Part shown: positions 1 to 60,735 of the stretch, piece after piece | Numbering within the stretch: position 1 is the first letter of the stretch | Layout: the number at the start of each line of letters is the position of its first letter | Assembly: GCA_044360485.1 (NCBI GenBank) | Contig: JBIKKG010000001.1 | Coordinates: 1-60,735 of the forward strand | Source of the DNA: Burkholderiaceae bacterium | GTDB lineage: Bacteria; Pseudomonadota; Gammaproteobacteria; Burkholderiales; Burkholderiaceae_E | Direction: 5' to 3' | DNA: 60,735 nucleotides | Program-made: the position numbers and the translations under genes | Notes under the pieces: model-generated | What the model saw: only the letters and a program-made list of their open reading frames with translations | The model's database searches: none | What the model was told of the DNA's origin: nothing

Positions 1-978
1 ACCCAACCCAGCGGTCGCAGTGGGAGAGAGTGCTGCGCGTGCCACACCGTAACGGGCGCGCGATGCGACAGTCTTCGTGTCGGGCGCGGGGGTCCCGGCC
101 GGCATTTGAAAATACACAGCCCAGTTCTCTTCACAAGCAAGGTAAGTGCCCCACGGCGTCTTGCCATGGCCGCAATTGTTCAGCGTGCCGCGCGCGGTAG
201 AGCCTGACGTGTCGAACGCCGTGACCATCAAGGATTTGATGTTCGCCAGATGGGCGGCCGGCCCGGTGATATTCACCACAGTATTGGGGGTGATCCGGCG
301 GTTGTAGGCAGAATCCTTCTTGTAGGACCAGGTGCTGCCGCTCTTGCTCAGTTCTACAATCGACACACCGTGATGGTTGATCTCCTTGCGTACTTCCAGT
401 CCATCAGCGGGTCGGTCCTTCGCGTCCCAGTCCCCGAACTGAGTGAACTTCTTGCCTCTGACACCGCCGGAGGTCTGTCCGGTCGGATGAAAGAAATGCG
501 CATCGGCTGAGCTCTCGTGGTTGACCGCGAGCAGGGCTCGCCCCGTGTCTGCGTCCGAGTACTTACCGCTTGCATCAATAAAGAACAGATCCATGCCGTC
601 ATGGTGATCGCCGATCCTACGGGCCCAGTCGTCGGTTTCCGTACCCGAACCGCTGTAGGCCGGCAGGCTCGAATCAAGCGGGTCACCGGTGGCATGGACG
701 ACCCGAACGGTATAGCCGGCCGGAACGACCACCTGGTCCGCCAGACTCTTGCCAACCGGAGTGAAGCTCAATCCCTTCGTCTGTACCGGAACATTGCTGG
801 TCGGATCGCTGTCTCCGCCACACGCCTGAAGCATCGGGAGCGCCGCTGCGGCAGACAACCCGACGCTGCCGCGCAGCACATTGCGGCGGGCTGGACTGAC
901 CAGCGCGCGGTCAAGGACATTCTGGAAATGTTCGTTCGACGAATCGTTGCAAATGGGGTCGTCGTGATGGTGCGACAT
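1..978 (-). CDS. phoX: PhoX-family (DUF839) secreted alkaline phosphatase, N-terminal part only (gene runs off the window start)
   Basis: Absent from the ORF track because it has no stop in the window. My reverse-strand translation starts at the ATG (plus-strand CAT 976-978, GGAG upstream). It gives MSHHHDDP..RRNVLRGSVGLSAAAALP (twin-arginine signal) and later GTLNNCGHGKTPWGTYLACEENW, the conserved PhoX/DUF839 block. Confidence 0.8.
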   Translation of the reverse strand, partial: MSHHHDDPICNDSSNEHFQNVLDRALVSPARRNVLRGSVGLSAAAALPMLQACGGDSDPTSNVPVQTKGLSFTPVGKSLADQVVVPAGYTVRVVHATGDPLDSSLPAYSGSGTETDDWARRIGDHHDGMDLFFIDASGKYSDADTGRALLAVNHESSADAHFFHPTGQTSGGVRGKKFTQFGDWDAKDRPADGLEVRKEINHHGVSIVELSKSGSTWSYKKDSAYNRRITPNTVVNITGPAAHLANIKSLMVTAFDTSGSTARGTLNNCGHGKTPWGTYLACEENWAVYFQMPAGTPAPDTKTVASRARYGVARAALSPTATAGLG

Positions 979-1103
979 GCTGGACTCCTGGAGGTCGTTG
1001 GATACCCCGTGTCGTGAAGGCTCCGAGGAAGTCGAAGCTCAAACGGGGTCGCTCTCGAGCGAGTCGTGACGATGCGTGACTGAGATGACGCTGCCTTGAT
1101 CGA

Positions 1104-1136
1104 ACCGTGACAGTTCGACAGCAGTTAAATGACACC
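1104..1136 (-). promoter_or_regulatory. Possible Pho box (PhoB site) upstream of phoX
   Basis: The minus strand reads gTGTCAtttaa cTGCTGtcgaa cTGTCAcggtt. These are three TGTCA-like units in 11-bp phase, about 125 nt upstream of the phoX ATG. The call rests on a pattern match to the enterobacterial CTGTCAT-N4-CTGTCAT logic only. Confidence 0.35.
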
Positions 1137-1142
1137 GCAGAC

Positions 1143-2435
1143 TTAAAGTCCGAGCGCCTTAGGCAACCAGAGGGTGATGACCGGGAAGGCGATCAGCACG
1201 GCAAGCCTGACAATGTCGGCATACAGAAACGGCATGACGCCCTTCCAGATCTGGCCGGTGGGCACATCGGGCAGCACGCTGCGCAGCACGAACACATTCA
1301 TGCCGACAGGCGGGCTGATCATGCCGATTTCCACCACACACACGATCAAAATGCCGAACCACACCGGGTCAAAGCCCAAGTGCGTGATCAGCGGAAAGAA
1401 GATCGGCACCGTGAGCAGGATCATCGAGAGCTCTTCCATCGCGGTGCCCAGGAGCACGTACACCGCACAGATCGCCACGATCACGGCAATGGGATGAATG
1501 CTGAACTGCTCGACGAAGTCCTTCAGGTCCTGGGGCATGGTTGTGAAGTTCGCGAAGCTCGCAAAGATCGATGCACCGATCAGGATGGTGAACAGCATGG
1601 CTGTCGTGCGGGCCGACTGCACCAACACATCGATCAGGACAGGCCAAGTCAACGCGCCGCGCGCTAACGCAAAGAGAAAACCGCCCATCGCTCCAATGCC
1701 AGCGGCCTCGGTCGGTGTGAACCAGCCGCCGTACATGCCGCCCATCACCATGGCAAACAGCACCAGCACGCCCCAGATGTCGCGCAACGCCCTCAAGCGC
1801 TCAGCCCAGCTTGAGCGTTCTCCCGAAGGACCCAATTCCGGGTTGCGACGCGTGACCACGGAGGCCGCCACCATGTAGAACAGCGTGGCGAGCAGCCCAG
1901 GGATGACGCCGGCGGCAAAGAGCGCTCCAATGCTCTGCTCGGTCATGATGGCGTACAACACCATGATGACCGATGGTGGAATCAGGATCCCAAGAGTGCC
2001 GCCTGCAGCAATCGAGCCTGCCGCAAACGAATCCCGATACTTGAAGCGACGCATCTCAGGCATGGCCACGCGTGCCATGGTGGCCGTGGTGGCAATGGAT
2101 GAGCCGCAAATCGCTCCGAACCCCGCGCAGGCAGCGATGGTAGACATCGCGAGCCCGCCGCGACGGTGTCCGATAAAGGTGTAGGCCACCCGGTACAGCT
2201 CGCGTGACATGCCTGCGCGCGTCACGAAGTTGCCCATCAGCACGAACAGCGGGACGACCGAGAGTGTGTACTTCGCGACGTCGAGGATTTCGGTCGTCGA
2301 CGAGGCGATCGCTGCAGGCCAGGAACGCATCAGCCCGATGCCAACGAGGCCCACAACACCCATGCTGATGGCGATCGGCACCCTCAGCATCATCAAGGCG
2401 AACGTGGCCGCAAAGCCGAGCAGCGCTTCGAGCAT
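1143..2435 (-). CDS. dctM: TRAP transporter large permease subunit (DctM family)
   Basis: Track ORF 1143..2516. The polytopic membrane protein has a typical DctM N-terminus, MLEALLGFAATFALMMLRVPIAISMG, at internal Met28 (start moved to 2435). It sits directly downstream of dctQ and dctP. Confidence 0.9.
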   Translation of the reverse strand: MLEALLGFAATFALMMLRVPIAISMGVVGLVGIGLMRSWPAAIASSTTEILDVAKYTLSVVPLFVLMGNFVTRAGMSRELYRVAYTFIGHRRGGLAMSTIAACAGFGAICGSSIATTATMARVAMPEMRRFKYRDSFAAGSIAAGGTLGILIPPSVIMVLYAIMTEQSIGALFAAGVIPGLLATLFYMVAASVVTRRNPELGPSGERSSWAERLRALRDIWGVLVLFAMVMGGMYGGWFTPTEAAGIGAMGGFLFALARGALTWPVLIDVLVQSARTTAMLFTILIGASIFASFANFTTMPQDLKDFVEQFSIHPIAVIVAICAVYVLLGTAMEELSMILLTVPIFFPLITHLGFDPVWFGILIVCVVEIGMISPPVGMNVFVLRSVLPDVPTGQIWKGVMPFLYADIVRLAVLIAFPVITLWLPKALGL

Positions 2436-2451
2436 CAGACGGTGCCTACGG

Positions 2452-2946
2452 TCATACGGCACCTGCGGTCGGGTCGTCTTCCTCAAATGATGGCGCTGCA
2501 AACGCCAAATACACATGCATGAGCGCTGTCAACGCCAGCATGGCCGCGACCGCATAAAAAAAAGGGGACAGTGTCAGCAACAATTGCGCCGTGGTGTCGC
2601 CTTGCTCGGCCGTACGCGCCGCACGCACAAACACGAGCCAGCTGGCACCCGCCATGACCGCTGCACAGAACAGCTGCGACAAAAGGCCTTGTATCGCGCG
2701 CAGCGATGCGGGCAGCCAGTGGTCCAGCAAATCGAACAGGACATGCTCGCCACGCAATGACGTCAGCGGCAGGCCTGCAAAGATGACCGCCAGCATCAGA
2801 AGCTCGGTGAGCTCCAGACTGCCAGGCAGTGAGCGGTCAAAGACCTTGCGCCCGAGGACGTCGAGGAAGGTGAGCAACATCATGCCGAACAGGCTGCCAC
2901 CCGCCAACCACCCCAGTCCTCGTTCGACTGTCCGCATCAGTTGCAC
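2452..2946 (-). CDS. dctQ: TRAP transporter small permease subunit (DctQ family)
   Basis: 164-aa protein with four predicted TM segments, located between dctP and dctM, which is the canonical TRAP operon order. Confidence 0.85.
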   Translation of the reverse strand: MQLMRTVERGLGWLAGGSLFGMMLLTFLDVLGRKVFDRSLPGSLELTELLMLAVIFAGLPLTSLRGEHVLFDLLDHWLPASLRAIQGLLSQLFCAAVMAGASWLVFVRAARTAEQGDTTAQLLLTLSPFFYAVAAMLALTALMHVYLAFAAPSFEEDDPTAGAV

Positions 2947-3008
2947 GCACTCATGAGGCGTGCGGCAAAAGGGTTTCGCAGACGCATTGGCTGATCACTG
3001 AAACAGGA

Positions 3009-4022
3009 TCAGTTCCTGACAACTTCCGCCCGATACTCACGCAGGATCTGCTCCGGGTTGGACAGACCTTTGGCTTTCGCATCAGCGATCCACTTCGCTT
3101 CCAAGGCGGCGGTCTTGCCCTTCACCTCTTCGACGAATGCCTTGCCGGCCTGGGTCGACACCACGCCATTTGCCTGCATGAAGGCGTTGCCGCGCCGATC
3201 CACGTTGTCCCAGCCGCGGCCAAACATGCGTGCGGCATATTCACCCGAAAGCTTGGTGATGGCATCCTGGTCGGCCTTGGGGATCTTGTTCCATGTGCCT
3301 TCGTTCATCACGAATGCAAAGCTGGTGTTGTACAGGCCGCCAGGAAAGGTGGTCTTGTGCTTGACGAGCTTTTCGAGCTTGAAGGATTCAATGGACTCGG
3401 CCGGAAAGAACACGCCATCCATGACGCCTGAGGACACCAGCTCGTAGGACTCAGGGGCCGGCTTGAGGGTCACATTGACGCCCATCGCCTTGCCCACTTC
3501 GTTCACCATGCCACCACCCACCCGGAACTTCAGACCCTGCATATCAGCAAGTGAGGTCACGGCTCGCTTGGTGTTGAACACAATGCCTGGGCCATGAGTA
3601 AACACCGTGATGACTTTCAGTCCCTTGTGCTCGCCCAATGCAGCCAGATGCTTCTGATAGATGCGCTGATAGGCCACTGAGCTGGCCTCTGCAGAATCGC
3701 CCATGAAGGGCAGTTCGGGCATCAGGGTGGACACGTAGCGCCCCGGCGTATAGCCGTGCACGCTATAACTCAAATCGGCCAGGCCGTCTCGTACGGCATC
3801 AAAGGTTCCAGGCGGCGCCACCACAGCCTTGGGAAGAATGTTGCAGCGCACGCGGCTTTGCGTGGCATTACGCACCTCGTCGCACCACTTCGCCTGGGTC
3901 TGCGAGAGCGTGTGGTTCGGTCCGAGCCAGCTGGAGGTGGTCAGCACCACCTGCGCAGAAGCCGTGACAGATACAAGGGAAAGAGCCAACCCGACCACCA
4001 GGCTCGATAGGAACTTGCTCAT
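3009..4022 (-). CDS. dctP: TRAP transporter periplasmic solute-binding protein (DctP family)
   Basis: Track ORF 3009..4103. The start was moved to Met28, where a signal peptide begins (MSKFLSSLVVGLALSLVSVTASAQ). The mature protein is soluble and DctP-like, and the gene is first in the dctPQM operon. Confidence 0.9.
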   Translation of the reverse strand: MSKFLSSLVVGLALSLVSVTASAQVVLTTSSWLGPNHTLSQTQAKWCDEVRNATQSRVRCNILPKAVVAPPGTFDAVRDGLADLSYSVHGYTPGRYVSTLMPELPFMGDSAEASSVAYQRIYQKHLAALGEHKGLKVITVFTHGPGIVFNTKRAVTSLADMQGLKFRVGGGMVNEVGKAMGVNVTLKPAPESYELVSSGVMDGVFFPAESIESFKLEKLVKHKTTFPGGLYNTSFAFVMNEGTWNKIPKADQDAITKLSGEYAARMFGRGWDNVDRRGNAFMQANGVVSTQAGKAFVEEVKGKTAALEAKWIADAKAKGLSNPEQILREYRAEVVRN

Positions 4023-4156
4023 TTGTACGCTCCGAGGTTGGACGCGCGGACTGGTGTCCGGCGACAGGTGGCGATCATATTCGCCGACCAAACGGTCGGT
4101 CAATGTCTGCGCAGCAGACTCGCGTGACCAGACCGGACCTGACGCAGCCTGTCAGC

Positions 4157-4188
4157 ACAAAAGAAAAAGGCGCCCGTTTCCGTGCGCC
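4157..4188 (-). terminator. Rho-independent terminator after cbiX (end of the lptF-lptG-cbiX unit)
   Basis: The minus strand reads GGCGCACGGAAACGGGCGCC, a GC stem with a GAAA loop, followed by TTTTTCTTTT. It lies about 100 nt downstream of the cbiX stop. Confidence 0.55.
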
Positions 4189-4287
4189 CTGAACGGCAGA
4201 CTGTGCTGCCTCTCCTCCTCCTCGTAAACCTGCTGGCGCGCCACCTTGTGATGGTCCGTTGATTCAGGCGCCTAAGTTGAGCGCATC

Positions 4288-4758
4288 CTAACGAAAGCGC
4301 ATCGGGTCGTCCAGCGCTTTCTCGTCGACCGCGCCGATCGCCCCAGGCGCCCGCCCTGGATCCGAGAACTGGGCAATGCGGTCGTGAAGCATCGAGACCG
4401 CATCCATGCACTCCTGAGCCATTGCTTCAATGACGCGCTCGCTCGCACCGAGCGCCTGCTCAATCTGTACCGACAAACCCGGAAACGTCGCACGCAGGCC
4501 CGCCACACGATCCGGCAAGTCGCGCAGCACATGCCCGCCTGCTGCCAGAAAAACCGGAGCAATCACCACGTGCTGAGCGCCGGCCGATACCAGCGTTGAG
4601 ACCGCTTCCTGAAGGTCTGGTGACATGAACTCCAGAAAGGCGCATTCCACCAGCAGCGCCGGATCGCGGGTACGACAACGCCCTGCAAGCGTTTCCATGG
4701 TGAGCGCCCAGCGGGGGTCGCGTGCACCATGCCCAAAGAGGATGAGGCCTGTCTTCAT
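4288..4758 (-). CDS. cbiX: CbiX-type (small) sirohydrochlorin chelatase-like protein
   Basis: The internal Met89 of track ORF 4288..5022 gives MKTGLILFGHGARDPRW...HVVIAPVFLAAGGHVLRDLP, which carries the CbiX/SirB GHG-RDP and LxxGxH motifs. The start overlaps the lptG stop in an ATGA (4755-4758). Confidence 0.75.
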   Translation of the reverse strand: MKTGLILFGHGARDPRWALTMETLAGRCRTRDPALLVECAFLEFMSPDLQEAVSTLVSAGAQHVVIAPVFLAAGGHVLRDLPDRVAGLRATFPGLSVQIEQALGASERVIEAMAQECMDAVSMLHDRIAQFSDPGRAPGAIGAVDEKALDDPMRFR

Positions 4759-5888
4759 CGCATTCGTCCGACTCGAGCAAGCATGAGCGACGCCACGGCA
4801 AGCGCCACCAGGCTGGGAATACTGACCGCAAGCCATGGCGGCCAGGTGTTGAGCAGCCCCAGATGCGAGAACAAACCGTTCATGAAATGAAACACGACAC
4901 CCAGCATGATGCCGGCAAACACCTTGTAGCCAATGCTGCCCGCTCGCACCTGCAAATAGGCGAAAGGCAAGGCCAGCATCATCATGATGATGACCGCAAA
5001 GGGATAGATTGCCTTTTTCCAAAGGGCGAGTTCATAGCGCCCAGGCGACTGACGATTGTCGCGCAAGTGTCGCGTGTATTGGATCAAAGCGTTCAGCGAC
5101 ATCCGGGCCGGGTCGACCAGCGAGACACGCAAAATGTTCGGGTCAAGATCGGAAGCCCAGTCACGTTGCGCGTCGTGCAGCACTTTCGAGCCAAGGGTGG
5201 GTAACCCATCCTGGGTGCGGCCTGACTCAAAACGGGTCTCATCCACCTGCGACAACACCCAGCGTGAGTCACCCTCGAACCGCGCCCACTCGGCATGCAC
5301 GATCGAACGCAGGGTCAAGTTCGGTGTGAATTCGAAGATCCGCACATTTCGAAGACTGGCATCCGCATTGAGCGTGCCAATGTTCACGAAACGGATCGCG
5401 GTGAGCTCGCCTGACGGCGCGCGACGGGTGTCTTTCACCCAGGTTCCGGACCGAAACTCGCCGACAGTGCCCTTGCCCAACGCGCCCAGGCGCAATCGCT
5501 GCGCCAGGCGCTCAGTTGGGGGAGACACCACTTCGCCCATCAGCGCCGTGAACAACGCGCACCCCAACCCGGCGAGCAGGATCGCCTGCAGCGCACGCAC
5601 GCGCCCCATGCCGGCCGCACGCATCGCAGTGAACTCTGACTGCGATGCAAACCGGGCCAGCGCATACACCGACCCAATCAGTGAAGCTACCGGCATCAGC
5701 TCATAGACACGACTCGGCAGCGTCAAGGCCACAAAGGCCAGCGCATGCTGGATGCGGTAAGCGCCCTTGCCGAGGTCATCCAGCTCCCCAACCAAGTCAA
5801 AAAACGCGAACAACGCCAGGAACCCGAACAAGACAAACAACACGCCCAGCACGATCTCGCGTGCCAGATAACGGGTGACGACGGTCAT
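4755..5888 (-). CDS. lptG: LPS export ABC transporter permease LptG
   Basis: 377-aa protein. The N-terminus MTVVTRYLAREIVLGVLFVLFGFLALFAFFDLVGELDDLG is typical of the YjgP/YjgQ family. It overlaps the lptF stop by 4 nt. Confidence 0.9.
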   Translation of the reverse strand: MTVVTRYLAREIVLGVLFVLFGFLALFAFFDLVGELDDLGKGAYRIQHALAFVALTLPSRVYELMPVASLIGSVYALARFASQSEFTAMRAAGMGRVRALQAILLAGLGCALFTALMGEVVSPPTERLAQRLRLGALGKGTVGEFRSGTWVKDTRRAPSGELTAIRFVNIGTLNADASLRNVRIFEFTPNLTLRSIVHAEWARFEGDSRWVLSQVDETRFESGRTQDGLPTLGSKVLHDAQRDWASDLDPNILRVSLVDPARMSLNALIQYTRHLRDNRQSPGRYELALWKKAIYPFAVIIMMMLALPFAYLQVRAGSIGYKVFAGIMLGVVFHFMNGLFSHLGLLNTWPPWLAVSIPSLVALAVASLMLARVGRMR

Positions 5889-7027
5889 GCAGACGCCTCG
5901 GGACCCGCTGGCTGACGTGGGTTAGCTTGGGTGCGCACGCCGCGCCAAGTCAGCCAGGCAGGCCATAGTCGAGACAGAGACATCCGTCGCCAGAACATGA
6001 ACGCGATGATCGCGATGACCGCCACATGCGTGGCGAGCAAACCCACCGCGAAAGGCAGGCGGCCCTGGCTGACCCAAGCTTGCATCAGGCTGTTGGCGTT
6101 GTTGTAGATCACATAAATCAGCATGGCCACGATCAGATTGACAGACTGATTGACCCGCGGGTTGACGAACGCGAGCGGGATCGCCAGCAGTGCCGCGAGC
6201 AGGCCTGATACCGGCAGGCTCAACCGCCAGATCAGTTCGCCGCGATTGGTCGCGCTTGGCTCCTGAATCAAATCGGTCGTGGCACGCATACGCGCGGAAT
6301 CCTCGGCCCCTGGCTCAGGCTTGGGCTGCAGCAGCAGTCCGTACCGCTCAAACTCCATCAGCCGATAGGCCCCTTCGCCCCATTGGCCATCCCAGCGACG
6401 ACCGTCTTCCAGCACCAGAAAACGCCCACCCTCCGGACGTGTTTCGATCCGACCGCCGCTTGAGGCCACCACCGTCAGGTGCCCCTCGCGGATTTGCGTC
6501 ACGAAGACATTGCGCACTTCGGTCTGAGCTTCATTGACCGACTCGACAAAGAAGACGCGATTGGACGACACCGACTCGCGAAATTGCCCCGGTGCGACCA
6601 TGGACACGTCATCTCGCAACTCGAAGCGCCGCTTGTACTCGCTTGCCTGACGGTTGGCCCAAGGTCCTACCAGCAGCGACACGATCGCAATCAGGATCAC
6701 AAACGGCATCGCAAAGGTCAGTACCGGCCGAATCCAGGCGCGCAAACTCAGACCGCTTGCAAACCACACCACCATTTCGGAATCGCGGTAGGCCCGGGTC
6801 AGCGCCAACAGCACCGTGATGTAGAGCGTGAGGACCATGAGCACCGGGATGTAATTGACCGATGCAAATGCGATCAGGGGCAGAACATCGGCGGAAGCCA
6901 GCCGGTTCGCCGCCGCACCTCCCAGCAGTCGGATCGACGTGGTGGTGACCATGACCGTGAACAGGGTTGCGAAGACCGCACCCGCCAGGTTGAAAAGGTC
7001 TCGGCGCAGGGCCTGTTGGAACAACAT
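5885..7027 (-). CDS. lptF: LPS export ABC transporter permease LptF
   Basis: Track ORF 5885..7426. The upstream 133 codons are Ser/Arg/Ala-rich junk that overlaps pepA. The start was moved to Met134 (MLFQQALRRDLFNLAGAVFATLF), giving 380 aa. It is divergent from pepA, as in E. coli. Confidence 0.85.
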   Translation of the reverse strand: MLFQQALRRDLFNLAGAVFATLFTVMVTTTSIRLLGGAAANRLASADVLPLIAFASVNYIPVLMVLTLYITVLLALTRAYRDSEMVVWFASGLSLRAWIRPVLTFAMPFVILIAIVSLLVGPWANRQASEYKRRFELRDDVSMVAPGQFRESVSSNRVFFVESVNEAQTEVRNVFVTQIREGHLTVVASSGGRIETRPEGGRFLVLEDGRRWDGQWGEGAYRLMEFERYGLLLQPKPEPGAEDSARMRATTDLIQEPSATNRGELIWRLSLPVSGLLAALLAIPLAFVNPRVNQSVNLIVAMLIYVIYNNANSLMQAWVSQGRLPFAVGLLATHVAVIAIIAFMFWRRMSLSRLWPAWLTWRGVRTQANPRQPAGPEASA

Positions 7028-7082
7028 CGCAGGCTGGGACGCTCGCTTATACTTCGATGGAATCAAGCCCTGAAAGACCGCG

Positions 7083-8564
7083 ATGGAATTTAGCATAAAG
7101 ACTTCTACCCCCGAGAAAACCCGAACGGGCTGTGCCGTTGTGGCAGTGACCGGCTCCCGGCTCTCCCCATCCGGCCTGGCGATCGACACCGCCTGCAAGG
7201 GCCAACTGGCCGCTGCGCTCAAGCGGGGCGATCTGCCGGCGAAGGCGGGGGCGACCTTGCTGGTGGGTACGGGCTTGGCGATTGAGCGCGTGTTGCTGGT
7301 CTCGGCTGGGGATAAAGCAGGGGTGACTGAACGCGAATTCGGCGACATGGCGCGGGCGGTCGTGCGCGCGCTGCAAGGCACCGGCGCACGCGATGCCGTG
7401 TCTTGGCTCGACGAGGTGGAGGTCAAGGACCGTGACGCTGCCTGGAAAGTCCGTACGCAGGCATTGATCGCTCGTGAAATCGGTTATCGGTTCGATCGCA
7501 CCAAGAGCAAACCTGACACCACGCCACGTGGCCCCGCCGCATTGGCCTTCGGTGCAACCCGCGCGCTCAACGCCGCCCTGACGGCCGAGCTGCGCATGGT
7601 CCAGGCGCTGTCGGACGGTGCCGACCTCGCCAAAGATCTGGGCAACCTGCCTCCCAATCTCTGCACCCCAGCCTATCTGGCGGACACTGCCCGCAAGCTT
7701 GGCAAGCGCTTCGGCCTGAAGGTAGAAGTACTCGAGCGCAAGCAGATGGAGTCGCTCAAGATGGGCGCATTGCTCGCCGTGGCTCAGGGCTCGGAGCTTG
7801 CACCCAAGCTCATCGTCATGCGGTACGACGGTGCAGGTGCCAAACAAAAGCCCATCGCGCTGGTTGGCAAGGGCATCACGTTCGATACCGGCGGCATCTC
7901 GCTCAAGCCCGCCGCAGACATGGATGAAATGAAGTACGACATGTGCGGCGCAGCATCGGTCCTGGGAACGATGCATGCCGTGGCCGCCATGGGCGCGCGT
8001 GTCAATCTGATCGGCGTGATTCCGACCTGCGAAAACATGCCCTCCGGGCGGGCCACACGCCCGGGAGATATCGTGACCACGATGTCAGGCCAGACCGTCG
8101 AGATCCTCAATACCGATGCCGAAGGCCGGCTCATTCTGTGCGACGCGCTGACCTACGTGGAGCGGTTCAAGCCGGCCGCGGTGGTCGATATTGCGACACT
8201 GACCGGCGCGTGCGTGGTGGCGCTGGGCCATCATCACAGCGGCCTGTTCACGGCCAATGACGCCCTGGCATCGGAGCTGACTGCTTGCGGGCGCGAAGCA
8301 TCCGACACCTGCTGGCGCATGCCGCTCGACGATGCCTATCAGGAAGGTCTGAAGTCGAATTTCGCCGACATGGCCAATGTCGGTGGGCGTGCCGGCGGTG
8401 CCGTGACCGCAGCGTGTTTTCTGGCGCGGTTCACCAAGGCCTACGACTGGGCGCACCTGGACATTGCCGGCACCGCCTGGCGCAGCGGCGCGGCCAAAGG
8501 CTCAAGTGGCAGGCCAGTCCCACTGCTGACGCGATTCGTTCTGGGCCGCGCTGCGCGCGGCTGA
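7083..8564 (+). CDS. pepA: Leucyl aminopeptidase (M17 family)
   Basis: 493-aa protein with M17 signature blocks [16 protein letters not shown] and [14 protein letters not shown]. It sits in the conserved pepA-holC-valS neighbourhood. Confidence 0.95.
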
Positions 8565-8604
8565 CGCGGCACCCGGGGCCTGCGCCACAGTTTTACCTGC
8601 TGCC

Positions 8605-9045
8605 ATGACCCGGGTGGACTTTCATTTCAATGTGCCAGACAAGATCGAGTACGGTTGTCGACTGGTACGCAAGGCCTTTCGCGCAGGTCATCGCATCGTG
8701 GTGTTCAGCGATGACGCCGCACTGCTGGCGCGATTCGATCAGTCGTTATGGACGTTCTCAGCCCATGACTTCATCCCTCATGTCATGGCCACCGACCCGC
8801 TGGCCAGCGAGACGGCCGTGCTGTTGATGCATGGCGAGCCACAGCATGCCATGCCTGTGGATGACCGCGATCTGATGGTGAACCTGGGCAGCCTGACGCC
8901 CCCGGGATTCGCCCGTTTTGAGCGACTGATCGAGCTCGTATCCGGAATGGACGAGGACCGGGCAGCCGGGCGGGCGCGCTGGCGGTTTTATCGTGATCGG
9001 GGCTACCCGATCGAGACGCATGACCTGGCTGGCGCCGGTCAGTGA
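8605..9045 (+). CDS. holC: DNA polymerase III chi subunit
   Basis: 146-aa protein beginning MTRVDFHFNVPDKIEYGCRLVRKAFRAGHRIVVF (HolC-like). It lies between pepA and valS, which is the conserved position. Confidence 0.85.
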   Translation: MTRVDFHFNVPDKIEYGCRLVRKAFRAGHRIVVFSDDAALLARFDQSLWTFSAHDFIPHVMATDPLASETAVLLMHGEPQHAMPVDDRDLMVNLGSLTPPGFARFERLIELVSGMDEDRAAGRARWRFYRDRGYPIETHDLAGAGQ

Positions 9046-9058
9046 TCAGGAGAGGGTC

Positions 9059-9394
9059 ATGACCCCGCTTGAGCCGTCGCCCGACGATGAAACCATCCCG
9101 ATGCTCACTGAGGTTCTGGAGATTCCAGTCTCCACGCCGGCATCCGCACCTGAAGCGGGGCTCGACCCGAGTGCAGAATGGGTCGAGCGCCTACGCGAGT
9201 CCGTCACAACTCAAGTCCTGCAACAGCTTGAAGACGCGATCGACATCGGGTTTCGCGCCGAACTGCAACGCGCGCTTCAAGATGCCGTGGATGATGCTTG
9301 CGACAGCCTGCAGTCCAGCCTCAACATCGCCTTGAAGCAGGCGGTGGCCCGCGCGGTGGACGAAGCCCTCTCGAACAGGCCCGCCCAACTATAA
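9059..9394 (+). CDS. Small acidic hypothetical protein
   Basis: Internal Met23 of track ORF 8993..9394, preceded by AGGAGAG. The 111-aa product is acidic and predicted helical, and I recognise no domain in it. Confidence 0.5.
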
Positions 9395-9429
9395 TCGCGG
9401 GCTTCGCTCATCTCCCCGAGGCTCCCCCC

Positions 9430-12400
9430 ATGAACGCCACGCCGACATCAGGCGCGCCGCATGCCGCTCTGGCCAAAAGCTTCGAGCCTGCCGACATCGA
9501 GGCGCGCTGGTACCCCCTGTGGGAATCGCGCGGCCTGTTCCGCAACCCGCAGACCCCGGCTGCGTCAGCACCCGCTTATTGCATTCAACTGCCGCCCCCC
9601 AATGTGACCGGCACTCTGCATATGGGACACGCGTTCCAGCAGACGCTGATGGACACCCTGATTCGCTGGCAGCGGATGAAAGGCTCGGACGTGAACTGGG
9701 TCGTCGGGACCGACCACGCGGGCATCGCTACACAAGTCGTGGTCGAGCGCCAACTGCAGGCTGAGGGCTTGACCCGCCACGATCTGGGCCGACAGGCGTT
9801 TCTGGACCGAGTGTGGACATGGCGCAAGCAGTCGGGCACCACGATCGTGGGTCAGATGCGTCGCATGGGCGCATCCGGCAACTGGGACTACGCGGACACC
9901 GACGGCGCGCGTGCCGGTTACTTCACGATGGATGCCCAGATGAGCCAGGCGGTGCTCGAGGTCTTCGTGCAGCTGCATGAACAAGGCCTGATCTACCGTG
10001 GCAAGCGACTGGTGAACTGGGATCCGACCCTGCAGACCGCTGTGTCGGATCTGGAGGTCGACAGTGAGGAAGAAGAGGGACGGATCTGGGATATCCGCTA
10101 TCCGCTGAACGGTGAGCCGCTCAATGTGACCCTGGAGGCCACCGAGACCGAACCCGCCCGCACGGTGGTGGTGGACGCGCTGGTGGTCTCGACCACCCGT
10201 CCGGAAACCATGCTGGGTGACACGGCAGTCGCCGTGAATCCGCGCGACCCACGCTATGCGCCGCTGGTGGGCCGCACGCTGCGTCTGCCGCTGTCCGACG
10301 ACGGACAGGGCGGGACACGCAGCATCCCGATCATTGCTGACGATTATGTCGATGCCGCTTTCGGCACCGGGTGCGTGAAAATCACCCCGGCGCATGATTT
10401 CAACGACTGGGCTGTGGGTGAGCGGCACGGCCTGGCCGCCATCAGCATCCTGACGCTTGACGCCAAGGTCTCAGACGCCGCGCCAGCGCCCTACCGCGGC
10501 CTGGATCGGTTCGAGGCCCGCAAGCGCGTGCTGGACGACCTGAAGGCGGTCGGCCTGCTGGTCAGCGAACGGCCGCACAAACTGATGGTGCCGCGTTCGG
10601 CGCGTACCAGCGTGGTGGTCGAGCCCATGCTCACCGACCAATGGTTTGTCGCGATGAGCAAACAGGACCACGGTAACCAGTACTTTCCCGGACGCTCGAT
10701 TGCTGATGTCTGTCTTCAGGTGGTTGACGACGGTCAGGTCCGTTTCGTGCCAGACCATTGGCGCAGCACCTATGATCACTGGCTGGGCAACATCCAAGAC
10801 TGGTGCATCTCGCGGCAACTCTGGTGGGGCCATCAGGTGCCGGCCTGGTACAAAGCCGATGCCCAGGGTGCACCGATTCACGATGGATCGGTTTTCGTCG
10901 CACGCGATGAAGCTCAGGCGCAGACTCAGGCTCGGGCCGCCGGATGGCATGGGCCGCTGATTCGCGACCCGGACGTTCTCGACACATGGTTTTCGTCAGC
11001 GCTGGTGCCGTTCTCGTCTTTGGGCTGGCCGAAAGCCACACCGGACCTCGAGCGCTATCTGCCGTCCTCGGTACTGGTGACTGGCTTTGACATCATCTTT
11101 TTCTGGGTCACCCGGATGGTGATGATGACCACATTCTTCACCGGCAAGGTGCCTTTCAAGGATGTCTACATCAATGCCATCGTGCGCGACGCCGAAGGCC
11201 AGAAGATGTCGAAGTCCAAGGGCAACACGATCGACCCGCTGGATCTGATCGACGGCATCACGCTCGATGCTTTGCTCGCAAAGTCCACCGTGGGTCTGCT
11301 GCGCGGAGATCACAAGGCGCGGATTGAAAAGCAGATCAGAAAGGCCTACCCGCAAGGCATTGCCGCCTACGGCGCCGACGCTGTGCGCTTTACTTTTGCT
11401 TCGCTGGCCACCTTTGCCCGCACGCTCAATTTCGATCTGGGGCGCTGCGAGGGCTATCGCAACTTCTGCAACAAGCTCTGGAATGCCACACGGTTTGTGC
11501 TCATGCAGACCGAAGGTCGGGACTGCGGCTTTGCGCCCCATACCGCCGAGCAGTGCGTTCCTGGCGGCTACCTGCACTTCAATCATGTGGACCGCTGGAT
11601 CACCAGCCGACTGCAGCGTACCGAAGCGACGATCGAACAGGCACTGACCGAATACCGCTTTGACCATGCAGCCCGCGAGCTCTACGAATTCGTCTGGAAC
11701 GAGTACTGTGACTGGTACCTCGAACTGGCCAAGGTCAACCTGGCATCGACCGATGAAGCCGTGCAGCGGGCAACCCGCCGCACACTGTTGCGGGTCCTCG
11801 AGACGATCCTGCGACTGGCCCATCCCATGATTCCGTTCATCACAGAGGAACTCTGGCAAAAGGTCGCGCCTCTCGCTCAGCGATACGGTGAGCGGGGTGT
11901 GCAAAGACTCCAAGGAGACGCCTTGAGCACGGCGCTCGAACAAGCGCAGTATTCAGTTTCCACACAGGCTTGGCCGACGAGCGAACCGGGCAAGATCGAT
12001 CCCACAAGCGAGGCAGCCGTCGCCGAGTTGCGCTTCATGATCGACGCCTGTCGCGCACTGCGAGGCGAAATGAACTTGTCTCCGGCACAACGCATGCCCC
12101 TGCTGATCGCTGGCCCAGCAGAACGGGCAGCGCTGCATGCGCCCTTCCTGCAGTCTCTTGCCAAACTGTCCGAAGTACAGGTGGTGAGTGCATTACCCGA
12201 AGACTCGCTTGCTCCAGTCCAGATCGTGGGGGACTTCAGGCTGATGCTGAAGATTGAGATCGATGTCACAGCCGAGCGCGAACGACTTGAACGGGAAATC
12301 ACCCGACTGCAAGGTGAGTCGGACAAAGCCCGGGCCAAGCTCGACAACGCATCGTTCGTTCAGCGCGCCCCTGCTGCGGTCGTCGATCAGGAGCGTGAGC

Positions 12401-12462
12401 GTCTGGCCGGGTTTTCAACGACCCTGGACCGGCTGCGCGAGCAGCGCGCCAAGCTCAGCTGA
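9430..12462 (+). CDS. valS: Valine--tRNA ligase
   Basis: Track ORF 9298..12462, with the start moved to Met45 ([23 protein letters not shown]). Class I motifs are present: [15 protein letters not shown] (HIGH) and KMSKSKGN (KMSKS). There is a C-terminal coiled coil. Confidence 0.95.
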
Positions 12463-12485
12463 GCGTCAAAGGAAGAGGCTGAACC

Positions 12486-13020
12486 ATGAACGTGATGAGT
12501 CAGCGTCGGGTTTCATAGAAGCGTACATGGGCGCTCCTGTGGATCGCCGTGCTCGCGATTGTGGCCGTGGGACGGGCCCAGGCGCCCAATCTGAAAGAGA
12601 TTCAGCAGCGCGGTGAGGCAAGGCTTCGCCAGCCACACCAGCGTGAAAGACACGCTGGTGTATTCGGACTTCCACAACGTACTGCCCGACCCGCACGGCA
12701 AGGACGTGGTGCGAAAAGTTCGGACGTGATGCTGAGGGGCTGAGGGGCGCATTCCCGGTTCGCGGCGACATGATCGCAACCGGCTTCACAGTGCTGCGGT
12801 GGCGCGAACAGGTCGAGTTGTTTTCGAAGCTCACCTTTCCCTCCCCGGTACTGCTGGTGGCCCGAGCCAGTCAGGCTTTCGAGCCCATCAAGGGTGCACG
12901 CGATCTGGCAGCAGACATTTCGCAGACAAGGGCGACTGGTCGATCTGATGGGCGGTCGCATTGTCGTGCAAAGCTCCCCGCGCATGGGCAGTGTGTTCAC
13001 CGTCCGCCGGACGCTTGAGC
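12486..13020 (+). pseudogene. Decayed sensor histidine kinase with a periplasmic SBP_bac_3-type domain (remnant)
   Basis: Three fragments lie in different frames. (1) MNVMSQRRVS-TAG-KRTWALLWIAVLAIVAVGRAQAPNLKEIQQRGE is a signal peptide interrupted by an in-frame stop. (2) DMIATGFTVLRWREQVELFSKLTFPSPVLLVARAS resembles a solute-binding domain. (3) RLVDLMGGRIVVQSSPRMGSVFTVRRTLEP is the last strand/helix of a HATPase_c domain. The DHp domain and most of the kinase are missing. Confidence 0.5.
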
Positions 13021-13174
13021 CGAACCCTCATTCACCCCACACAACACGCAGGCGACTGTCGTTCCCCGGGACCGGCCTGGCGCTCGCCGGGACTCAACAC
13101 CGACAGGCATGATCGCCGGATCGTGGTGGCACGTTCATTGCATGCATCTTGTATACAAGACTGGATGCACCAAG

Positions 13175-14977
13175 ATGAGCCACTTTGAATCCTCGCCTCA
13201 CGCCCCTTCCATGCCCGCGCCCAACGCGGTCACAACGCTTGCCAAGCAGGCATGGATCCATTGCTTTGAAAAGCCGCTGGCTGGCGCAGAAGTTGGCCCC
13301 TTAGCCGGTCTGACTTTTGCGGTCAAAGACAACATCGATGTGATCAATGTCGCTACGACCGCGGGCTGCCCTGCGTTCGAACGACGGGCAGAGCAAAGCG
13401 CCACCGTGGTGCAACGCCTGCTCCACGCCGGTGCAACACTGCATGGAAAAACAAATCTAGATCAGTTCGCCTGCGGGCTGAACGGCACCCGGTCGCCTTA
13501 TGGCGCCGTCCCGAATGCCTTCGATGCCCGATATGTCAGCGGCGGCTCAAGCTCTGGGTCGGCGTATGTGGTCGCCACAGGCCAAGTGGACTTCGCGCTG
13601 GGTACCGATACCGCGGGCTCCGGCCGCGTGCCGGCAGGTCTCAACAATATTGTCGGGTTCAAACCGAGCCGCGGACTCATCAGCGCGGCAGGCGTTTTGC
13701 CTGCGGCTCAAAGCGTAGATGTGGTCTCCATCTTCGCGCGCACGGTACAGATCGCCTGGCAGGTCCTGCTGAGTGCCAAGGGGGTCGATCCAGCGGACCC
13801 GTACTCGCGCCCATTGAGCTGTGACACCCAACCCGTGGGCGACCACTTCAAGTTCGGAGTGCCAGGCGATCCGGAGTTTTACGGAGATCAGCATGCACAG
13901 GAAGCATTCGAAGTCGCAGTGAAACGCTTGCAGGGCATGGGTGGTGTGGCGGTCCCCATCGACTTTCAACCCCTGGCCGAAGTAGCGGACCTGCTTTATG
14001 GGAGCGCACTGGTGGCTGAACGCTACGCTGCCATTCGATCCTTCTTCGATGCGAATGAAGCGGACATCATCGAACCCGTGCGCAGCATCATCGCTGCCGG
14101 CAAGGCGTATGGGGCCGCCGATGTCTTCGATGCCCAAACCCGCTTGCGAACCCTTGCCCAACGCATCGCACCGATTTGGGAGGCGATCGACATGCTGGTG
14201 GTGCCTACTGCACCCACCCACTACACGATCGAATCCATGCAGGCCGATCCAGTGCGACTCAATCGCAACCTGGGGCATTACACCAATTTCGTCAACCTGC
14301 TGGACTACGCGGCGCTCTCGGTGCCGAGCTCGATACGGGAAGACGGTCTCCCATTCGGGATCACCCTGATTGGGGCGTGTGGCAGCGATTGGCGACTTGC
14401 CCAGCTTGGCCTGCGATACCACCAGCTCTGTGATCTGCCCCTCGGCGCCACCACTTCACGGATGCAAGCAGAGCCCGTCACCCTGGAGGCATGGCCAAGT
14501 GATGCGCCGATGGTGCATCTGGCGGTGGTCGGTGCTCATCTGAGCGGGATGCCACTGAATGGTCAGTTGATCGAACGTGGCGCGAAGCTCTTGCGCACCA
14601 CACGCACCAAAGCGCTCTACAAGCTCTTTGCGTTGGCTGATACAGCGCCTGAAAAGCCTGGTTTGCTGCGGGTCGCTGAATCGGAAGGTCATGCCATCGA
14701 GGTCGAAGTCTGGCAGATGCCTGTGCAGTCGTACGGCTCATTCGTGGCCTTGATTCCTGCGCCCCTGGGTATCGGCACGCTGACGCTTGAAAGCGGTGAG
14801 GCAGTGCAAGGCTTTCTGTGCGAACACCATGCCCTGACTCAGGCTCAAGACATCAGCAGCTTCGGTGGCTGGCGCGCCTACATGCGCAGCCGTTCCAGTT
14901 CGGTCACGGTTCCCGCCCTGCACATCAACGTGCGTTCCACACCACCTCTCACCACTTCCCACAGGAGTTCATCATGA
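13175..14977 (+). CDS. Allophanate hydrolase-like amidase (amidase-signature family with C-terminal AtzF-type domain)
   Basis: Met23 of track ORF 13109..14977, giving 600 aa. The amidase signature is GGSSSGSAYVVATGQVDFALGTDTAGSGRVPA, and the C-terminal ...FGGWRAYM is typical of allophanate hydrolases. The stop overlaps the next gene's start (ATGA at 14974-14977). Confidence 0.8.
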   Translation: MSHFESSPHAPSMPAPNAVTTLAKQAWIHCFEKPLAGAEVGPLAGLTFAVKDNIDVINVATTAGCPAFERRAEQSATVVQRLLHAGATLHGKTNLDQFACGLNGTRSPYGAVPNAFDARYVSGGSSSGSAYVVATGQVDFALGTDTAGSGRVPAGLNNIVGFKPSRGLISAAGVLPAAQSVDVVSIFARTVQIAWQVLLSAKGVDPADPYSRPLSCDTQPVGDHFKFGVPGDPEFYGDQHAQEAFEVAVKRLQGMGGVAVPIDFQPLAEVADLLYGSALVAERYAAIRSFFDANEADIIEPVRSIIAAGKAYGAADVFDAQTRLRTLAQRIAPIWEAIDMLVVPTAPTHYTIESMQADPVRLNRNLGHYTNFVNLLDYAALSVPSSIREDGLPFGITLIGACGSDWRLAQLGLRYHQLCDLPLGATTSRMQAEPVTLEAWPSDAPMVHLAVVGAHLSGMPLNGQLIERGAKLLRTTRTKALYKLFALADTAPEKPGLLRVAESEGHAIEVEVWQMPVQSYGSFVALIPAPLGIGTLTLESGEAVQGFLCEHHALTQAQDISSFGGWRAYMRSRSSSVTVPALHINVRSTPPLTTSHRSSS

Positions 14978-16011
14978 CCCGTCGCTCTCCTTCATCGCAT
15001 TCATTTGTCAGCGTCACGACATCTGCCCACGAGCCACTGCGCCGCCGCAGTCTGCTGAAGGCCGCCGGCACAGGCTTGGGCGTTCTGGCTGCACCAGCCA
15101 TTGTCCGCGCTCAAAGTTCGCCGAAAATTCGCATCGGGTTTTGGCCTGTTGCGTCTGCCATCCCGTTCTTTGCAGCGATTGAAAAAGGCTATTTCAAAGA
15201 CGCCGGACTGGACGTCGAGGCACTCAAGCTCGCTAGTCCGCAGCAAGTTGCGGAAGCGATCATATCGGGACGCGCTGAAGGCAGTTCGAACGGCACGGGA
15301 TCAGCGGCTCTGGGACTGGCAGAAATCGCGCAGCCTGGTCTGCTGAAGATTTTCTGCACGAACCCCACGAACGCGAAGTTTGTCCTCGATCAGTTCATCG
15401 TCGCAAAAGACAGCACCATTCGTTCAATCGCCGAGTTATCAGGAAAGAAAGTCGCCTGTGGCCCTGGCGTTCAAAACGTGGTCTTGGCCAAGACGGTGTT
15501 GGAACGCGCCGGTGCAAAAAACCCATCGGTGGTTGAACTGCCCATTGGTCAGCACATTGCCTCGATTGTCGCCGGTCAGGTCGATGCCTGCTACACACTT
15601 GAGCCCACAGGCACGGTGGGACGACTCAATGGCACTACTCGCAACCTCGAGGTGGGCGTCATTGCGAAGTACGTGCTGGGTGATCCGATGGCGCCTTGGC
15701 ATGGCGGATCGGCCAGCCTCACCACCGAGTTCATCCGGAAGCATCCCGACGTCACACGCAAATTCATCGCCGCGTACAAACGAGGCGTCGATCTTGTGAA
15801 GAGCAATCCGGCAGAGGCGCGGCCAGCTCTCAAGGGATACACCGCGATTGAAGGGCCCCTGACAAATGAAGTGCCCATGGCCGATTACTTGATGTCGGCG
15901 GATTTCAAACCTTCGGATATCGCGTACTTCCAGCAGTTCTTCGATCTGTTCACCGAAAAGGGCATCTTCAGCCGTAAGGTTGATGTGGCCAGTCTCCTAT
16001 ACAGAGGTTGA
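14974..16011 (+). CDS. ABC transporter substrate-binding protein (NMT1/THI5-like, NitT/TauT family) with Tat signal
   Basis: Met53 of track ORF 14818..16011. The sequence MTRRSPSS..LRRRSLLKAAGTGLGVLAAPAIVRAQ is a twin-arginine signal. The mature domain is NitT/TauT-type and begins KIRIGFWPVASAIPFFAAIEKGYFKDAGLDVE. Confidence 0.85.
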   Translation: MTRRSPSSHSFVSVTTSAHEPLRRRSLLKAAGTGLGVLAAPAIVRAQSSPKIRIGFWPVASAIPFFAAIEKGYFKDAGLDVEALKLASPQQVAEAIISGRAEGSSNGTGSAALGLAEIAQPGLLKIFCTNPTNAKFVLDQFIVAKDSTIRSIAELSGKKVACGPGVQNVVLAKTVLERAGAKNPSVVELPIGQHIASIVAGQVDACYTLEPTGTVGRLNGTTRNLEVGVIAKYVLGDPMAPWHGGSASLTTEFIRKHPDVTRKFIAAYKRGVDLVKSNPAEARPALKGYTAIEGPLTNEVPMADYLMSADFKPSDIAYFQQFFDLFTEKGIFSRKVDVASLLYRG

Positions 16012-16013
16012 GT

Positions 16014-16850
16014 ATGAGCACGACTGATCCCTCGGGGGCTCGCACCGAACCCTGGAAGGTTGCGCACATGGCCCACGCTGCACCGGCGCGCCAGCGTCTG
16101 GACTGGGGGCGCGCCTTGCCTCTCGTCGGACCAGTCGCCTTGCTACTGATCTGGGACGTGGTGGTGCGCTCGGGTTGGATCAAACCGATCCTGTTGCCGG
16201 CGCCCACCGATACCCTGCTGACACTCGTCAATGGGATGGTCGGTAGCGCGTTGCTGCCGCACTTCCTCGTGACGCTCAAACGAACGCTGCTGGCTTTTTG
16301 CATCGCGACTGCCTTGGGTATGCCCCTGGGTATTTTGTTGGGCAGCACCGAACGGGCCTACCGCAGTGTGGAGTTCGTGATTGATTTCTTCCGCTCGACG
16401 CCCTCCTCTGCGCTCATCCCCTTGTTCCTGCTGATCTTTGGCATTTCAGATGTCAACAAAGTGGCGATTGCTGCCTTTGGAGCATTCCTGATCGTTATCT
16501 TCAATTGCGCTTATGGGGTCATCAATGCGCGCAAACAACGGGTCGCAGCCGCCAAGGTGATGGGCGCGACGCGTTGGCAGATTTTCCGGGATGTGCTGTT
16601 CTGGGAAAGTTTGCAGCCTGCTTTCGTCGGCCTGCGGTCAGCGGTTTCCATGGCGCTGGTGATCGTCGTGGTTGCAGAAATGTTCATCGGATCAGAGAGC
16701 GGGTTGGGTCACAAGATCATCGACGCTCAGCAGGTCATGAACGTCAAAACCATGTACGCAGCCATCATGGCGGCGGGGATCCTTGGATATGCGCTCAACG
16801 TGGCGTTTCTTGCCATCGAGCGCCGTGTGGTGCACTGGAGCGGACGATGA
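16014..16850 (+). CDS. ABC transporter permease (NitT/TauT family)
   Basis: The track ORF starts at TTG 16008, and the first ATG is at 16014. The protein has six TM segments with BPD-transporter-like spacing. It sits between the SBP and ATPase genes. Confidence 0.88.
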   Translation: MSTTDPSGARTEPWKVAHMAHAAPARQRLDWGRALPLVGPVALLLIWDVVVRSGWIKPILLPAPTDTLLTLVNGMVGSALLPHFLVTLKRTLLAFCIATALGMPLGILLGSTERAYRSVEFVIDFFRSTPSSALIPLFLLIFGISDVNKVAIAAFGAFLIVIFNCAYGVINARKQRVAAAKVMGATRWQIFRDVLFWESLQPAFVGLRSAVSMALVIVVVAEMFIGSESGLGHKIIDAQQVMNVKTMYAAIMAAGILGYALNVAFLAIERRVVHWSGR

Positions 16851-17668
16851 CTGAAGTACTCAATGGACCTGTGTACGCCGAGCCGCCGAAACCGGTCTTC
16901 AAACCCGGGCCAGCCGGCACGCACATCACGATTCGCGGACTGACGAAATATTTCGCAGGATGGCCGCTGTATGAAAATTTCGACCTCGATATACCAAAGC
17001 ACAGCATCGTCTCGATCTTCGGTCCCAACGGCTGCGGAAAGTCCACCCTGATCAATATGATCGCTGGCTTGGTCCCCATCGACGGCGGGGAGATCCTGTT
17101 CGACGGGAAATCGCTCAAGGACACCCGGATCGGTTATGTGTTCCAGAACTATCGGGAAGCACTCTTTCCTTGGATGCGAACCATCGACAACATTGCTTAC
17201 CCTCTCAAACTCGCAGGCCGCAGCAAAGCCGAGGTCGACCGGCGTGTGGCGGAACTGGTGGCCTCGTTCGACGTGAAATTTGACTTGCGCCGCTACCCCT
17301 ATGAACTGTCCGGAGGTCAACAGCAAACCGCGTCGATCATGCGCGCGCTCGCCCCTAACCCCGAGGTCCTCTTCCTGGATGAGCCATTTTCTGCGCTCGA
17401 CTTCGAGATGACGCTCTTCATCCGAGAGAAATTGCAGGAAGTCTTCATGCAGACGGGCACGACCATGATGCTGGTCTCCCATGATCTCGAAGAAGCGGTC
17501 TATCTGGCCGATCAGGTACTGCTCCTGACGAAGCGACCAACATCGATCGCGGAAATTCTCCCGTATGATGATCCGCGCCCGCGTACCGTGACCACACTCA
17601 GTGAGGCCAGCTTCGTCGCCACGAAAAAGCGCAGCCTCGAGGTTTTCCAACGCGAAGTTCGCCGCTAA
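16847..17668 (+). CDS. ABC transporter ATP-binding protein (NitT/TauT family)
   Basis: Met115 of track ORF 16505..17668, in an ATGA overlap with the permease stop. Walker A is GPNGCGKST, the ABC signature is LSGGQQQ, and Walker B is VLFLDEPFSALD. Confidence 0.9.
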   Translation: MTEVLNGPVYAEPPKPVFKPGPAGTHITIRGLTKYFAGWPLYENFDLDIPKHSIVSIFGPNGCGKSTLINMIAGLVPIDGGEILFDGKSLKDTRIGYVFQNYREALFPWMRTIDNIAYPLKLAGRSKAEVDRRVAELVASFDVKFDLRRYPYELSGGQQQTASIMRALAPNPEVLFLDEPFSALDFEMTLFIREKLQEVFMQTGTTMMLVSHDLEEAVYLADQVLLLTKRPTSIAEILPYDDPRPRTVTTLSEASFVATKKRSLEVFQREVRR

Positions 17669-17673
17669 TCACC

Positions 17674-18396
17674 ATGACCGTCAAGTCGCGCGTGCGCGTT
17701 TCACTGGCCGATGAAGTCTACGATCAGCTCAAACGAGACATGGCCAACTTCGTGCTGATCCCAGGAGATCGTTTCTCGGAAAACGAGATCTGCGAACGAC
17801 TCGACGTCTCCCGTACGCCGGTTCGACAGGCTCTGGTGCGCCTGCAGCAGGAAGGCCAAGTGGAGGTGTTATTCCGAAATGGCTGGCGGATGCTGCCATT
17901 CGATTTCCATCGTTTCGATCAGCTCTACGATCTGCGGGTCCTGATCGAAACGGAATCGGTACAACGCCTGTGCGACGGCAGGCTCATGGGGGACACGTCA
18001 CTGGCCACCGAGTTGCTCGATCAATTAGCCGCGATCTGGCTCGTCCCGAAGTCGCGACGCAGCGCTGACGGCGAACAGGTGTGTGAATGGGACGAACGCT
18101 TTCACTGCATGCTGGTTGAGGCGACCGGAAACGCAGAACTCAGCCGTGTGCACCGAGACATCACAGACCGGATTCGCGTGATTCGCAAGCTCGACTTTAC
18201 GCGCCGGCCTCGCATCGAAGCCACCTACGACGAGCATGCTCAAATCCTGCGAGCCATTCTGTCAAAACGCTCGGAGCAATCGCGGCTGCTGCTCAAGGCC
18301 CATATCGAGTCCAGCCAACTCGAGGTTCGAAAAATCACATTGCATCAGTTGCAATTGGCTCGCAGTCAGGCGTTGAAACCTCCTGCGTCTGATTAA
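17674..18396 (+). CDS. GntR-family transcriptional regulator (FadR/FCD subfamily)
   Basis: 240-aa protein. The N-terminal winged HTH is PGDRFSENEICERLDVSRTPVRQALVRLQQEG. The C-terminus is an all-helical FCD-like domain. Confidence 0.88.
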   Translation: MTVKSRVRVSLADEVYDQLKRDMANFVLIPGDRFSENEICERLDVSRTPVRQALVRLQQEGQVEVLFRNGWRMLPFDFHRFDQLYDLRVLIETESVQRLCDGRLMGDTSLATELLDQLAAIWLVPKSRRSADGEQVCEWDERFHCMLVEATGNAELSRVHRDITDRIRVIRKLDFTRRPRIEATYDEHAQILRAILSKRSEQSRLLLKAHIESSQLEVRKITLHQLQLARSQALKPPASD

Positions 18397-18433
18397 GCCT
18401 GCAGCCGACCAGGCAGTTTGCTCCGACCGCCAG

Positions 18434-18673
18434 TTATCTGCGACGCAGAAAAAAGGCCTGCGCGTTCCCAATGCTTTCCTGGGCGATCAGCGCATTGCCG
18501 GTCTGCTTGGCGAACGCTTCGAAGTCACGCTGCGCGCCAGGATCAGTCGACACCAGCTTGAGAACTTGCCCGCTGTTCAAACCAGCCAAGGCCTTCTTGG
18601 CCTTCAGGATCGGCAAGGGGCAGTTCAGGCCGGATGCATCGACTTCCAGATCAAAGTTCAGCGACGACGACAT
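18434..18673 (-). CDS. TusA/SirA-like sulfurtransferase
   Basis: Met29 of track ORF 18434..18757, giving 79 aa. The CPxP active-site motif is present in DASGLNCPLPILKAKKAL. Confidence 0.85.
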   Translation of the reverse strand: MSSSLNFDLEVDASGLNCPLPILKAKKALAGLNSGQVLKLVSTDPGAQRDFEAFAKQTGNALIAQESIGNAQAFFLRRR

Positions 18674-18683
18674 CTCAATGACC

Positions 18684-19532
18684 TCAGCCAACTGATGGCA
18701 TTGACGAGGCATTCGGTGCGCTCGATGCGAGCGCATCAGCGCTAGGAGCGGCATCATCGCCCTCGCTCAGCATGACCTCACGAATGAGGGCATTCGTCGC
18801 GAAGAAGACTTGTGCGTAATGCTCTGGCTTACAGTAGGGACGCACCGCCAGATCCACTCCCTTGCTGTCCAGATCGAGTATTTCGATTTGAGGGGCAGGG
18901 TTGCAAAGAACGTTGGGAATCTGCTGCAGCCGCCGACGCAAGGTTGTCATCACAACGGTGGGATGCGTTTCATGGTCGACACGCATGGTGCGATCGACCC
19001 GTCGATGTGGCGCATCAGAAAAATTGCGCAGGGTGTCGCCCATGATCCGACTGTTGTTGACATAGGTCGGTACGTTGTCAGCGGTCAGCAGCGTGGTCGA
19101 AAACAGACCGATCTCCTGGACTGTTCCGCTCACAGAGCCGCTTTCGATCGAGTCACCGACCTTGAAAGGTCGCAACACCATGAGAAATGCGCCTGCCGCA
19201 AAATTTGAGAGCAAACCAGCCCAGGCGGCACCAATGGCCACACCCGCGGCAGCGATCAGCGCAGCAAACGAGGTGGTCTCGAAGCCAAAAAACCCAAGAA
19301 TGCCGATGACCAGGACGATGTTCAGCACCACCTCCAGGATGGAAGCGAGGTAGCGCTGCAGGGTCGAATCAAGCTGCTTCGCCATCAGAGCTCGCCCAAC
19401 GGCCATCACCACTTTGCCAATCAGCCAACGGCCGACAAACCACAGCACAAAGGCGCCGATGAGCTTCAGGCCGAAATTGACGATGATTTGCTGCGCCAGG
19501 ACCAGCGTGTCCTGCAGTTTCAAGTCATTCAT
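18684..19532 (-). CDS. Small-conductance mechanosensitive channel (MscS family)
   Basis: 282-aa protein with three N-terminal TM helices followed by an MscS beta-domain block, FKVGDSIESGSVSGTVQEIGLFSTTLLTADNVPTYVNNSRI. Confidence 0.9.
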   Translation of the reverse strand: MNDLKLQDTLVLAQQIIVNFGLKLIGAFVLWFVGRWLIGKVVMAVGRALMAKQLDSTLQRYLASILEVVLNIVLVIGILGFFGFETTSFAALIAAAGVAIGAAWAGLLSNFAAGAFLMVLRPFKVGDSIESGSVSGTVQEIGLFSTTLLTADNVPTYVNNSRIMGDTLRNFSDAPHRRVDRTMRVDHETHPTVVMTTLRRRLQQIPNVLCNPAPQIEILDLDSKGVDLAVRPYCKPEHYAQVFFATNALIREVMLSEGDDAAPSADALASSAPNASSMPSVG

Positions 19533-19586
19533 GGAAAGGTGTTCCTGAAAAAATTTGGCGTGATGATACCGCGCAGCCTGCCTTCG

Positions 19587-20801
19587 TCAGGTGGGCGGGG
19601 CGCCCCGGTTAGCGCGCAGCACGCCCATCAATCCGCCCGCCACCAGCATGGCCATCCCCCAGAACAGGATGCCAACGCCGAACACGCCCCCCAATGCACC
19701 GAACGCAAGCGGCAGCGCGGTCTGTGTGCCGAAGACCAAGGTCAGGCGCAAGCCCGTGGCCTCGCCGAGGCGCTCAGGTGGGGCCACCCGCGCCAGGATC
19801 GACATGGTCATCGGCTGCGAGACACCCAGACCCAGGCCCAGGACAAACGAGAGGATGAAGAGCGCTTCGAGTTGATCGAAAAACGGATAGGCCACATACA
19901 CCGCCACCGCAACGATCAATGATGCGGAAATGACTGTCCACTCACGCACGTTCATCAGAAAGATCGGCGTGATCACGCGGACTACGAGTGACGCGATAGC
20001 GTACGCCCCCAGGATGAGTCCGATGGTCGATGCCGACAAGCCTTTACTGGCGCCATAGAGCGGCACCAGAAACTGATGCACCTCCCAGGCCGACGAAATC
20101 AGTGCCACCACCATATAGAGCCGGCGCAATTCCGGGGTGCTAAGCAGATCGCGCAGACGGGCTGTGGGAGACGGCGACGGCGCCGACGCGAGTGGCCGGT
20201 GCTGCAAGCGCGCGCCCATCCAACGCATCCAGATGATTGAGATCATCGGCAACAACGCAAGGACGCCGAATGCAGCTCTGTGCCCAATCCCATCGATCAG
20301 AAAACCCGTGATCGTGGGTCCCAGAAATGCCGAGACCGAAAACCCGATGGCCATCAGGCTTAGGTTGTGACGGCGACGCTCAATGGGCCCTGCCTGAGAG
20401 ATCAGTTTCTGGATCGCCAGATGGAATGGCAGATAGCCCACTCCGATCACCATGCAGGCCAGGGCAAGCATAGGCATCGACAGCCAGGCCGCCGGGGCAA
20501 GGGTGCCTGCAATCACCAAGCCTGTGCCCAGGATCATGGGCACGCGAGCGCCAATGCGATCGACCCAGCGTCCGCCTGCCACTGCCAGCAACATCGGCAG
20601 CACCCCAAGCAGCGCCAGAAGCGCTCCGACGACGAACGTCGACGCCTGCAGATGGAGCGCCGAGAGCGTCAGACAAACGCGCGCACCGCTGAACGCAACA
20701 TGGTTGAGCACCGACAGTGCAATCAGCGGATGGACCCCAACCGCGCGCTCGACCTCAACCGGATCGGATGGGCCCGTGCCGGGTGCTGAATCGCGCGTCA
20801 C
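19587..20801 (-). CDS. MFS transporter
   Basis: 404-aa protein with 12 predicted TM segments and the MFS loop motif [11 protein letters not shown]. The only upstream start is GTG at 20801, which overlaps the alaS stop (GTGA). Confidence 0.8.
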
Positions 20802-23410
20802 GCGCGCTCGGCCACCCAGCCCTGAACGGAAGCCAGCGCGCCTGGCACGGCCTTGGGGTCGGTGCCGCCGGCCATCGCCAGATCGGGCTTTCCGCCGCCC
20901 TTGCCACCCACCTGCTGTGCAACGAAATTGACCAGCTCGCCTGCCTTGATGCGTCCGACCGCTTCCGGCGACACCCCGGCTGCGAGCTGCACCTTGCCAT
21001 CGGCGACTGACGCCAGCACGATGACCGCAGGACGCAGCTTGTCCTTGAGCTTGTCCAGGGTCTCGCGCAATGCGCGCGCATCGGCACCGTCCAAAACCGC
21101 GGTCAGCAGGTTCAGGTCCTTGACCTTCACGGCTGCGGCCATCAGATCGTCCCCCTGACTGGACGCCAGCTTGGACTTCAAACGGACGATTTCCTTCTCA
21201 GCCGCTCGGTTGGCTTCCAGCAGATGCTCGATCTTGCCGGACAACTCGTTCACAGGTGCCTTGAAGGCCGCTGCGGCGCCTTGCAGGGTGTGCTCAATGT
21301 CTTGAACCCAGCCCAGGGCCACATCGCCGGTGACCGCCTCGACGCGACGGATGCCAGCGGCCACACCGCCCTCTGTGACGATCTTGAACAGACCGATGTC
21401 ACCGGTGCGCCCCACATGGGTGCCGCCGCACAATTCGCGGCTGCTGCCAATGTCGAGCACCCGCACTGAATCGCCGTATTTCTCGCCAAACAAGGCCATC
21501 GCGCCATGAGCCACGGCATCATCAAAGGCCATCACCTGTGCCGACGTGGCAGCATTGGCCAGAATTTCGCCATTCACTCGCTGCTCGACAGCCCGGATCT
21601 GCTCGGCGGTCATGGGCGCGTTGTGAGAGAAGTCGAAGCGCGTCTTGTCGGCATCGACGAGTGAACCCTTCTGTTGCACATGGGTGCCGAGCACCTCGCG
21701 CAGCGCGGCGTGCATCAGGTGGGTGGCCGAGTGGTGGCGCATGGTGCGGGCGCGACGCGCGGCATCCACGCGCGCATTCACCGTCTCGCCGACCGACAGT
21801 TGGCCACTCACCAGCCTGCCGTGATGCCCGAACACATCCGCTTGTACTTTCAGCGTATCCAACACTTCAAAGCGTGCGCCCGCTGATTCCAGTTGCCCCT
21901 GATCGCCTGCCTGCCCACCGGATTCGGCATAGAACGGAGTGGCCTCCAGCACGACGACTGCATCCTGGCCGGCTTGTACGCGGTTCACCGACACACCATC
22001 GACGTATAACGCACTTACCCGTGCGTCATCCAGGGTGATTTGCTCGTAGCCATGAAACTGCGTGGCCACGCCGCTGTAGTCGAGCGAGCCACCCATGCGG
22101 AACTTGCCGGCTGCTCGCGCGGTTTCGCGCTGTCGGGTCATGGCTGCATCAAACCCGGACGAATCGACCTCGACGCCGCGCTCCCTGCAGACATCGGCGG
22201 TCAGATCCAGTGGGAAACCATACGTGTCGTACAGCTTGAACGCGGTTTCGCCATCAAGGACCTGGGCGCCGCTTGCCAGCGCTGCGTTCAGGATCTGCAT
22301 GCCGTGTTCAAGCGTTTCGCCAAAGCGCTCTTCTTCCTGACGCAGCACATCCATCACGCGCGCCTGCGCCTCGCGCAGTTCAGGGTAGGCCTCACCCATG
22401 GCCTCGACCAGATCCGGCACAATGCGATGAAAGAACGGCCTGCTCTGTCCAAGCTTGTGGCCGTGGCGCAGCGCACGACGAGCGATCCGGCGCAGCACAT
22501 AGCCGCGACCTTCACTCCCCGGAATGACGCCATCCACGATCAGAAACGAGCACGCGCGAATGTGGTCGGCGATGACGCGCAACGACGGCACATGCAGATC
22601 GTTGACCCCGGTCTCGCGGGCCGCGGCGGCAATCAGCCGCTGAAACAGGTCAATCTCGTAGTTGCTGTGCACGCCCTGCAGAACCGCTGCAATCCGTTCC
22701 AGGCCCATGCCGGTATCAACACACGGCTTAGGCAGGGGATGCAGTGTGCCCGCCTCGTCCCGGTCGAACTGCATGAAGACCAGGTTCCAGATCTCGATGT
22801 AGCGGTCACCATCTTCGTCGGGGCTTCCGGGCGGACCGCCCTGCACATCAGGCCCGTGGTCGAAGAATATTTCAGAGCACGGCCCGCACGGCCCGGTATC
22901 GGCCATCTGCCAGAAATTGTCGGACGCATACCGCGCGCCCTTGTTGTCGCCGATGCGCACGATCCGCGCAGCCGGCACGCCGACTTCCTTGGACCAGATA
23001 TCGAAGGCCTCGTCGTCTTCCTGGTAAACCGTGATCCAGAGCTTTTCAGCAGGCAGCTTGTAGACGCCTGTGAGCAACTCCCACGCATAGCGGATCGCGT
23101 CGCGCTTGAAATAGTCGCCGAACGAGAAGTTGCCCAGCATCTCGAAAAACGTGTGATGACGGGCGGTGTAGCCCACGTTCTCGAGGTCGTTGTGCTTGCC
23201 TCCCGCGCGCACACTGCGTTGCGAGGTGGTCGCGCGCTTATACGGCCGCGGATCCTTGCCCAGAAACACGTCCTTGAACTGCACCATGCCGCTGTTTGTG
23301 AACAGCAGCGTGGGGTCGTTGGCCGGCACCAGCGAGGAGGAACGAACGATCGTGTGGCCCTGGGACTCGAAGTACTCCAGGAACTTGCGGCGAATGTCGG
23401 CCGAGTTCAT
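20798..23410 (-). CDS. alaS: Alanine--tRNA ligase
   Basis: 870-aa protein. The N-terminus [46 protein letters not shown] is unmistakably AlaRS. The editing-domain HxxxH...CGGTH motifs are present ([14 protein letters not shown]). Confidence 0.95.
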
Positions 23411-23595
23411 CTCTTTGATTCAACGGGAAATTCAGATCGGATTTGAGGGTATCACAGCAAAACGGGCCGGAATCAGTGCGCGCTGCATGCGCGCCGACCC
23501 ATTGCACGCAGGCGATCGCAGGCGATGCGTCCGCATAAAGCGCTGACCAAACCCGCTACCATCATCGCCTTCCTCTTCCCTCTCCGAGCACTTCC

Positions 23596-24819
23596 ATGCC
23601 CCAAGCCCTTGAAGGAATCCGTGTCCTCGACATGTCACGCGTCTTGGCGGGTCCGTGGTGCGGACAGAATCTGGCCGATCTTGGTGCAGAAGTCATTAAG
23701 GTCGAGCGCCCCGGTGCAGGCGATGACACCCGCGGATGGGGCCCCCCTTTCCTGAAGCGCGCTGATGGCAGTGACACCGAAGACTCGGCGTACTTTTTGG
23801 CCGCCAATCGGGGCAAACAGTCGATCACTGTGGACCTGGCCTGCGCCGAAGGCCAGCGGATCATCCGCGAGTTGGCTGCGGTATGCGATGTGGTCCTCGA
23901 GAACTACAAGGTGGGTGATCTTGCCAAGTACGGCCTGGACTACGCGAAACTCTCGGCGATTAATCCGCGCCTCATTTACTGCTCGGTGACGGGGTTCGGA
24001 CAGACAGGTCCATGGTCGCACCGCGCGGGCTACGACTTCATCATCCAAGGCCTGGCCGGCTTGATGTCAGTCACGGGCGAAGCGGACGACCGTCCAGGCG
24101 GTGGCCCCCAGAAGGCCGGAGTCGCTGTGGCCGACCTGTCGACAGGTCTGTATGCCACGCAGGCCGTGCTGGCCGCGCTCTTTCATCGTGAACGCACCGG
24201 CGAGGGGCAGTACATCGACATGGCCTTGCTGGATGTGCAGGTGGCCATGACGGCCAATATGAGCTCCAACTATCTGCACAGTGGACAACCGCCCAAGCGC
24301 TGGGGCAATGCCCACCCTAATCTGGTGCCGTACCAGACCTTCAAGGCATCAGACGGCTGGATCATTGTGGCCTGTGGCAATGATGGTCAGTGGCGTCGCT
24401 TCTGCACCATCGGGGGGCGCCCCGACCTGCCGGATGATCCGCGATTCGCCCGCGTGCAAGACCGTATCCGTAATCGAGAGGACTTGGTCCCGCTGCTGGA
24501 AGCAATGGTGGCAGGCAAGACCCAGAGCGAATGGATTGATGAAATGGAAGGCCAGGGAGTGCCCTGCGGACCCATCAACGATTTTCGTCAGGTGTATGAA
24601 AATCCGCAGGTGCAGGCGCGCAACATGTGCATCGAATTGCCACGTGAGGACGCTGGCGCAGTCAGACTCGTGGCTAATCCGATCAAGGCCTCGCGCACGC
24701 CGCCGGCCTATCGCAGCGCGCCGCCCAGGCTCGGAGAACATACCGAACAGGTCCTGAGCAGGGTGCTGGGATGGAGTGCCCAGCAGATTGCAGCAGCGCG
24801 ATCAGCCGGCTCGATCTGA
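23596..24819 (+). CDS. CoA-transferase family III protein (CaiB/BaiF type)
   Basis: 407-aa protein with the characteristic family III N-terminus LEGIRVLDMSRVLAGPWCGQNLADLGAEVIKVERPGAGDDTRGWGPP. Confidence 0.9.
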   Translation: MPQALEGIRVLDMSRVLAGPWCGQNLADLGAEVIKVERPGAGDDTRGWGPPFLKRADGSDTEDSAYFLAANRGKQSITVDLACAEGQRIIRELAAVCDVVLENYKVGDLAKYGLDYAKLSAINPRLIYCSVTGFGQTGPWSHRAGYDFIIQGLAGLMSVTGEADDRPGGGPQKAGVAVADLSTGLYATQAVLAALFHRERTGEGQYIDMALLDVQVAMTANMSSNYLHSGQPPKRWGNAHPNLVPYQTFKASDGWIIVACGNDGQWRRFCTIGGRPDLPDDPRFARVQDRIRNREDLVPLLEAMVAGKTQSEWIDEMEGQGVPCGPINDFRQVYENPQVQARNMCIELPREDAGAVRLVANPIKASRTPPAYRSAPPRLGEHTEQVLSRVLGWSAQQIAAARSAGSI

Positions 24820-25016
24820 AGGTCGGCCGAATAAACTCAGGCCGAGGGGCTCTCGCAGCAGCTCAATATCAGAAAATTTCGTGCGAAGAGGGCAAGGAGG
24901 CTTGCCAGCCGGCTCGGCTCGGGTAGACTTCGCGCTGCTAAACGCCCAACGATTGATGACATTCGGGGCGGAATTCTCGGGCGCAAGCATCCCGGGAAAC
25001 TTCTGGAGACGTATTC

Positions 25017-25478
25017 ATGAAAATCCGCAATCAACGCGACTTCTGGTCCGGTGTGCTCTTCGTGATCACCGGCGTGCTGTTCATGATTCTGTCGCGGCAG
25101 TACCAGTTCGGCACGGCCGCCAAAATGGGGCCTGGCTTTTTTCCGACGATGCTGGGCGGCATCATGACGGTTCTTGGCGTGATGCTGGCCCTGCCAGCGA
25201 TGAGTTCCAAGTCACCAGAGATCAAGGTCGATCGAATCGATTTCAAGGTCATCGGCGTCATCCTTTTGGCAGTTGGAATCTATGCAGCGACGCTCCCCAC
25301 GCTGGGATTCATCGTTTCGCTGTTCCTGCTAATTTTCATCTCGTCAATGGCCAGTCATGAGTTCACACTCAAGACCACCGCCATCTCTTCGGTCGTCTTG
25401 CTGATTTTTTCCTGGCTCGTCTTCGTGAAGGGGCTGGAACTTCAGTTCCCCTTCCTGCCGACCTTCCTGACGCGCTAA
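25017..25478 (+). CDS. tctB: Tripartite tricarboxylate transporter small membrane subunit (TctB family)
   Basis: 153-aa protein with four TM segments, located immediately upstream of tctA. Confidence 0.8.
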   Translation: MKIRNQRDFWSGVLFVITGVLFMILSRQYQFGTAAKMGPGFFPTMLGGIMTVLGVMLALPAMSSKSPEIKVDRIDFKVIGVILLAVGIYAATLPTLGFIVSLFLLIFISSMASHEFTLKTTAISSVVLLIFSWLVFVKGLELQFPFLPTFLTR

Positions 25479-25533
25479 ACCCGCGTTAGGCAATACGAGC
25501 GACGCTGCACTAGAGTACTTACAGGACCGCAAT

Positions 25534-27042
25534 ATGGAACTGATTAACAATCTCGCCCTCGGACTGAGCACCGCAGGGACCCTGGTCAATCTGATGTACT
25601 GCTTCATCGGGGTGGTGCTGGGCACGCTGATCGGCGTGCTGCCTGGCATCGGGCCGCTGGCGACCATCGCCATGCTGCTGCCTGCAACGTACAAGATGAC
25701 CGACCCGACCACAGCCTTGATCATGCTGGCCGGCATCTATTACGGCGCGCAGTATGGCGGCTCCACCACAGCTATTCTGGTGAACCTGCCGGGCGAGTCC
25801 TCCTCGGTAGTGACCACGCTCGATGGCTACCAGATGGCACGCAAGGGGCGTGCCGGTGCTGCGTTGGCCATCGCCGCCATCGGCTCCTTCATAGCAGGCA
25901 CGGTGGGTACCCTCATGCTGGCGGCGTTTGCGCCGCCTCTTGCCGAAGTAGCCTTCAAGTTCGGTCCGGCCGAATACTTCTCGCTGATGGTGCTGGGTCT
26001 CATTGGTGCAGTGGTGCTGGCCCATGGCTCTGTGCTCAAGGCCCTGGCCATGGTGGTCTTCGGCCTGCTGCTCGGCATGGTGGGAACCGACGTCAATTCG
26101 GGCGTAGCCCGCTTTTCGTTCGATGTGCCCGAGCTCTCCGACGGCATCGAGTTCGTGGCCGTCGCCATGGGCATGTTCGGCTTTGCCGAGATCATCCTGA
26201 ATCTCGAGCAAAAGGAAAAACGCGAGGTCTTTACCAGCAAGGTGACCAACCTCTTCCCCCGCTGGGACGATTTCAAGTTGGCCTTGCCCGCGATTCTGCG
26301 CGGCACAGGTATTGGCTCTCTGTTGGGTATCCTGCCGGGCGGCGGAGCAGTCCTGTCATCGTTTGCGTCCTACGCCATTGAGAAGAAAATCTCCAAGACG
26401 CCTGAGGAATTTGGCAAGGGCGCGATCCAAGGTGTGGCGGGTCCCGAGTCGGCCAACAATGCCGGCGCGCAGATGTCGTTCATCCCTATGCTCACTCTGG
26501 GCATTCCGACCAACCCTGTCATGGCCTTGATGGTGGCCGCCATGATGATCCACAACATTCAGCCTGGCCCGCAGGTGATGACCAGCAACCCCAATCTGTT
26601 CTGGGGCCTGATTGTGTCGATGTGGATCGGCAACCTGATGCTGGTGATTCTGAACCTGCCGCTGATTGGCCTCTGGGTGAAGCTGCTGTCGGTGCCCTAC
26701 CGCATCATGTACCCGGCCATCTTGCTGTTCTGCTGCATCGGCTGCTACTCGATCAACAACAACGTCTTCGACGTGTTCATGACGATCCCGTTTGCGATCC
26801 TGGGCTACATCTTCAAAAAGCTTGACTGCGAGCCGGCGCCGATGCTGCTGGGCTTCGTGTTGGGCAAGCTCATGGAGGAATACCTCAGGCGAGCCATGAC
26901 CATCTCGCGTGGTGACTGGACCGTGTTCTTCACGCGTCCTCTGTCTGCCACGCTGCTGGTGATGGCCATCATCCTGCTGTTGATCGTGTTCCTGCCGGCC
27001 ATCTCCAAGAAGCGCGAAGAAGCCTTCGCCGGCGACGACTGA
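25534..27042 (+). CDS. tctA: Tripartite tricarboxylate transporter large permease (TctA family)
   Basis: 502-aa polytopic protein with TctA-like blocks GVLPGIGP and GILPGGGA. It is paired with tctB. Confidence 0.9.
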
Positions 27043-27073
27043 TCGCTTGCTCTACTTGGTCTGGTCTGAATCA

Positions 27074-27098
27074 GGGCCGCCTTCGGGCGGCCCTTTTC
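27074..27098 (+). terminator. Rho-independent terminator after tctA
   Basis: GGGCCGCC-TTCG-GGCGGCCC followed by TTTT, located 30 nt after the tctA stop. Confidence 0.65.
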
Positions 27099-27349
27099 AT
27101 TGCGGGCCCAAGACCCTCCGGTGTGTCCCCAGAGCACCATGGCCGCGGTGCCATGCACCACGCGTCAAGCCCCAGGGATCGGCTGCTGCGCCACAGTACG
27201 CTCTGCTAGACTCCGGTCTCGTTTCTGAAGCCTGTCCCAACAGCGCAACGGCCGGTTAGGTCGCACGCTCCACCGCTCTCACCCATTGCGCTGATCCCGC
27301 CGACCCTTCGGGCTTGGCCAACATCGAACACTCATTCGTCCAACACCCC

Positions 27350-28060
27350 ATGGAAGCTCTCAAAGACGTGCAGCTGCTGGCCTTCGATGTGTTCGGCACC
27401 GTTGTCGACTGGCGCGGGTCCGTGGCACTCGAGGTCGAGCGCCTGGGTCTGGGCATCAAGGGCGCTGAGTTCGCCGATGCCTGGCGCCGCCGCTATTTGC
27501 CCTCGATGAAGCAAGTGCGTGAAGGCAAGCGCGAGTGGGTCAACCTCGACACACTGCACCGCGAAAACCTCGATGCCGTGCTGGAAAAGTTCGGCGCAGC
27601 CGGGCGCCTCGACGACGAGGCCAAAGCCCATCTGAATCGAGCCTGGCATCGATTGGATGCCTGGGCCGATTCGGTCGCAGGTCTGACCCGATTGAAGTCG
27701 AAATATGTGGTCACCACGCTGTCCAACGGCAATATCGGATTGCTCACGCACCTGTCCAAGCGGGCAGGCCTGCCCTGGGACTGCATCCTGTCGGCCGAAG
27801 TGTTCAAGGCCTACAAGCCCGATCCGCGCACCTATCTTGGCGTGGCGCAGCTTTTCGCACTCAAACCGGAGCAGGTCATGCTATGTGCGGCGCATGCTGA
27901 AGATTTACGCGCCGCAGCCGCTCAAGGACTGCGCACAGCCTACATCGACCGTCCGCAGGAATGGGGCCCGGATGTGCGAGGCGATATTCCCAATGAGAGC
28001 GACTGCTTCGATGTGCTCGCCACTGACATCCCCGATCTGGCCAGACAACTGAGTTGCTGA
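27350..28060 (+). CDS. HAD-superfamily hydrolase, haloacid dehalogenase type II-like
   Basis: The track ORF starts at TTG 27314, and the first ATG is at 27350. HAD motif I is LLAFDVFGTVVDW. The protein is about 236 aa, the usual length for type II dehalogenases. Confidence 0.75.
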   Translation: MEALKDVQLLAFDVFGTVVDWRGSVALEVERLGLGIKGAEFADAWRRRYLPSMKQVREGKREWVNLDTLHRENLDAVLEKFGAAGRLDDEAKAHLNRAWHRLDAWADSVAGLTRLKSKYVVTTLSNGNIGLLTHLSKRAGLPWDCILSAEVFKAYKPDPRTYLGVAQLFALKPEQVMLCAAHAEDLRAAAAQGLRTAYIDRPQEWGPDVRGDIPNESDCFDVLATDIPDLARQLSC

Positions 28061-28185
28061 CCTGACACGCACCCACTCGCATCAGCCGACGTCTTCCAGA
28101 GCCGGTTGATGTTCGAACTCTCAATTTTTCGCCCCTCAGTTTTCAGCCACTTTGTCTGGCCAATCTATTCAGGACTCGCCTTTCC

Positions 28186-29805
28186 ATGAGCGCCCGCATC
28201 ACCGATTTCGACTGGGTCAACCCCTATCCCACCGTGCGTACGCCGGTATTCGCCCGCAATGTGGTGGCCACTTCGCAACCGCTGGCCGCGCAGGCCGGGT
28301 TGCGCATGCTGGCAGCGGGGGGCAATGCGATCGACGCAATCGTCGCAGCGGCATCGACCATCACACTCACCGAGCCGGTGTCCAATGGCTTAGGCTCCGA
28401 CGCCTTCGCCATCCTCTGGGATGGCAAAAAGCTGCATGGCCTGAACGCCTCGGGATGGTCGCCCAAGGCCTGGGACCCTGCTTATTTCACACGCAAGCAC
28501 GGCGGGCAAATGCCCATGCGCGGCTGGGACTCGGTGACCGTGCCCGGCGCTGTGTCGGCCTGGGGTGCGTTGCATGAAAAATTCGGCAAGCTGCCCTTTG
28601 AGCAGTGCCTGCAGCCGGCCATTGAGTACGCCGAGCGCGGCTACATCGTCTCGACCATCGTTCATCGCAAATGGCAGGCGCAGGCTGATCTGCTGAAGGA
28701 TCAACCAGGGTTTGCGGAACATTTTCTGCCGCGCGGGCGCGTGCCCGAAACCGGTGAGCGCTTCATTCACCCCAGTGCAGCCGGCACACTCAAGCGCATT
28801 GCTGCCACACGCGGGCGCGACTTTTATGAGGGCGAGACGGCCGCGAAAATCGTCGCTTATGCCAAGGCCCAGGGCGCTGTGATGGCCGCCGACGATCTCG
28901 CCGAGTACCGACCCGAGTGGGTCGAGACGATCGGCATGGATTATCTGGGGCACCGTCTGCATGAAATCCCGCCGAATGGTCAGGGCATTGCCGCACTCAT
29001 CGCGCTGGGCATCCTGAAGCATTTCGACATCGCTTCGCTGCACCCCGATTCGGCGCAAAGCCGCCACCTGCAGATCGAAGCCATGAAGTGCGCCTTTGCC
29101 GACGTGTACACGCACGTGGCCGACATTCGCTTCATGAAGCATTCGCCTGCACAGCTGCTCGACCCGGGCTATCTGGCCGAGCGGGCACGCCTCATCAGTC
29201 CTACGCGTGCCACCGACTTCAAGCACGGTACACCTCCTGCGGGCGGCACCATCTATCTCACCGCGGCCGATGAGAACGGCATGATGGTGAGCTACATCCA
29301 GTCCAACTACATGGGCTTCGGGTCAGGCGTAGTGGTGCCAGGCACAGGCGTCTCGCTGCAAAACCGTGGCTACGGATTCACCGCTGACCCAGCCCATGTC
29401 AATGTGGTGGCGCCGCGCAAGCGTCCGTTCCAGACCATCATCCCGGCCTTTCTCACACGTGACGGCAAGCCGCAGATGAGCTTTGGCGTAATGGGCGGCA
29501 ACATGCAACCGCAGGGCCATATGCAGACCCTGGTACGCATGCTGCAGTACAAGCAGAACCCGCAGGCCGCCTGCGATGCGCCGCGCTGGAAGGTCAATCG
29601 TGGCCTGGACATCGATGTGGAATCCACGATGCAAGCCAATGTCATTGATTCGCTGCGTGCCATGGGCCACAACCTCGCTCCGGTCGTCGATCCCTACATG
29701 GACTTCGGCTCAGGCCAGTTCATCTGGCGCATGAGCGAGGACATGGAAGATGGCTACGTGGCCGCCAGCGACAGCCGCCGAGACGGTCACGCGGCAGCAT
29801 TCTGA
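28186..29805 (+). CDS. Gamma-glutamyltransferase family protein
   Basis: 539-aa protein. The autoprocessing/nucleophile region is PPAGGTIYLTAADENGMMVSYIQSNYMGFGSG, and the conserved GVMGGNMQPQGH block is present. Confidence 0.88.
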   Translation: MSARITDFDWVNPYPTVRTPVFARNVVATSQPLAAQAGLRMLAAGGNAIDAIVAAASTITLTEPVSNGLGSDAFAILWDGKKLHGLNASGWSPKAWDPAYFTRKHGGQMPMRGWDSVTVPGAVSAWGALHEKFGKLPFEQCLQPAIEYAERGYIVSTIVHRKWQAQADLLKDQPGFAEHFLPRGRVPETGERFIHPSAAGTLKRIAATRGRDFYEGETAAKIVAYAKAQGAVMAADDLAEYRPEWVETIGMDYLGHRLHEIPPNGQGIAALIALGILKHFDIASLHPDSAQSRHLQIEAMKCAFADVYTHVADIRFMKHSPAQLLDPGYLAERARLISPTRATDFKHGTPPAGGTIYLTAADENGMMVSYIQSNYMGFGSGVVVPGTGVSLQNRGYGFTADPAHVNVVAPRKRPFQTIIPAFLTRDGKPQMSFGVMGGNMQPQGHMQTLVRMLQYKQNPQAACDAPRWKVNRGLDIDVESTMQANVIDSLRAMGHNLAPVVDPYMDFGSGQFIWRMSEDMEDGYVAASDSRRDGHAAAF

Positions 29806-29821
29806 ACGGAGATCTGAACCC

Positions 29822-30724
29822 ATGAGCACGCGCACTTACGATCCGATCACCCCACACACCGTGGCCTTCCTGGGCATGGGCGTGATGGGCGCCCCCATGG
29901 CTGGCCATCTGGCACGTGCAGGTCATCATGTCACGGTCTACAACCGCAGCGCCGCCAAGGCGCAGGCCTGGGTCAAAGAATACGGTGGCAAGTTGGCGGC
30001 CACACCACGTGAAGCCGCGGCCGGTGCGCAGATTGTGTTTGCCTGCGTGGGCAACGATGATGATTTGCGCAGCGTAGTCTTGGGTGCCGATGGCGCGTTT
30101 GTCGGCATGGAGCGCGGCGCGCTGTTCGTGGACCACACTACCGCCTCGGCCGAAGTGGCGCGCGAGCTGTACGCCGCAGCTGGCGAACGCGGGCTGGATT
30201 TTGTCGATGCCCCGGTCTCGGGTGGCCAGGCTGGTGCGGTCAATGGGCTGCTCACCGTGATGTGCGGCGGCGATGCCGCAGCTTTCGAGCGTGCCAAGCC
30301 CGTAGCCATGGCCTTTTCACGCGCCTTCACGCTCATCGGACCCTCGGGAGCCGGGCAACTGGCCAAGATGGTCAATCAGATCTGCATCGCAGGCATCGTG
30401 CAGGGGCTGTCCGAGGGCATTCACTTCGGCCAGTCAGCCGGCATCGATATGAAGCTGGTGCTCGATGTCATCGGCAAGGGCGCGGCGCAGTCCTGGCAGA
30501 TGGACAATCGCGGCAAAACCATGGCCGACGATCAGTTCGAGTTCGGCTTCGCGGTGGACTGGATGCGCAAGGACCTGGGCCTGTGCATCGATGAGTCACG
30601 GCGCAACGGTGCTTCGCTTCCGCTCACTGCACTGGTCGACCAGTTTTATGGCGATGTGCAAAAGCAAGGCGGCGGGCGGTGGGATACGTCCAGCCTCATT
30701 CGACGCCTCAAACGCAAGGGCTAA
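29822..30724 (+). CDS. NAD(P)-dependent beta-hydroxyacid dehydrogenase family oxidoreductase (3-hydroxyisobutyrate dehydrogenase-like)
   Basis: Met25 of track ORF 29750..30724. The Rossmann motif is VAFLGMGVMGAPMAGHLARAGHHVTVYNRS. DAPVSGG and a C-terminal 6PGD-like helical domain are present. Confidence 0.85.
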   Translation: MSTRTYDPITPHTVAFLGMGVMGAPMAGHLARAGHHVTVYNRSAAKAQAWVKEYGGKLAATPREAAAGAQIVFACVGNDDDLRSVVLGADGAFVGMERGALFVDHTTASAEVARELYAAAGERGLDFVDAPVSGGQAGAVNGLLTVMCGGDAAAFERAKPVAMAFSRAFTLIGPSGAGQLAKMVNQICIAGIVQGLSEGIHFGQSAGIDMKLVLDVIGKGAAQSWQMDNRGKTMADDQFEFGFAVDWMRKDLGLCIDESRRNGASLPLTALVDQFYGDVQKQGGGRWDTSSLIRRLKRKG

Positions 30725-30787
30725 GCCGGTGTCCTAGCCGGTCGTCTCGGCGAACGCCCGCGACCGGCGGGCGCAGCACGCCAAACC

Positions 30788-32293
30788 TCAGTGCTGGATT
30801 TCGACGGGAGGGCCTCGAAATTTCTTGCGCACGCCCACGCCCCACCAAACTAGCGCCAGTCCCGCACACAACGCCAGGACCAGTATCCGCACCTTTTCGT
30901 TCGGTGGCTGCATGCCTACCCAGATCAGCGTGAGTGCGCCCATCACGGCCAGCAGAGCGACAGGTTTGGACAATACCCCAAGATTGAATGGGCCCTTCCG
31001 TGTCCAGTGGCGCCCCTCGGCCCACACACCGGCTGCGACCGGCAGCACATAGGAAATATAAAGAAACACCGTGCAGCCTGTAGACAACAGCACAAAAGCA
31101 TCGGCATAGAGCGTCATGGAAAAAGCGGCCAACGCAGACAGCCAGACCGATGCGACGGGGGAGCGATAGCGAGGGTGCACAGCCGCCAACCGCTGTGAAA
31201 CAGGCAAACCACCATCGCGTGCAAAGGCAAACATCATCCGCGATGTGGACATCAGACACGCCAGCGAGCAGACGTAGTTGATCAGCACCAATGCCATCAC
31301 CAGGAGCACGCGCAAGGGGCCGGGCACCGGTGCCAGCAAGGTCGCAATAAAGCCAGAACCATGCTGAACCGCTTGCGCCAATGAGGGCAGGCAGAGCACA
31401 AATGTGCTCACCAGTACAAAGCCGAACAAACCAGACCAGAGCACTGAACGCACGATGCCCCGGGGCACGGTACGCTGTGCATCAAGGGTTTCCTCAGCCG
31501 TGTGTGCCGAGGCATCAAACCCGGTGATGGTATAGACCGTCAACAGCAGACCCGAGAGAAAAACTGCGATCAGGCTCGTTGATGCGGGCCAGATACTGCC
31601 CTCTGTCCCGGTGAAATTGGTGAACGTGATCAGGCGCGAGAAATCGATGGGTGTGACCGAAAACATCCAGAGCGACGCCGTGAGAACAATCGTCACCGCA
31701 AAAATGAGATACCCCGAAAGGTCGATCAGCCGTGTGGTCAGCCCGACGGCGACGTGATTGAGTATGGCCTGCGACACGAGTACCGCGCCAATGAATACAA
31801 CCTGATGCGGTACGCCCCACTGCGTGGTATCCACGCCCAGCATCGGCAGCAGCAATGTCTTGAAGAACGGGTCATACAAACCGAATGCAATCGATCCACA
31901 TGCCAAGATCAACCCCAGCAGATTGAACCAAGCCGTCACCCAGCCGAATCCTCGGTTGCCCAAAATGGATGCCCAGTGATAAAGCCCTCCGGCAGTGGGA
32001 AACGCCGAGGCAATCTGCGCCATGGCTACAGCCACCACCAATGCGAAGGCCGACCCGACCAACCATCCCATTGAGACGGTCACGCCGCCACCCGCACCCA
32101 ATGCCGTGGGGAACCCGGTAATGCCACCGGCCAGGATGCAGATGATGGCAAACGAAACTGCGAAGTTCGAAAAACGGCTCATGCGCCGCTGAAGGTCTTG
32201 GGCGTAACCCAATTGGGCCAAGAGGACGCTGTCAGCGTCCCCGGGAGAACTCCGAGTGCCCGCGTCTCGATGCGTGGCTCCGGAATCGTCCAT
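30788..32293 (-). CDS. APC-superfamily amino acid permease
   Basis: 501-aa protein with 12 TM segments. The N-terminal block is RRMSRFSNFAVSFAIICILAGGITGF. The ATG overlaps the tyrA stop (ATGA at 32291-32295). Confidence 0.85.
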   Translation of the reverse strand: MDDSGATHRDAGTRSSPGDADSVLLAQLGYAQDLQRRMSRFSNFAVSFAIICILAGGITGFPTALGAGGGVTVSMGWLVGSAFALVVAVAMAQIASAFPTAGGLYHWASILGNRGFGWVTAWFNLLGLILACGSIAFGLYDPFFKTLLLPMLGVDTTQWGVPHQVVFIGAVLVSQAILNHVAVGLTTRLIDLSGYLIFAVTIVLTASLWMFSVTPIDFSRLITFTNFTGTEGSIWPASTSLIAVFLSGLLLTVYTITGFDASAHTAEETLDAQRTVPRGIVRSVLWSGLFGFVLVSTFVLCLPSLAQAVQHGSGFIATLLAPVPGPLRVLLVMALVLINYVCSLACLMSTSRMMFAFARDGGLPVSQRLAAVHPRYRSPVASVWLSALAAFSMTLYADAFVLLSTGCTVFLYISYVLPVAAGVWAEGRHWTRKGPFNLGVLSKPVALLAVMGALTLIWVGMQPPNEKVRILVLALCAGLALVWWGVGVRKKFRGPPVEIQH

Positions 32294-33186
32294 CAGAAGG
32301 CACTGCGCCAGCGCTCCCCACGGGCCAGCGCCTGCATGAGCGCATCGCGATCACCTTCTCGCAGCGCTGATTCGATGCGGTCGAGTTCGGCGCGAAAGGC
32401 CGCAGCAGCCGCGAGCACCGGTTCACGATTGTCCAGCAAAATGCCGGCCCATAAACCGGCGGGCGAGCCGCCCACACGCGTCGTGTCACGCAGACCCGCA
32501 CCGTGATAGCGGCGGGCATCGTCAGCCCGCGGCCCTTCGCCAATCGAGGCGGCCAGTGCAAAGGCCACGGCGTGCGGCCAGTGCGAGACCTCGGCAAACA
32601 GTAGGTCGTGATGATGCGGGCTCATTTGCGCCACGCGTGCGCCCAGCGCGCGCCACATCGCCTCCACCTTCTGCACCACGTCGGCATCGCACTCGGGCGT
32701 GGGGCACATCAGCAACGCGCGGCCATCGAAGAGATCTGCACGCGAGGCCGCTGGGCCTGAACGGTCGGAGCCTGCAATCGGATGAGAGGCTACAAAGCGC
32801 CCGCGCCGTTCACCCAACCCCGCTAACGCCGCGGCCACCATGCTCGACTTGGTGCTCGACACATCGGTCAGGCACGCCTGCGCACCCAGCCCCGCCCGCA
32901 TTGCCGGGTCGGCCACCAGCGCGCAGTTCACAGATACCGGCGCCGCCAGCACCACCAGATCGGCGCCAGCCAGCAGCGCAGGCAAATCGGTGCAGACCTC
33001 ATCAATCAGGCCGGCGTCCAGCGCCATCTGCGCATGCTGCGGGTCCAGCCCACGGATATGACGAGCCATTCCGCGCGCACGCAAAGCGCCCGCCACCGAG
33101 CCGCCCAGTGCGCCGGTACCGACGATTGAAACCGTATCGAACGGCTTAGGCAGCTCTGGTTGTTGTGAGATCTCGGGTCCGGTCAC
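32293..33186 (-). CDS. tyrA: Prephenate dehydrogenase
   Basis: Track ORF 32293..33264. The likely start is GTG 33186, which overlaps the hisC stop (GTGA). The Rossmann motif VSIVGTGALGGSVAGAL follows soon after, and a HPIAGS block is present. Confidence 0.8.
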   Translation of the reverse strand: MTGPEISQQPELPKPFDTVSIVGTGALGGSVAGALRARGMARHIRGLDPQHAQMALDAGLIDEVCTDLPALLAGADLVVLAAPVSVNCALVADPAMRAGLGAQACLTDVSSTKSSMVAAALAGLGERRGRFVASHPIAGSDRSGPAASRADLFDGRALLMCPTPECDADVVQKVEAMWRALGARVAQMSPHHHDLLFAEVSHWPHAVAFALAASIGEGPRADDARRYHGAGLRDTTRVGGSPAGLWAGILLDNREPVLAAAAAFRAELDRIESALREGDRDALMQALARGERWRSAF

Positions 33187-34307
33187 GCACGCCCCAGCGC
33201 CGCACCCAAGGCACCCAGAAAAATCCGGTTTTCTTCGGGCAATCCCACTGTAATACGCAGCCACTCCGGCAGGCCGTAGTTGCCCACCGGCCGAACGATC
33301 ACACCGGCCTTGAGCAGCTTCTCGTTGACGCCGTTGGCGTCACCCACTTTTACCAGCACGAAGTTGCCGTAAGAGGGCACGTACTGCAGACCCATCGCAT
33401 CAAAGGTGGACTGCAACAGCTTGATGCCCTCAGCGTTGAGCGTACGACTGCGTTGCAAGAACGGCTGATCAGCCAGCGCCGCCACCGCAGCCGCCTGCGC
33501 CATGGAATTCACGTTGAAGGGCTGTCGCACCCGGTTCATCAGGTCGGTCAGCGCCGGCTGGGCCACGCCGTAGCCCACGCGCAAACCAGCGAGGCCATAG
33601 GCCTTGGAGAAGGTGCGCGAGAGCACCAGGTTGGGAAAACGCTTGACCCACGCCACCGCATCGACCCACAGCGAGGGCTCGAGGTATTCGTTGTAGGCCT
33701 CATCGAGCACCACCACCACATGGGGCGGCACCGACTGCAAGAAAGCCTCGATCTGGGCAGCGGGCAAAAAAGTACCCGTGGGATTGTTGGGGTTGGCGAT
33801 GAACACCACACGCGTGTCGGGCGCAATGGCGGCGCGCATGGCGGGAAGGTCATGACCGAAGTCCTTCGCCGGGGTCACGATGGCCCGCGCACCGGTTTCT
33901 TGCGTGGCCAGTTCATAGACCTGGAAGGAATACTGCGAATACACCGCCGACAGACCCGGCTGCAGCCAGGCATGCGCCACCAGCTCCAGGATGTCGTTGG
34001 AACCATTGCCCAGCGTGAGCCAGTCCTGCGGCACACCCAGTCGCGCCGACAATGCTTCCTTCAGCTCAAAGCCGTTGGCATCCGGGTAACGCCCCAAGTC
34101 GGCGGCGGCAACCAGCATCGCCTGGCGGGCCGAATCGGGCATGCCCAGCGGGTTTTCATTGGAGGCAAGCTTGACGATCTTGGACTCATCCAGGCCATAG
34201 GCCCGGGCCACCTCGGAGATCGGGCGGCCTGCGCGATACGGCGCAATGGCGCGCACATAGGCCGGCGCAAGTGATGCAGGATCAGAGACAGCAGATTGAG
34301 CGCTCAT
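33183..34307 (-). CDS. hisC: Histidinol-phosphate / aromatic aminotransferase (class II PLP)
   Basis: 374-aa protein with LASNENPLG near the N-terminus and the PLP-lysine block SRTFSKAYGLAGLRVGY. It lies between pheA and tyrA. Confidence 0.9.
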   Translation of the reverse strand: MSAQSAVSDPASLAPAYVRAIAPYRAGRPISEVARAYGLDESKIVKLASNENPLGMPDSARQAMLVAAADLGRYPDANGFELKEALSARLGVPQDWLTLGNGSNDILELVAHAWLQPGLSAVYSQYSFQVYELATQETGARAIVTPAKDFGHDLPAMRAAIAPDTRVVFIANPNNPTGTFLPAAQIEAFLQSVPPHVVVVLDEAYNEYLEPSLWVDAVAWVKRFPNLVLSRTFSKAYGLAGLRVGYGVAQPALTDLMNRVRQPFNVNSMAQAAAVAALADQPFLQRSRTLNAEGIKLLQSTFDAMGLQYVPSYGNFVLVKVGDANGVNEKLLKAGVIVRPVGNYGLPEWLRITVGLPEENRIFLGALGAALGRA

Positions 34308-35440
34308 GGTGCAGGTGAAGTAGAGGAGGTCTGTGTGGCGATGGGGCTGGGGCTGCGTCCCGAGGTCAGGTTCACCTCACGCGGATACGAACCCAGCGAT
34401 TTGAAAAAAGCGGCATGCGCGCGGATGTCGGCTAACGCAGCCGCCACCGATGCATCGGTCTCATGGCCCAGCAAGTCGATGTAAAAGTAGTACTCCCAGT
34501 TACCCTGCCGTGCTGGGCGCGATTCAAAGCGCTTCATCGACACGCCATGACGCGACAGCGGTTCGATCAACGCATGCACGGCGCCGGCGCGGTCAGGCAC
34601 CGACAGAATGAGCGAGGTCTGGTCTTCGCCCGATGCCCCACACAGATGGCTGCCGATGACTGCAAAGCGCGTGCGATTGAGCGGATCATCCTGGATCGAC
34701 TGCGCCACCACCTGCACCTCGTAGCGCCCCAGAGCACCATCACCGGCAATGCCCGCAGTGTGAGGCTCGATCGCAGCCAGCCGCGCACCCTCTGCATTGC
34801 TGGATACCGGCACGCGCTCCAGCATGGGGTAATGGCGATTGAGCCATCCCGTGCACTGCGCCAAAGCCTGCGCGTGGGCGCAGATACGGGTGACACCCAC
34901 CATGGTGCCGCTGTGCGTGAGGAGGTGATGACGCACCGGCACCGACACCTCTCCGCAGATCTTCAGCGGACTCTGCAAAAACAGATCGAGGCTGCGATTG
35001 ACCGCCCCCTCGCTAGAGTTTTCTACCGGCACCACACCGAAATCTGCGGTACCCGCTTCGGTTGCGCGAAAGACTTCATCAATCGATACACAGGCCACAG
35101 CCTCGACGCCCTGACCGAACTGGGCCAGCACCGCCTGCTCGGAGAAGGTGCCAGCTGGGCCCAGATAGGCCACGCGTAACCTGCGCTCGAGCTCGCGGCA
35201 ACCAGAGATGACCTCGCGCCAGACCGCCGCGATGGCGGCATCGGGCAGCGGACCGGGATTGCGCTCCGCAAGCCTGCGCAAGATTTGCGCTTCACGCTCG
35301 GGCCGCCAGACCGGTGCGTTCGTGGCGTGCTTGTACGCACCCACCTCAAGCACTAGCCGACCTCGCTCGCCCAGCAAGTCGAGCAGCTGGCCGTCGACCT
35401 CGTCAATACGCTGCCGCAATTCGGACAGTCGGTCGCTCAT
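34304..35440 (-). CDS. pheA: Bifunctional chorismate mutase / prephenate dehydratase (P-protein)
   Basis: Met22 of track ORF 34304..35503. The chorismate mutase helix is LSELRQRIDEVDGQLLDLLGERG. It is followed by the PDT domain (VAYLGPAGTFSEQA) and an ACT domain with TRF and ESRP motifs. Confidence 0.9.
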   Translation of the reverse strand: MSDRLSELRQRIDEVDGQLLDLLGERGRLVLEVGAYKHATNAPVWRPEREAQILRRLAERNPGPLPDAAIAAVWREVISGCRELERRLRVAYLGPAGTFSEQAVLAQFGQGVEAVACVSIDEVFRATEAGTADFGVVPVENSSEGAVNRSLDLFLQSPLKICGEVSVPVRHHLLTHSGTMVGVTRICAHAQALAQCTGWLNRHYPMLERVPVSSNAEGARLAAIEPHTAGIAGDGALGRYEVQVVAQSIQDDPLNRTRFAVIGSHLCGASGEDQTSLILSVPDRAGAVHALIEPLSRHGVSMKRFESRPARQGNWEYYFYIDLLGHETDASVAAALADIRAHAAFFKSLGSYPREVNLTSGRSPSPIATQTSSTSPAP

Positions 35441-35548
35441 TGCGTGTCTCCAGGGTGTTTGTGTGTGCCCGCATTCTCTATTGCTCAGCCGTGCCGCAGG
35501 CACTCTCTCTGTGCATGTTCGCTACTGCGCAACGTGCCGCGCCTAAGG

Positions 35549-38149
<2,601 letters not shown>

Positions 38150-38219
38150 GAGGACGCGACAAGCGCTGCGACGTGTAAAGCCTTGAATTTTAACCCATCC
38201 GGCTGTGATGTAATGAGGC

Positions 38220-39593
38220 ATGACTGTGCCGACCGAACCCCCGACCGCACCCGTTTCCCTGATCAGTCCCCGATGGCTTGCGCCGGTGGCCCATGGGCCT
38301 GCTGTCCTGACCGGGCAGACAGTCGTCGTGCAAGGCACGCAGATCGCCGCTGTGATGCCCCGCGCAGCCGCTCTGCAGGCGCATCCGCGGGCTATACGCA
38401 TCGATCTGGACGAGCATTTGCTGATCCCGGGACTGGTCAATGCGCATACCCACGCCGCCATGGCGCTGTTGCGCGGTACCGCCGACGACCTGCCACTTGA
38501 GCGTTGGCTCCATGAGCGTATCTGGCCGATGGAGGGTGCGCTGATGTCGGAAGCCTTCGTCTATGACGGCGCCGTGCTGGCATGTCGCGAAATGCTCCTC
38601 AGTGGCACCACCACCTTCAGCGACATGTATTTCTTCCCGGAATCCACCGCCAAAGCCGCACTGGACCTGGGTATGCGGGCGGCGGTGGGCCTCATCGTGA
38701 TCGACTTTCCCAGTGCCTACGGGAGCGGGCCGCAGGACTATCTCGCCAAGGGCCTGAAGCTGCGCGACAGCCTGCGTCATGAATCCACAATCGGTTTCAC
38801 ACTGGCGCCGCATGCACCTTATTCGGTTGGCGATGCCGCACTCGCGGACGTGGCGCGCCTGTCAGCCGAGCTGCAGATGCCGGTGCATATCCACGTGCAC
38901 GAAACCGCTCGAGAAGTGGCCGAGCACATGGAACGCCACGGCATGCGCCCGCTAGCCCGCTTGGCCGCACTGGGTCTGGTCAACCCGGAATTGATCGGGG
39001 TACATGCAGTGCACCTGGATGACGCCGACATTCGCCTGCTGGCAAACCATGGGGCCTCTGTGGTGCATTGCCCGCACTCGAACCTGAAACTGGCCAGCGG
39101 CATCGGACCTGCGCTGGCGCGGCTGCTGAACGAGGGCATCAACGTTGCGATCGGTACCGATGGATCGGCCAGCAACAATCGCCTCGATCTGATCGCTGAA
39201 ACGCGCACAGCCTGCCTGCTTGCCAAGGGCTTGAGCGGGGATGCCGCAGCGTTCAATGCGCATCAGGCGCTGCAGGCGGCCACCCTGGGCGGCGCCCGGG
39301 CACTTGGAATGCAGGACCAGATTGGCAGCATTGAGCCAGGCAAGGCAGCTGACCTGGTTGCGATCGACCTGACCGACGACGGACTGGCCGCGTTCCATGA
39401 TCCGGTCGCGCATTTGGTGTATTCCGCGACGAGTCAGCAGGTCAGCGATGTCTGGGTGAACGGGCAGTCTGTTGTAGTCAAGCGACAAATGGTGCGTGCC
39501 CGCGCGCTCGACGCCGTAGCCGCAGTACGTGCCCGCAATGTCGTGTGGCACAATCGTTTAGGTCAGTTTGTGCCGGGTAACGTGCGGGCATAG
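38220..39593 (+). CDS. TRZ/ATZ-family amidohydrolase (5-methylthioadenosine/S-adenosylhomocysteine deaminase-like)
   Basis: 457-aa protein with metal-binding HxH in [17 protein letters not shown], plus the later HVHETAREV and GTDGSASNN blocks. Confidence 0.8.
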
Positions 39594-39663
39594 GTTGTTT
39601 CAAGCCGTGTGGCGCTCTGCAGTTTCCGGTGGCGCCCACCGGCACAAAGCACGTTCGAGGCGC

Positions 39664-39691
39664 TTTGCCGTAGGTTAGCGGGTCGGTATAC
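39664..39691 (+). promoter_or_regulatory. Candidate sigma-70 promoter of the OmpA-family gene
   Basis: TTGCCG-16 nt-TATACT, located about 65 nt upstream of the ATG at 39756. Sequence pattern only. Confidence 0.35.
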
Positions 39692-39755
39692 TCCGTCGCA
39701 GCCGCTGCAAGGCGTTGATTTTTCAGATGTGAGTCATCTCACCGAGAGGAGAAAC

Positions 39756-40505
39756 ATGAAGAAATCGCTCAAGTTGGGAGCCCTCGTGGCCACTGGTCTG
39801 CTGGCTGCATGCGCGTCCACCAACCAGGACACTCCGAATATCAAAGCCGCTCCGAACCAGACTGGTTACATCCAGTCGCCGTTCGGCAACGTGGTCACTT
39901 CGCCGTTTGCAGAGCAGCCTGGCAGCCCGAAGGGTCTGTGCGTACGGTCGCCGTGGTGGCAGCCCGCCAACGCCCAGGTCGACTGTAATGCCGACCTGAT
40001 GCCGCGTTCGGCTCCCGCCCCGGTGGCGTCGCCGATGGCACCGCCGCCCGCTCGTCCGGCTCCGGCTCCGGTTCCGGTCGTCCCGGCTCCGGCTCCTGCA
40101 CCACGCCCGGCTCCGGCCCCTGTAGCGGCCCCGCGTCCGACCAGCGAAAAAGTCACCTTCGCAGCCGATGCGTTCTTCGACTTCGACAAAGCCACGCTGA
40201 AGCCGGAAGGCAAAGCCAAGCTCGACGACCTCGCCGGTAAGATCAAGGGCGTCACCCTTGAGGTCATCATCGCCGTGGGTCACACCGACAGCGTTGGTTC
40301 CGAGGCCTACAATCAGAAGCTGTCGCTGCGTCGTGCTGAAGCAGTCAAGGCTTACCTGGTGAGCAAAGGTATCGAAGCCAACCGCGTCTACACCGAAGGC
40401 AAAGGCACCAAGCAGCCGGTCGCCGACAACAAGACCACCGAAGGCCGCGCGAAGAACCGCCGCGTGGAGATCGAAGTGGTCGGTACACGCCCGGTCAAGA
40501 AGTAA
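39756..40505 (+). CDS. OmpA-family peptidoglycan-associated lipoprotein with Pro/Ala-rich linker
   Basis: Met50 of track ORF 39609..40505, preceded by GAGAGGAG. The lipobox is LLAAC|AS. The linker is PAPAPVPVVPAPAPAPRPAPAPVAAPRP. The C-terminal OmpA_C block is GHTDSVGSEAYNQKLSLRRAEAV...NRRVEIEV. Confidence 0.88.
   Translation: MKKSLKLGALVATGLLAACASTNQDTPNIKAAPNQTGYIQSPFGNVVTSPFAEQPGSPKGLCVRSPWWQPANAQVDCNADLMPRSAPAPVASPMAPPPARPAPAPVPVVPAPAPAPRPAPAPVAAPRPTSEKVTFAADAFFDFDKATLKPEGKAKLDDLAGKIKGVTLEVIIAVGHTDSVGSEAYNQKLSLRRAEAVKAYLVSKGIEANRVYTEGKGTKQPVADNKTTEGRAKNRRVEIEVVGTRPVKK
40055..40122 (+). repeat. Imperfect tandem CCGGCT/CCGGTT hexanucleotide tract encoding the (PA)n linker
   Basis: tccggctccggctccggttccggtcgtcccggctccggctcctgcaccacgcccggctccggcccctg, read directly from the sequence. 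Confidence 0.7.
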
Positions 40506-40557
40506 GGGTCTTAGGATGTGCGGGGCCTCAGGGCCCTGCCACTCCAACCGTGGTGTA

Positions 40558-40590
40558 CAAAGCCCCGCTCACGCGGGGCTTTGTTTTTTG
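40558..40590 (+). terminator. Rho-independent terminator after the OmpA-family gene
   Basis: AAAGCCCCGC-TCAC-GCGGGGCTTT followed by GTTTTTTG. Confidence 0.7.
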
Positions 40591-40682
40591 CGCGTCGTTG
40601 CTGTATCGCCCCGATTTTCCGTCGATGCACTACGCCACGCAGTGCCCGCATCCCCTAGAATCGGAGGCTATTCTCTCGATCG

Positions 40683-41435
40683 ATGACCATGAGCCTGCCT
40701 GCCTCCATCACACCAACCGAATCACCCGCGCCTGCCAACGCAGACTCCGGTGAGATTGCCAAGTTCGAAGCTTTGGCTGCGCGGTGGTGGGATCCGGAAT
40801 CCGAGTTTCGGCCACTGCATCGAATCAACCCGCTGCGCCTCGGGTGGATTGAACAGCTTGCGGGGACGGTATCAGGTCGCGATGTCATCGACGTGGGATG
40901 CGGCGGTGGCATCCTTGCCGAGTCCATGGCCGCGCGCGGTGCTCGGGTCACCGGGATCGATTTGGCGGGCAAGGCACTGAAGGTGGCAGAGCTGCATGGG
41001 TTGGAGTCGGGTGTGACGGTGCGCTACCAGCAGATCTCTGCTGAGGATATGGCGGCAAACGAACCGGAAAGCCGCGATGTGGTGACGTGCATGGAAATGC
41101 TCGAGCATGTGCCAGATCCGGCCTCCACGGTCGCGGCATGTGCGCGCCTCGCGCGTCCAGGCGGCTGGGTGTTTTTCTCCACGCTGAACCGCAACCCCAA
41201 GTCCTTCGCGTTTGCCATCATCGGTGCCGAATACATTCTGAAGTTGCTGCCGCGTGGCACGCATGAATACGGCAAGTTCATCCGACCCTCTGAATTGATC
41301 GGTCATGCTCGCCGTGCCGGACTGCAGCAGCAGGCCATGCTGGGACTGACCTACAACCCGCTCACACGCGAGTACCGACTGGTGGACGGCGATGTCAGCG
41401 TCAATTACCTCGTCGCCTTTCGCAAGCCCGCCTGA
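40683..41435 (+). CDS. ubiG: Bifunctional 3-demethylubiquinol 3-O-methyltransferase / 2-polyprenyl-6-hydroxyphenol methylase
   Basis: 250-aa protein with EIAKFEALAARWWDPESEFRPLHRINPLRLGWI and the SAM motif VIDVGCGGGILAE. These are classic UbiG blocks. Confidence 0.9.
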   Translation: MTMSLPASITPTESPAPANADSGEIAKFEALAARWWDPESEFRPLHRINPLRLGWIEQLAGTVSGRDVIDVGCGGGILAESMAARGARVTGIDLAGKALKVAELHGLESGVTVRYQQISAEDMAANEPESRDVVTCMEMLEHVPDPASTVAACARLARPGGWVFFSTLNRNPKSFAFAIIGAEYILKLLPRGTHEYGKFIRPSELIGHARRAGLQQQAMLGLTYNPLTREYRLVDGDVSVNYLVAFRKPA

Positions 41436-41454
41436 ATCGGTCAGGGCGCCCACC

Positions 41455-42150
41455 ATGCCAAGGCACGCCATGACCTCACCACTGAAACCGCGCCCCTTGG
41501 CGGTGTTCTTCGATCTGGACGGCACCCTCGCCGATACCGCCGCCGATCTCGCCGCGCCGGTGAATGCCATGCGTCAGGAGCGAGGGCTGCCAGTCCTGCC
41601 ACTCGACGTCCTGCGTCCGTTCGCGTCGCACGGCGCACGCGGACTACTCGGACAGGGCTTAGGCGTTCGGCCCGAAGATGACGGGTACGAGGCCCTGCGC
41701 CTGGACTTTCTGGCACGCTATGAGTCCGCCATGGTGGTGCACACCGCGCTGTTCGATGGCATGCACGAAGTGTTGAACGGGCTGGATGCGCACGGCATTC
41801 GCTGGGGCGTCGTCAGCAACAAGGTCGAGCGATACGTGCGCCCCATCATGGCAGCACTGGGTGTCTTGAACCGTTCAGTCAGCGCCATCGGCGGTGATAC
41901 CACCCCTCATCCCAAGCCGCATCCTGCGCCGCTGCTGCACGCAGCGCAGCTCGCGGGTGTTCGGCCCCAGGATTGCGTGTACGTCGGCGATGACCTGCGC
42001 GATATCCAGGCCGGCCGTGCGGCAGGCATGCGCACGATCGCGGCTGGATACGGATTTTGCGGAGATGACACACCACCGATTCATTGGGGCGCCGATGCCC
42101 TGATTCAGGCGCCCGCTGAGCTGCACGGTCTGTTGCAGCTGCATGCTTGA
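41455..42150 (+). CDS. gph: Phosphoglycolate phosphatase-like HAD hydrolase
   Basis: Met22 of track ORF 41392..42150 (Met27 at 41470 is also possible). HAD motif I is AVFFDLDGTLADT, and the later blocks are VSNK and YVGDDLRDIQAGRAAG. It lies downstream of ubiG, as in many beta/gammaproteobacteria. Confidence 0.82.
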   Translation: MPRHAMTSPLKPRPLAVFFDLDGTLADTAADLAAPVNAMRQERGLPVLPLDVLRPFASHGARGLLGQGLGVRPEDDGYEALRLDFLARYESAMVVHTALFDGMHEVLNGLDAHGIRWGVVSNKVERYVRPIMAALGVLNRSVSAIGGDTTPHPKPHPAPLLHAAQLAGVRPQDCVYVGDDLRDIQAGRAAGMRTIAAGYGFCGDDTPPIHWGADALIQAPAELHGLLQLHA

Positions 42151-45100
42151 AGGCCTGCACGAGGACACCGTGACCCGATCCCCGCGCCCAACCCCATTGC
42201 GGTCAGCGCGATCCAGACGCAAGGCGGTCCGGTATGTGTCGTCGCATTCCGCACTCAGGCATCGTCAGCACGGTGTCGTCGCGCGATGGCTGTTGTGGGG
42301 ACTGGCGGCGCTGATCGCGCTGGCGGCCGCGCTGCTGGCCGCCCTCACCTGGGGTCCCAATCTGATGCGCGAACAGATCGCTGCGCGCACCAGCCTCATG
42401 CTCGGGCGTACCGTCCATGTGGATCACATCAGCATCTCGCCTTTCGCTGGTCATGCTGTTTTCAGCAATCTGGTCATCGATAGCCTGGAGCCTGGCAAGC
42501 CCATGCTCACAGCCAAACGCGTCGATCTGAAGGTCGATTCACTGGCTTTTCTGCACGGCGTGGTGGTGGTGCGCAGTATCGACATGGCTGAACCGCGTGC
42601 GCGTATCGTGCGGACGAGCTCTGGCGCGCTCGATTTGTCGGATGTCATCGCGCAGTTCACCAACCGGCCGGCCTCATTGCGGCGTACCGATTGGCGAGTG
42701 GATCGCGTGGCCCTGCATGACGGCGCGTTTGCATTCGATGACCAGGTGGTCAAGAAGGTCACGCGCATCGATGGCTTGCAATTTTCGCTCGAAGGGCTGA
42801 CCAACCTCGAAGCCAAGATCGATCAGCCAGCGACCCTCAAGGCGCGCTTCACGCTTGACGATCGGCCCGCTGCACTCGATGCACGTGCAACCCTCTTCAG
42901 CGAGGCACCTGCCTATGATGCCAAGGCTAGCCTGGATGCGCTGCCCCTTGCCAGCGTGCTGCCCTATGTCGCGCTGCCTGCCGACATACGTCCCACGGGC
43001 GGTGCGATTGACCTGGATCTGATCAGTCGCTATCTCACTCGGCCAGAGCGGCCCGAGCAAGCACTGCGCCTTGAGGGACGTGCCAGTCTGAAAAACCTCG
43101 GTGTCGCCGATGCGCAGGGTGCACCGCGCCTTTCTTTGCGCAATCTGAGTTCCGACATCGGCCCCTCTTTTCCATTGGGCGGCGAGATCAGGATCGCCGC
43201 GCTTGCGCTGGCAGGGTTGAACTTTTCAGGAGGGCGGACGGCAGACGGTTCCATGACCTGGCCCAAGGCTGGGGCATCCTCATCAGCGCCCGCCCCTGCG
43301 CGGCCAACATCGCCGGCTCAAGCCGCAGCAGCGCCCAACAGTTCCAGCCCCTCGTTGAGCGGGCCGCGATCCCTGCGTATCGAGCGTGTCACAGTGGAGG
43401 ACGCAGCGATTCAATGGGCCGATGCAGCGCTACCGGGTGGTCTTGAAGCGAAGGCTGATCCGGTCACGCTGACCGGTGGGCCGATCCTGATCCCCGACCT
43501 GTCCCAACCGTCTCGCTTGAACGGGACGGCGCAGCTGCAAACCTCCATCAATGGCGAAACCCCTCTGGGCATCGCACTTGAACTCAATGGCACGCAGGGC
43601 CAGGCACGCGTCGATCTCAAGCGTGTGCCTCTGGCACGTTATGCGCCGCTCGCTGGCCCGGCGCTGAAAGCAAAAGTCGAGCGAGGTTTCATCGAGGCGC
43701 AGGGCCTCGTGCGCTGGAACACCGAGTCAGGCGCCTGGTCGGTGGACGACACCCAGGCCTCGCTCACCGATTTGCGCATCACCCACCCCCGCACGCAGCC
43801 CCTGAGTACAACAGGTCTGAAGCTGTCGGCGATCAAGGTCGATGGTGCAGCACATCGCATCGAGATCGGTCAGGCGCGCCTGGAGCGCACGAATCTCAGC
43901 GCCTTTCGCGATGCGGGCGGGCTCATCGATCTGCAGCAGTGGTACGACTCCGGGCCGTCGCGAAAGGCGGCGGTGCGCCCTGGCGTCACGCCACCCGCCG
44001 ATCCTGCATGGAGTCTGCTGGTGCGGCAGGCAGAGGTGGACCGCCTGGAATTGGATTATCGCGATGCCCTGATTGCCAAAGGCAATCGCCTGCCGCGGGT
44101 CACCTTCAGCGGCAAAGCCCGCGATCTGACGCTCGATCCCAAGCGCACGGCGCCCTTTGAGGCGACCGTATCGCTTGCAGACGGTTCGCGCTTGAGTGCG
44201 GCTGGGACGGTGCGACCGCAGCCACTGAATCTGAATGCGCAGCTTCGCTTACAGCAAATCGATCTCACGTACCTTGACCCTTACATTGAGCCTTACCTGA
44301 ACCTCGCGCTGGTACGTGGGCAGTTGTGGGGCGGTGGCCGATTGAACCTGGAGTCGCTACCCAATGGCTCCTTGAGCCGCATCGGGTTTGCTGGTGAAGT
44401 GTCTGCAAACAACGTTGCCGCCGAAGATAAATTGACGCGCGAGGACTTTGCGCGATGGAGCGCACTGGCGGCTCCATCGGTCAATGTGGACTGGCGACCA
44501 GGCCGGCCGGTGCAAAGTTCAATTGCCATCGGTGACGTGGCGTTCGTGGACTTTTACGCACGGGTGATCCTTTCGCAGGAAGGTCGCCTGAACCTGAGCA
44601 ACATCCTGGCCGACCCCAGTCGGGGGCAAGTACCGCAGTCGCTCACCGACTCAAGCGGAGCACGCACAAGCCCGCCACCAAGCGCTGCAGCCCCCACCAA
44701 CACAGAGCCGACTGTCCCTTCAATCGGATCCGGGCAACGCAGCGCCACAGTGAATCCACGCGCCGATACAAAGCCCGCAGAGCGACCGCGTGTGAGCATC
44801 GGCACCATTCGGATCGCCAGCGGCAACGTGGTCTTTACCGATCTGTTCATTCGCCCGAACTACACCGCGAACCTCACCCAGTTGTCGGGCTCCATTGATG
44901 CGCTGGCCAGCGATCGCACCGAACCCTCGGATGTGCTGATCAGTGGCCGGGTGGACGATGACACGCCGCTCGACATCACGGGCAAGATCAACCCGCTTGC
45001 GCCTCGGAATTACATCGACCTGCGCGCCGTCGCCCGCGGATTCGATTTGCCCAAACTGAGCCCCTATTCCGGTCGCTGGGCTGGTTACGCGATCGAAAAA

Positions 45101-45991
45101 GGAAAGCTCACGGCCAACGTGCGCTACAAGGTCGAGGGCGACAAACTCGATGCGGAAAACAAGCTCGTCATCAATCAGCTCACCTTCGGCGAAAAGGTCG
45201 AGAGCCGCGATGCATTGAAGCTGCCCGTTCAACTGGCCGTGTCACTGCTCAAGGATGCGAACGGCAACATTGATCTGGATCTGCCGATTTCGGGCACCTT
45301 GTCCGACCCGCAGTTCTCGGTCGGCGGACTCATCTGGCGTGCCATCGGCAATCTCATCGTGAAAGTGGTGACCTCCCCGTTCAGATTCCTGGCCTCACTG
45401 GGCAACGACGGCGGCACCGGCACAGATCTGAGTCAGATCGAGTTCAGTGCGGGCGATGCGCGTATTGATGATGAAGACCGTCGGCGCCTGGATGGATTGG
45501 CCACAGCGCTTGAAGCGCGCCCCGCATTGTCGTTGGACATCATTGGCTATGCCGATCCGAAGAGCGACGCGCAGGCGCTGCAGCAGGCACGCCTCGAACG
45601 TGCGCTGCAAGGCACCAAGCTTGGCGATATTCGGCGTACAAACAAGGCGACCGAATTGACGCTCGAGACCATCACGATTGACGCTACCGAGCGGGCGGCG
45701 CTCATCGAACGGCTGTGGCGTGCAGCCAAGCTCGACGGATCGGCACAGGGTAAGGCCGTGAGCCCGCAGGACATGGAGCAACAGCTCCTCGAGCGCAATG
45801 AGGTCGCTACCGAGGACATGCGCCAGCTCGCCCAACGCCGCGCCGAAACCGTGCGCAATTACCTGCGTGAGGAACGCAAAGTTCCGACTGAACGCTTGTA
45901 TGTGCTGGCGCCGCGGGTGAGCGCCGACAGCGCAAAGCAGGACACCGAGACTGCGAGCGTTGTGCGCAAGGTGACCTTCGAAGTGAAGTAA
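42143..45991 (+). CDS. Very large membrane-anchored DUF748/AsmA-like protein
   Basis: 1282-aa protein with a single N-terminal TM (WLLWGLAALIALAAALLAAL). Long beta-rich repeats follow, interrupted by Ser/Pro/Ala-rich linkers. My memory of DUF748-type architecture is the only family evidence. The ATG overlaps the gph stop by 8 nt. Confidence 0.7.
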   Translation: MLEGLHEDTVTRSPRPTPLRSARSRRKAVRYVSSHSALRHRQHGVVARWLLWGLAALIALAAALLAALTWGPNLMREQIAARTSLMLGRTVHVDHISISPFAGHAVFSNLVIDSLEPGKPMLTAKRVDLKVDSLAFLHGVVVVRSIDMAEPRARIVRTSSGALDLSDVIAQFTNRPASLRRTDWRVDRVALHDGAFAFDDQVVKKVTRIDGLQFSLEGLTNLEAKIDQPATLKARFTLDDRPAALDARATLFSEAPAYDAKASLDALPLASVLPYVALPADIRPTGGAIDLDLISRYLTRPERPEQALRLEGRASLKNLGVADAQGAPRLSLRNLSSDIGPSFPLGGEIRIAALALAGLNFSGGRTADGSMTWPKAGASSSAPAPARPTSPAQAAAAPNSSSPSLSGPRSLRIERVTVEDAAIQWADAALPGGLEAKADPVTLTGGPILIPDLSQPSRLNGTAQLQTSINGETPLGIALELNGTQGQARVDLKRVPLARYAPLAGPALKAKVERGFIEAQGLVRWNTESGAWSVDDTQASLTDLRITHPRTQPLSTTGLKLSAIKVDGAAHRIEIGQARLERTNLSAFRDAGGLIDLQQWYDSGPSRKAAVRPGVTPPADPAWSLLVRQAEVDRLELDYRDALIAKGNRLPRVTFSGKARDLTLDPKRTAPFEATVSLADGSRLSAAGTVRPQPLNLNAQLRLQQIDLTYLDPYIEPYLNLALVRGQLWGGGRLNLESLPNGSLSRIGFAGEVSANNVAAEDKLTREDFARWSALAAPSVNVDWRPGRPVQSSIAIGDVAFVDFYARVILSQEGRLNLSNILADPSRGQVPQSLTDSSGARTSPPPSAAAPTNTEPTVPSIGSGQRSATVNPRADTKPAERPRVSIGTIRIASGNVVFTDLFIRPNYTANLTQLSGSIDALASDRTEPSDVLISGRVDDDTPLDITGKINPLAPRNYIDLRAVARGFDLPKLSPYSGRWAGYAIEKGKLTANVRYKVEGDKLDAENKLVINQLTFGEKVESRDALKLPVQLAVSLLKDANGNIDLDLPISGTLSDPQFSVGGLIWRAIGNLIVKVVTSPFRFLASLGNDGGTGTDLSQIEFSAGDARIDDEDRRRLDGLATALEARPALSLDIIGYADPKSDAQALQQARLERALQGTKLGDIRRTNKATELTLETITIDATERAALIERLWRAAKLDGSAQGKAVSPQDMEQQLLERNEVATEDMRQLAQRRAETVRNYLREERKVPTERLYVLAPRVSADSAKQDTETASVVRKVTFEVK

Positions 45992-46074
45992 CGCGGCGCT
46001 GCGTAAACAGTGAGGCTTGGCCTGCGCGACCTCAACCGGCCCGTTTAGCCTGGCTCGGTCCGTGAAGAAAAGCC

Positions 46075-46102
46075 GCTTGAATTTCCCGCCCTCCGATACA
46101 AT
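46075..46102 (+). promoter_or_regulatory. Candidate ssrA promoter
   Basis: GCTTGA-16 nt-TACAAT, ending 14 nt before the mature tmRNA 5' end. Sequence pattern only. Confidence 0.4.
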
Positions 46103-46116
46103 GTGCATTCAAGACC

Positions 46117-46484
46117 GGGGCCGACCTGGTTTCGACGTGGGTAGTGAAGCGTTTCAGTGCATGCCGAGGACTCTAGTGCCCTCGTAAATCCTTCTAGAAA
46201 ACTTCAAACGCCAACGACGAGCGTTTCGCTCTGGCCGCTTAAGGCCTAAGCCGCTGCACCGGGTTGCCGATGGCCCGGGTCCCGCAAGGGACTGCAGTGT
46301 CATTCACATCGGATCGTGCCTCGGTGGGCCGCTTATCGAGGAGCTAAAAAATAGGTGGCTGGTCGTTTCCTGAGCCTGCCGATCGGCATAGGCGACGACG
46401 AGAAAACTAAAGATCTGGCTAAGCATGTAGAGCGGTTACGTAGAAGACTTGCGGACGCGGGTTCGATTCCCGCCGGCTCCACCA
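46117..46484 (+). ncRNA. ssrA: tmRNA (SsrA), one-piece
   Basis: The 5' end is GGGGCCGACCTGGTTTCGACG. The tag reading frame at 46210-46242 is GCC AAC GAC GAG CGT TTC GCT CTG GCC GCT TAA, encoding ANDERFALAA*. The 3' tRNA-like end is GCGGGTTCGATTCCCGCCGGCTCCACCA. Confidence 0.95.
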
Positions 46485-46530
46485 TCAAACGCAAAGGGCT
46501 GCCCCGAAAGGGGTGGCCCTTTGCGTTTGA
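46485..46530 (+). terminator. Long hairpin immediately after ssrA (terminator-like)
   Basis: The arms TCAAACGCAAAGGGC (46485-46499) and GCCCTTTGCGTTTGA (46516-46530) enclose an inner CCCC-GAAA-GGGG hairpin. There is no clean trailing U-run beyond the T-rich 3' arm. Confidence 0.55.
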
Positions 46531-46663
46531 TCATGCGCCCAGCGAGAGAATCGAACCCGCGGGACGCGGGGCTCGAGCGGGGTTTCGGCGAGCACTGCTC
46601 GCCGCCGCGAGGGCGCGCCGGGCCTGCAGGCCCGTCGCCGGGAGATTCCTGCCGGCTCCACCA
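46531..46663 (+). repeat. Copy A of the structured GC-rich element plus a degenerate ssrA 3'-end repeat
   Basis: The core at 46548-46630 is about 96% identical to 48097-48178 (3 differences, counted by hand). It contains hairpins CCCGCG-GGA-CGCGGG, GGCGAGC-ACT-GCTCGCC and GGGCC-TGCA-GGCCC. It ends in GATTCCTGCCGGCTCCACCA. Confidence 0.75.
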
Positions 46664-46808
46664 TAAAAGCGAGATCCTGAGGTCGGACTATCTGAATGGC
46701 TCCGGCTAGTGACGATAAGCGGCCAGAACCAGTCATTCAGAAACGTCCGGTATCGGGTGGGCTGGCTGGCGGATCAGTGCTACAGGCGCTCGAGCAACCC
46801 GTGACGGG

Positions 46809-46847
46809 TTTACAATAGCGTTGAAAGTATCTACTATGTAGATACTT
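46809..46847 (+). promoter_or_regulatory. vapBC promoter with overlapping palindromic operator
   Basis: TTTACA (46809-46814)-17 nt-TACTAT (46832-46837). A perfect 10-bp inverted repeat, AAGTATCTAC-TAT-GTAGATACTT, lies at 46825-47. GGAGG sits upstream of the ATG at 46863. Confidence 0.5.
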
Positions 46848-46862
46848 AGTCTTGGAGGCACG

Positions 46863-47147
46863 ATGATGACCAAGCTAGCCCGGATTTTCTCGCACGGTGG
46901 CAGCCAAGCTGTGCGCCTGCCCGCCGAGTTCCGATTCACCGACATCGACGCCGTCTACGTGCGGCGCAACCTTGCTGGTGACGTGGTCCTTTCGCGACAT
47001 GCGCCGCAGCCGTACTCCACTTTCATGGCCACGCGCAACTCGCTCGGGGCACTTCCCGACACCTTTTTGTCGCCCAACGAGCGCGACCAGCGGACTGAAG
47101 ACCGCGACCCATTCACCGATTTCGGCGATGGTCGTCCGGAGCGCTGA
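46863..47147 (+). CDS. vapB: VapB-type antitoxin (AbrB/SpoVT-like DNA-binding fold)
   Basis: 94-aa protein. MMTKLARIFSHGGSQAVRLPAEFRFTDIDAVYVRRNLAGDVVLS matches the canonical VapB/MazE-fold N-terminus. The stop overlaps the vapC start (ATGA-type junction at 47147). Confidence 0.85.
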   Translation: MMTKLARIFSHGGSQAVRLPAEFRFTDIDAVYVRRNLAGDVVLSRHAPQPYSTFMATRNSLGALPDTFLSPNERDQRTEDRDPFTDFGDGRPER

Positions 47148-47560
47148 TGGCTTTGTACATGCTCGACACCAACGCTGTCAGCGCAGTCATGCGTGGCAAT
47201 CCGCTGATGGACGAGAGGCTCCTCCAACTAGACCAGGCAGATTGGTGCATATCGGCCGTAACGTATTCCGAGATCTGCTACGGGCTTTCATTGCGTCCCG
47301 AAGCGACAAATCTCATCCGCGCTGCAGATGCCTTTCTGGCGGTGGCGACCACCCTCGCCTGGGATGCAACTGCTGCCGCAGCACATGGCCGTCTGCGGGC
47401 GCAACTGCGCCAAGCTGGAACGCCAATTGGTGACTTTGACGAAATGATTGCTGCCCATGCAATGTCGGTCGGCGCGGTGCTGGTAACGAGCAACGAACGC
47501 CATTTCAGGCGAATTTCAGGATTGGCCGTCGAGAATTGGATCCGCGACTCAACCAGTTGA
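47147..47560 (+). CDS. vapC: VapC PIN-domain toxin (tRNA/rRNA endonuclease family)
   Basis: 137-aa protein. It begins YMLDTNAVSAV (first acidic PIN residue), then ISAVTYSEICYG, FDEMIAAHA and VLVTSNERHF, which are the remaining conserved acidic positions. Confidence 0.9.
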   Translation: MALYMLDTNAVSAVMRGNPLMDERLLQLDQADWCISAVTYSEICYGLSLRPEATNLIRAADAFLAVATTLAWDATAAAAHGRLRAQLRQAGTPIGDFDEMIAAHAMSVGAVLVTSNERHFRRISGLAVENWIRDSTS

Positions 47561-47643
47561 GCCAATCTGATACCACGTCCTTGGAGCGATCAGATGCCGC
47601 CCGTGAGGCTGTTATCGGCCAGAAGCGCTCGTTGGTGACCTGC

Positions 47644-48033
47644 TCAGAAGTTTCGATACCAGCCCGCCTTGGATGACCGGTTGACGGCGGACAACTTGAG
47701 CTCAGCTTTGGCTCGTCCCGGCCAAATGCTGTGACACGGTCGCCCGGAAACTCGTTTGTCAATGACTGGTTTCAAAGTGCAGCCGCCCTCGACCCACGGG
47801 CGCTCAAACGCGTGGACCAGCCTCTCGACTTGAAAGGTGCCTGCGACTGCAATGGGTCGGGATGAGCCCTTCCGCTCAAGGTTCAGCTGGATCGGAAAGG
47901 TGCGGAGATTGGCGGCCAGCGATGAGACCAGCGCAGGCGTAAGCAGCGTTCCGAAACCTTTCGCAAGGGCACTGCAGGTGTCAGCGTGGCCTGAACAGAG
48001 TGCGATTGATCCCGGGTGCGCACCCACCACCAT
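47644..48033 (-). other. Orphan 129-codon ORF of unknown function (possibly a gene fragment)
   Basis: Internal Met57 of track ORF 47644..48201. Third-position GC is moderately elevated by eye. The sequence (…RPIAVAGTFQVERLVHAFERPWVEGGCTLKPVIDKRV…) matches no family I recognise. The putative start lies inside the ssrA-like repeat. Confidence 0.2.
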
Positions 48034-48200
48034 CAAACGGAAACGCCTGCCCTGAAAGGGGCGGGCGTTTTTGTTTGATGGATGAATCTCGCGCGCGAAT
48101 CGAACCCGCGGGACGCGGGGCTCAAGCGGGTTTCGGCGAGCACTGCTCGCCGCCGCGAGGGCGCGCCGGGCCTGCAAGCTCGGCGATGCCGGCTCCAACA
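48027..48200 (+). repeat. Copy B: ssrA-3'-end fragment, terminator-like hairpin, structured element and a degenerate ssrA 3'-end repeat
   Basis: CCACCATCAAACG is followed by a hairpin with arms TCAAACGGAAACGCC (48033-47) and GGCGTTTTTGTTTGA (48064-78). The core lies at 48097-48178 and TGCCGGCTCCAACA at 48187-48200. The order is colinear with 46479-46663. Confidence 0.75.
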
Positions 48201-48207
48201 AAACCGG

Positions 48208-48834
48208 CTACTTGCGGCAGTCGGTCATGCAGCGGGCCACGCGCAGATCCGGCTCGTTGTCCCACGCGACGAAGCCGCCGCGGTTAGGCATTTTCACCTG
48301 CATCAGCGTCAGCGCGTCCAGCGACCCGTCCGCGCCGACGATGCCGTTCAGGTTCAGTAGGAAAGCGGTCAGCGCGTAGACCTCACCGGGCTCGAGGCTT
48401 TGCGGCCGGTCCCAAGGCATCGCGCGGTTGATGTAGTCGTACAGCGTGGTGGCGTGCGGCCAGAAGCTGCCGATGGTCAGGCTGGGCGCCTTCCCGGAGA
48501 GCGATCCGTGGCCACCCACCAGCGGCGCCGGCATCAGGCCACCCTGCCCCTTATCGCCGTGGCAGGCCGCGCACCGCTGCGCGAACAGAGACACGCCCTG
48601 AGCGACCGTGCCCGAGCCGGCGGGCAGGTTGCGCCCGTCCGGACCGATATCGATATTCCAGCCGCGCAGCTCGGCGTCGGTAGGCGCGCGGCCGATCGCA
48701 TAGCGGCCGACCGCGGACGCATCGGGCGGCGGGGGCGCGGACGAGCCGGTGGCGCAGGCGACCAGCACCGCGCAGACCGACAGCGGCGCGGCGAATGCAC
48801 GCAGACGACGGGGGCGGCATTCAGGCGAAGACAT
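48208..48834 (-). CDS. sorB: Sulfite dehydrogenase cytochrome c subunit (SorB-like)
   Basis: 208-aa protein with a signal/lipobox-like N-terminus (LSVCAVLVACATGS) and a single heme motif CAACHGDKGQGG. It overlaps the sorA stop by 14 nt. Confidence 0.78.
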   Translation of the reverse strand: MSSPECRPRRLRAFAAPLSVCAVLVACATGSSAPPPPDASAVGRYAIGRAPTDAELRGWNIDIGPDGRNLPAGSGTVAQGVSLFAQRCAACHGDKGQGGLMPAPLVGGHGSLSGKAPSLTIGSFWPHATTLYDYINRAMPWDRPQSLEPGEVYALTAFLLNLNGIVGADGSLDALTLMQVKMPNRGGFVAWDNEPDLRVARCMTDCRK

Positions 48835-50110
48835 GGGTCACCTCCCCGCTCGCAGCGACGCTCCAGCTCTGGATGCCGTTGTAGTGGTAGACCGAGTTCA
48901 GGCCGCGCGCCGCGATCAGCTGGTCGCGTGTGGGTTGAACGTAGCCGGTTTCGTCCCTTGCGCGGCTCTGCAGGATCGCTGGCGAGCCGTCCCAGGTCCA
49001 GGGAAGCCGGAATCGCGTGATCATCTTCGATTGCACCGGTTCCTGGAGCACTGCCTCGCGCCAGTTGCGCCCACCGTCTACCGACACGTCGACGCCTGCG
49101 ATCCGTCCGCGTCCGGTCCAGGCGATGCCCGAGATCTCGCGAAAGCCGCGCGGCCCCATCTGCTGGCCGCCCGAGGGCGACAGAATGACCGACTTCGCGT
49201 CCATCACGAAGGTGAACTGACGCGCGCTGCCGTCGGGCATCAAGTCGGTGTACTTGGATGTCTCCTCGCGCGTCTGGAAGGGCTCGATGCCGACCTTGAT
49301 CCGGCGCAGCCACTTAATGCTCATGTTGCCTTCGATGCCAGGCAGGAACAGGCGCAAAGGGTAGCCCTGCTCGGCCCGCAGCATCTCACCGTTCTGCGAC
49401 CACACCACCATCGCATCGCGCAGCGCGATGTCCATTGGAATACTGCGCGTCATCGCGGCGGCGTCTGCGCCCTCGGCGAGCAGCCACTTCGCTTCGGGCT
49501 GCAGGCCCACTTCGCCCAGCAGCGTCGACAACATCACGCCGGTCCACTCGGCGCCGGCGATCAGGCCGTGCACGTCCTGCGCCGTCCTGCCGATCGGGGC
49601 TTTCCACTGCGAAGCGCTGTTGCCCGAGCATTCGAGGAAGTGCACCCGCGAAACCGCCGGAAAGCGCATCAGCTCATCCATCGTCAGCAGCAGCGGGCGC
49701 GACACCAGGCCGTGGATCATCAGCCGGTGCTGCGCCGGGTCGATCTGCGGCACACCGGCGTGGTGGATTTCGAAGAACAGCCCGTTCGGCGTGATCGTGC
49801 CGTGGAGATTTTGGATCGGCGTGCGCGAAAAGAGGGGAAACGGATTATTCCCGGCTGGCAGTGCGCGGACCACGTGCTGCTCGTGCAGCGAGGGCAGTCC
49901 GTAGGGCGGGTTGAGGAAACCGGTGCCCTGCTCGCGCATCCACTTCGGCACGCGCGGCGGCGGCTCGCCCAGCGCGCTGCGGCTGGTGAAACCGAGCCCC
50001 GCGCCGGCCGCTATCGCAGGCGCAGCCGCAACGCGGCCGAGCAGCGCACGGCGCGCACCGCTCGCGGGCCGCGGTCGTGCTTCGAGATCGTCATCGTCGC
50101 TGTCTGCCAT
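48821..50110 (-). CDS. sorA: Sulfite dehydrogenase molybdopterin subunit (SorA-like, sulfite oxidase family), Tat-exported
   Basis: Met25 of track ORF 48821..50182. The Tat signal is SGARRALLGRVAAAPAIAAGAGLG. The Mo-ligand Cys block is VHFLECSGNSA, and a C-terminal dimerisation domain is present. Confidence 0.85.
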   Translation of the reverse strand: MADSDDDDLEARPRPASGARRALLGRVAAAPAIAAGAGLGFTSRSALGEPPPRVPKWMREQGTGFLNPPYGLPSLHEQHVVRALPAGNNPFPLFSRTPIQNLHGTITPNGLFFEIHHAGVPQIDPAQHRLMIHGLVSRPLLLTMDELMRFPAVSRVHFLECSGNSASQWKAPIGRTAQDVHGLIAGAEWTGVMLSTLLGEVGLQPEAKWLLAEGADAAAMTRSIPMDIALRDAMVVWSQNGEMLRAEQGYPLRLFLPGIEGNMSIKWLRRIKVGIEPFQTREETSKYTDLMPDGSARQFTFVMDAKSVILSPSGGQQMGPRGFREISGIAWTGRGRIAGVDVSVDGGRNWREAVLQEPVQSKMITRFRLPWTWDGSPAILQSRARDETGYVQPTRDQLIAARGLNSVYHYNGIQSWSVAASGEVTHVFA

Positions 50111-50190
50111 GCTTCGGTGCGCGTGCTCGAAAACCAGCCAACCAGCAGCATAGCCGAGTGGGTGCTCGATACCTGCCACCACGCGCGTTG

Positions 50191-50358
50191 AACAGAACTG
50201 CGTTCCTGCTGGCGGCCGGTGGCTTTACGCCCTTGTTCGGCAGGATTTTCGAACTGTTCGGACGCAAACTCGTCTATCTGATTGGCTTCTCTCTGTTCGG
50301 GGTATCGAGCCTGCTGTGCAGCCTGTCGTTCGACGTCACGAGTCTGCTCGCCTTTCGC
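50191..50358 (+). pseudogene. Fragment of an MFS (DHA2/EmrB-like) transporter gene
   Basis: Within track ORF 50077..50439, NRTAFLLAAGGFTPLFGRIFELFGRKLVYLIGFSLFGVSSLLCSLSFDVTSLLAFR corresponds to MFS TM2 - motif A (GRxxDxxGRK) - TM3 only. No N-terminus or remaining TM segments are present in any frame. Confidence 0.5.
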
Positions 50359-50527
50359 CCGAGGCAGGCAGGGCAGGCACACAGCATCGGCGCCTTGATC
50401 GGACTGGTCGTTGCCCGGTTGCTGCGCGAGAAAGACTGAACAGGAGAGGCTTCGTCATCTGTGCGCAGGCGGGCCGTGAACATCCGCAGGCAGGGACAGC
50501 GACCTTGGCCAAGTCCCCGCATGCGCC

Positions 50528-52297
50528 TCAGATGGTGATGACCAACTGGTTCAAGTCCAGCACCCGCCTGTACTCGATCTTGCGTGCGATCAGGTTGGCC
50601 ATCACGCGCTCCGACAGGCTTTCCGGTTCGTCGTGCCGAATTTCCGTCTCGCGCAGCGGGTTGTGAATGACACCGTCATCACGTATGAGCATGACCAGGC
50701 CATCGGCTGTACGCCGGATCATCAGGTCGATATTGACGCTGCCCTTGGCATTCGCATTGGCCTTGAGGATGTCGACCGACAGGTCTTCGGCCAGCATGCT
50801 CGCCTTGTAGGCCAGCCAGGAGTCGGGAACCGAATCTTCCAGGAAGCGATGCAGGTAAGCCGAGACCTGCGCGCTGTTCTCGGTGGTGCACACATACGAC
50901 AGCGTCTTCAGCTCGTTGGGCTCGCGCTCGGGCAGCAGCCACAGGTCGGCGAACAGCCCACCCGATGCCTTGCGCATCCAATGAAGAACGGGAATCGCGA
51001 TGAGCAGTGCCAGATAGCTCTGGGCTGCCAGCGCAATCCAGATACTCTCGACACCGAAATACGTACCGAGCACAGGAAGGATCGGGATGATGAGCGCACC
51101 TTGCAGCACCGACAACAGCATGGCCGCCCGGTGCTGGTTCACGGCAATGTAGTACTGGATTGCGTTTTTCAGCAGGCACAGTGCAGGAAACGAAAGCGCC
51201 GTGATGCTCACCGCGAGCGTAGAGATCTGCGTATCGGCTGAGCCTTGGATGCCGTACAGCAGCAACACCGACTGCGGCCAGACCAGGAGCAGCGCCACGA
51301 TGGCCGCACTGATGGCCAGCAGCAGCACCGACGAGTGCCGTGTGAGGATGCGCAGGCCTGCGTAGTCCTTTTCGCCGTGCAGCATGCCCCCCATCATCAG
51401 GATGCTGGTGCCCGCACTGATGATGAACAGGTAGACGATGTTCTCGCAGGTGTTGAACAACGAGAAGGCGACCAGGCCGGCACTGCCGGCTTGCATGAAG
51501 ATCACCTTGTTGAGCACGGCGGTCTTGGCGTACTCGAGAAACGAGCCTACCGACAGAGGGAAACCCGACTTGAGCATCTCCAGCAGGTAATTGCGGACGA
51601 AAGCCAGGTCGGTCAGCGCCGCGAAGCGCAGGCGCACCGTCGCGCGCCCGCCCAGTGCATGGGTTGCCATGATCATGAAGCCCAGCACCTGGCTGACGAT
51701 GCTGGCCACCGACAGCCCCAACATCCCCATGTCCAGTTTGAGGAACACGACAGCAAAGGCGGCGTTCAGGATGTAGGTGACGATGGCGATGGTGGAGAAG
51801 AATTTCGGCCTGCCGTCCAGCCTCCATCCCTTTTCGAAAGCCTCGGATACCGCGAGCAGCGGCGCGCTGAGCAGGAAGGGGATGTAGTACTCCAGCGCCA
51901 AGCCCAACAGGCGCGCATCGTCGGCGAAATAGGCCAGCAGCGCCTCGGCGAAAAAGAACTGAGGCAAGAAGACGATCGCCTTGACGCACACCAGCACCAC
52001 GAGAAAGAGCGTGAAGACACCATGCACCTCAGTGGGTTCGGATTCGGCGCTGCACCGCGCCAGGATCGCGAAGACACCGCCGCCGATGATGCGCGACAGG
52101 ATGAATGACAAGCCGACCAGCGGACTGATGAGCACCAGCGCCGACAGCGCATCGGGTCCGAGAAAGTGCCCCGCCAGGATGGAGTCGGTCAGCAGGATGA
52201 CACTGCCCACCAGTGACGACACGACCGACGGGAAGTAGAGCTCCTTGTACTTCCGGGTCAGCAGCACCCCGCTGCGTTGATAGTTCGTGGTCGTCAT
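50528..52297 (-). CDS. MATE/MOP-like 12-TM transporter fused to a C-terminal GHKL (RsbW/SpoIIAB-type HATPase)-like domain
   Basis: Track ORF 50528..52384, with the start placed at Met30 (52297; Met15 at 52342 is possible). About 440 aa of MATE-like TM helices begin LYFPSVVSSLVGSVILLTDSILAGHFLGPDALSAL. A roughly 150-aa soluble tail follows: ..AYKASMLAEDLSVDILKANANAKGSVNIDLMIRRTADGLVMLIRDDGVIHNPL... Confidence 0.75.
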   Translation of the reverse strand: MTTTNYQRSGVLLTRKYKELYFPSVVSSLVGSVILLTDSILAGHFLGPDALSALVLISPLVGLSFILSRIIGGGVFAILARCSAESEPTEVHGVFTLFLVVLVCVKAIVFLPQFFFAEALLAYFADDARLLGLALEYYIPFLLSAPLLAVSEAFEKGWRLDGRPKFFSTIAIVTYILNAAFAVVFLKLDMGMLGLSVASIVSQVLGFMIMATHALGGRATVRLRFAALTDLAFVRNYLLEMLKSGFPLSVGSFLEYAKTAVLNKVIFMQAGSAGLVAFSLFNTCENIVYLFIISAGTSILMMGGMLHGEKDYAGLRILTRHSSVLLLAISAAIVALLLVWPQSVLLLYGIQGSADTQISTLAVSITALSFPALCLLKNAIQYYIAVNQHRAAMLLSVLQGALIIPILPVLGTYFGVESIWIALAAQSYLALLIAIPVLHWMRKASGGLFADLWLLPEREPNELKTLSYVCTTENSAQVSAYLHRFLEDSVPDSWLAYKASMLAEDLSVDILKANANAKGSVNIDLMIRRTADGLVMLIRDDGVIHNPLRETEIRHDEPESLSERVMANLIARKIEYRRVLDLNQLVITI

Positions 52298-52367
52298 CTC
52301 GAGAGTTCTTCTTGTTCGCCCTGGCACGTGCGTTGCGGTCATCGCAGCGTGAAAGCTGACCTGGCAT

Positions 52368-52393
52368 GCGCAGGACGATCGCATGTCCTGCGC
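52368..52393. promoter_or_regulatory. Perfect 9-bp inverted repeat in the divergent MATE/murT intergenic region (candidate operator or RNA hairpin)
   Basis: GCGCAGGAC-GATCGCAT-GTCCTGCGC. An overlapping alternative pairing is CATGCG...CGCATG (52365-52384). Confidence 0.3.
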
Positions 52394-52507
52394 GGCGACA
52401 CCGCTGGGGCCCCACCTGCATCCGCGACACGCGGGGAGCCAAGTCGAGGTGACTCAAACGTGCATGCTATCCTGAACTGCACGGTTTGAACCAACACGCT
52501 CTCTGCC

Positions 52508-53845
52508 GTGAGGGCCACCGAGATCCGGCGTCTTGCTGTCTCGCATGCCCCCCTCGCGTGTCCCTTTTCTCCAAGCCCTGTCGATGAGGCGCAACCTGCC
52601 GACCACGCCCGTCTCCACAGCGACCAGGGCACGGCCTTGCTGAGCCCTCTGCGTACACGCTCGGCGGTACTGGCAGGGCGTTTTGTGGGGCACGCCTATC
52701 GCCTGTCCGGGCGCGGCGGCGATGGTGCGAGCACCCGCGGCCGCGCGATGCTCGCAGTCGATCCGAACGCCTTGCACACGCTGGCCCAAGGCCGGCGCAC
52801 CGTGATGATCACAGGCACCAACGGTAAGACCACCACAACCCACCTGGCGGTGGCCGCCCTGGGTCAGGCTGCCACCAATGCCTCGGGCGCGAACATGCCC
52901 AGCGGCATCGTCGCCGCGTATGCCGAGTCTGAGCATCCGAACGCAATCATCGAGGTCGACGAGCTCTACATCGATATCGTCGCCCGTCAGGTCAAGCCGG
53001 TGGCCATCGTTGCGCTCAACCTGCTTCGCGATCAGCTCGACCGCATGCACGAGGTCGCGCGCATCGGCCGCCGCTGGCAGCAGGCCTTTCGCGCCGCGGG
53101 AGCACTCGTCATTGCCAACCCGGCCGATCCCCATGTGGCGTATGCCGCCATGGCTGTGGACCACCTGTGGTTCGACCCGGGGCTGCGCTGGACCGACGAT
53201 TCGGCCACCTGCCCACGCTGCGGTTCGCTGGTCCACTGGCGTGTCCGGCGCTGGGCGTGCACGTGTGGTCTGACCATGCCTGCGCCCGACGCCTGGGTCG
53301 ACGACGACGGACTGCACTTCGCTGACGGGGCCTGCCAGCCCTTCAGCCTGAAGCTGCCGGGCGCGGTGAACCGTGGCAATGCGGGTGCGGCGCTGCTTGC
53401 CGCTCGCGTGCTGGGCGCGCCCCTGGCGCAGGCTGCCGAACGGCTGGCCGATATGCGCAGCGCCAGCGGACGCTACGCGTCGATTCGAGTGGGCGGCCGC
53501 ATGGCCAGGCTCGTGCTGGCAAAGAACCCGGCGAGCTGGATCGCGGTCATGCAGTGGGCGGCCGACCATCCGATCATCGCGATCGTCAACGCCCGGGCTG
53601 CGGACGGCCGCGACACCTCGTGGCTTTACGACGTGCCGTTCGAGGTCTTCCAGGGCCGCGCCCTGGGCGCTTGCGGCGAGCGTGCAGCAGACGTCGCGCT
53701 GCGCTTGCATGTAGCCGGGGTGCGCGCCATCGTGGGTGCCGATCTCGACCACGTTGCACGCCAGATGCCCGCCGGAGAACTTCACGTGCTGGCCTCCTAC
53801 TCAGCCTTCACCCTGTTGCGGCGGCAGGCCGTGGAGGCGCCGTGA
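52508..53845 (+). CDS. murT: MurT-like Mur-ligase-family protein (lipid II isoglutaminyl synthase ligase subunit type)
   Basis: Blocks read from the translation are GTNGKTTT (P-loop), SGANM, EVDE, NLLRDQLDRMHEV, the Cys4 ribbon CPRCGSLVHW..CTCG, LAKNPAS and DGRDTSWLYDVPFE (DUF1727 part). All are colinear with staphylococcal MurT as I remember it. The start is uncertain: GTG 52508, or TTG 52637 giving MLSPLRTRSAVLAG. Confidence 0.85.
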   Translation: MRATEIRRLAVSHAPLACPFSPSPVDEAQPADHARLHSDQGTALLSPLRTRSAVLAGRFVGHAYRLSGRGGDGASTRGRAMLAVDPNALHTLAQGRRTVMITGTNGKTTTTHLAVAALGQAATNASGANMPSGIVAAYAESEHPNAIIEVDELYIDIVARQVKPVAIVALNLLRDQLDRMHEVARIGRRWQQAFRAAGALVIANPADPHVAYAAMAVDHLWFDPGLRWTDDSATCPRCGSLVHWRVRRWACTCGLTMPAPDAWVDDDGLHFADGACQPFSLKLPGAVNRGNAGAALLAARVLGAPLAQAAERLADMRSASGRYASIRVGGRMARLVLAKNPASWIAVMQWAADHPIIAIVNARAADGRDTSWLYDVPFEVFQGRALGACGERAADVALRLHVAGVRAIVGADLDHVARQMPAGELHVLASYSAFTLLRRQAVEAP

Positions 53846-54603
53846 ACGCGATCCGCGTGATCGAGGTCTATCCTCAGTTGCTGGGCACCTACGCCGATCG
53901 CGGCAATGCGCTGGCGCTCAGGCAACGCGCTGGCGCGCGCGGACTGCGCGTGGACCTGCATGTCGTGAGGCCGGGCGAGTCGGTACCACTGGATGGCGAT
54001 CTCTACCTGCTGGGCGGCGGCGAAGATGCCGCACAGGCGCTGGCCGCCTCGATGCTGCAAACCGATGGGGGACTGGCGCGCGCCGTCGAACGCGGGCGCA
54101 CGGTGCTGGCGGTGTGTGCCGGCATGCAGATTCTGGGCACCACCTTCGTCGGACCAGATGGCGCCGTGCTCACCGGCCTGGGTCTGGTCGACGCCGAGGC
54201 CACCGCGTTGGTGAGCAGGGCCACCGGCGACATCGTGACCCGCGCGCAACTCGATGGGGAGGCGCTGACACTGGTGGGGTTCGAGAACCACCGCATCGGC
54301 AGCCGGTTGGGCAGCGCCTGCCGCCCCCTGGGCCGGGTGGAGCGCGGCAGGGGCAATCACGACACCGATGGGACCGAGGGTCTGGTGCAGGGATCCATCG
54401 TCGCAACGTATCTCCACGGTCCGCTGCTGGCTCTCAATCCACAGCTGGCCGACGTACTGCTGCGGCGAGTGGCCGGCGCGCTGCCCGCGCTCGACACGGC
54501 GCACGACGACTGGGCCCATACCGCCCGCGCGGTGCGACTGCGCGAAGGCAACGCGGGCGGTCTGCGCCGCCTTGCAGGCCTGCTGCGCGTGCGCCAGCGC
54601 TAG
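53842..54603 (+). CDS. gatD: GatD-like glutamine amidotransferase (CobB/CobQ-type GATase; MurT partner)
   Basis: GTG at codon 97 of track ORF 53554..54603, overlapping the murT stop (GTGA). The protein begins VNAIRVIEVYPQLLGTYADRGNALALRQRA. The catalytic Cys is in LAVCAGMQILG, GFENH is present, and the catalytic His is in TYLHGPLL. Confidence 0.85.
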   Translation: MNAIRVIEVYPQLLGTYADRGNALALRQRAGARGLRVDLHVVRPGESVPLDGDLYLLGGGEDAAQALAASMLQTDGGLARAVERGRTVLAVCAGMQILGTTFVGPDGAVLTGLGLVDAEATALVSRATGDIVTRAQLDGEALTLVGFENHRIGSRLGSACRPLGRVERGRGNHDTDGTEGLVQGSIVATYLHGPLLALNPQLADVLLRRVAGALPALDTAHDDWAHTARAVRLREGNAGGLRRLAGLLRVRQR

Positions 54604-54612
54604 GCCCCGATC

Positions 54613-56550
54613 ATGTGCGGGCTGCTGGGCATCCTGTGCGCAACGCCTGAACAGGCGCGCCAGTTGCTCGCGCCGGCGCGCAACGCGCTGCAGATCCAGC
54701 GCCATCGCGGCCCCGACGAGACCGATATCCAGATGTTCGACGAGGCGGTGCTCGGTTTGAACCGGCTGGCACTCGTCGACGTCGATCATGCGCACCAGCC
54801 GCTGCTGTGGGGCCCACCCGAGGCGCCGCGTCGGTACGCACTGCTGTTCAACGGCGAGATCTACAACCACCAGGAGCTGCGCGACGAGCTCACCGCCACG
54901 CACGGGGCGGCATTCGCCACGCTCGGCGACGGCGAGGCCATCGTCGCGGCCTACCACCACCACGGAGCCGAGTCCGTTTCCCGACTGCGGGGCATGTTCG
55001 CCTTCGTGATCTGGGATACCCGTGACAAGGTCCTTTTCGGTGCACGCGACCCCTTCGGCATCAAGCCCCTGTACTGGGCGGCAGGCCCTGGCGGCGTGGC
55101 CTTCTCGAGCGAGAAAAAGAGCCTGCTGGCTCTGGCGCCCGCACTGGGCGTGGGCCTGGCTCTGGACCCCGCAGCGCTGCAGCACTATCTCGCGCTGCAG
55201 TACGTGCCCGAGCCCGAGACGCTGCACGCAGCCGTGCGCCGCATCGAATCGGGGACCTGGTTGCGCGTCACGCCCGGGGGTGAGCTGCATGTGCAGCGCT
55301 ATTTCCTGCCCCGATTCGAGAGCAAGGCGACACTCAGCGCCCCATCAGCCGATGCCCTTCACCGCAGGATCGCCGATGCACTGCGCGACTCGGTTCGCGC
55401 GCACATGGTCGCCGACCCGGGAATCAGCGTCGGCACTTTCCTGTCGGGGGGCATCGACTCCACCGCCATCGCCGTCCTCGCCAAGGAGTTCAAGCCAGAC
55501 CTGGTCGCGTTCACAGTCGGATTCAAGACCCCAGGCTATTCGGAGATCGACGTCGCGAGCCAGACGGCGGAGGTACTCGGGATCGAACACGTAGTGCGCA
55601 CGGTCGACGTGAGCGAGGTGATGCAGGCGCTGCCGATGATCATCTGGGCCCTCGACGATCCACTGGCCGACCCGTCGCTGGTCCCGCTGTACTTCGTCGC
55701 GCGCGAGGCCAGCAGCCGCGTCAAGGCGGTGCTGTCTGGCGAGGGAGCGGATGAGCTGTTCGCGGGCTACCCGATCTACGGCGAGGGCGTATCGCTCGCG
55801 CCCTTCGAGAAGGTACCCAGTGTGATCCGCACCCTCATGGGTCGGGTGTCAACCATGCTGCCCGACGGGATGCGCGGCAAGGACCTGCTTCGTCGCGGTG
55901 CGCTGCGTCTCGAGCAGCGGTATTACGGCAATGCGCGCATCTTCCTGGACGACCCGATGCGCGGCGTGCTGCGCAGCTTCCGGGAAGGCGTCAGCCACGA
56001 GGACGTCACCGCCCCCTGGTATCGACATTCACAGGCTTGGGACCCCATCTCGCGGATGCAGCACATCGACCTGTTCACCTGGCTGCGAGGCAACATCCTC
56101 GCCAAGGCCGACAAGATGACGATGGCCCACTCACTGGAATTGCGCGTGCCGTTCCTGGATGCCGCCGTGCTGCAGGCCGCCTGTGAAGTTCCCGCTGATC
56201 AGAAGATCGCCGGTGGCACCACCAAGTTCGCGCTGCGTCGTGCCCTGCAGGGCCTGGTGCCCCCGCATGTGCTCGAGCGCGAGAAGCTGGGCTTTCCGGT
56301 GCCGATCCGCCAGTGGCTGCGCAACGAGATGCACGACTGGGCCCGAGGTATCGTGGCCGAGTCCGCAACCGATCGGTGGCTGGACAAGGGTGCAGTCTTG
56401 CGCATGCTCGAGGCGCACTACCGTGGTCAGGCCGACCACAGCCGGCGTCTGTGGGCTTTACTGTGCTTCATGATCTGGCATGGCATCTTCATCGAGGGTC
56501 GCATCGCACCCGATGTGCCATGCTCGGTGCCAACGGCTTCGCGATACTGA
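54613..56550 (+). CDS. asnB: Glutamine-hydrolysing asparagine synthase family amidotransferase (AsnB/LtsA type)
   Basis: 645-aa protein. The N-terminal nucleophile is in MCGLLGI, the PP-loop is FLSGGIDSTAIA, and the SGEGADELFAGY and LELRVPFLD blocks are present. Confidence 0.9.
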   Translation: MCGLLGILCATPEQARQLLAPARNALQIQRHRGPDETDIQMFDEAVLGLNRLALVDVDHAHQPLLWGPPEAPRRYALLFNGEIYNHQELRDELTATHGAAFATLGDGEAIVAAYHHHGAESVSRLRGMFAFVIWDTRDKVLFGARDPFGIKPLYWAAGPGGVAFSSEKKSLLALAPALGVGLALDPAALQHYLALQYVPEPETLHAAVRRIESGTWLRVTPGGELHVQRYFLPRFESKATLSAPSADALHRRIADALRDSVRAHMVADPGISVGTFLSGGIDSTAIAVLAKEFKPDLVAFTVGFKTPGYSEIDVASQTAEVLGIEHVVRTVDVSEVMQALPMIIWALDDPLADPSLVPLYFVAREASSRVKAVLSGEGADELFAGYPIYGEGVSLAPFEKVPSVIRTLMGRVSTMLPDGMRGKDLLRRGALRLEQRYYGNARIFLDDPMRGVLRSFREGVSHEDVTAPWYRHSQAWDPISRMQHIDLFTWLRGNILAKADKMTMAHSLELRVPFLDAAVLQAACEVPADQKIAGGTTKFALRRALQGLVPPHVLEREKLGFPVPIRQWLRNEMHDWARGIVAESATDRWLDKGAVLRMLEAHYRGQADHSRRLWALLCFMIWHGIFIEGRIAPDVPCSVPTASRY

Positions 56551-56620
56551 CGGAATCGTTCGACGCCCAGTAGCGCGCTTGCACGGTCAGCCTCACTCAA
56601 CGTCTACTTTTGCAGTCGCA

Positions 56621-57550
56621 TCATCGCCGCCCTGCCCGCGTCTCGCTCCAGCCGAGAAACAACCCCGCACCGATGATGATGGCGGCCCCCAGCCAGGTGC
56701 TCACACCTGGCACCGCATCGAACACCAGCCAGCCGAACACGCCAGCGCACAGCAACTGGAAGTACTGGAACGGCGAGACGATGTTCGCTGGGGCATTGAT
56801 CATGGCGCGGGCCACGCAGTAGTGCCCCAGGCCGCCCAGCACACCCAGCGTCAGCAGCATCAGCACATCGGTCCAACGATCCGGGGTACGCCAGAAAAAG
56901 GGCACAGCGAAGGACATGAGTACGCTGCCAAGCATCGCGCTCCAGATCGCCGAGGTTTCCGCGGGGTCGCCCGACACCCGGCGGGTGAGCACCTGATACA
57001 GGGCGTAGCACAGCGAGCTGCCCAGGATCAGCAGCGAGGACCACTGAAACAGACCGCTGCCTGGGCGTACTACGACGAGCACACCGATGAAGCCGACCAG
57101 CACCACCGCCATGCGGTTGGCCTTGATCGGTTCACCCAGCAGCGGGACGGCGAGCAAGGTGACCAGCAGCGGCGACAGAAAACTGATGGTGGTAGCCTCG
57201 GCCAGCGGAACGGTCACCAGCGCGATGAAGTAGAGCGTGGTCGAGGTCAGTTGCAGCAGGGAACGTGCGGCCTGCGTGCCCGGCGTGCGCGTTCGCAGCA
57301 CCCCCCATCCGTGGCGCGGCATGAACAACAGCCCGATGAAGATGAAGTGCCCGAGCGTTCTTGCCCAGACGATCTGCACCGGCTCCAGCCGCGCACTGAG
57401 CAGCTTGACCAGCGTGTTCATGCATGCGAACAGGAACACCGCCATCAGGATGAACAGAATGCCGCGGGTGATGCGATTGGTAGGCAATGCGGTGACGGGC
57501 AAGACGGGGACTTCCTCGCAAGACCCTGCACCGGGCGAGCCGCCATGCAT
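56621..57550 (-). CDS. DMT-superfamily (EamA-like) transporter
   Basis: 309-aa protein with 10 predicted TM segments in two EamA-like halves (GILFILMAVFLFACMNTLVKLL...). The start is not refined. Confidence 0.82.
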   Translation of the reverse strand: MHGGSPGAGSCEEVPVLPVTALPTNRITRGILFILMAVFLFACMNTLVKLLSARLEPVQIVWARTLGHFIFIGLLFMPRHGWGVLRTRTPGTQAARSLLQLTSTTLYFIALVTVPLAEATTISFLSPLLVTLLAVPLLGEPIKANRMAVVLVGFIGVLVVVRPGSGLFQWSSLLILGSSLCYALYQVLTRRVSGDPAETSAIWSAMLGSVLMSFAVPFFWRTPDRWTDVLMLLTLGVLGGLGHYCVARAMINAPANIVSPFQYFQLLCAGVFGWLVFDAVPGVSTWLGAAIIIGAGLFLGWSETRAGRR

Positions 57551-57754
57551 GCAGGTCGACCCATGAGGTCAGCCCGCATTCTGACCCCTTCAAGCAACAC
57601 CGGGCAGCGCCACGGTTCCGAATCCGGGCGCGCGGCCGCGCAGCGTCGACCTCGGACCCCTCGTGGGTGAGACCCTGTTTGGCGCCTCGGGCAAGTCTTG
57701 AGAAGATCGGGCAGTGAATGCCTGCTCCGTCTGGATGATTGACAAAGGAATGCC

Positions 57755-58672
57755 GTGACCGTGCCACCGCGGGCCATCGCCATGCTGGTGGTGCTGACGC
57801 TGGTCTGGGGAACCAACTGGCCCCTGTTCCCACTGGCCCTGCAGGAAATCTCGGTCTGGACTTTCCGTTCGATCACGGCTCCTGCCTGCGGTCTCATCCT
57901 GCTCGCGGTGGCGCGTCTGCGCGGCATGCCGATGCACATTCCCCGCGAGCACTGGCCCACCCTTGCAGCGGCCAGCTTTTTCTATCTGGTGGTCTGGAAT
58001 ATCTGCAGTACCTATTCGGCCACCCTGATTCCCTCGGGTCAGTCCGCCGTGCTTGGCTACACCATGCCCCTGTGGTCGGCACTGCTGTCGTGGGCGATGT
58101 TCGGGCAACGACTCAACGGCCGTCTGCTGATCGCTCTGGCACTGGGCACGCTCTCGGTGGTGCTGCTCATGGTGCCGAGCCTGGGCGCCTATGCGCAGGC
58201 GCCGCTCGGTCTGGCGCTGGGCTTGCTTGCGGGTCTGGGCTGGGCCGTGGGCACCCTCATCCTCAAGCGTCGGATCATTCCGGTGCCGGTCCTGGTGCTC
58301 ACCGGCTGGCAGATGCTGCTGGTGTCGCTGCCGGTGATGATCGTGGCCCTCATCACCGGTGACAGGCAGTGGTTTGTGCCCAGTACCCAGTCGATCCTGC
58401 TCCTCATCTACATCACGCTGATTCCGCTATGCGTGGGCAATGTGTGCTGGTTCGCAATCGTGACGCTGCTGCCTGCGAATGTGGCCGGACTGTCGGTGAT
58501 CATGGTGCCGATGGTGGCCATGATCTCGGGGGCCTGGCTGCTCGGCGAACCGCTGGGTCCGCTGCAACTGGCGGCGATGGCCTGCTGCGCGGCGTCGCTC
58601 GCACTCACCCTCTTTCAGCCGCGATCAGCCGAGAAGCCCGTGAGCCGTACGGCACAAGAAGCCGAACGCTGA
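57755..58672 (+). CDS. DMT-superfamily (EamA-like) transporter
   Basis: 305-aa protein starting at GTG 57755, or at ATG 57782 (MLVVLTLVWGTNWP). It has 10 TM segments and is divergent from the preceding DMT gene. Confidence 0.82.
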   Translation: MTVPPRAIAMLVVLTLVWGTNWPLFPLALQEISVWTFRSITAPACGLILLAVARLRGMPMHIPREHWPTLAAASFFYLVVWNICSTYSATLIPSGQSAVLGYTMPLWSALLSWAMFGQRLNGRLLIALALGTLSVVLLMVPSLGAYAQAPLGLALGLLAGLGWAVGTLILKRRIIPVPVLVLTGWQMLLVSLPVMIVALITGDRQWFVPSTQSILLLIYITLIPLCVGNVCWFAIVTLLPANVAGLSVIMVPMVAMISGAWLLGEPLGPLQLAAMACCAASLALTLFQPRSAEKPVSRTAQEAER

Positions 58673-58768
58673 CGCGCCGCCGATCGCGTGCAGCGCATGC
58701 AAACCGTGATTGCGCGCCGCCTGCTGGGCCCTTAGCCCATCGCTGGGAGTTTCCGCAAAGCCATTGAA

Positions 58769-59269
58769 TCAGCCACCCTGGCCTTCTTGCACCATCTCGA
58801 CCAGTTGGCTCAACGCGATCGCCCAGCCCTCGTCGAAACCCATCGCTGCATGGGCATCGCGGCCTGCAGCGTCCACATGGTGGACCTGAGCCTGGTAGCG
58901 TGTGCCGCCTTCAGGAAGTCGATCGAACCGCAACTCGCAGACAAAGCCGAATCCAGGGTGGGTGATGGCTTGCGGCTTGAAATCCGGCCCCAGCAAATTA
59001 GTCCATAGCAGCCGATGTGGCGCCTCCACGGCCAAAAAGCACCCGACGCCCTGGGGCAGCGTCTCGCCGTCCGGGGACTGCATCGTTGTGCAGAAAGCGC
59101 CTGCTGGCCTGGGGTCGATGGTGCAAGCGACCACCCGCCATGGACGTGGACAGAACCAGGGCATCAGGCGCTGCGGCACGGTCCAGGCTTCGAAGCATTG
59201 CTCAGGGCTGATCGGCACGTCTCGGACGAGGCGCAAAGTCAGGTCGGAATGAGTCGCCGATGCAGTCAT
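58769..59269 (-). CDS. SRPBCC-superfamily protein (AHSA1/START-like)
   Basis: The track ORF starts at TTG 59272, and the ATG at 59269 is preceded by AGGGAA. The 166-aa product carries typical AHSA1-like blocks (ISPEQCFEAWTVPQRLMPWF.., EAPHRLLWT, GFDEGW). Confidence 0.78.
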   Translation of the reverse strand: MTASATHSDLTLRLVRDVPISPEQCFEAWTVPQRLMPWFCPRPWRVVACTIDPRPAGAFCTTMQSPDGETLPQGVGCFLAVEAPHRLLWTNLLGPDFKPQAITHPGFGFVCELRFDRLPEGGTRYQAQVHHVDAAGRDAHAAMGFDEGWAIALSQLVEMVQEGQGG

Positions 59270-59567
59270 CAATTTCCCTCAGTTCTTTAACGAAACCACA
59301 TTCGCGCGCATCGCCTGAACGATGGATGCTGACCATTTCGAAGGTCGGCCCGAGGTGGCGCTGATCCGGGTGAAAACCATCAGACACGGTTGATGCGCCC
59401 GATATTCGGCTCCGAGTTTACAATCGGTGCATCATTCGATCAGGTTCGCAACGGTTCGCAACAGCCCGAAAGGCTTCGGTGGCCTGCGTCAAATCGAAGC
59501 AGCGTCGAAGCAGCAAAGGTCGCAGCAGCAGAGTCAGCGATCTGTCGTTCAACAGCAAGGCTTAGCG

Positions 59568-60735
59568 ATGAGTGAACTTGAGGACTTACGGGCCGAGCTC
59601 GATCGTGCGCGTGCCGTCCTTTTACAGCGGGAACAGCTCCTTGAAAACACACAGCAAGGCATCTGGCATCTCGACAACACCGGACTGACTGTTTACGTCA
59701 ACGCGGCGATGTGCCGTCTGCTGGGGCGCCAACGCGACGACATCCTGGGGCGCTCCGTCTTTGACTTCTTTTCAGGCCCTGACCTGCAGACCCTGAGCGA
59801 GCAGCTGGAACGACGCAAGCAAGGATCCAAGCAAGGCTACGAGATCAGCCTGCTGCGACCGGATGGATCACGCGTGGAATGCTTCAACAATGCCACACCG
59901 ATCTATGACCCGGCGGGAGTGAAGCTGGGTTCGGTCGGAATGTGGACCGATCTCACTCAGCTCAAGCAGACGCAGCGCGAACTGAAGGAGGCCCTTGCAG
60001 ACAGCGTTGCCAGACGAACCGACTATGAGGCACTGCTCGCGAGCTTTCCCGGCACGATCGCCGTGGTCGATCAAAGTGGCCACTATCTCTTTGTCAACCA
60101 GGAACTGGCAAACCTGCTGGGACGGTCTGCGACAGACATTCTTGGCCGCAATGTGCGCGATATGCTCGGGCCGGAACAGGCTGCGAGGATGATCAGCGAG
60201 TTCCCGCGTTTGAATGCTGGCGAAGTGATCGCTGACACCGTCGAAGTGCTGTCTGGCGACAGCAAAACCGTCATCAGCCTGCGGATACACCGCTTGGCTG
60301 GGCCGCCCCGAGTGGATGGCCAGCGTTATTACTCGTTTGGTGTCGACATCAGCGACATGCTCAAGGGTCAGGCGAGGAGCCATTTCCTGAACCAGATGAG
60401 CCATGAGATTCGCACGCCCATGAACGCCATCATCGGCTTGACGCAAGCGACCCTGGACACGGAGCTGACAGCGCAACAGCGGGACTACCTGAGTAAGGTC
60501 AAATTCGCCGGACACGCGCTGATGGAGCTCCTGGACGACGTGCTGGACCTCGGCAAGGTCGATGCCGGCAAGCTGGAAATCGAATCGATCCCCTTCCACC
60601 TGCATGACGCGCTCGACAGTACGACCGGCATGCTGGCCGCGCTCAGCCAGAAAAAGGGACTGAGTTTGCTTTGGTCCTGCGCGCCTGAGGTACCCAAACA
60701 GTTGTTGGGTGACCCGAAGCGCCTGCGCCAGGTGC
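59568..60735 (+). CDS. PAS-domain sensor (hybrid) histidine kinase, N-terminal part (runs off window end)
   Basis: Absent from the track because it has no stop in the window. My translation from ATG 59568 begins MSELEDLRAELDRARAVLLQREQLLENTQQGIWHLD. It shows two PAS-like modules and then the DHp H-box FLNQMSHEIRTPMNAIIGL. Confidence 0.85.
   Translation, partial: MSELEDLRAELDRARAVLLQREQLLENTQQGIWHLDNTGLTVYVNAAMCRLLGRQRDDILGRSVFDFFSGPDLQTLSEQLERRKQGSKQGYEISLLRPDGSRVECFNNATPIYDPAGVKLGSVGMWTDLTQLKQTQRELKEALADSVARRTDYEALLASFPGTIAVVDQSGHYLFVNQELANLLGRSATDILGRNVRDMLGPEQAARMISEFPRLNAGEVIADTVEVLSGDSKTVISLRIHRLAGPPRVDGQRYYSFGVDISDMLKGQARSHFLNQMSHEIRTPMNAIIGLTQATLDTELTAQQRDYLSKVKFAGHALMELLDDVLDLGKVDAGKLEIESIPFHLHDALDSTTGMLAALSQKKGLSLLWSCAPEVPKQLLGDPKRLRQV

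Follow-up and report, generated by a model that had tools for sequence, protein, structure and literature searches.

Lipid II isoglutaminyl synthase, the complex of the Mur-ligase-like MurT with the glutaminase GatD, is known from Staphylococcus aureus (SA1708/SA1707; PDB 6GS2/6H5E/7Q8E), Streptococcus pneumoniae (PDB 6FQB) and Mycobacterium tuberculosis (Rv3712/Rv3713). The epsilon-carboxyl of meso-diaminopimelate (mDAP) is amidated by LtsA of Corynebacterium glutamicum, AsnB (Rv2201) of M. tuberculosis, AsnB of Bacillus subtilis and Listeria monocytogenes, and AsnB1 of Lactobacillus plantarum. With these three enzymes, high-GC Gram-positive bacteria neutralize both acidic groups of the cell-wall peptide. 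Here we analyze a 60,735-nt stretch of DNA (the window) from an uncultured freshwater Burkholderiales bacterium, a Gram-negative diderm, in which members of the same families are encoded together. The enzyme families are known ones; the host and the gene arrangement are unusual.

The murT-gatD-asnB operon

The original prediction described three co-directional reading frames, with a GTGA overlap and a 9-nt gap, and the ORF list contains them at the positions claimed, in the order murT-gatD-asnB. All three genes are intact and each catalytic signature examined is present:

52637..53845, + strand: murT, 402 aa, TTG start, Mur-ligase-like subunit of lipid II isoglutaminyl synthase (Pfam, PDB alignment, tree)
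53842..54603, + strand: gatD, 253 aa, GTG start, glutaminase subunit, 4-nt overlap with murT (Pfam, structure alignment)
54613..56550, + strand: asnB/ltsA type, 645 aa, Ntn amidotransferase, predicted mDAP epsilon-carboxyl amidotransferase (Pfam/NCBIfam, identity, synteny, alignment)

The longest murT frame spans 52508-53845, and the start at 52637 is backed by gene callers and by relatives of 85-97% identity, in which the start codon is ATG as opposed to the TTG of the window. According to some gene callers, the murT product is 386 aa long.

The first protein had been assigned to the MurT type by its motifs GTNGKTTT, CPRCG..CTCG and DGRDTSWLYD, all of which are present. It matches the Pfam families MurT_C/DUF1727 (E=2e-16; score 60 bits, cut-off 25) and Mur_ligase_M, aligns with PDB 6FQB, 6GS2 and 7Q8E (E=1e-34 to 4e-32) and, in residue-level alignment with the solved MurT/GatD complexes, retains the P-loop GTNGKTTT, the NxxRDQxDRxxE motif, the Cys4 ribbon CPxC...CxCG and the Asp of GRDTSW that corresponds to S. 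aureus D349. Likewise, the second protein is the CobQ-type glutamine amidotransferase that its VCAGMQ and YLHGP motifs had indicated: it matches GATase_3 (E=4e-30) and aligns with S. aureus GatD (5N9M/6GS2; E=4e-37), with the equivalents of C94, R128 and H189 kept. Against the NCBIfam equivalog models, MurT and GatD reach 121-136 bits where the cut-offs are 400-800, both MurT and both GatD models failing equally.

The third protein, recognized from MCGLLG and SGGIDS as a 645-aa Ntn-type asparagine-synthase homolog, contains both motifs and matches GATase_7/GATase_6 plus Asn_synthase (E=2e-100). It passes the NCBIfam model TIGR01536 asn_synth_AEB (score 427 bits, cut-off 267), and B. subtilis AsnB has been described as promiscuous (PMC8554201), both of which would fit a scenario where only MurT and GatD modify peptidoglycan and AsnB is an ordinary asparagine synthetase linked to them by chance. 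We regard this as improbable given that the Asp-binding residues D384 and R387 of E. coli AsnB are replaced by I495 and K498, and that about 82 extra residues relative to positions 363-384 of the E. coli enzyme fill the substrate-binding region. An extra loop and loss of the Asp-binding D/R characterize the mDAP-amidating AsnB homologs (PMC8554201), among which the window AsnB, with the loop present and the D/R absent, would thus be placed by its sequence.

Moreover, the protein is 64-69% identical to AsnB of Pseudonocardiaceae, and the organism-named sequences among its best 120 matches are all actinobacterial. In Pseudonocardiaceae, the gene lies in the context ctaE-trpD-ctaF-ctaC-asnB-pfkB, with the Amycolatopsis ortholog located between ctaC and a PfkB kinase gene; we take the ctaC-asnB-adoK context to be the neighborhood of the mDAP amidotransferase LtsA/Rv2201 (Rv2200c-Rv2201-Rv2202c / ltsA). 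The nearest named relatives are therefore syntenic LtsA/Rv2201-type genes, which, together with the close translational coupling of asnB to gatD, further argues against a chance association with an ordinary asparagine synthetase.

Origin, mobility and selection

To the question of whether the nearest relatives are found in Actinobacteria, Firmicutes or a proteobacterial clade, the MurT phylogeny gives a clear answer. In all 100 bootstrap replicates of the neighbor-joining tree, the clade of the window MurT falls within actinobacterial MurT, and in no replicate outside it. The protein is 50-52% identical to MurT encoded on contigs with actinobacterial synteny and a GC content of 72-75%; against MurT of Firmicutes, Chloroflexi and Vampirovibrionales, identity falls to 25-33%.

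Given that the window is part of a metagenome contig and that the whole-gene GC of the trio (0.66-0.71) exceeds that of the window (about 0.62), an assembly chimera, or a proteobacterial contig to which contaminating actinobacterial sequence was joined, has to be considered. This explanation is effectively refuted: the gene order soxDC-MATE-trio-EamA-EamA-AHSA1 was recovered in independent assemblies of four samples from ENA and JGI, a second context of the genes exists, identity to any actinobacterial DNA is at most 69%, and the trio equals its flanking genes in GC at third codon positions (GC3). The genes flanking the trio group with proteins of Burkholderiales MAGs. Homology, catalytic residues, phylogeny and synteny agree, as originally proposed, on MurT, GatD and an actinobacterial-type LtsA/AsnB in a Burkholderiales chromosome. 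The further claim that the trio is richer in GC than housekeeping genes is borne out in part: its GC3 (0.81-0.83) is above that of the distant core genes gyrA, alaS and valS (0.74-0.76) but equal to that of the adjoining soxC, MATE and EamA genes (0.82-0.84), so that GC3 is no marker of the trio itself.

The trio had been treated as the unit of transfer, which requires correction because the mobile block also carries a divergent MATE-family gene:

50384..56550, no strand: shared block of 6.17 kb with the MFS 3' tail, the MATE gene and murT-gatD-asnB (blastn, boundary alignments)
~50200..50439, + strand: MFS transporter fragment within ORF 50077-50439 (ORF list, sequence, boundary alignment)
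50528..52297, - strand: MATE-family transporter, 589 aa, divergently transcribed, highly divergent (Pfam MatE, E=1e-18)
52298..52636, no strand: MATE-murT intergenic region, putative promoter region (four variants aligned, 84% mean column identity)

In blastn comparisons of two other loci (L010 and L001) with the window, the match is limited to 50384-56550, at 96.0-96.1% identity, and boundary alignments show that identity starts inside the MFS tail and stops at the asnB stop codon. The last ~56 nt of the MFS fragment, coding for SIGALIGLVVARLLREKD and the stop, belong to the block, and its upstream part is window-specific. The same block, at 96% identity, is present in a 'Methylibium' MAG with other flanks, a tRNA-Thr gene on one side and an IS5-type transposase on the other; the second context is represented by one MAG and one further ENA contig. 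Thus, the block has moved between chromosomal sites, the trio travelling with the MATE gene. The ssrA island remnant (vapBC flanked by ~160-bp direct repeats at 46479-46637 and 48027-48185) and the MFS fragment, just beyond which the trio had been placed, are both real; however, the block lies outside the repeat-bounded ssrA islet and is not part of it. Horizontal acquisition is nevertheless better supported than first argued, with genes nested in actinobacterial clades and the block at two chromosomal sites in related bacteria.

All four genes of the block are under purifying selection (dN/dS of 0.14-0.22 for variants at 96% and 85% identity, with dS up to ~0.4; 0.21-0.22 for the MATE gene), and the reading frames are unbroken in all fully covered variants. 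The trio could conceivably be a silent or barely expressed passenger that leaves the wall unaffected, consistent with the TTG start of the window murT and with the lack of a sigma-70 consensus match in the MATE-murT intergenic region. A search of that region for Rfam elements gave no match either. The dN/dS values, the intact frames and the recurrence of the trio proteins on dozens of metagenome contigs speak against this, and we give it little credence.

Predicted function

We propose that the block is probably a horizontally acquired and maintained cassette, ultimately of actinobacterial origin, that amidates both D-iGlu and mDAP of lipid II. A freshwater Burkholderiales lineage would have gained both stem-peptide amidation systems from Actinobacteria and kept them as a single operon. 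GatD would hydrolyze glutamine, its Cys-His triad being completed by the MurT Asp, and MurT would activate the alpha-carboxyl of lipid II D-iso-Glu with ATP, yielding D-iso-Gln; the AsnB/LtsA-type enzyme, with its N-terminal Cys glutaminase and PP-loop adenylating domain, would amidate the epsilon-carboxyl of mDAP on the same precursor. Actinobacterial donors and proteobacteria alike have mDAP-type (A1-gamma) peptidoglycan, so the enzymes would find their native substrate. We infer, then, that lipid II is the substrate, that it may be amidated in vivo, and that there could be a benefit such as protection from peptidoglycan-targeting enzymes.

Alternatively, the enzymes might have been recruited to another substrate. 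This could be a muropeptide that is recycled or released, or else a peptide or a polyanionic metabolite whose amidation would precede its export by the MATE protein. The MATE gene is inherited together with the trio in the 6.17-kb block; its product, whose relatives are either 80-97% or about 23% identical, carries a C-terminal ~135-aa HATPase_c_2-like (GHKL) domain, homologs of which match HATPase_c_2, and the only distant relatives with readable context are encoded directly downstream of an ATP-grasp ligase. To our knowledge, MATE exporters have no role in the known peptidoglycan amidation pathway. Furthermore, the genes lie in an accessory, mobile block and not in the dcw cluster, and the closest known MurT is ~50% identical, making a shift of substrate possible. 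Still, every residue of the lipid II isoglutaminyl synthase mechanism is kept, AsnB remains 64-69% identical to housekeeping LtsA-type orthologs, the MATE gene is divergent and outside the operon, and the ORF list and Pfam reveal no biosynthetic genes for any alternative in the block. Recruitment is the most serious of the competing explanations, albeit an unlikely one.

If dual amidation of lipid II does occur, it predicts a cell wall unusual for a proteobacterium, a Gram-negative sacculus whose stem peptides, in part or throughout, lack one or both negative charges. The host retains an OmpA-like peptidoglycan-binding lipoprotein with the canonical HTDxxG/LSxRRA motif, which binds the free DAP carboxylate. 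Full mDAP amidation would therefore be expected to disturb outer-membrane anchoring, which argues for partial or conditional amidation.

Comparison with known systems

The window MurT/GatD pair shares with the known synthases the overlapping two-gene operon, the Mur-ligase middle domain with MurT_C, the Cys4 ribbon, the triad Asp and the GatD Cys/His/Arg, its nearest relatives being actinobacterial, mDAP-type enzymes. It differs in its diderm betaproteobacterial host, in being accessory and mobile instead of core, in the union with asnB in one operon, and in sequence, with known MurT proteins reaching only ~50% identity and the solved structures ~30%, and with scores below the NCBIfam equivalog cut-offs. 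Similarly, AsnB has the Ntn-Cys glutaminase, PP-loop synthetase, extra substrate-region loop and loss of the Asp-binding D/R of LtsA/AsnB amidotransferases, but actinobacterial asnB lies beside ctaC, far from murT-gatD, whereas in the window only 9 nt separate it from gatD. About 160 other murT loci were compared over their stored flanks of up to 10 kb, and asnB was absent from all of these flanks. The MurT homologs of Vampirovibrionales, also diderm, are 28-30% identical, unlinked to asnB and not proteobacterial.

Among Gram-negative lineages, Acetobacteraceae likewise have an amidated stem peptide: in the passages of PMC6127315 that summarize Espaillat et al. (2016), amidation at the L-center of mDAP is described as protecting against T6SS DD-endopeptidases and dampening the innate immune response, and no enzyme is named there. 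The amidated carboxyl is a different one (mDAP alpha/L-center) and the trait is family-wide, in contrast to the mobile cassette of the window. Finally, cyanobacterial peptidoglycan is amidated and PBP-A is a D-iGln-specific DD-peptidase (PMC11189452), which indicates that a diderm envelope can function with D-iGlu-amidated peptidoglycan.

Domain organization and active sites of the MurT, GatD and AsnB proteins

The three co-directional open reading frames of the original prediction are all found at their expected places in the window, where they form a compact unit of 3.9 kb and, together with a divergent MATE gene and the tail of an MFS gene, make up a 6.17-kb block.

50384-56550: the block
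50528-52297, - strand: MATE gene
52508-53845, + strand: first reading frame (murT) in its longest form
53842-54603, + strand: gatD, with a GTG start inside the murT stop (GTGA; 4-nt overlap)
54613-56550, + strand: asnB, 9 nt after the gatD stop at 54603

Gene calls on near-identical contigs, together with an alignment of four variants, place the murT start at 52637, which gives a product of 402 aa (386 aa according to some gene callers); the window has TTG at this codon, where the aligned relatives have ATG. The MurT protein matches the Pfam domains Mur_ligase_M (27.1 bits against a cut-off of 24) and MurT_C/DUF1727 (PF08353; E=2.2e-16, 60.3 bits against a cut-off of 25), the latter over positions 1-109 of the 110 in the profile. 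It can be aligned with the solved MurT of S. pneumoniae (6FQB) over nearly the full length and with that of S. aureus (6GS2, 7Q8E) over most of its length (E=1e-34 to 4e-32). In these alignments, the P-loop GTNGKTTT matches the P-loops of 6FQB and 6GS2, the NxxRDQxDRxxE motif is kept, the Cys4 zinc ribbon CPRCG...CTCG, an insertion in the central domain, corresponds to CPDC...C..CG in S. pneumoniae and CPNCG...CQCG in S. aureus, and AADGRDTSWLYD of the window protein stands opposite AADGRDTSWIYD of S. aureus. The AADGRDTSW block is present as well and, by counting in the alignment, the D of GRDTSW corresponds to S. aureus D349, which we take from structural papers to be the Asp that completes the GatD catalytic triad.

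GatD, encoded straight after murT, belongs to the CobB/CobQ type (Pfam GATase_3, PF07685; E=3.6e-30) and is similar to S. aureus GatD (5N9M/6GS2; E=4e-37). Three residues whose roles in S. aureus we take over from structural papers have their equivalents in the window protein: the catalytic Cys (VCAGMQ opposite ICGGYQ, C94), the catalytic His (YLHGP in both proteins, H189) and the glutamine-binding Arg (SRATGD opposite NRLTGD, R128). The best NCBIfam models for these two proteins are two MurT and two GatD equivalogs, all of which score far under their cut-offs: 125.5 and 121.1 bits for the MurT models NF052464 and NF045635 (cut-off 800), and 136 and 112 bits for the GatD models (cut-offs 450 and 400). 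Both MurT models fall short to the same degree; on the window protein's own scores, we read this as probable divergence from the seeds of the models rather than exclusion from the family.

AsnB passes the NCBIfam model TIGR01536 and contains the Pfam domains GATase_7 (E=3e-36; also GATase_6) and Asn_synthase (E=2e-100), with the N-terminal nucleophile Cys in MCGLLG and the SGGxDS PP-loop in FLSGGIDS. When aligned with E. coli AsnB (1CT9), C385 of the latter stands opposite L496, hence D384 and R387, as we take these residues to be numbered, correspond to I495 and K498; moreover, between two aligned blocks, residues 392-495 (104 aa) stand opposite E. coli residues 363-384 (22 aa). In both respects the window protein resembles the AsnB homologues that amidate meso-DAP (mDAP), in which the D and R that bind Asp are missing and the substrate region has an additional loop (Sun et al., PMC8554201). 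Pfam and the structure alignments agree with the GTNGKTTT P-loop, Cys4 ribbon and DUF1727-type DGRDTSW block originally noticed in the first protein; the second was rightly taken for a CobQ-type glutamine amidotransferase with catalytic Cys and His, and the domains of the third, as well as MCGLLG and SGGIDS, are those of the predicted Ntn-type asparagine-synthase homologue.

Host and actinobacterial origin of the operon

The window also codes for GyrA, AlaS, ValS, SoxCD, an OmpA-family lipoprotein and an AsmA/DUF748 protein, and the proteins on either side of the trio fall in clusters (at 90% identity) that also contain NCBI entries under the name 'Burkholderiales bacterium'. An assembly chimera is excluded because the order soxD, soxC, MATE, murT, gatD, asnB, EamA, EamA, AHSA1 was recovered in separate assemblies from four ENA and JGI samples. 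Among 185,579 species with one genome each, the only close relative is a lake MAG, 'uncultured Methylibium sp.' (MurT 97% identical), as detected with query-derived peptide patterns that divergent proteobacterial MurT genes could escape.

Apart from relatives with 88-96% identity, the window MurT has its best matches at 50-52% identity. Three of these loci, on contigs of 72-75% GC, share the order DUF3263, LytR_C, CSD, murT, gatD, followed by a DNA_pol_A gene in two and by an unidentified truncated gene in the third, and F420-dependent genes, an Rv2632c-like gene and MptA/GT87 genes are found nearby; the context is therefore actinobacterial. Named matches come from Kineosporiaceae, Actinosynnema, Pseudonocardiaceae and Frankiales, and the MurT proteins of Firmicutes, Chloroflexi and Vampirovibrionales are just 25-33% identical to that of the window. 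A neighbour-joining tree built from 51 sequences nests the window clade within actinobacterial MurT in 100/100 bootstraps, and the sister of the window clade lies within a single uncultured, high-GC Actinomycetales-like subclade in 87/100. Thus, between actinobacterial or Firmicutes relatives and a proteobacterial clade, the alternatives raised at the outset, the tree places the window protein with Actinobacteria.

The MurT proteins of the closest subclade are 364-366 aa long and are encoded on contigs of 66-69% GC (L099, 532-4762; L101, 10001-13308), where murT-gatD adjoin genes for DUF218 and class-A beta-lactamase-like (Beta-lactamase2) proteins, with ABC exporters on the flanks. Given that the cyanobacterial DD-peptidase PBP-A, which is related to class-A beta-lactamases, acts specifically on muropeptides with D-iso-Gln (D-iGln) (PMC11189452), these neighbours may, by analogy, be wall enzymes tuned to amidated peptidoglycan. 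A gammaproteobacterial (Arenicellales) origin of this sister clade was rejected as a clustering artefact, since blastp finds no real similarity, the GC content of L099 and L101 is high, and one clade member is annotated as an Actinomycetales MAG. On L099, a 725-aa ABC transporter (4763-6940) falls in a 90%-identity cluster led by an unrelated 54-aa Arenicellales/Gammaproteobacteria protein, an artefact of a kind that could mislead taxonomic inference.

For AsnB, every organism-named match among the best 120 is actinobacterial (64-69% identity), mostly from Amycolatopsis and other Pseudonocardiaceae. The Amycolatopsis gene order (qcrC, ctaE, trpD, ctaF, ctaC, asnB, pfkB, ..., cobT) is presumably that of the Rv2192c-Rv2207 neighbourhood, with M. 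tuberculosis asnB (Rv2201) and C. glutamicum ltsA. Outside the block, the nearest AsnB (74% identity) is encoded on L090, a 9.7-kb contig of 75% GC without murT-gatD; there (940-6059), an upstream gene for an MFS_3 permease-cNMP-binding fusion abuts asnB with zero spacer, and an Acatn-type MFS gene follows.

As to how often the trio is syntenic, another point of the original prediction, neither asnB nor the block MATE gene was seen near murT at any of 160 other loci (80 genome and 80 metagenome loci; flanks of up to 10 kb, as the contig allowed). A scan of metagenome contigs for further contexts yielded no trio, only distant MurT loci (at most 45% identity over the full length, and a single fragment of 133 residues at 50%). 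The plasmid-borne MurT homologues in PLSDB (25 listed of 26 records) all come from Actinobacteria or Firmicutes, with no proteobacterial plasmid among those listed; furthermore, no PLSDB record covers most of the block, the listed DNA matches being to part of asnB or to the murT-gatD region, and plasmid carriage of the block was rejected on these results. A literature search on MurT/GatD in Proteobacteria or Burkholderiales found nothing relevant. The presence of actinobacterial-type MurT, GatD and AsnB in a betaproteobacterial chromosome is confirmed as an observation, and its reading is supported.

Mobility, composition and selection of the block

Two contigs, L010 from a 'Methylibium' MAG and L001 from ENA, match the window solely over 50384-56550, at 96% identity (blastn). 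The identity ends on the right at the asnB stop codon and on the left inside the last ~56 nt of the MFS gene. In L010 the block comes after pepN, fbp and tRNA-Thr(CGT), with a DUF772 (IS5-type) transposase gene on its far side; in the window it comes after soxDC and a truncated MFS gene, 2.2 kb beyond an ssrA-associated islet. Because L010 and L001 share just this segment with the window, the block is a unit that includes the divergent MATE gene and has moved chromosomal position within the lineage. The acquisition proposed originally gains support both from the actinobacterial nesting and from the occurrence of the block at two sites. Bounding by terminal repeats was rejected, as none were found around the block. 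The L010 tRNA gene lies at 2704-2779, with the block ~330 bp further on and the transposase gene directly after it at 9143-9859; no integrase was seen in this 12.7-kb contig.

The region of the window to the left of the block has the following features.

46117-46484: tmRNA gene, tag ANDERFALAA
46479-46637 and 48027-48185: ~160-bp segment and its direct repeat (83-95% identity)
46644-46668: extra copy of the ssrA 3' end
46863-47560: vapB-like/vapC (PIN) pair between the repeats
48208-50110, - strand: soxD-like cytochrome c gene and soxC, between the islet and the block
50200-50439: truncated MFS gene

The stretch 46117-48185 has the appearance of a scar left by an element integrated at ssrA. 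With regard to the MFS gene, only its tail is common with L010, the upstream part not being shared, so an intact MFS gene, running towards the MATE gene, was probably part of the ancestral block.

The trio was originally described as more GC-rich than the housekeeping genes, also in third positions; its overall GC is indeed high, but its GC3 (0.81-0.83) equals that of the neighbouring soxC, MATE and EamA genes, and GC3 was rejected as a sign of foreignness. Since GC3 equals that of the neighbours, the higher overall GC comes from amino-acid composition, and in base composition the genes fit their surroundings. The soxC gene (sulfite/sulfane dehydrogenase; TIGR04555, 599 bits) has a GC3 of 0.84, which matches the block and not the core genes, and the compositionally distinct region may run from about 48.2 to 58.7 kb. 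The fit in GC3, combined with identities of ~50% and 66% to the nearest donors, points to acquisition long ago and to local movement more recently. For murT, gatD, asnB and the MATE gene, dN/dS is 0.14-0.22 against the 96% variant and 85% variants from other samples (for asnB, against the 96% variant only), at dS of up to 0.4, and all reading frames are intact in every fully covered variant.

The MATE-GHKL protein

The MATE protein is close to an orphan: its relatives are 80-97% identical, after which identity drops to ~23% in a low-GC Firmicute. This distant relative (23% over the full length) is encoded at 388-3822 of L097, a contig of 34.5% GC with a SpoIIM gene, 10 nt after the gene for a 564-aa ATP-grasp ligase, a pairing that gives a hint of an association between this transporter subfamily and enzymes that form amide bonds. 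The last ~135 residues of the MATE protein (50531-50935 of the gene) constitute a cytoplasmic domain with invariant E...N and D-G motifs that is common to 46 representative clusters; about half of these are proteins of 570-600 aa with the domain at the C-terminus, and three of those checked are MATE fusions. Pfam gives no match for the isolated domain of the window protein, and its stand-alone homologues match HATPase_c_2 (RsbW/SpoIIAB-type GHKL). In the AlphaFold model, the membrane domain is acceptable and the C-terminal domain is of low confidence, with a pLDDT of 33-66. The predicted transporter-GHKL architecture is unusual. Neither a riboswitch or other Rfam element nor a sigma-70 promoter was found in the block.

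Predicted function: amidation of the stem peptide

On the basis of established knowledge, it can be predicted that MurT/GatD, as the ligase and glutaminase subunits of a lipid II isoglutaminyl synthase, would use ATP and glutamine to amidate the alpha-carboxyl of D-iso-Glu (D-iGlu) on the lipid-linked precursor, and that the AsnB/LtsA-type enzyme would amidate the epsilon-carboxyl of mDAP on the same precursor. The most economical reading of these sequences would be that the lineage amidates both D-iGlu and mDAP of the lipid-linked precursor. The actinobacterial donors also have mDAP-type peptidoglycan, hence the substrate would be the same in donor and host. Selection for a shared function would be expected to bring the two amidation systems together, and their fusion into one operon of the recipient is independent genomic support for a shared substrate.

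An OmpA-family lipoprotein encoded in the window (39609-40505, + strand) has a Pro/Ala-rich linker and the peptidoglycan-binding motif GHTDSVG ... LSLRRA (canonically HTDxxG/LSxRRA), a motif that binds the free DAP carboxylate. The retention of this motif suggests that amidation, as predicted from the genes, may be partial or conditional; full amidation of mDAP would be expected to weaken the anchoring of this lipoprotein.

Proteobacterial peptidoglycan is, to our knowledge, generally taken as non-amidated, and we know of no earlier proteobacterium with predicted amidation of D-iGlu and mDAP by actinobacterial machinery. If active, the operon would make this the first such proteobacterium and a natural experiment on a diderm envelope with a charge-neutralised wall, in which OmpA/Pal/Lpp anchoring, LD-/DD-transpeptidases and recycling could all be touched and recognition by lytic enzymes and innate immune receptors could shift.

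The MATE gene is without a place in the known amidation pathway. Conceivably, albeit improbably in our estimate, the block is a mobile 'cell-wall armour' cassette for Gram-negatives, in which amidation of both stem carboxylates renders the sacculus a poor substrate for the weapons with which competitors, predators and phages attack peptidoglycan (for example T6SS amidases and endopeptidases, lysozymes and endolysins), with MATE-GHKL as a dedicated exporter, flippase or sensor of the modified precursor. If true, this would be a transferable defence without immunity proteins, based on the chemistry of peptidoglycan. A known anti-phage defence system was rejected, as none of the four block proteins has a PADLOC-DB match at E<=0.01.

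With respect to known systems, MurT/GatD has been described as acting in Gram-positive cells (PMC12632261), and E. coli peptidoglycan "is known not to be amidated" (PMC11189452); in P. aeruginosa, traces of Gln have been detected at position 2 (PMC9239049). Amidated walls do occur in diderm bacteria: in Acetobacteraceae, amidation of the L-centre of mDAP makes the wall less prone to cleavage by T6SS endopeptidases (PMC6127315), and cyanobacterial peptidoglycan is amidated, with a DD-peptidase specific for D-iGln stems (PMC11189452). The three proteins of the window are new members of the known families MurT, GatD and LtsA-type AsnB, and what makes them interesting is the proteobacterial host, the mobility and the fused operon: in Actinobacteria murT-gatD and asnB are unlinked, whereas in the window they form a single operon.
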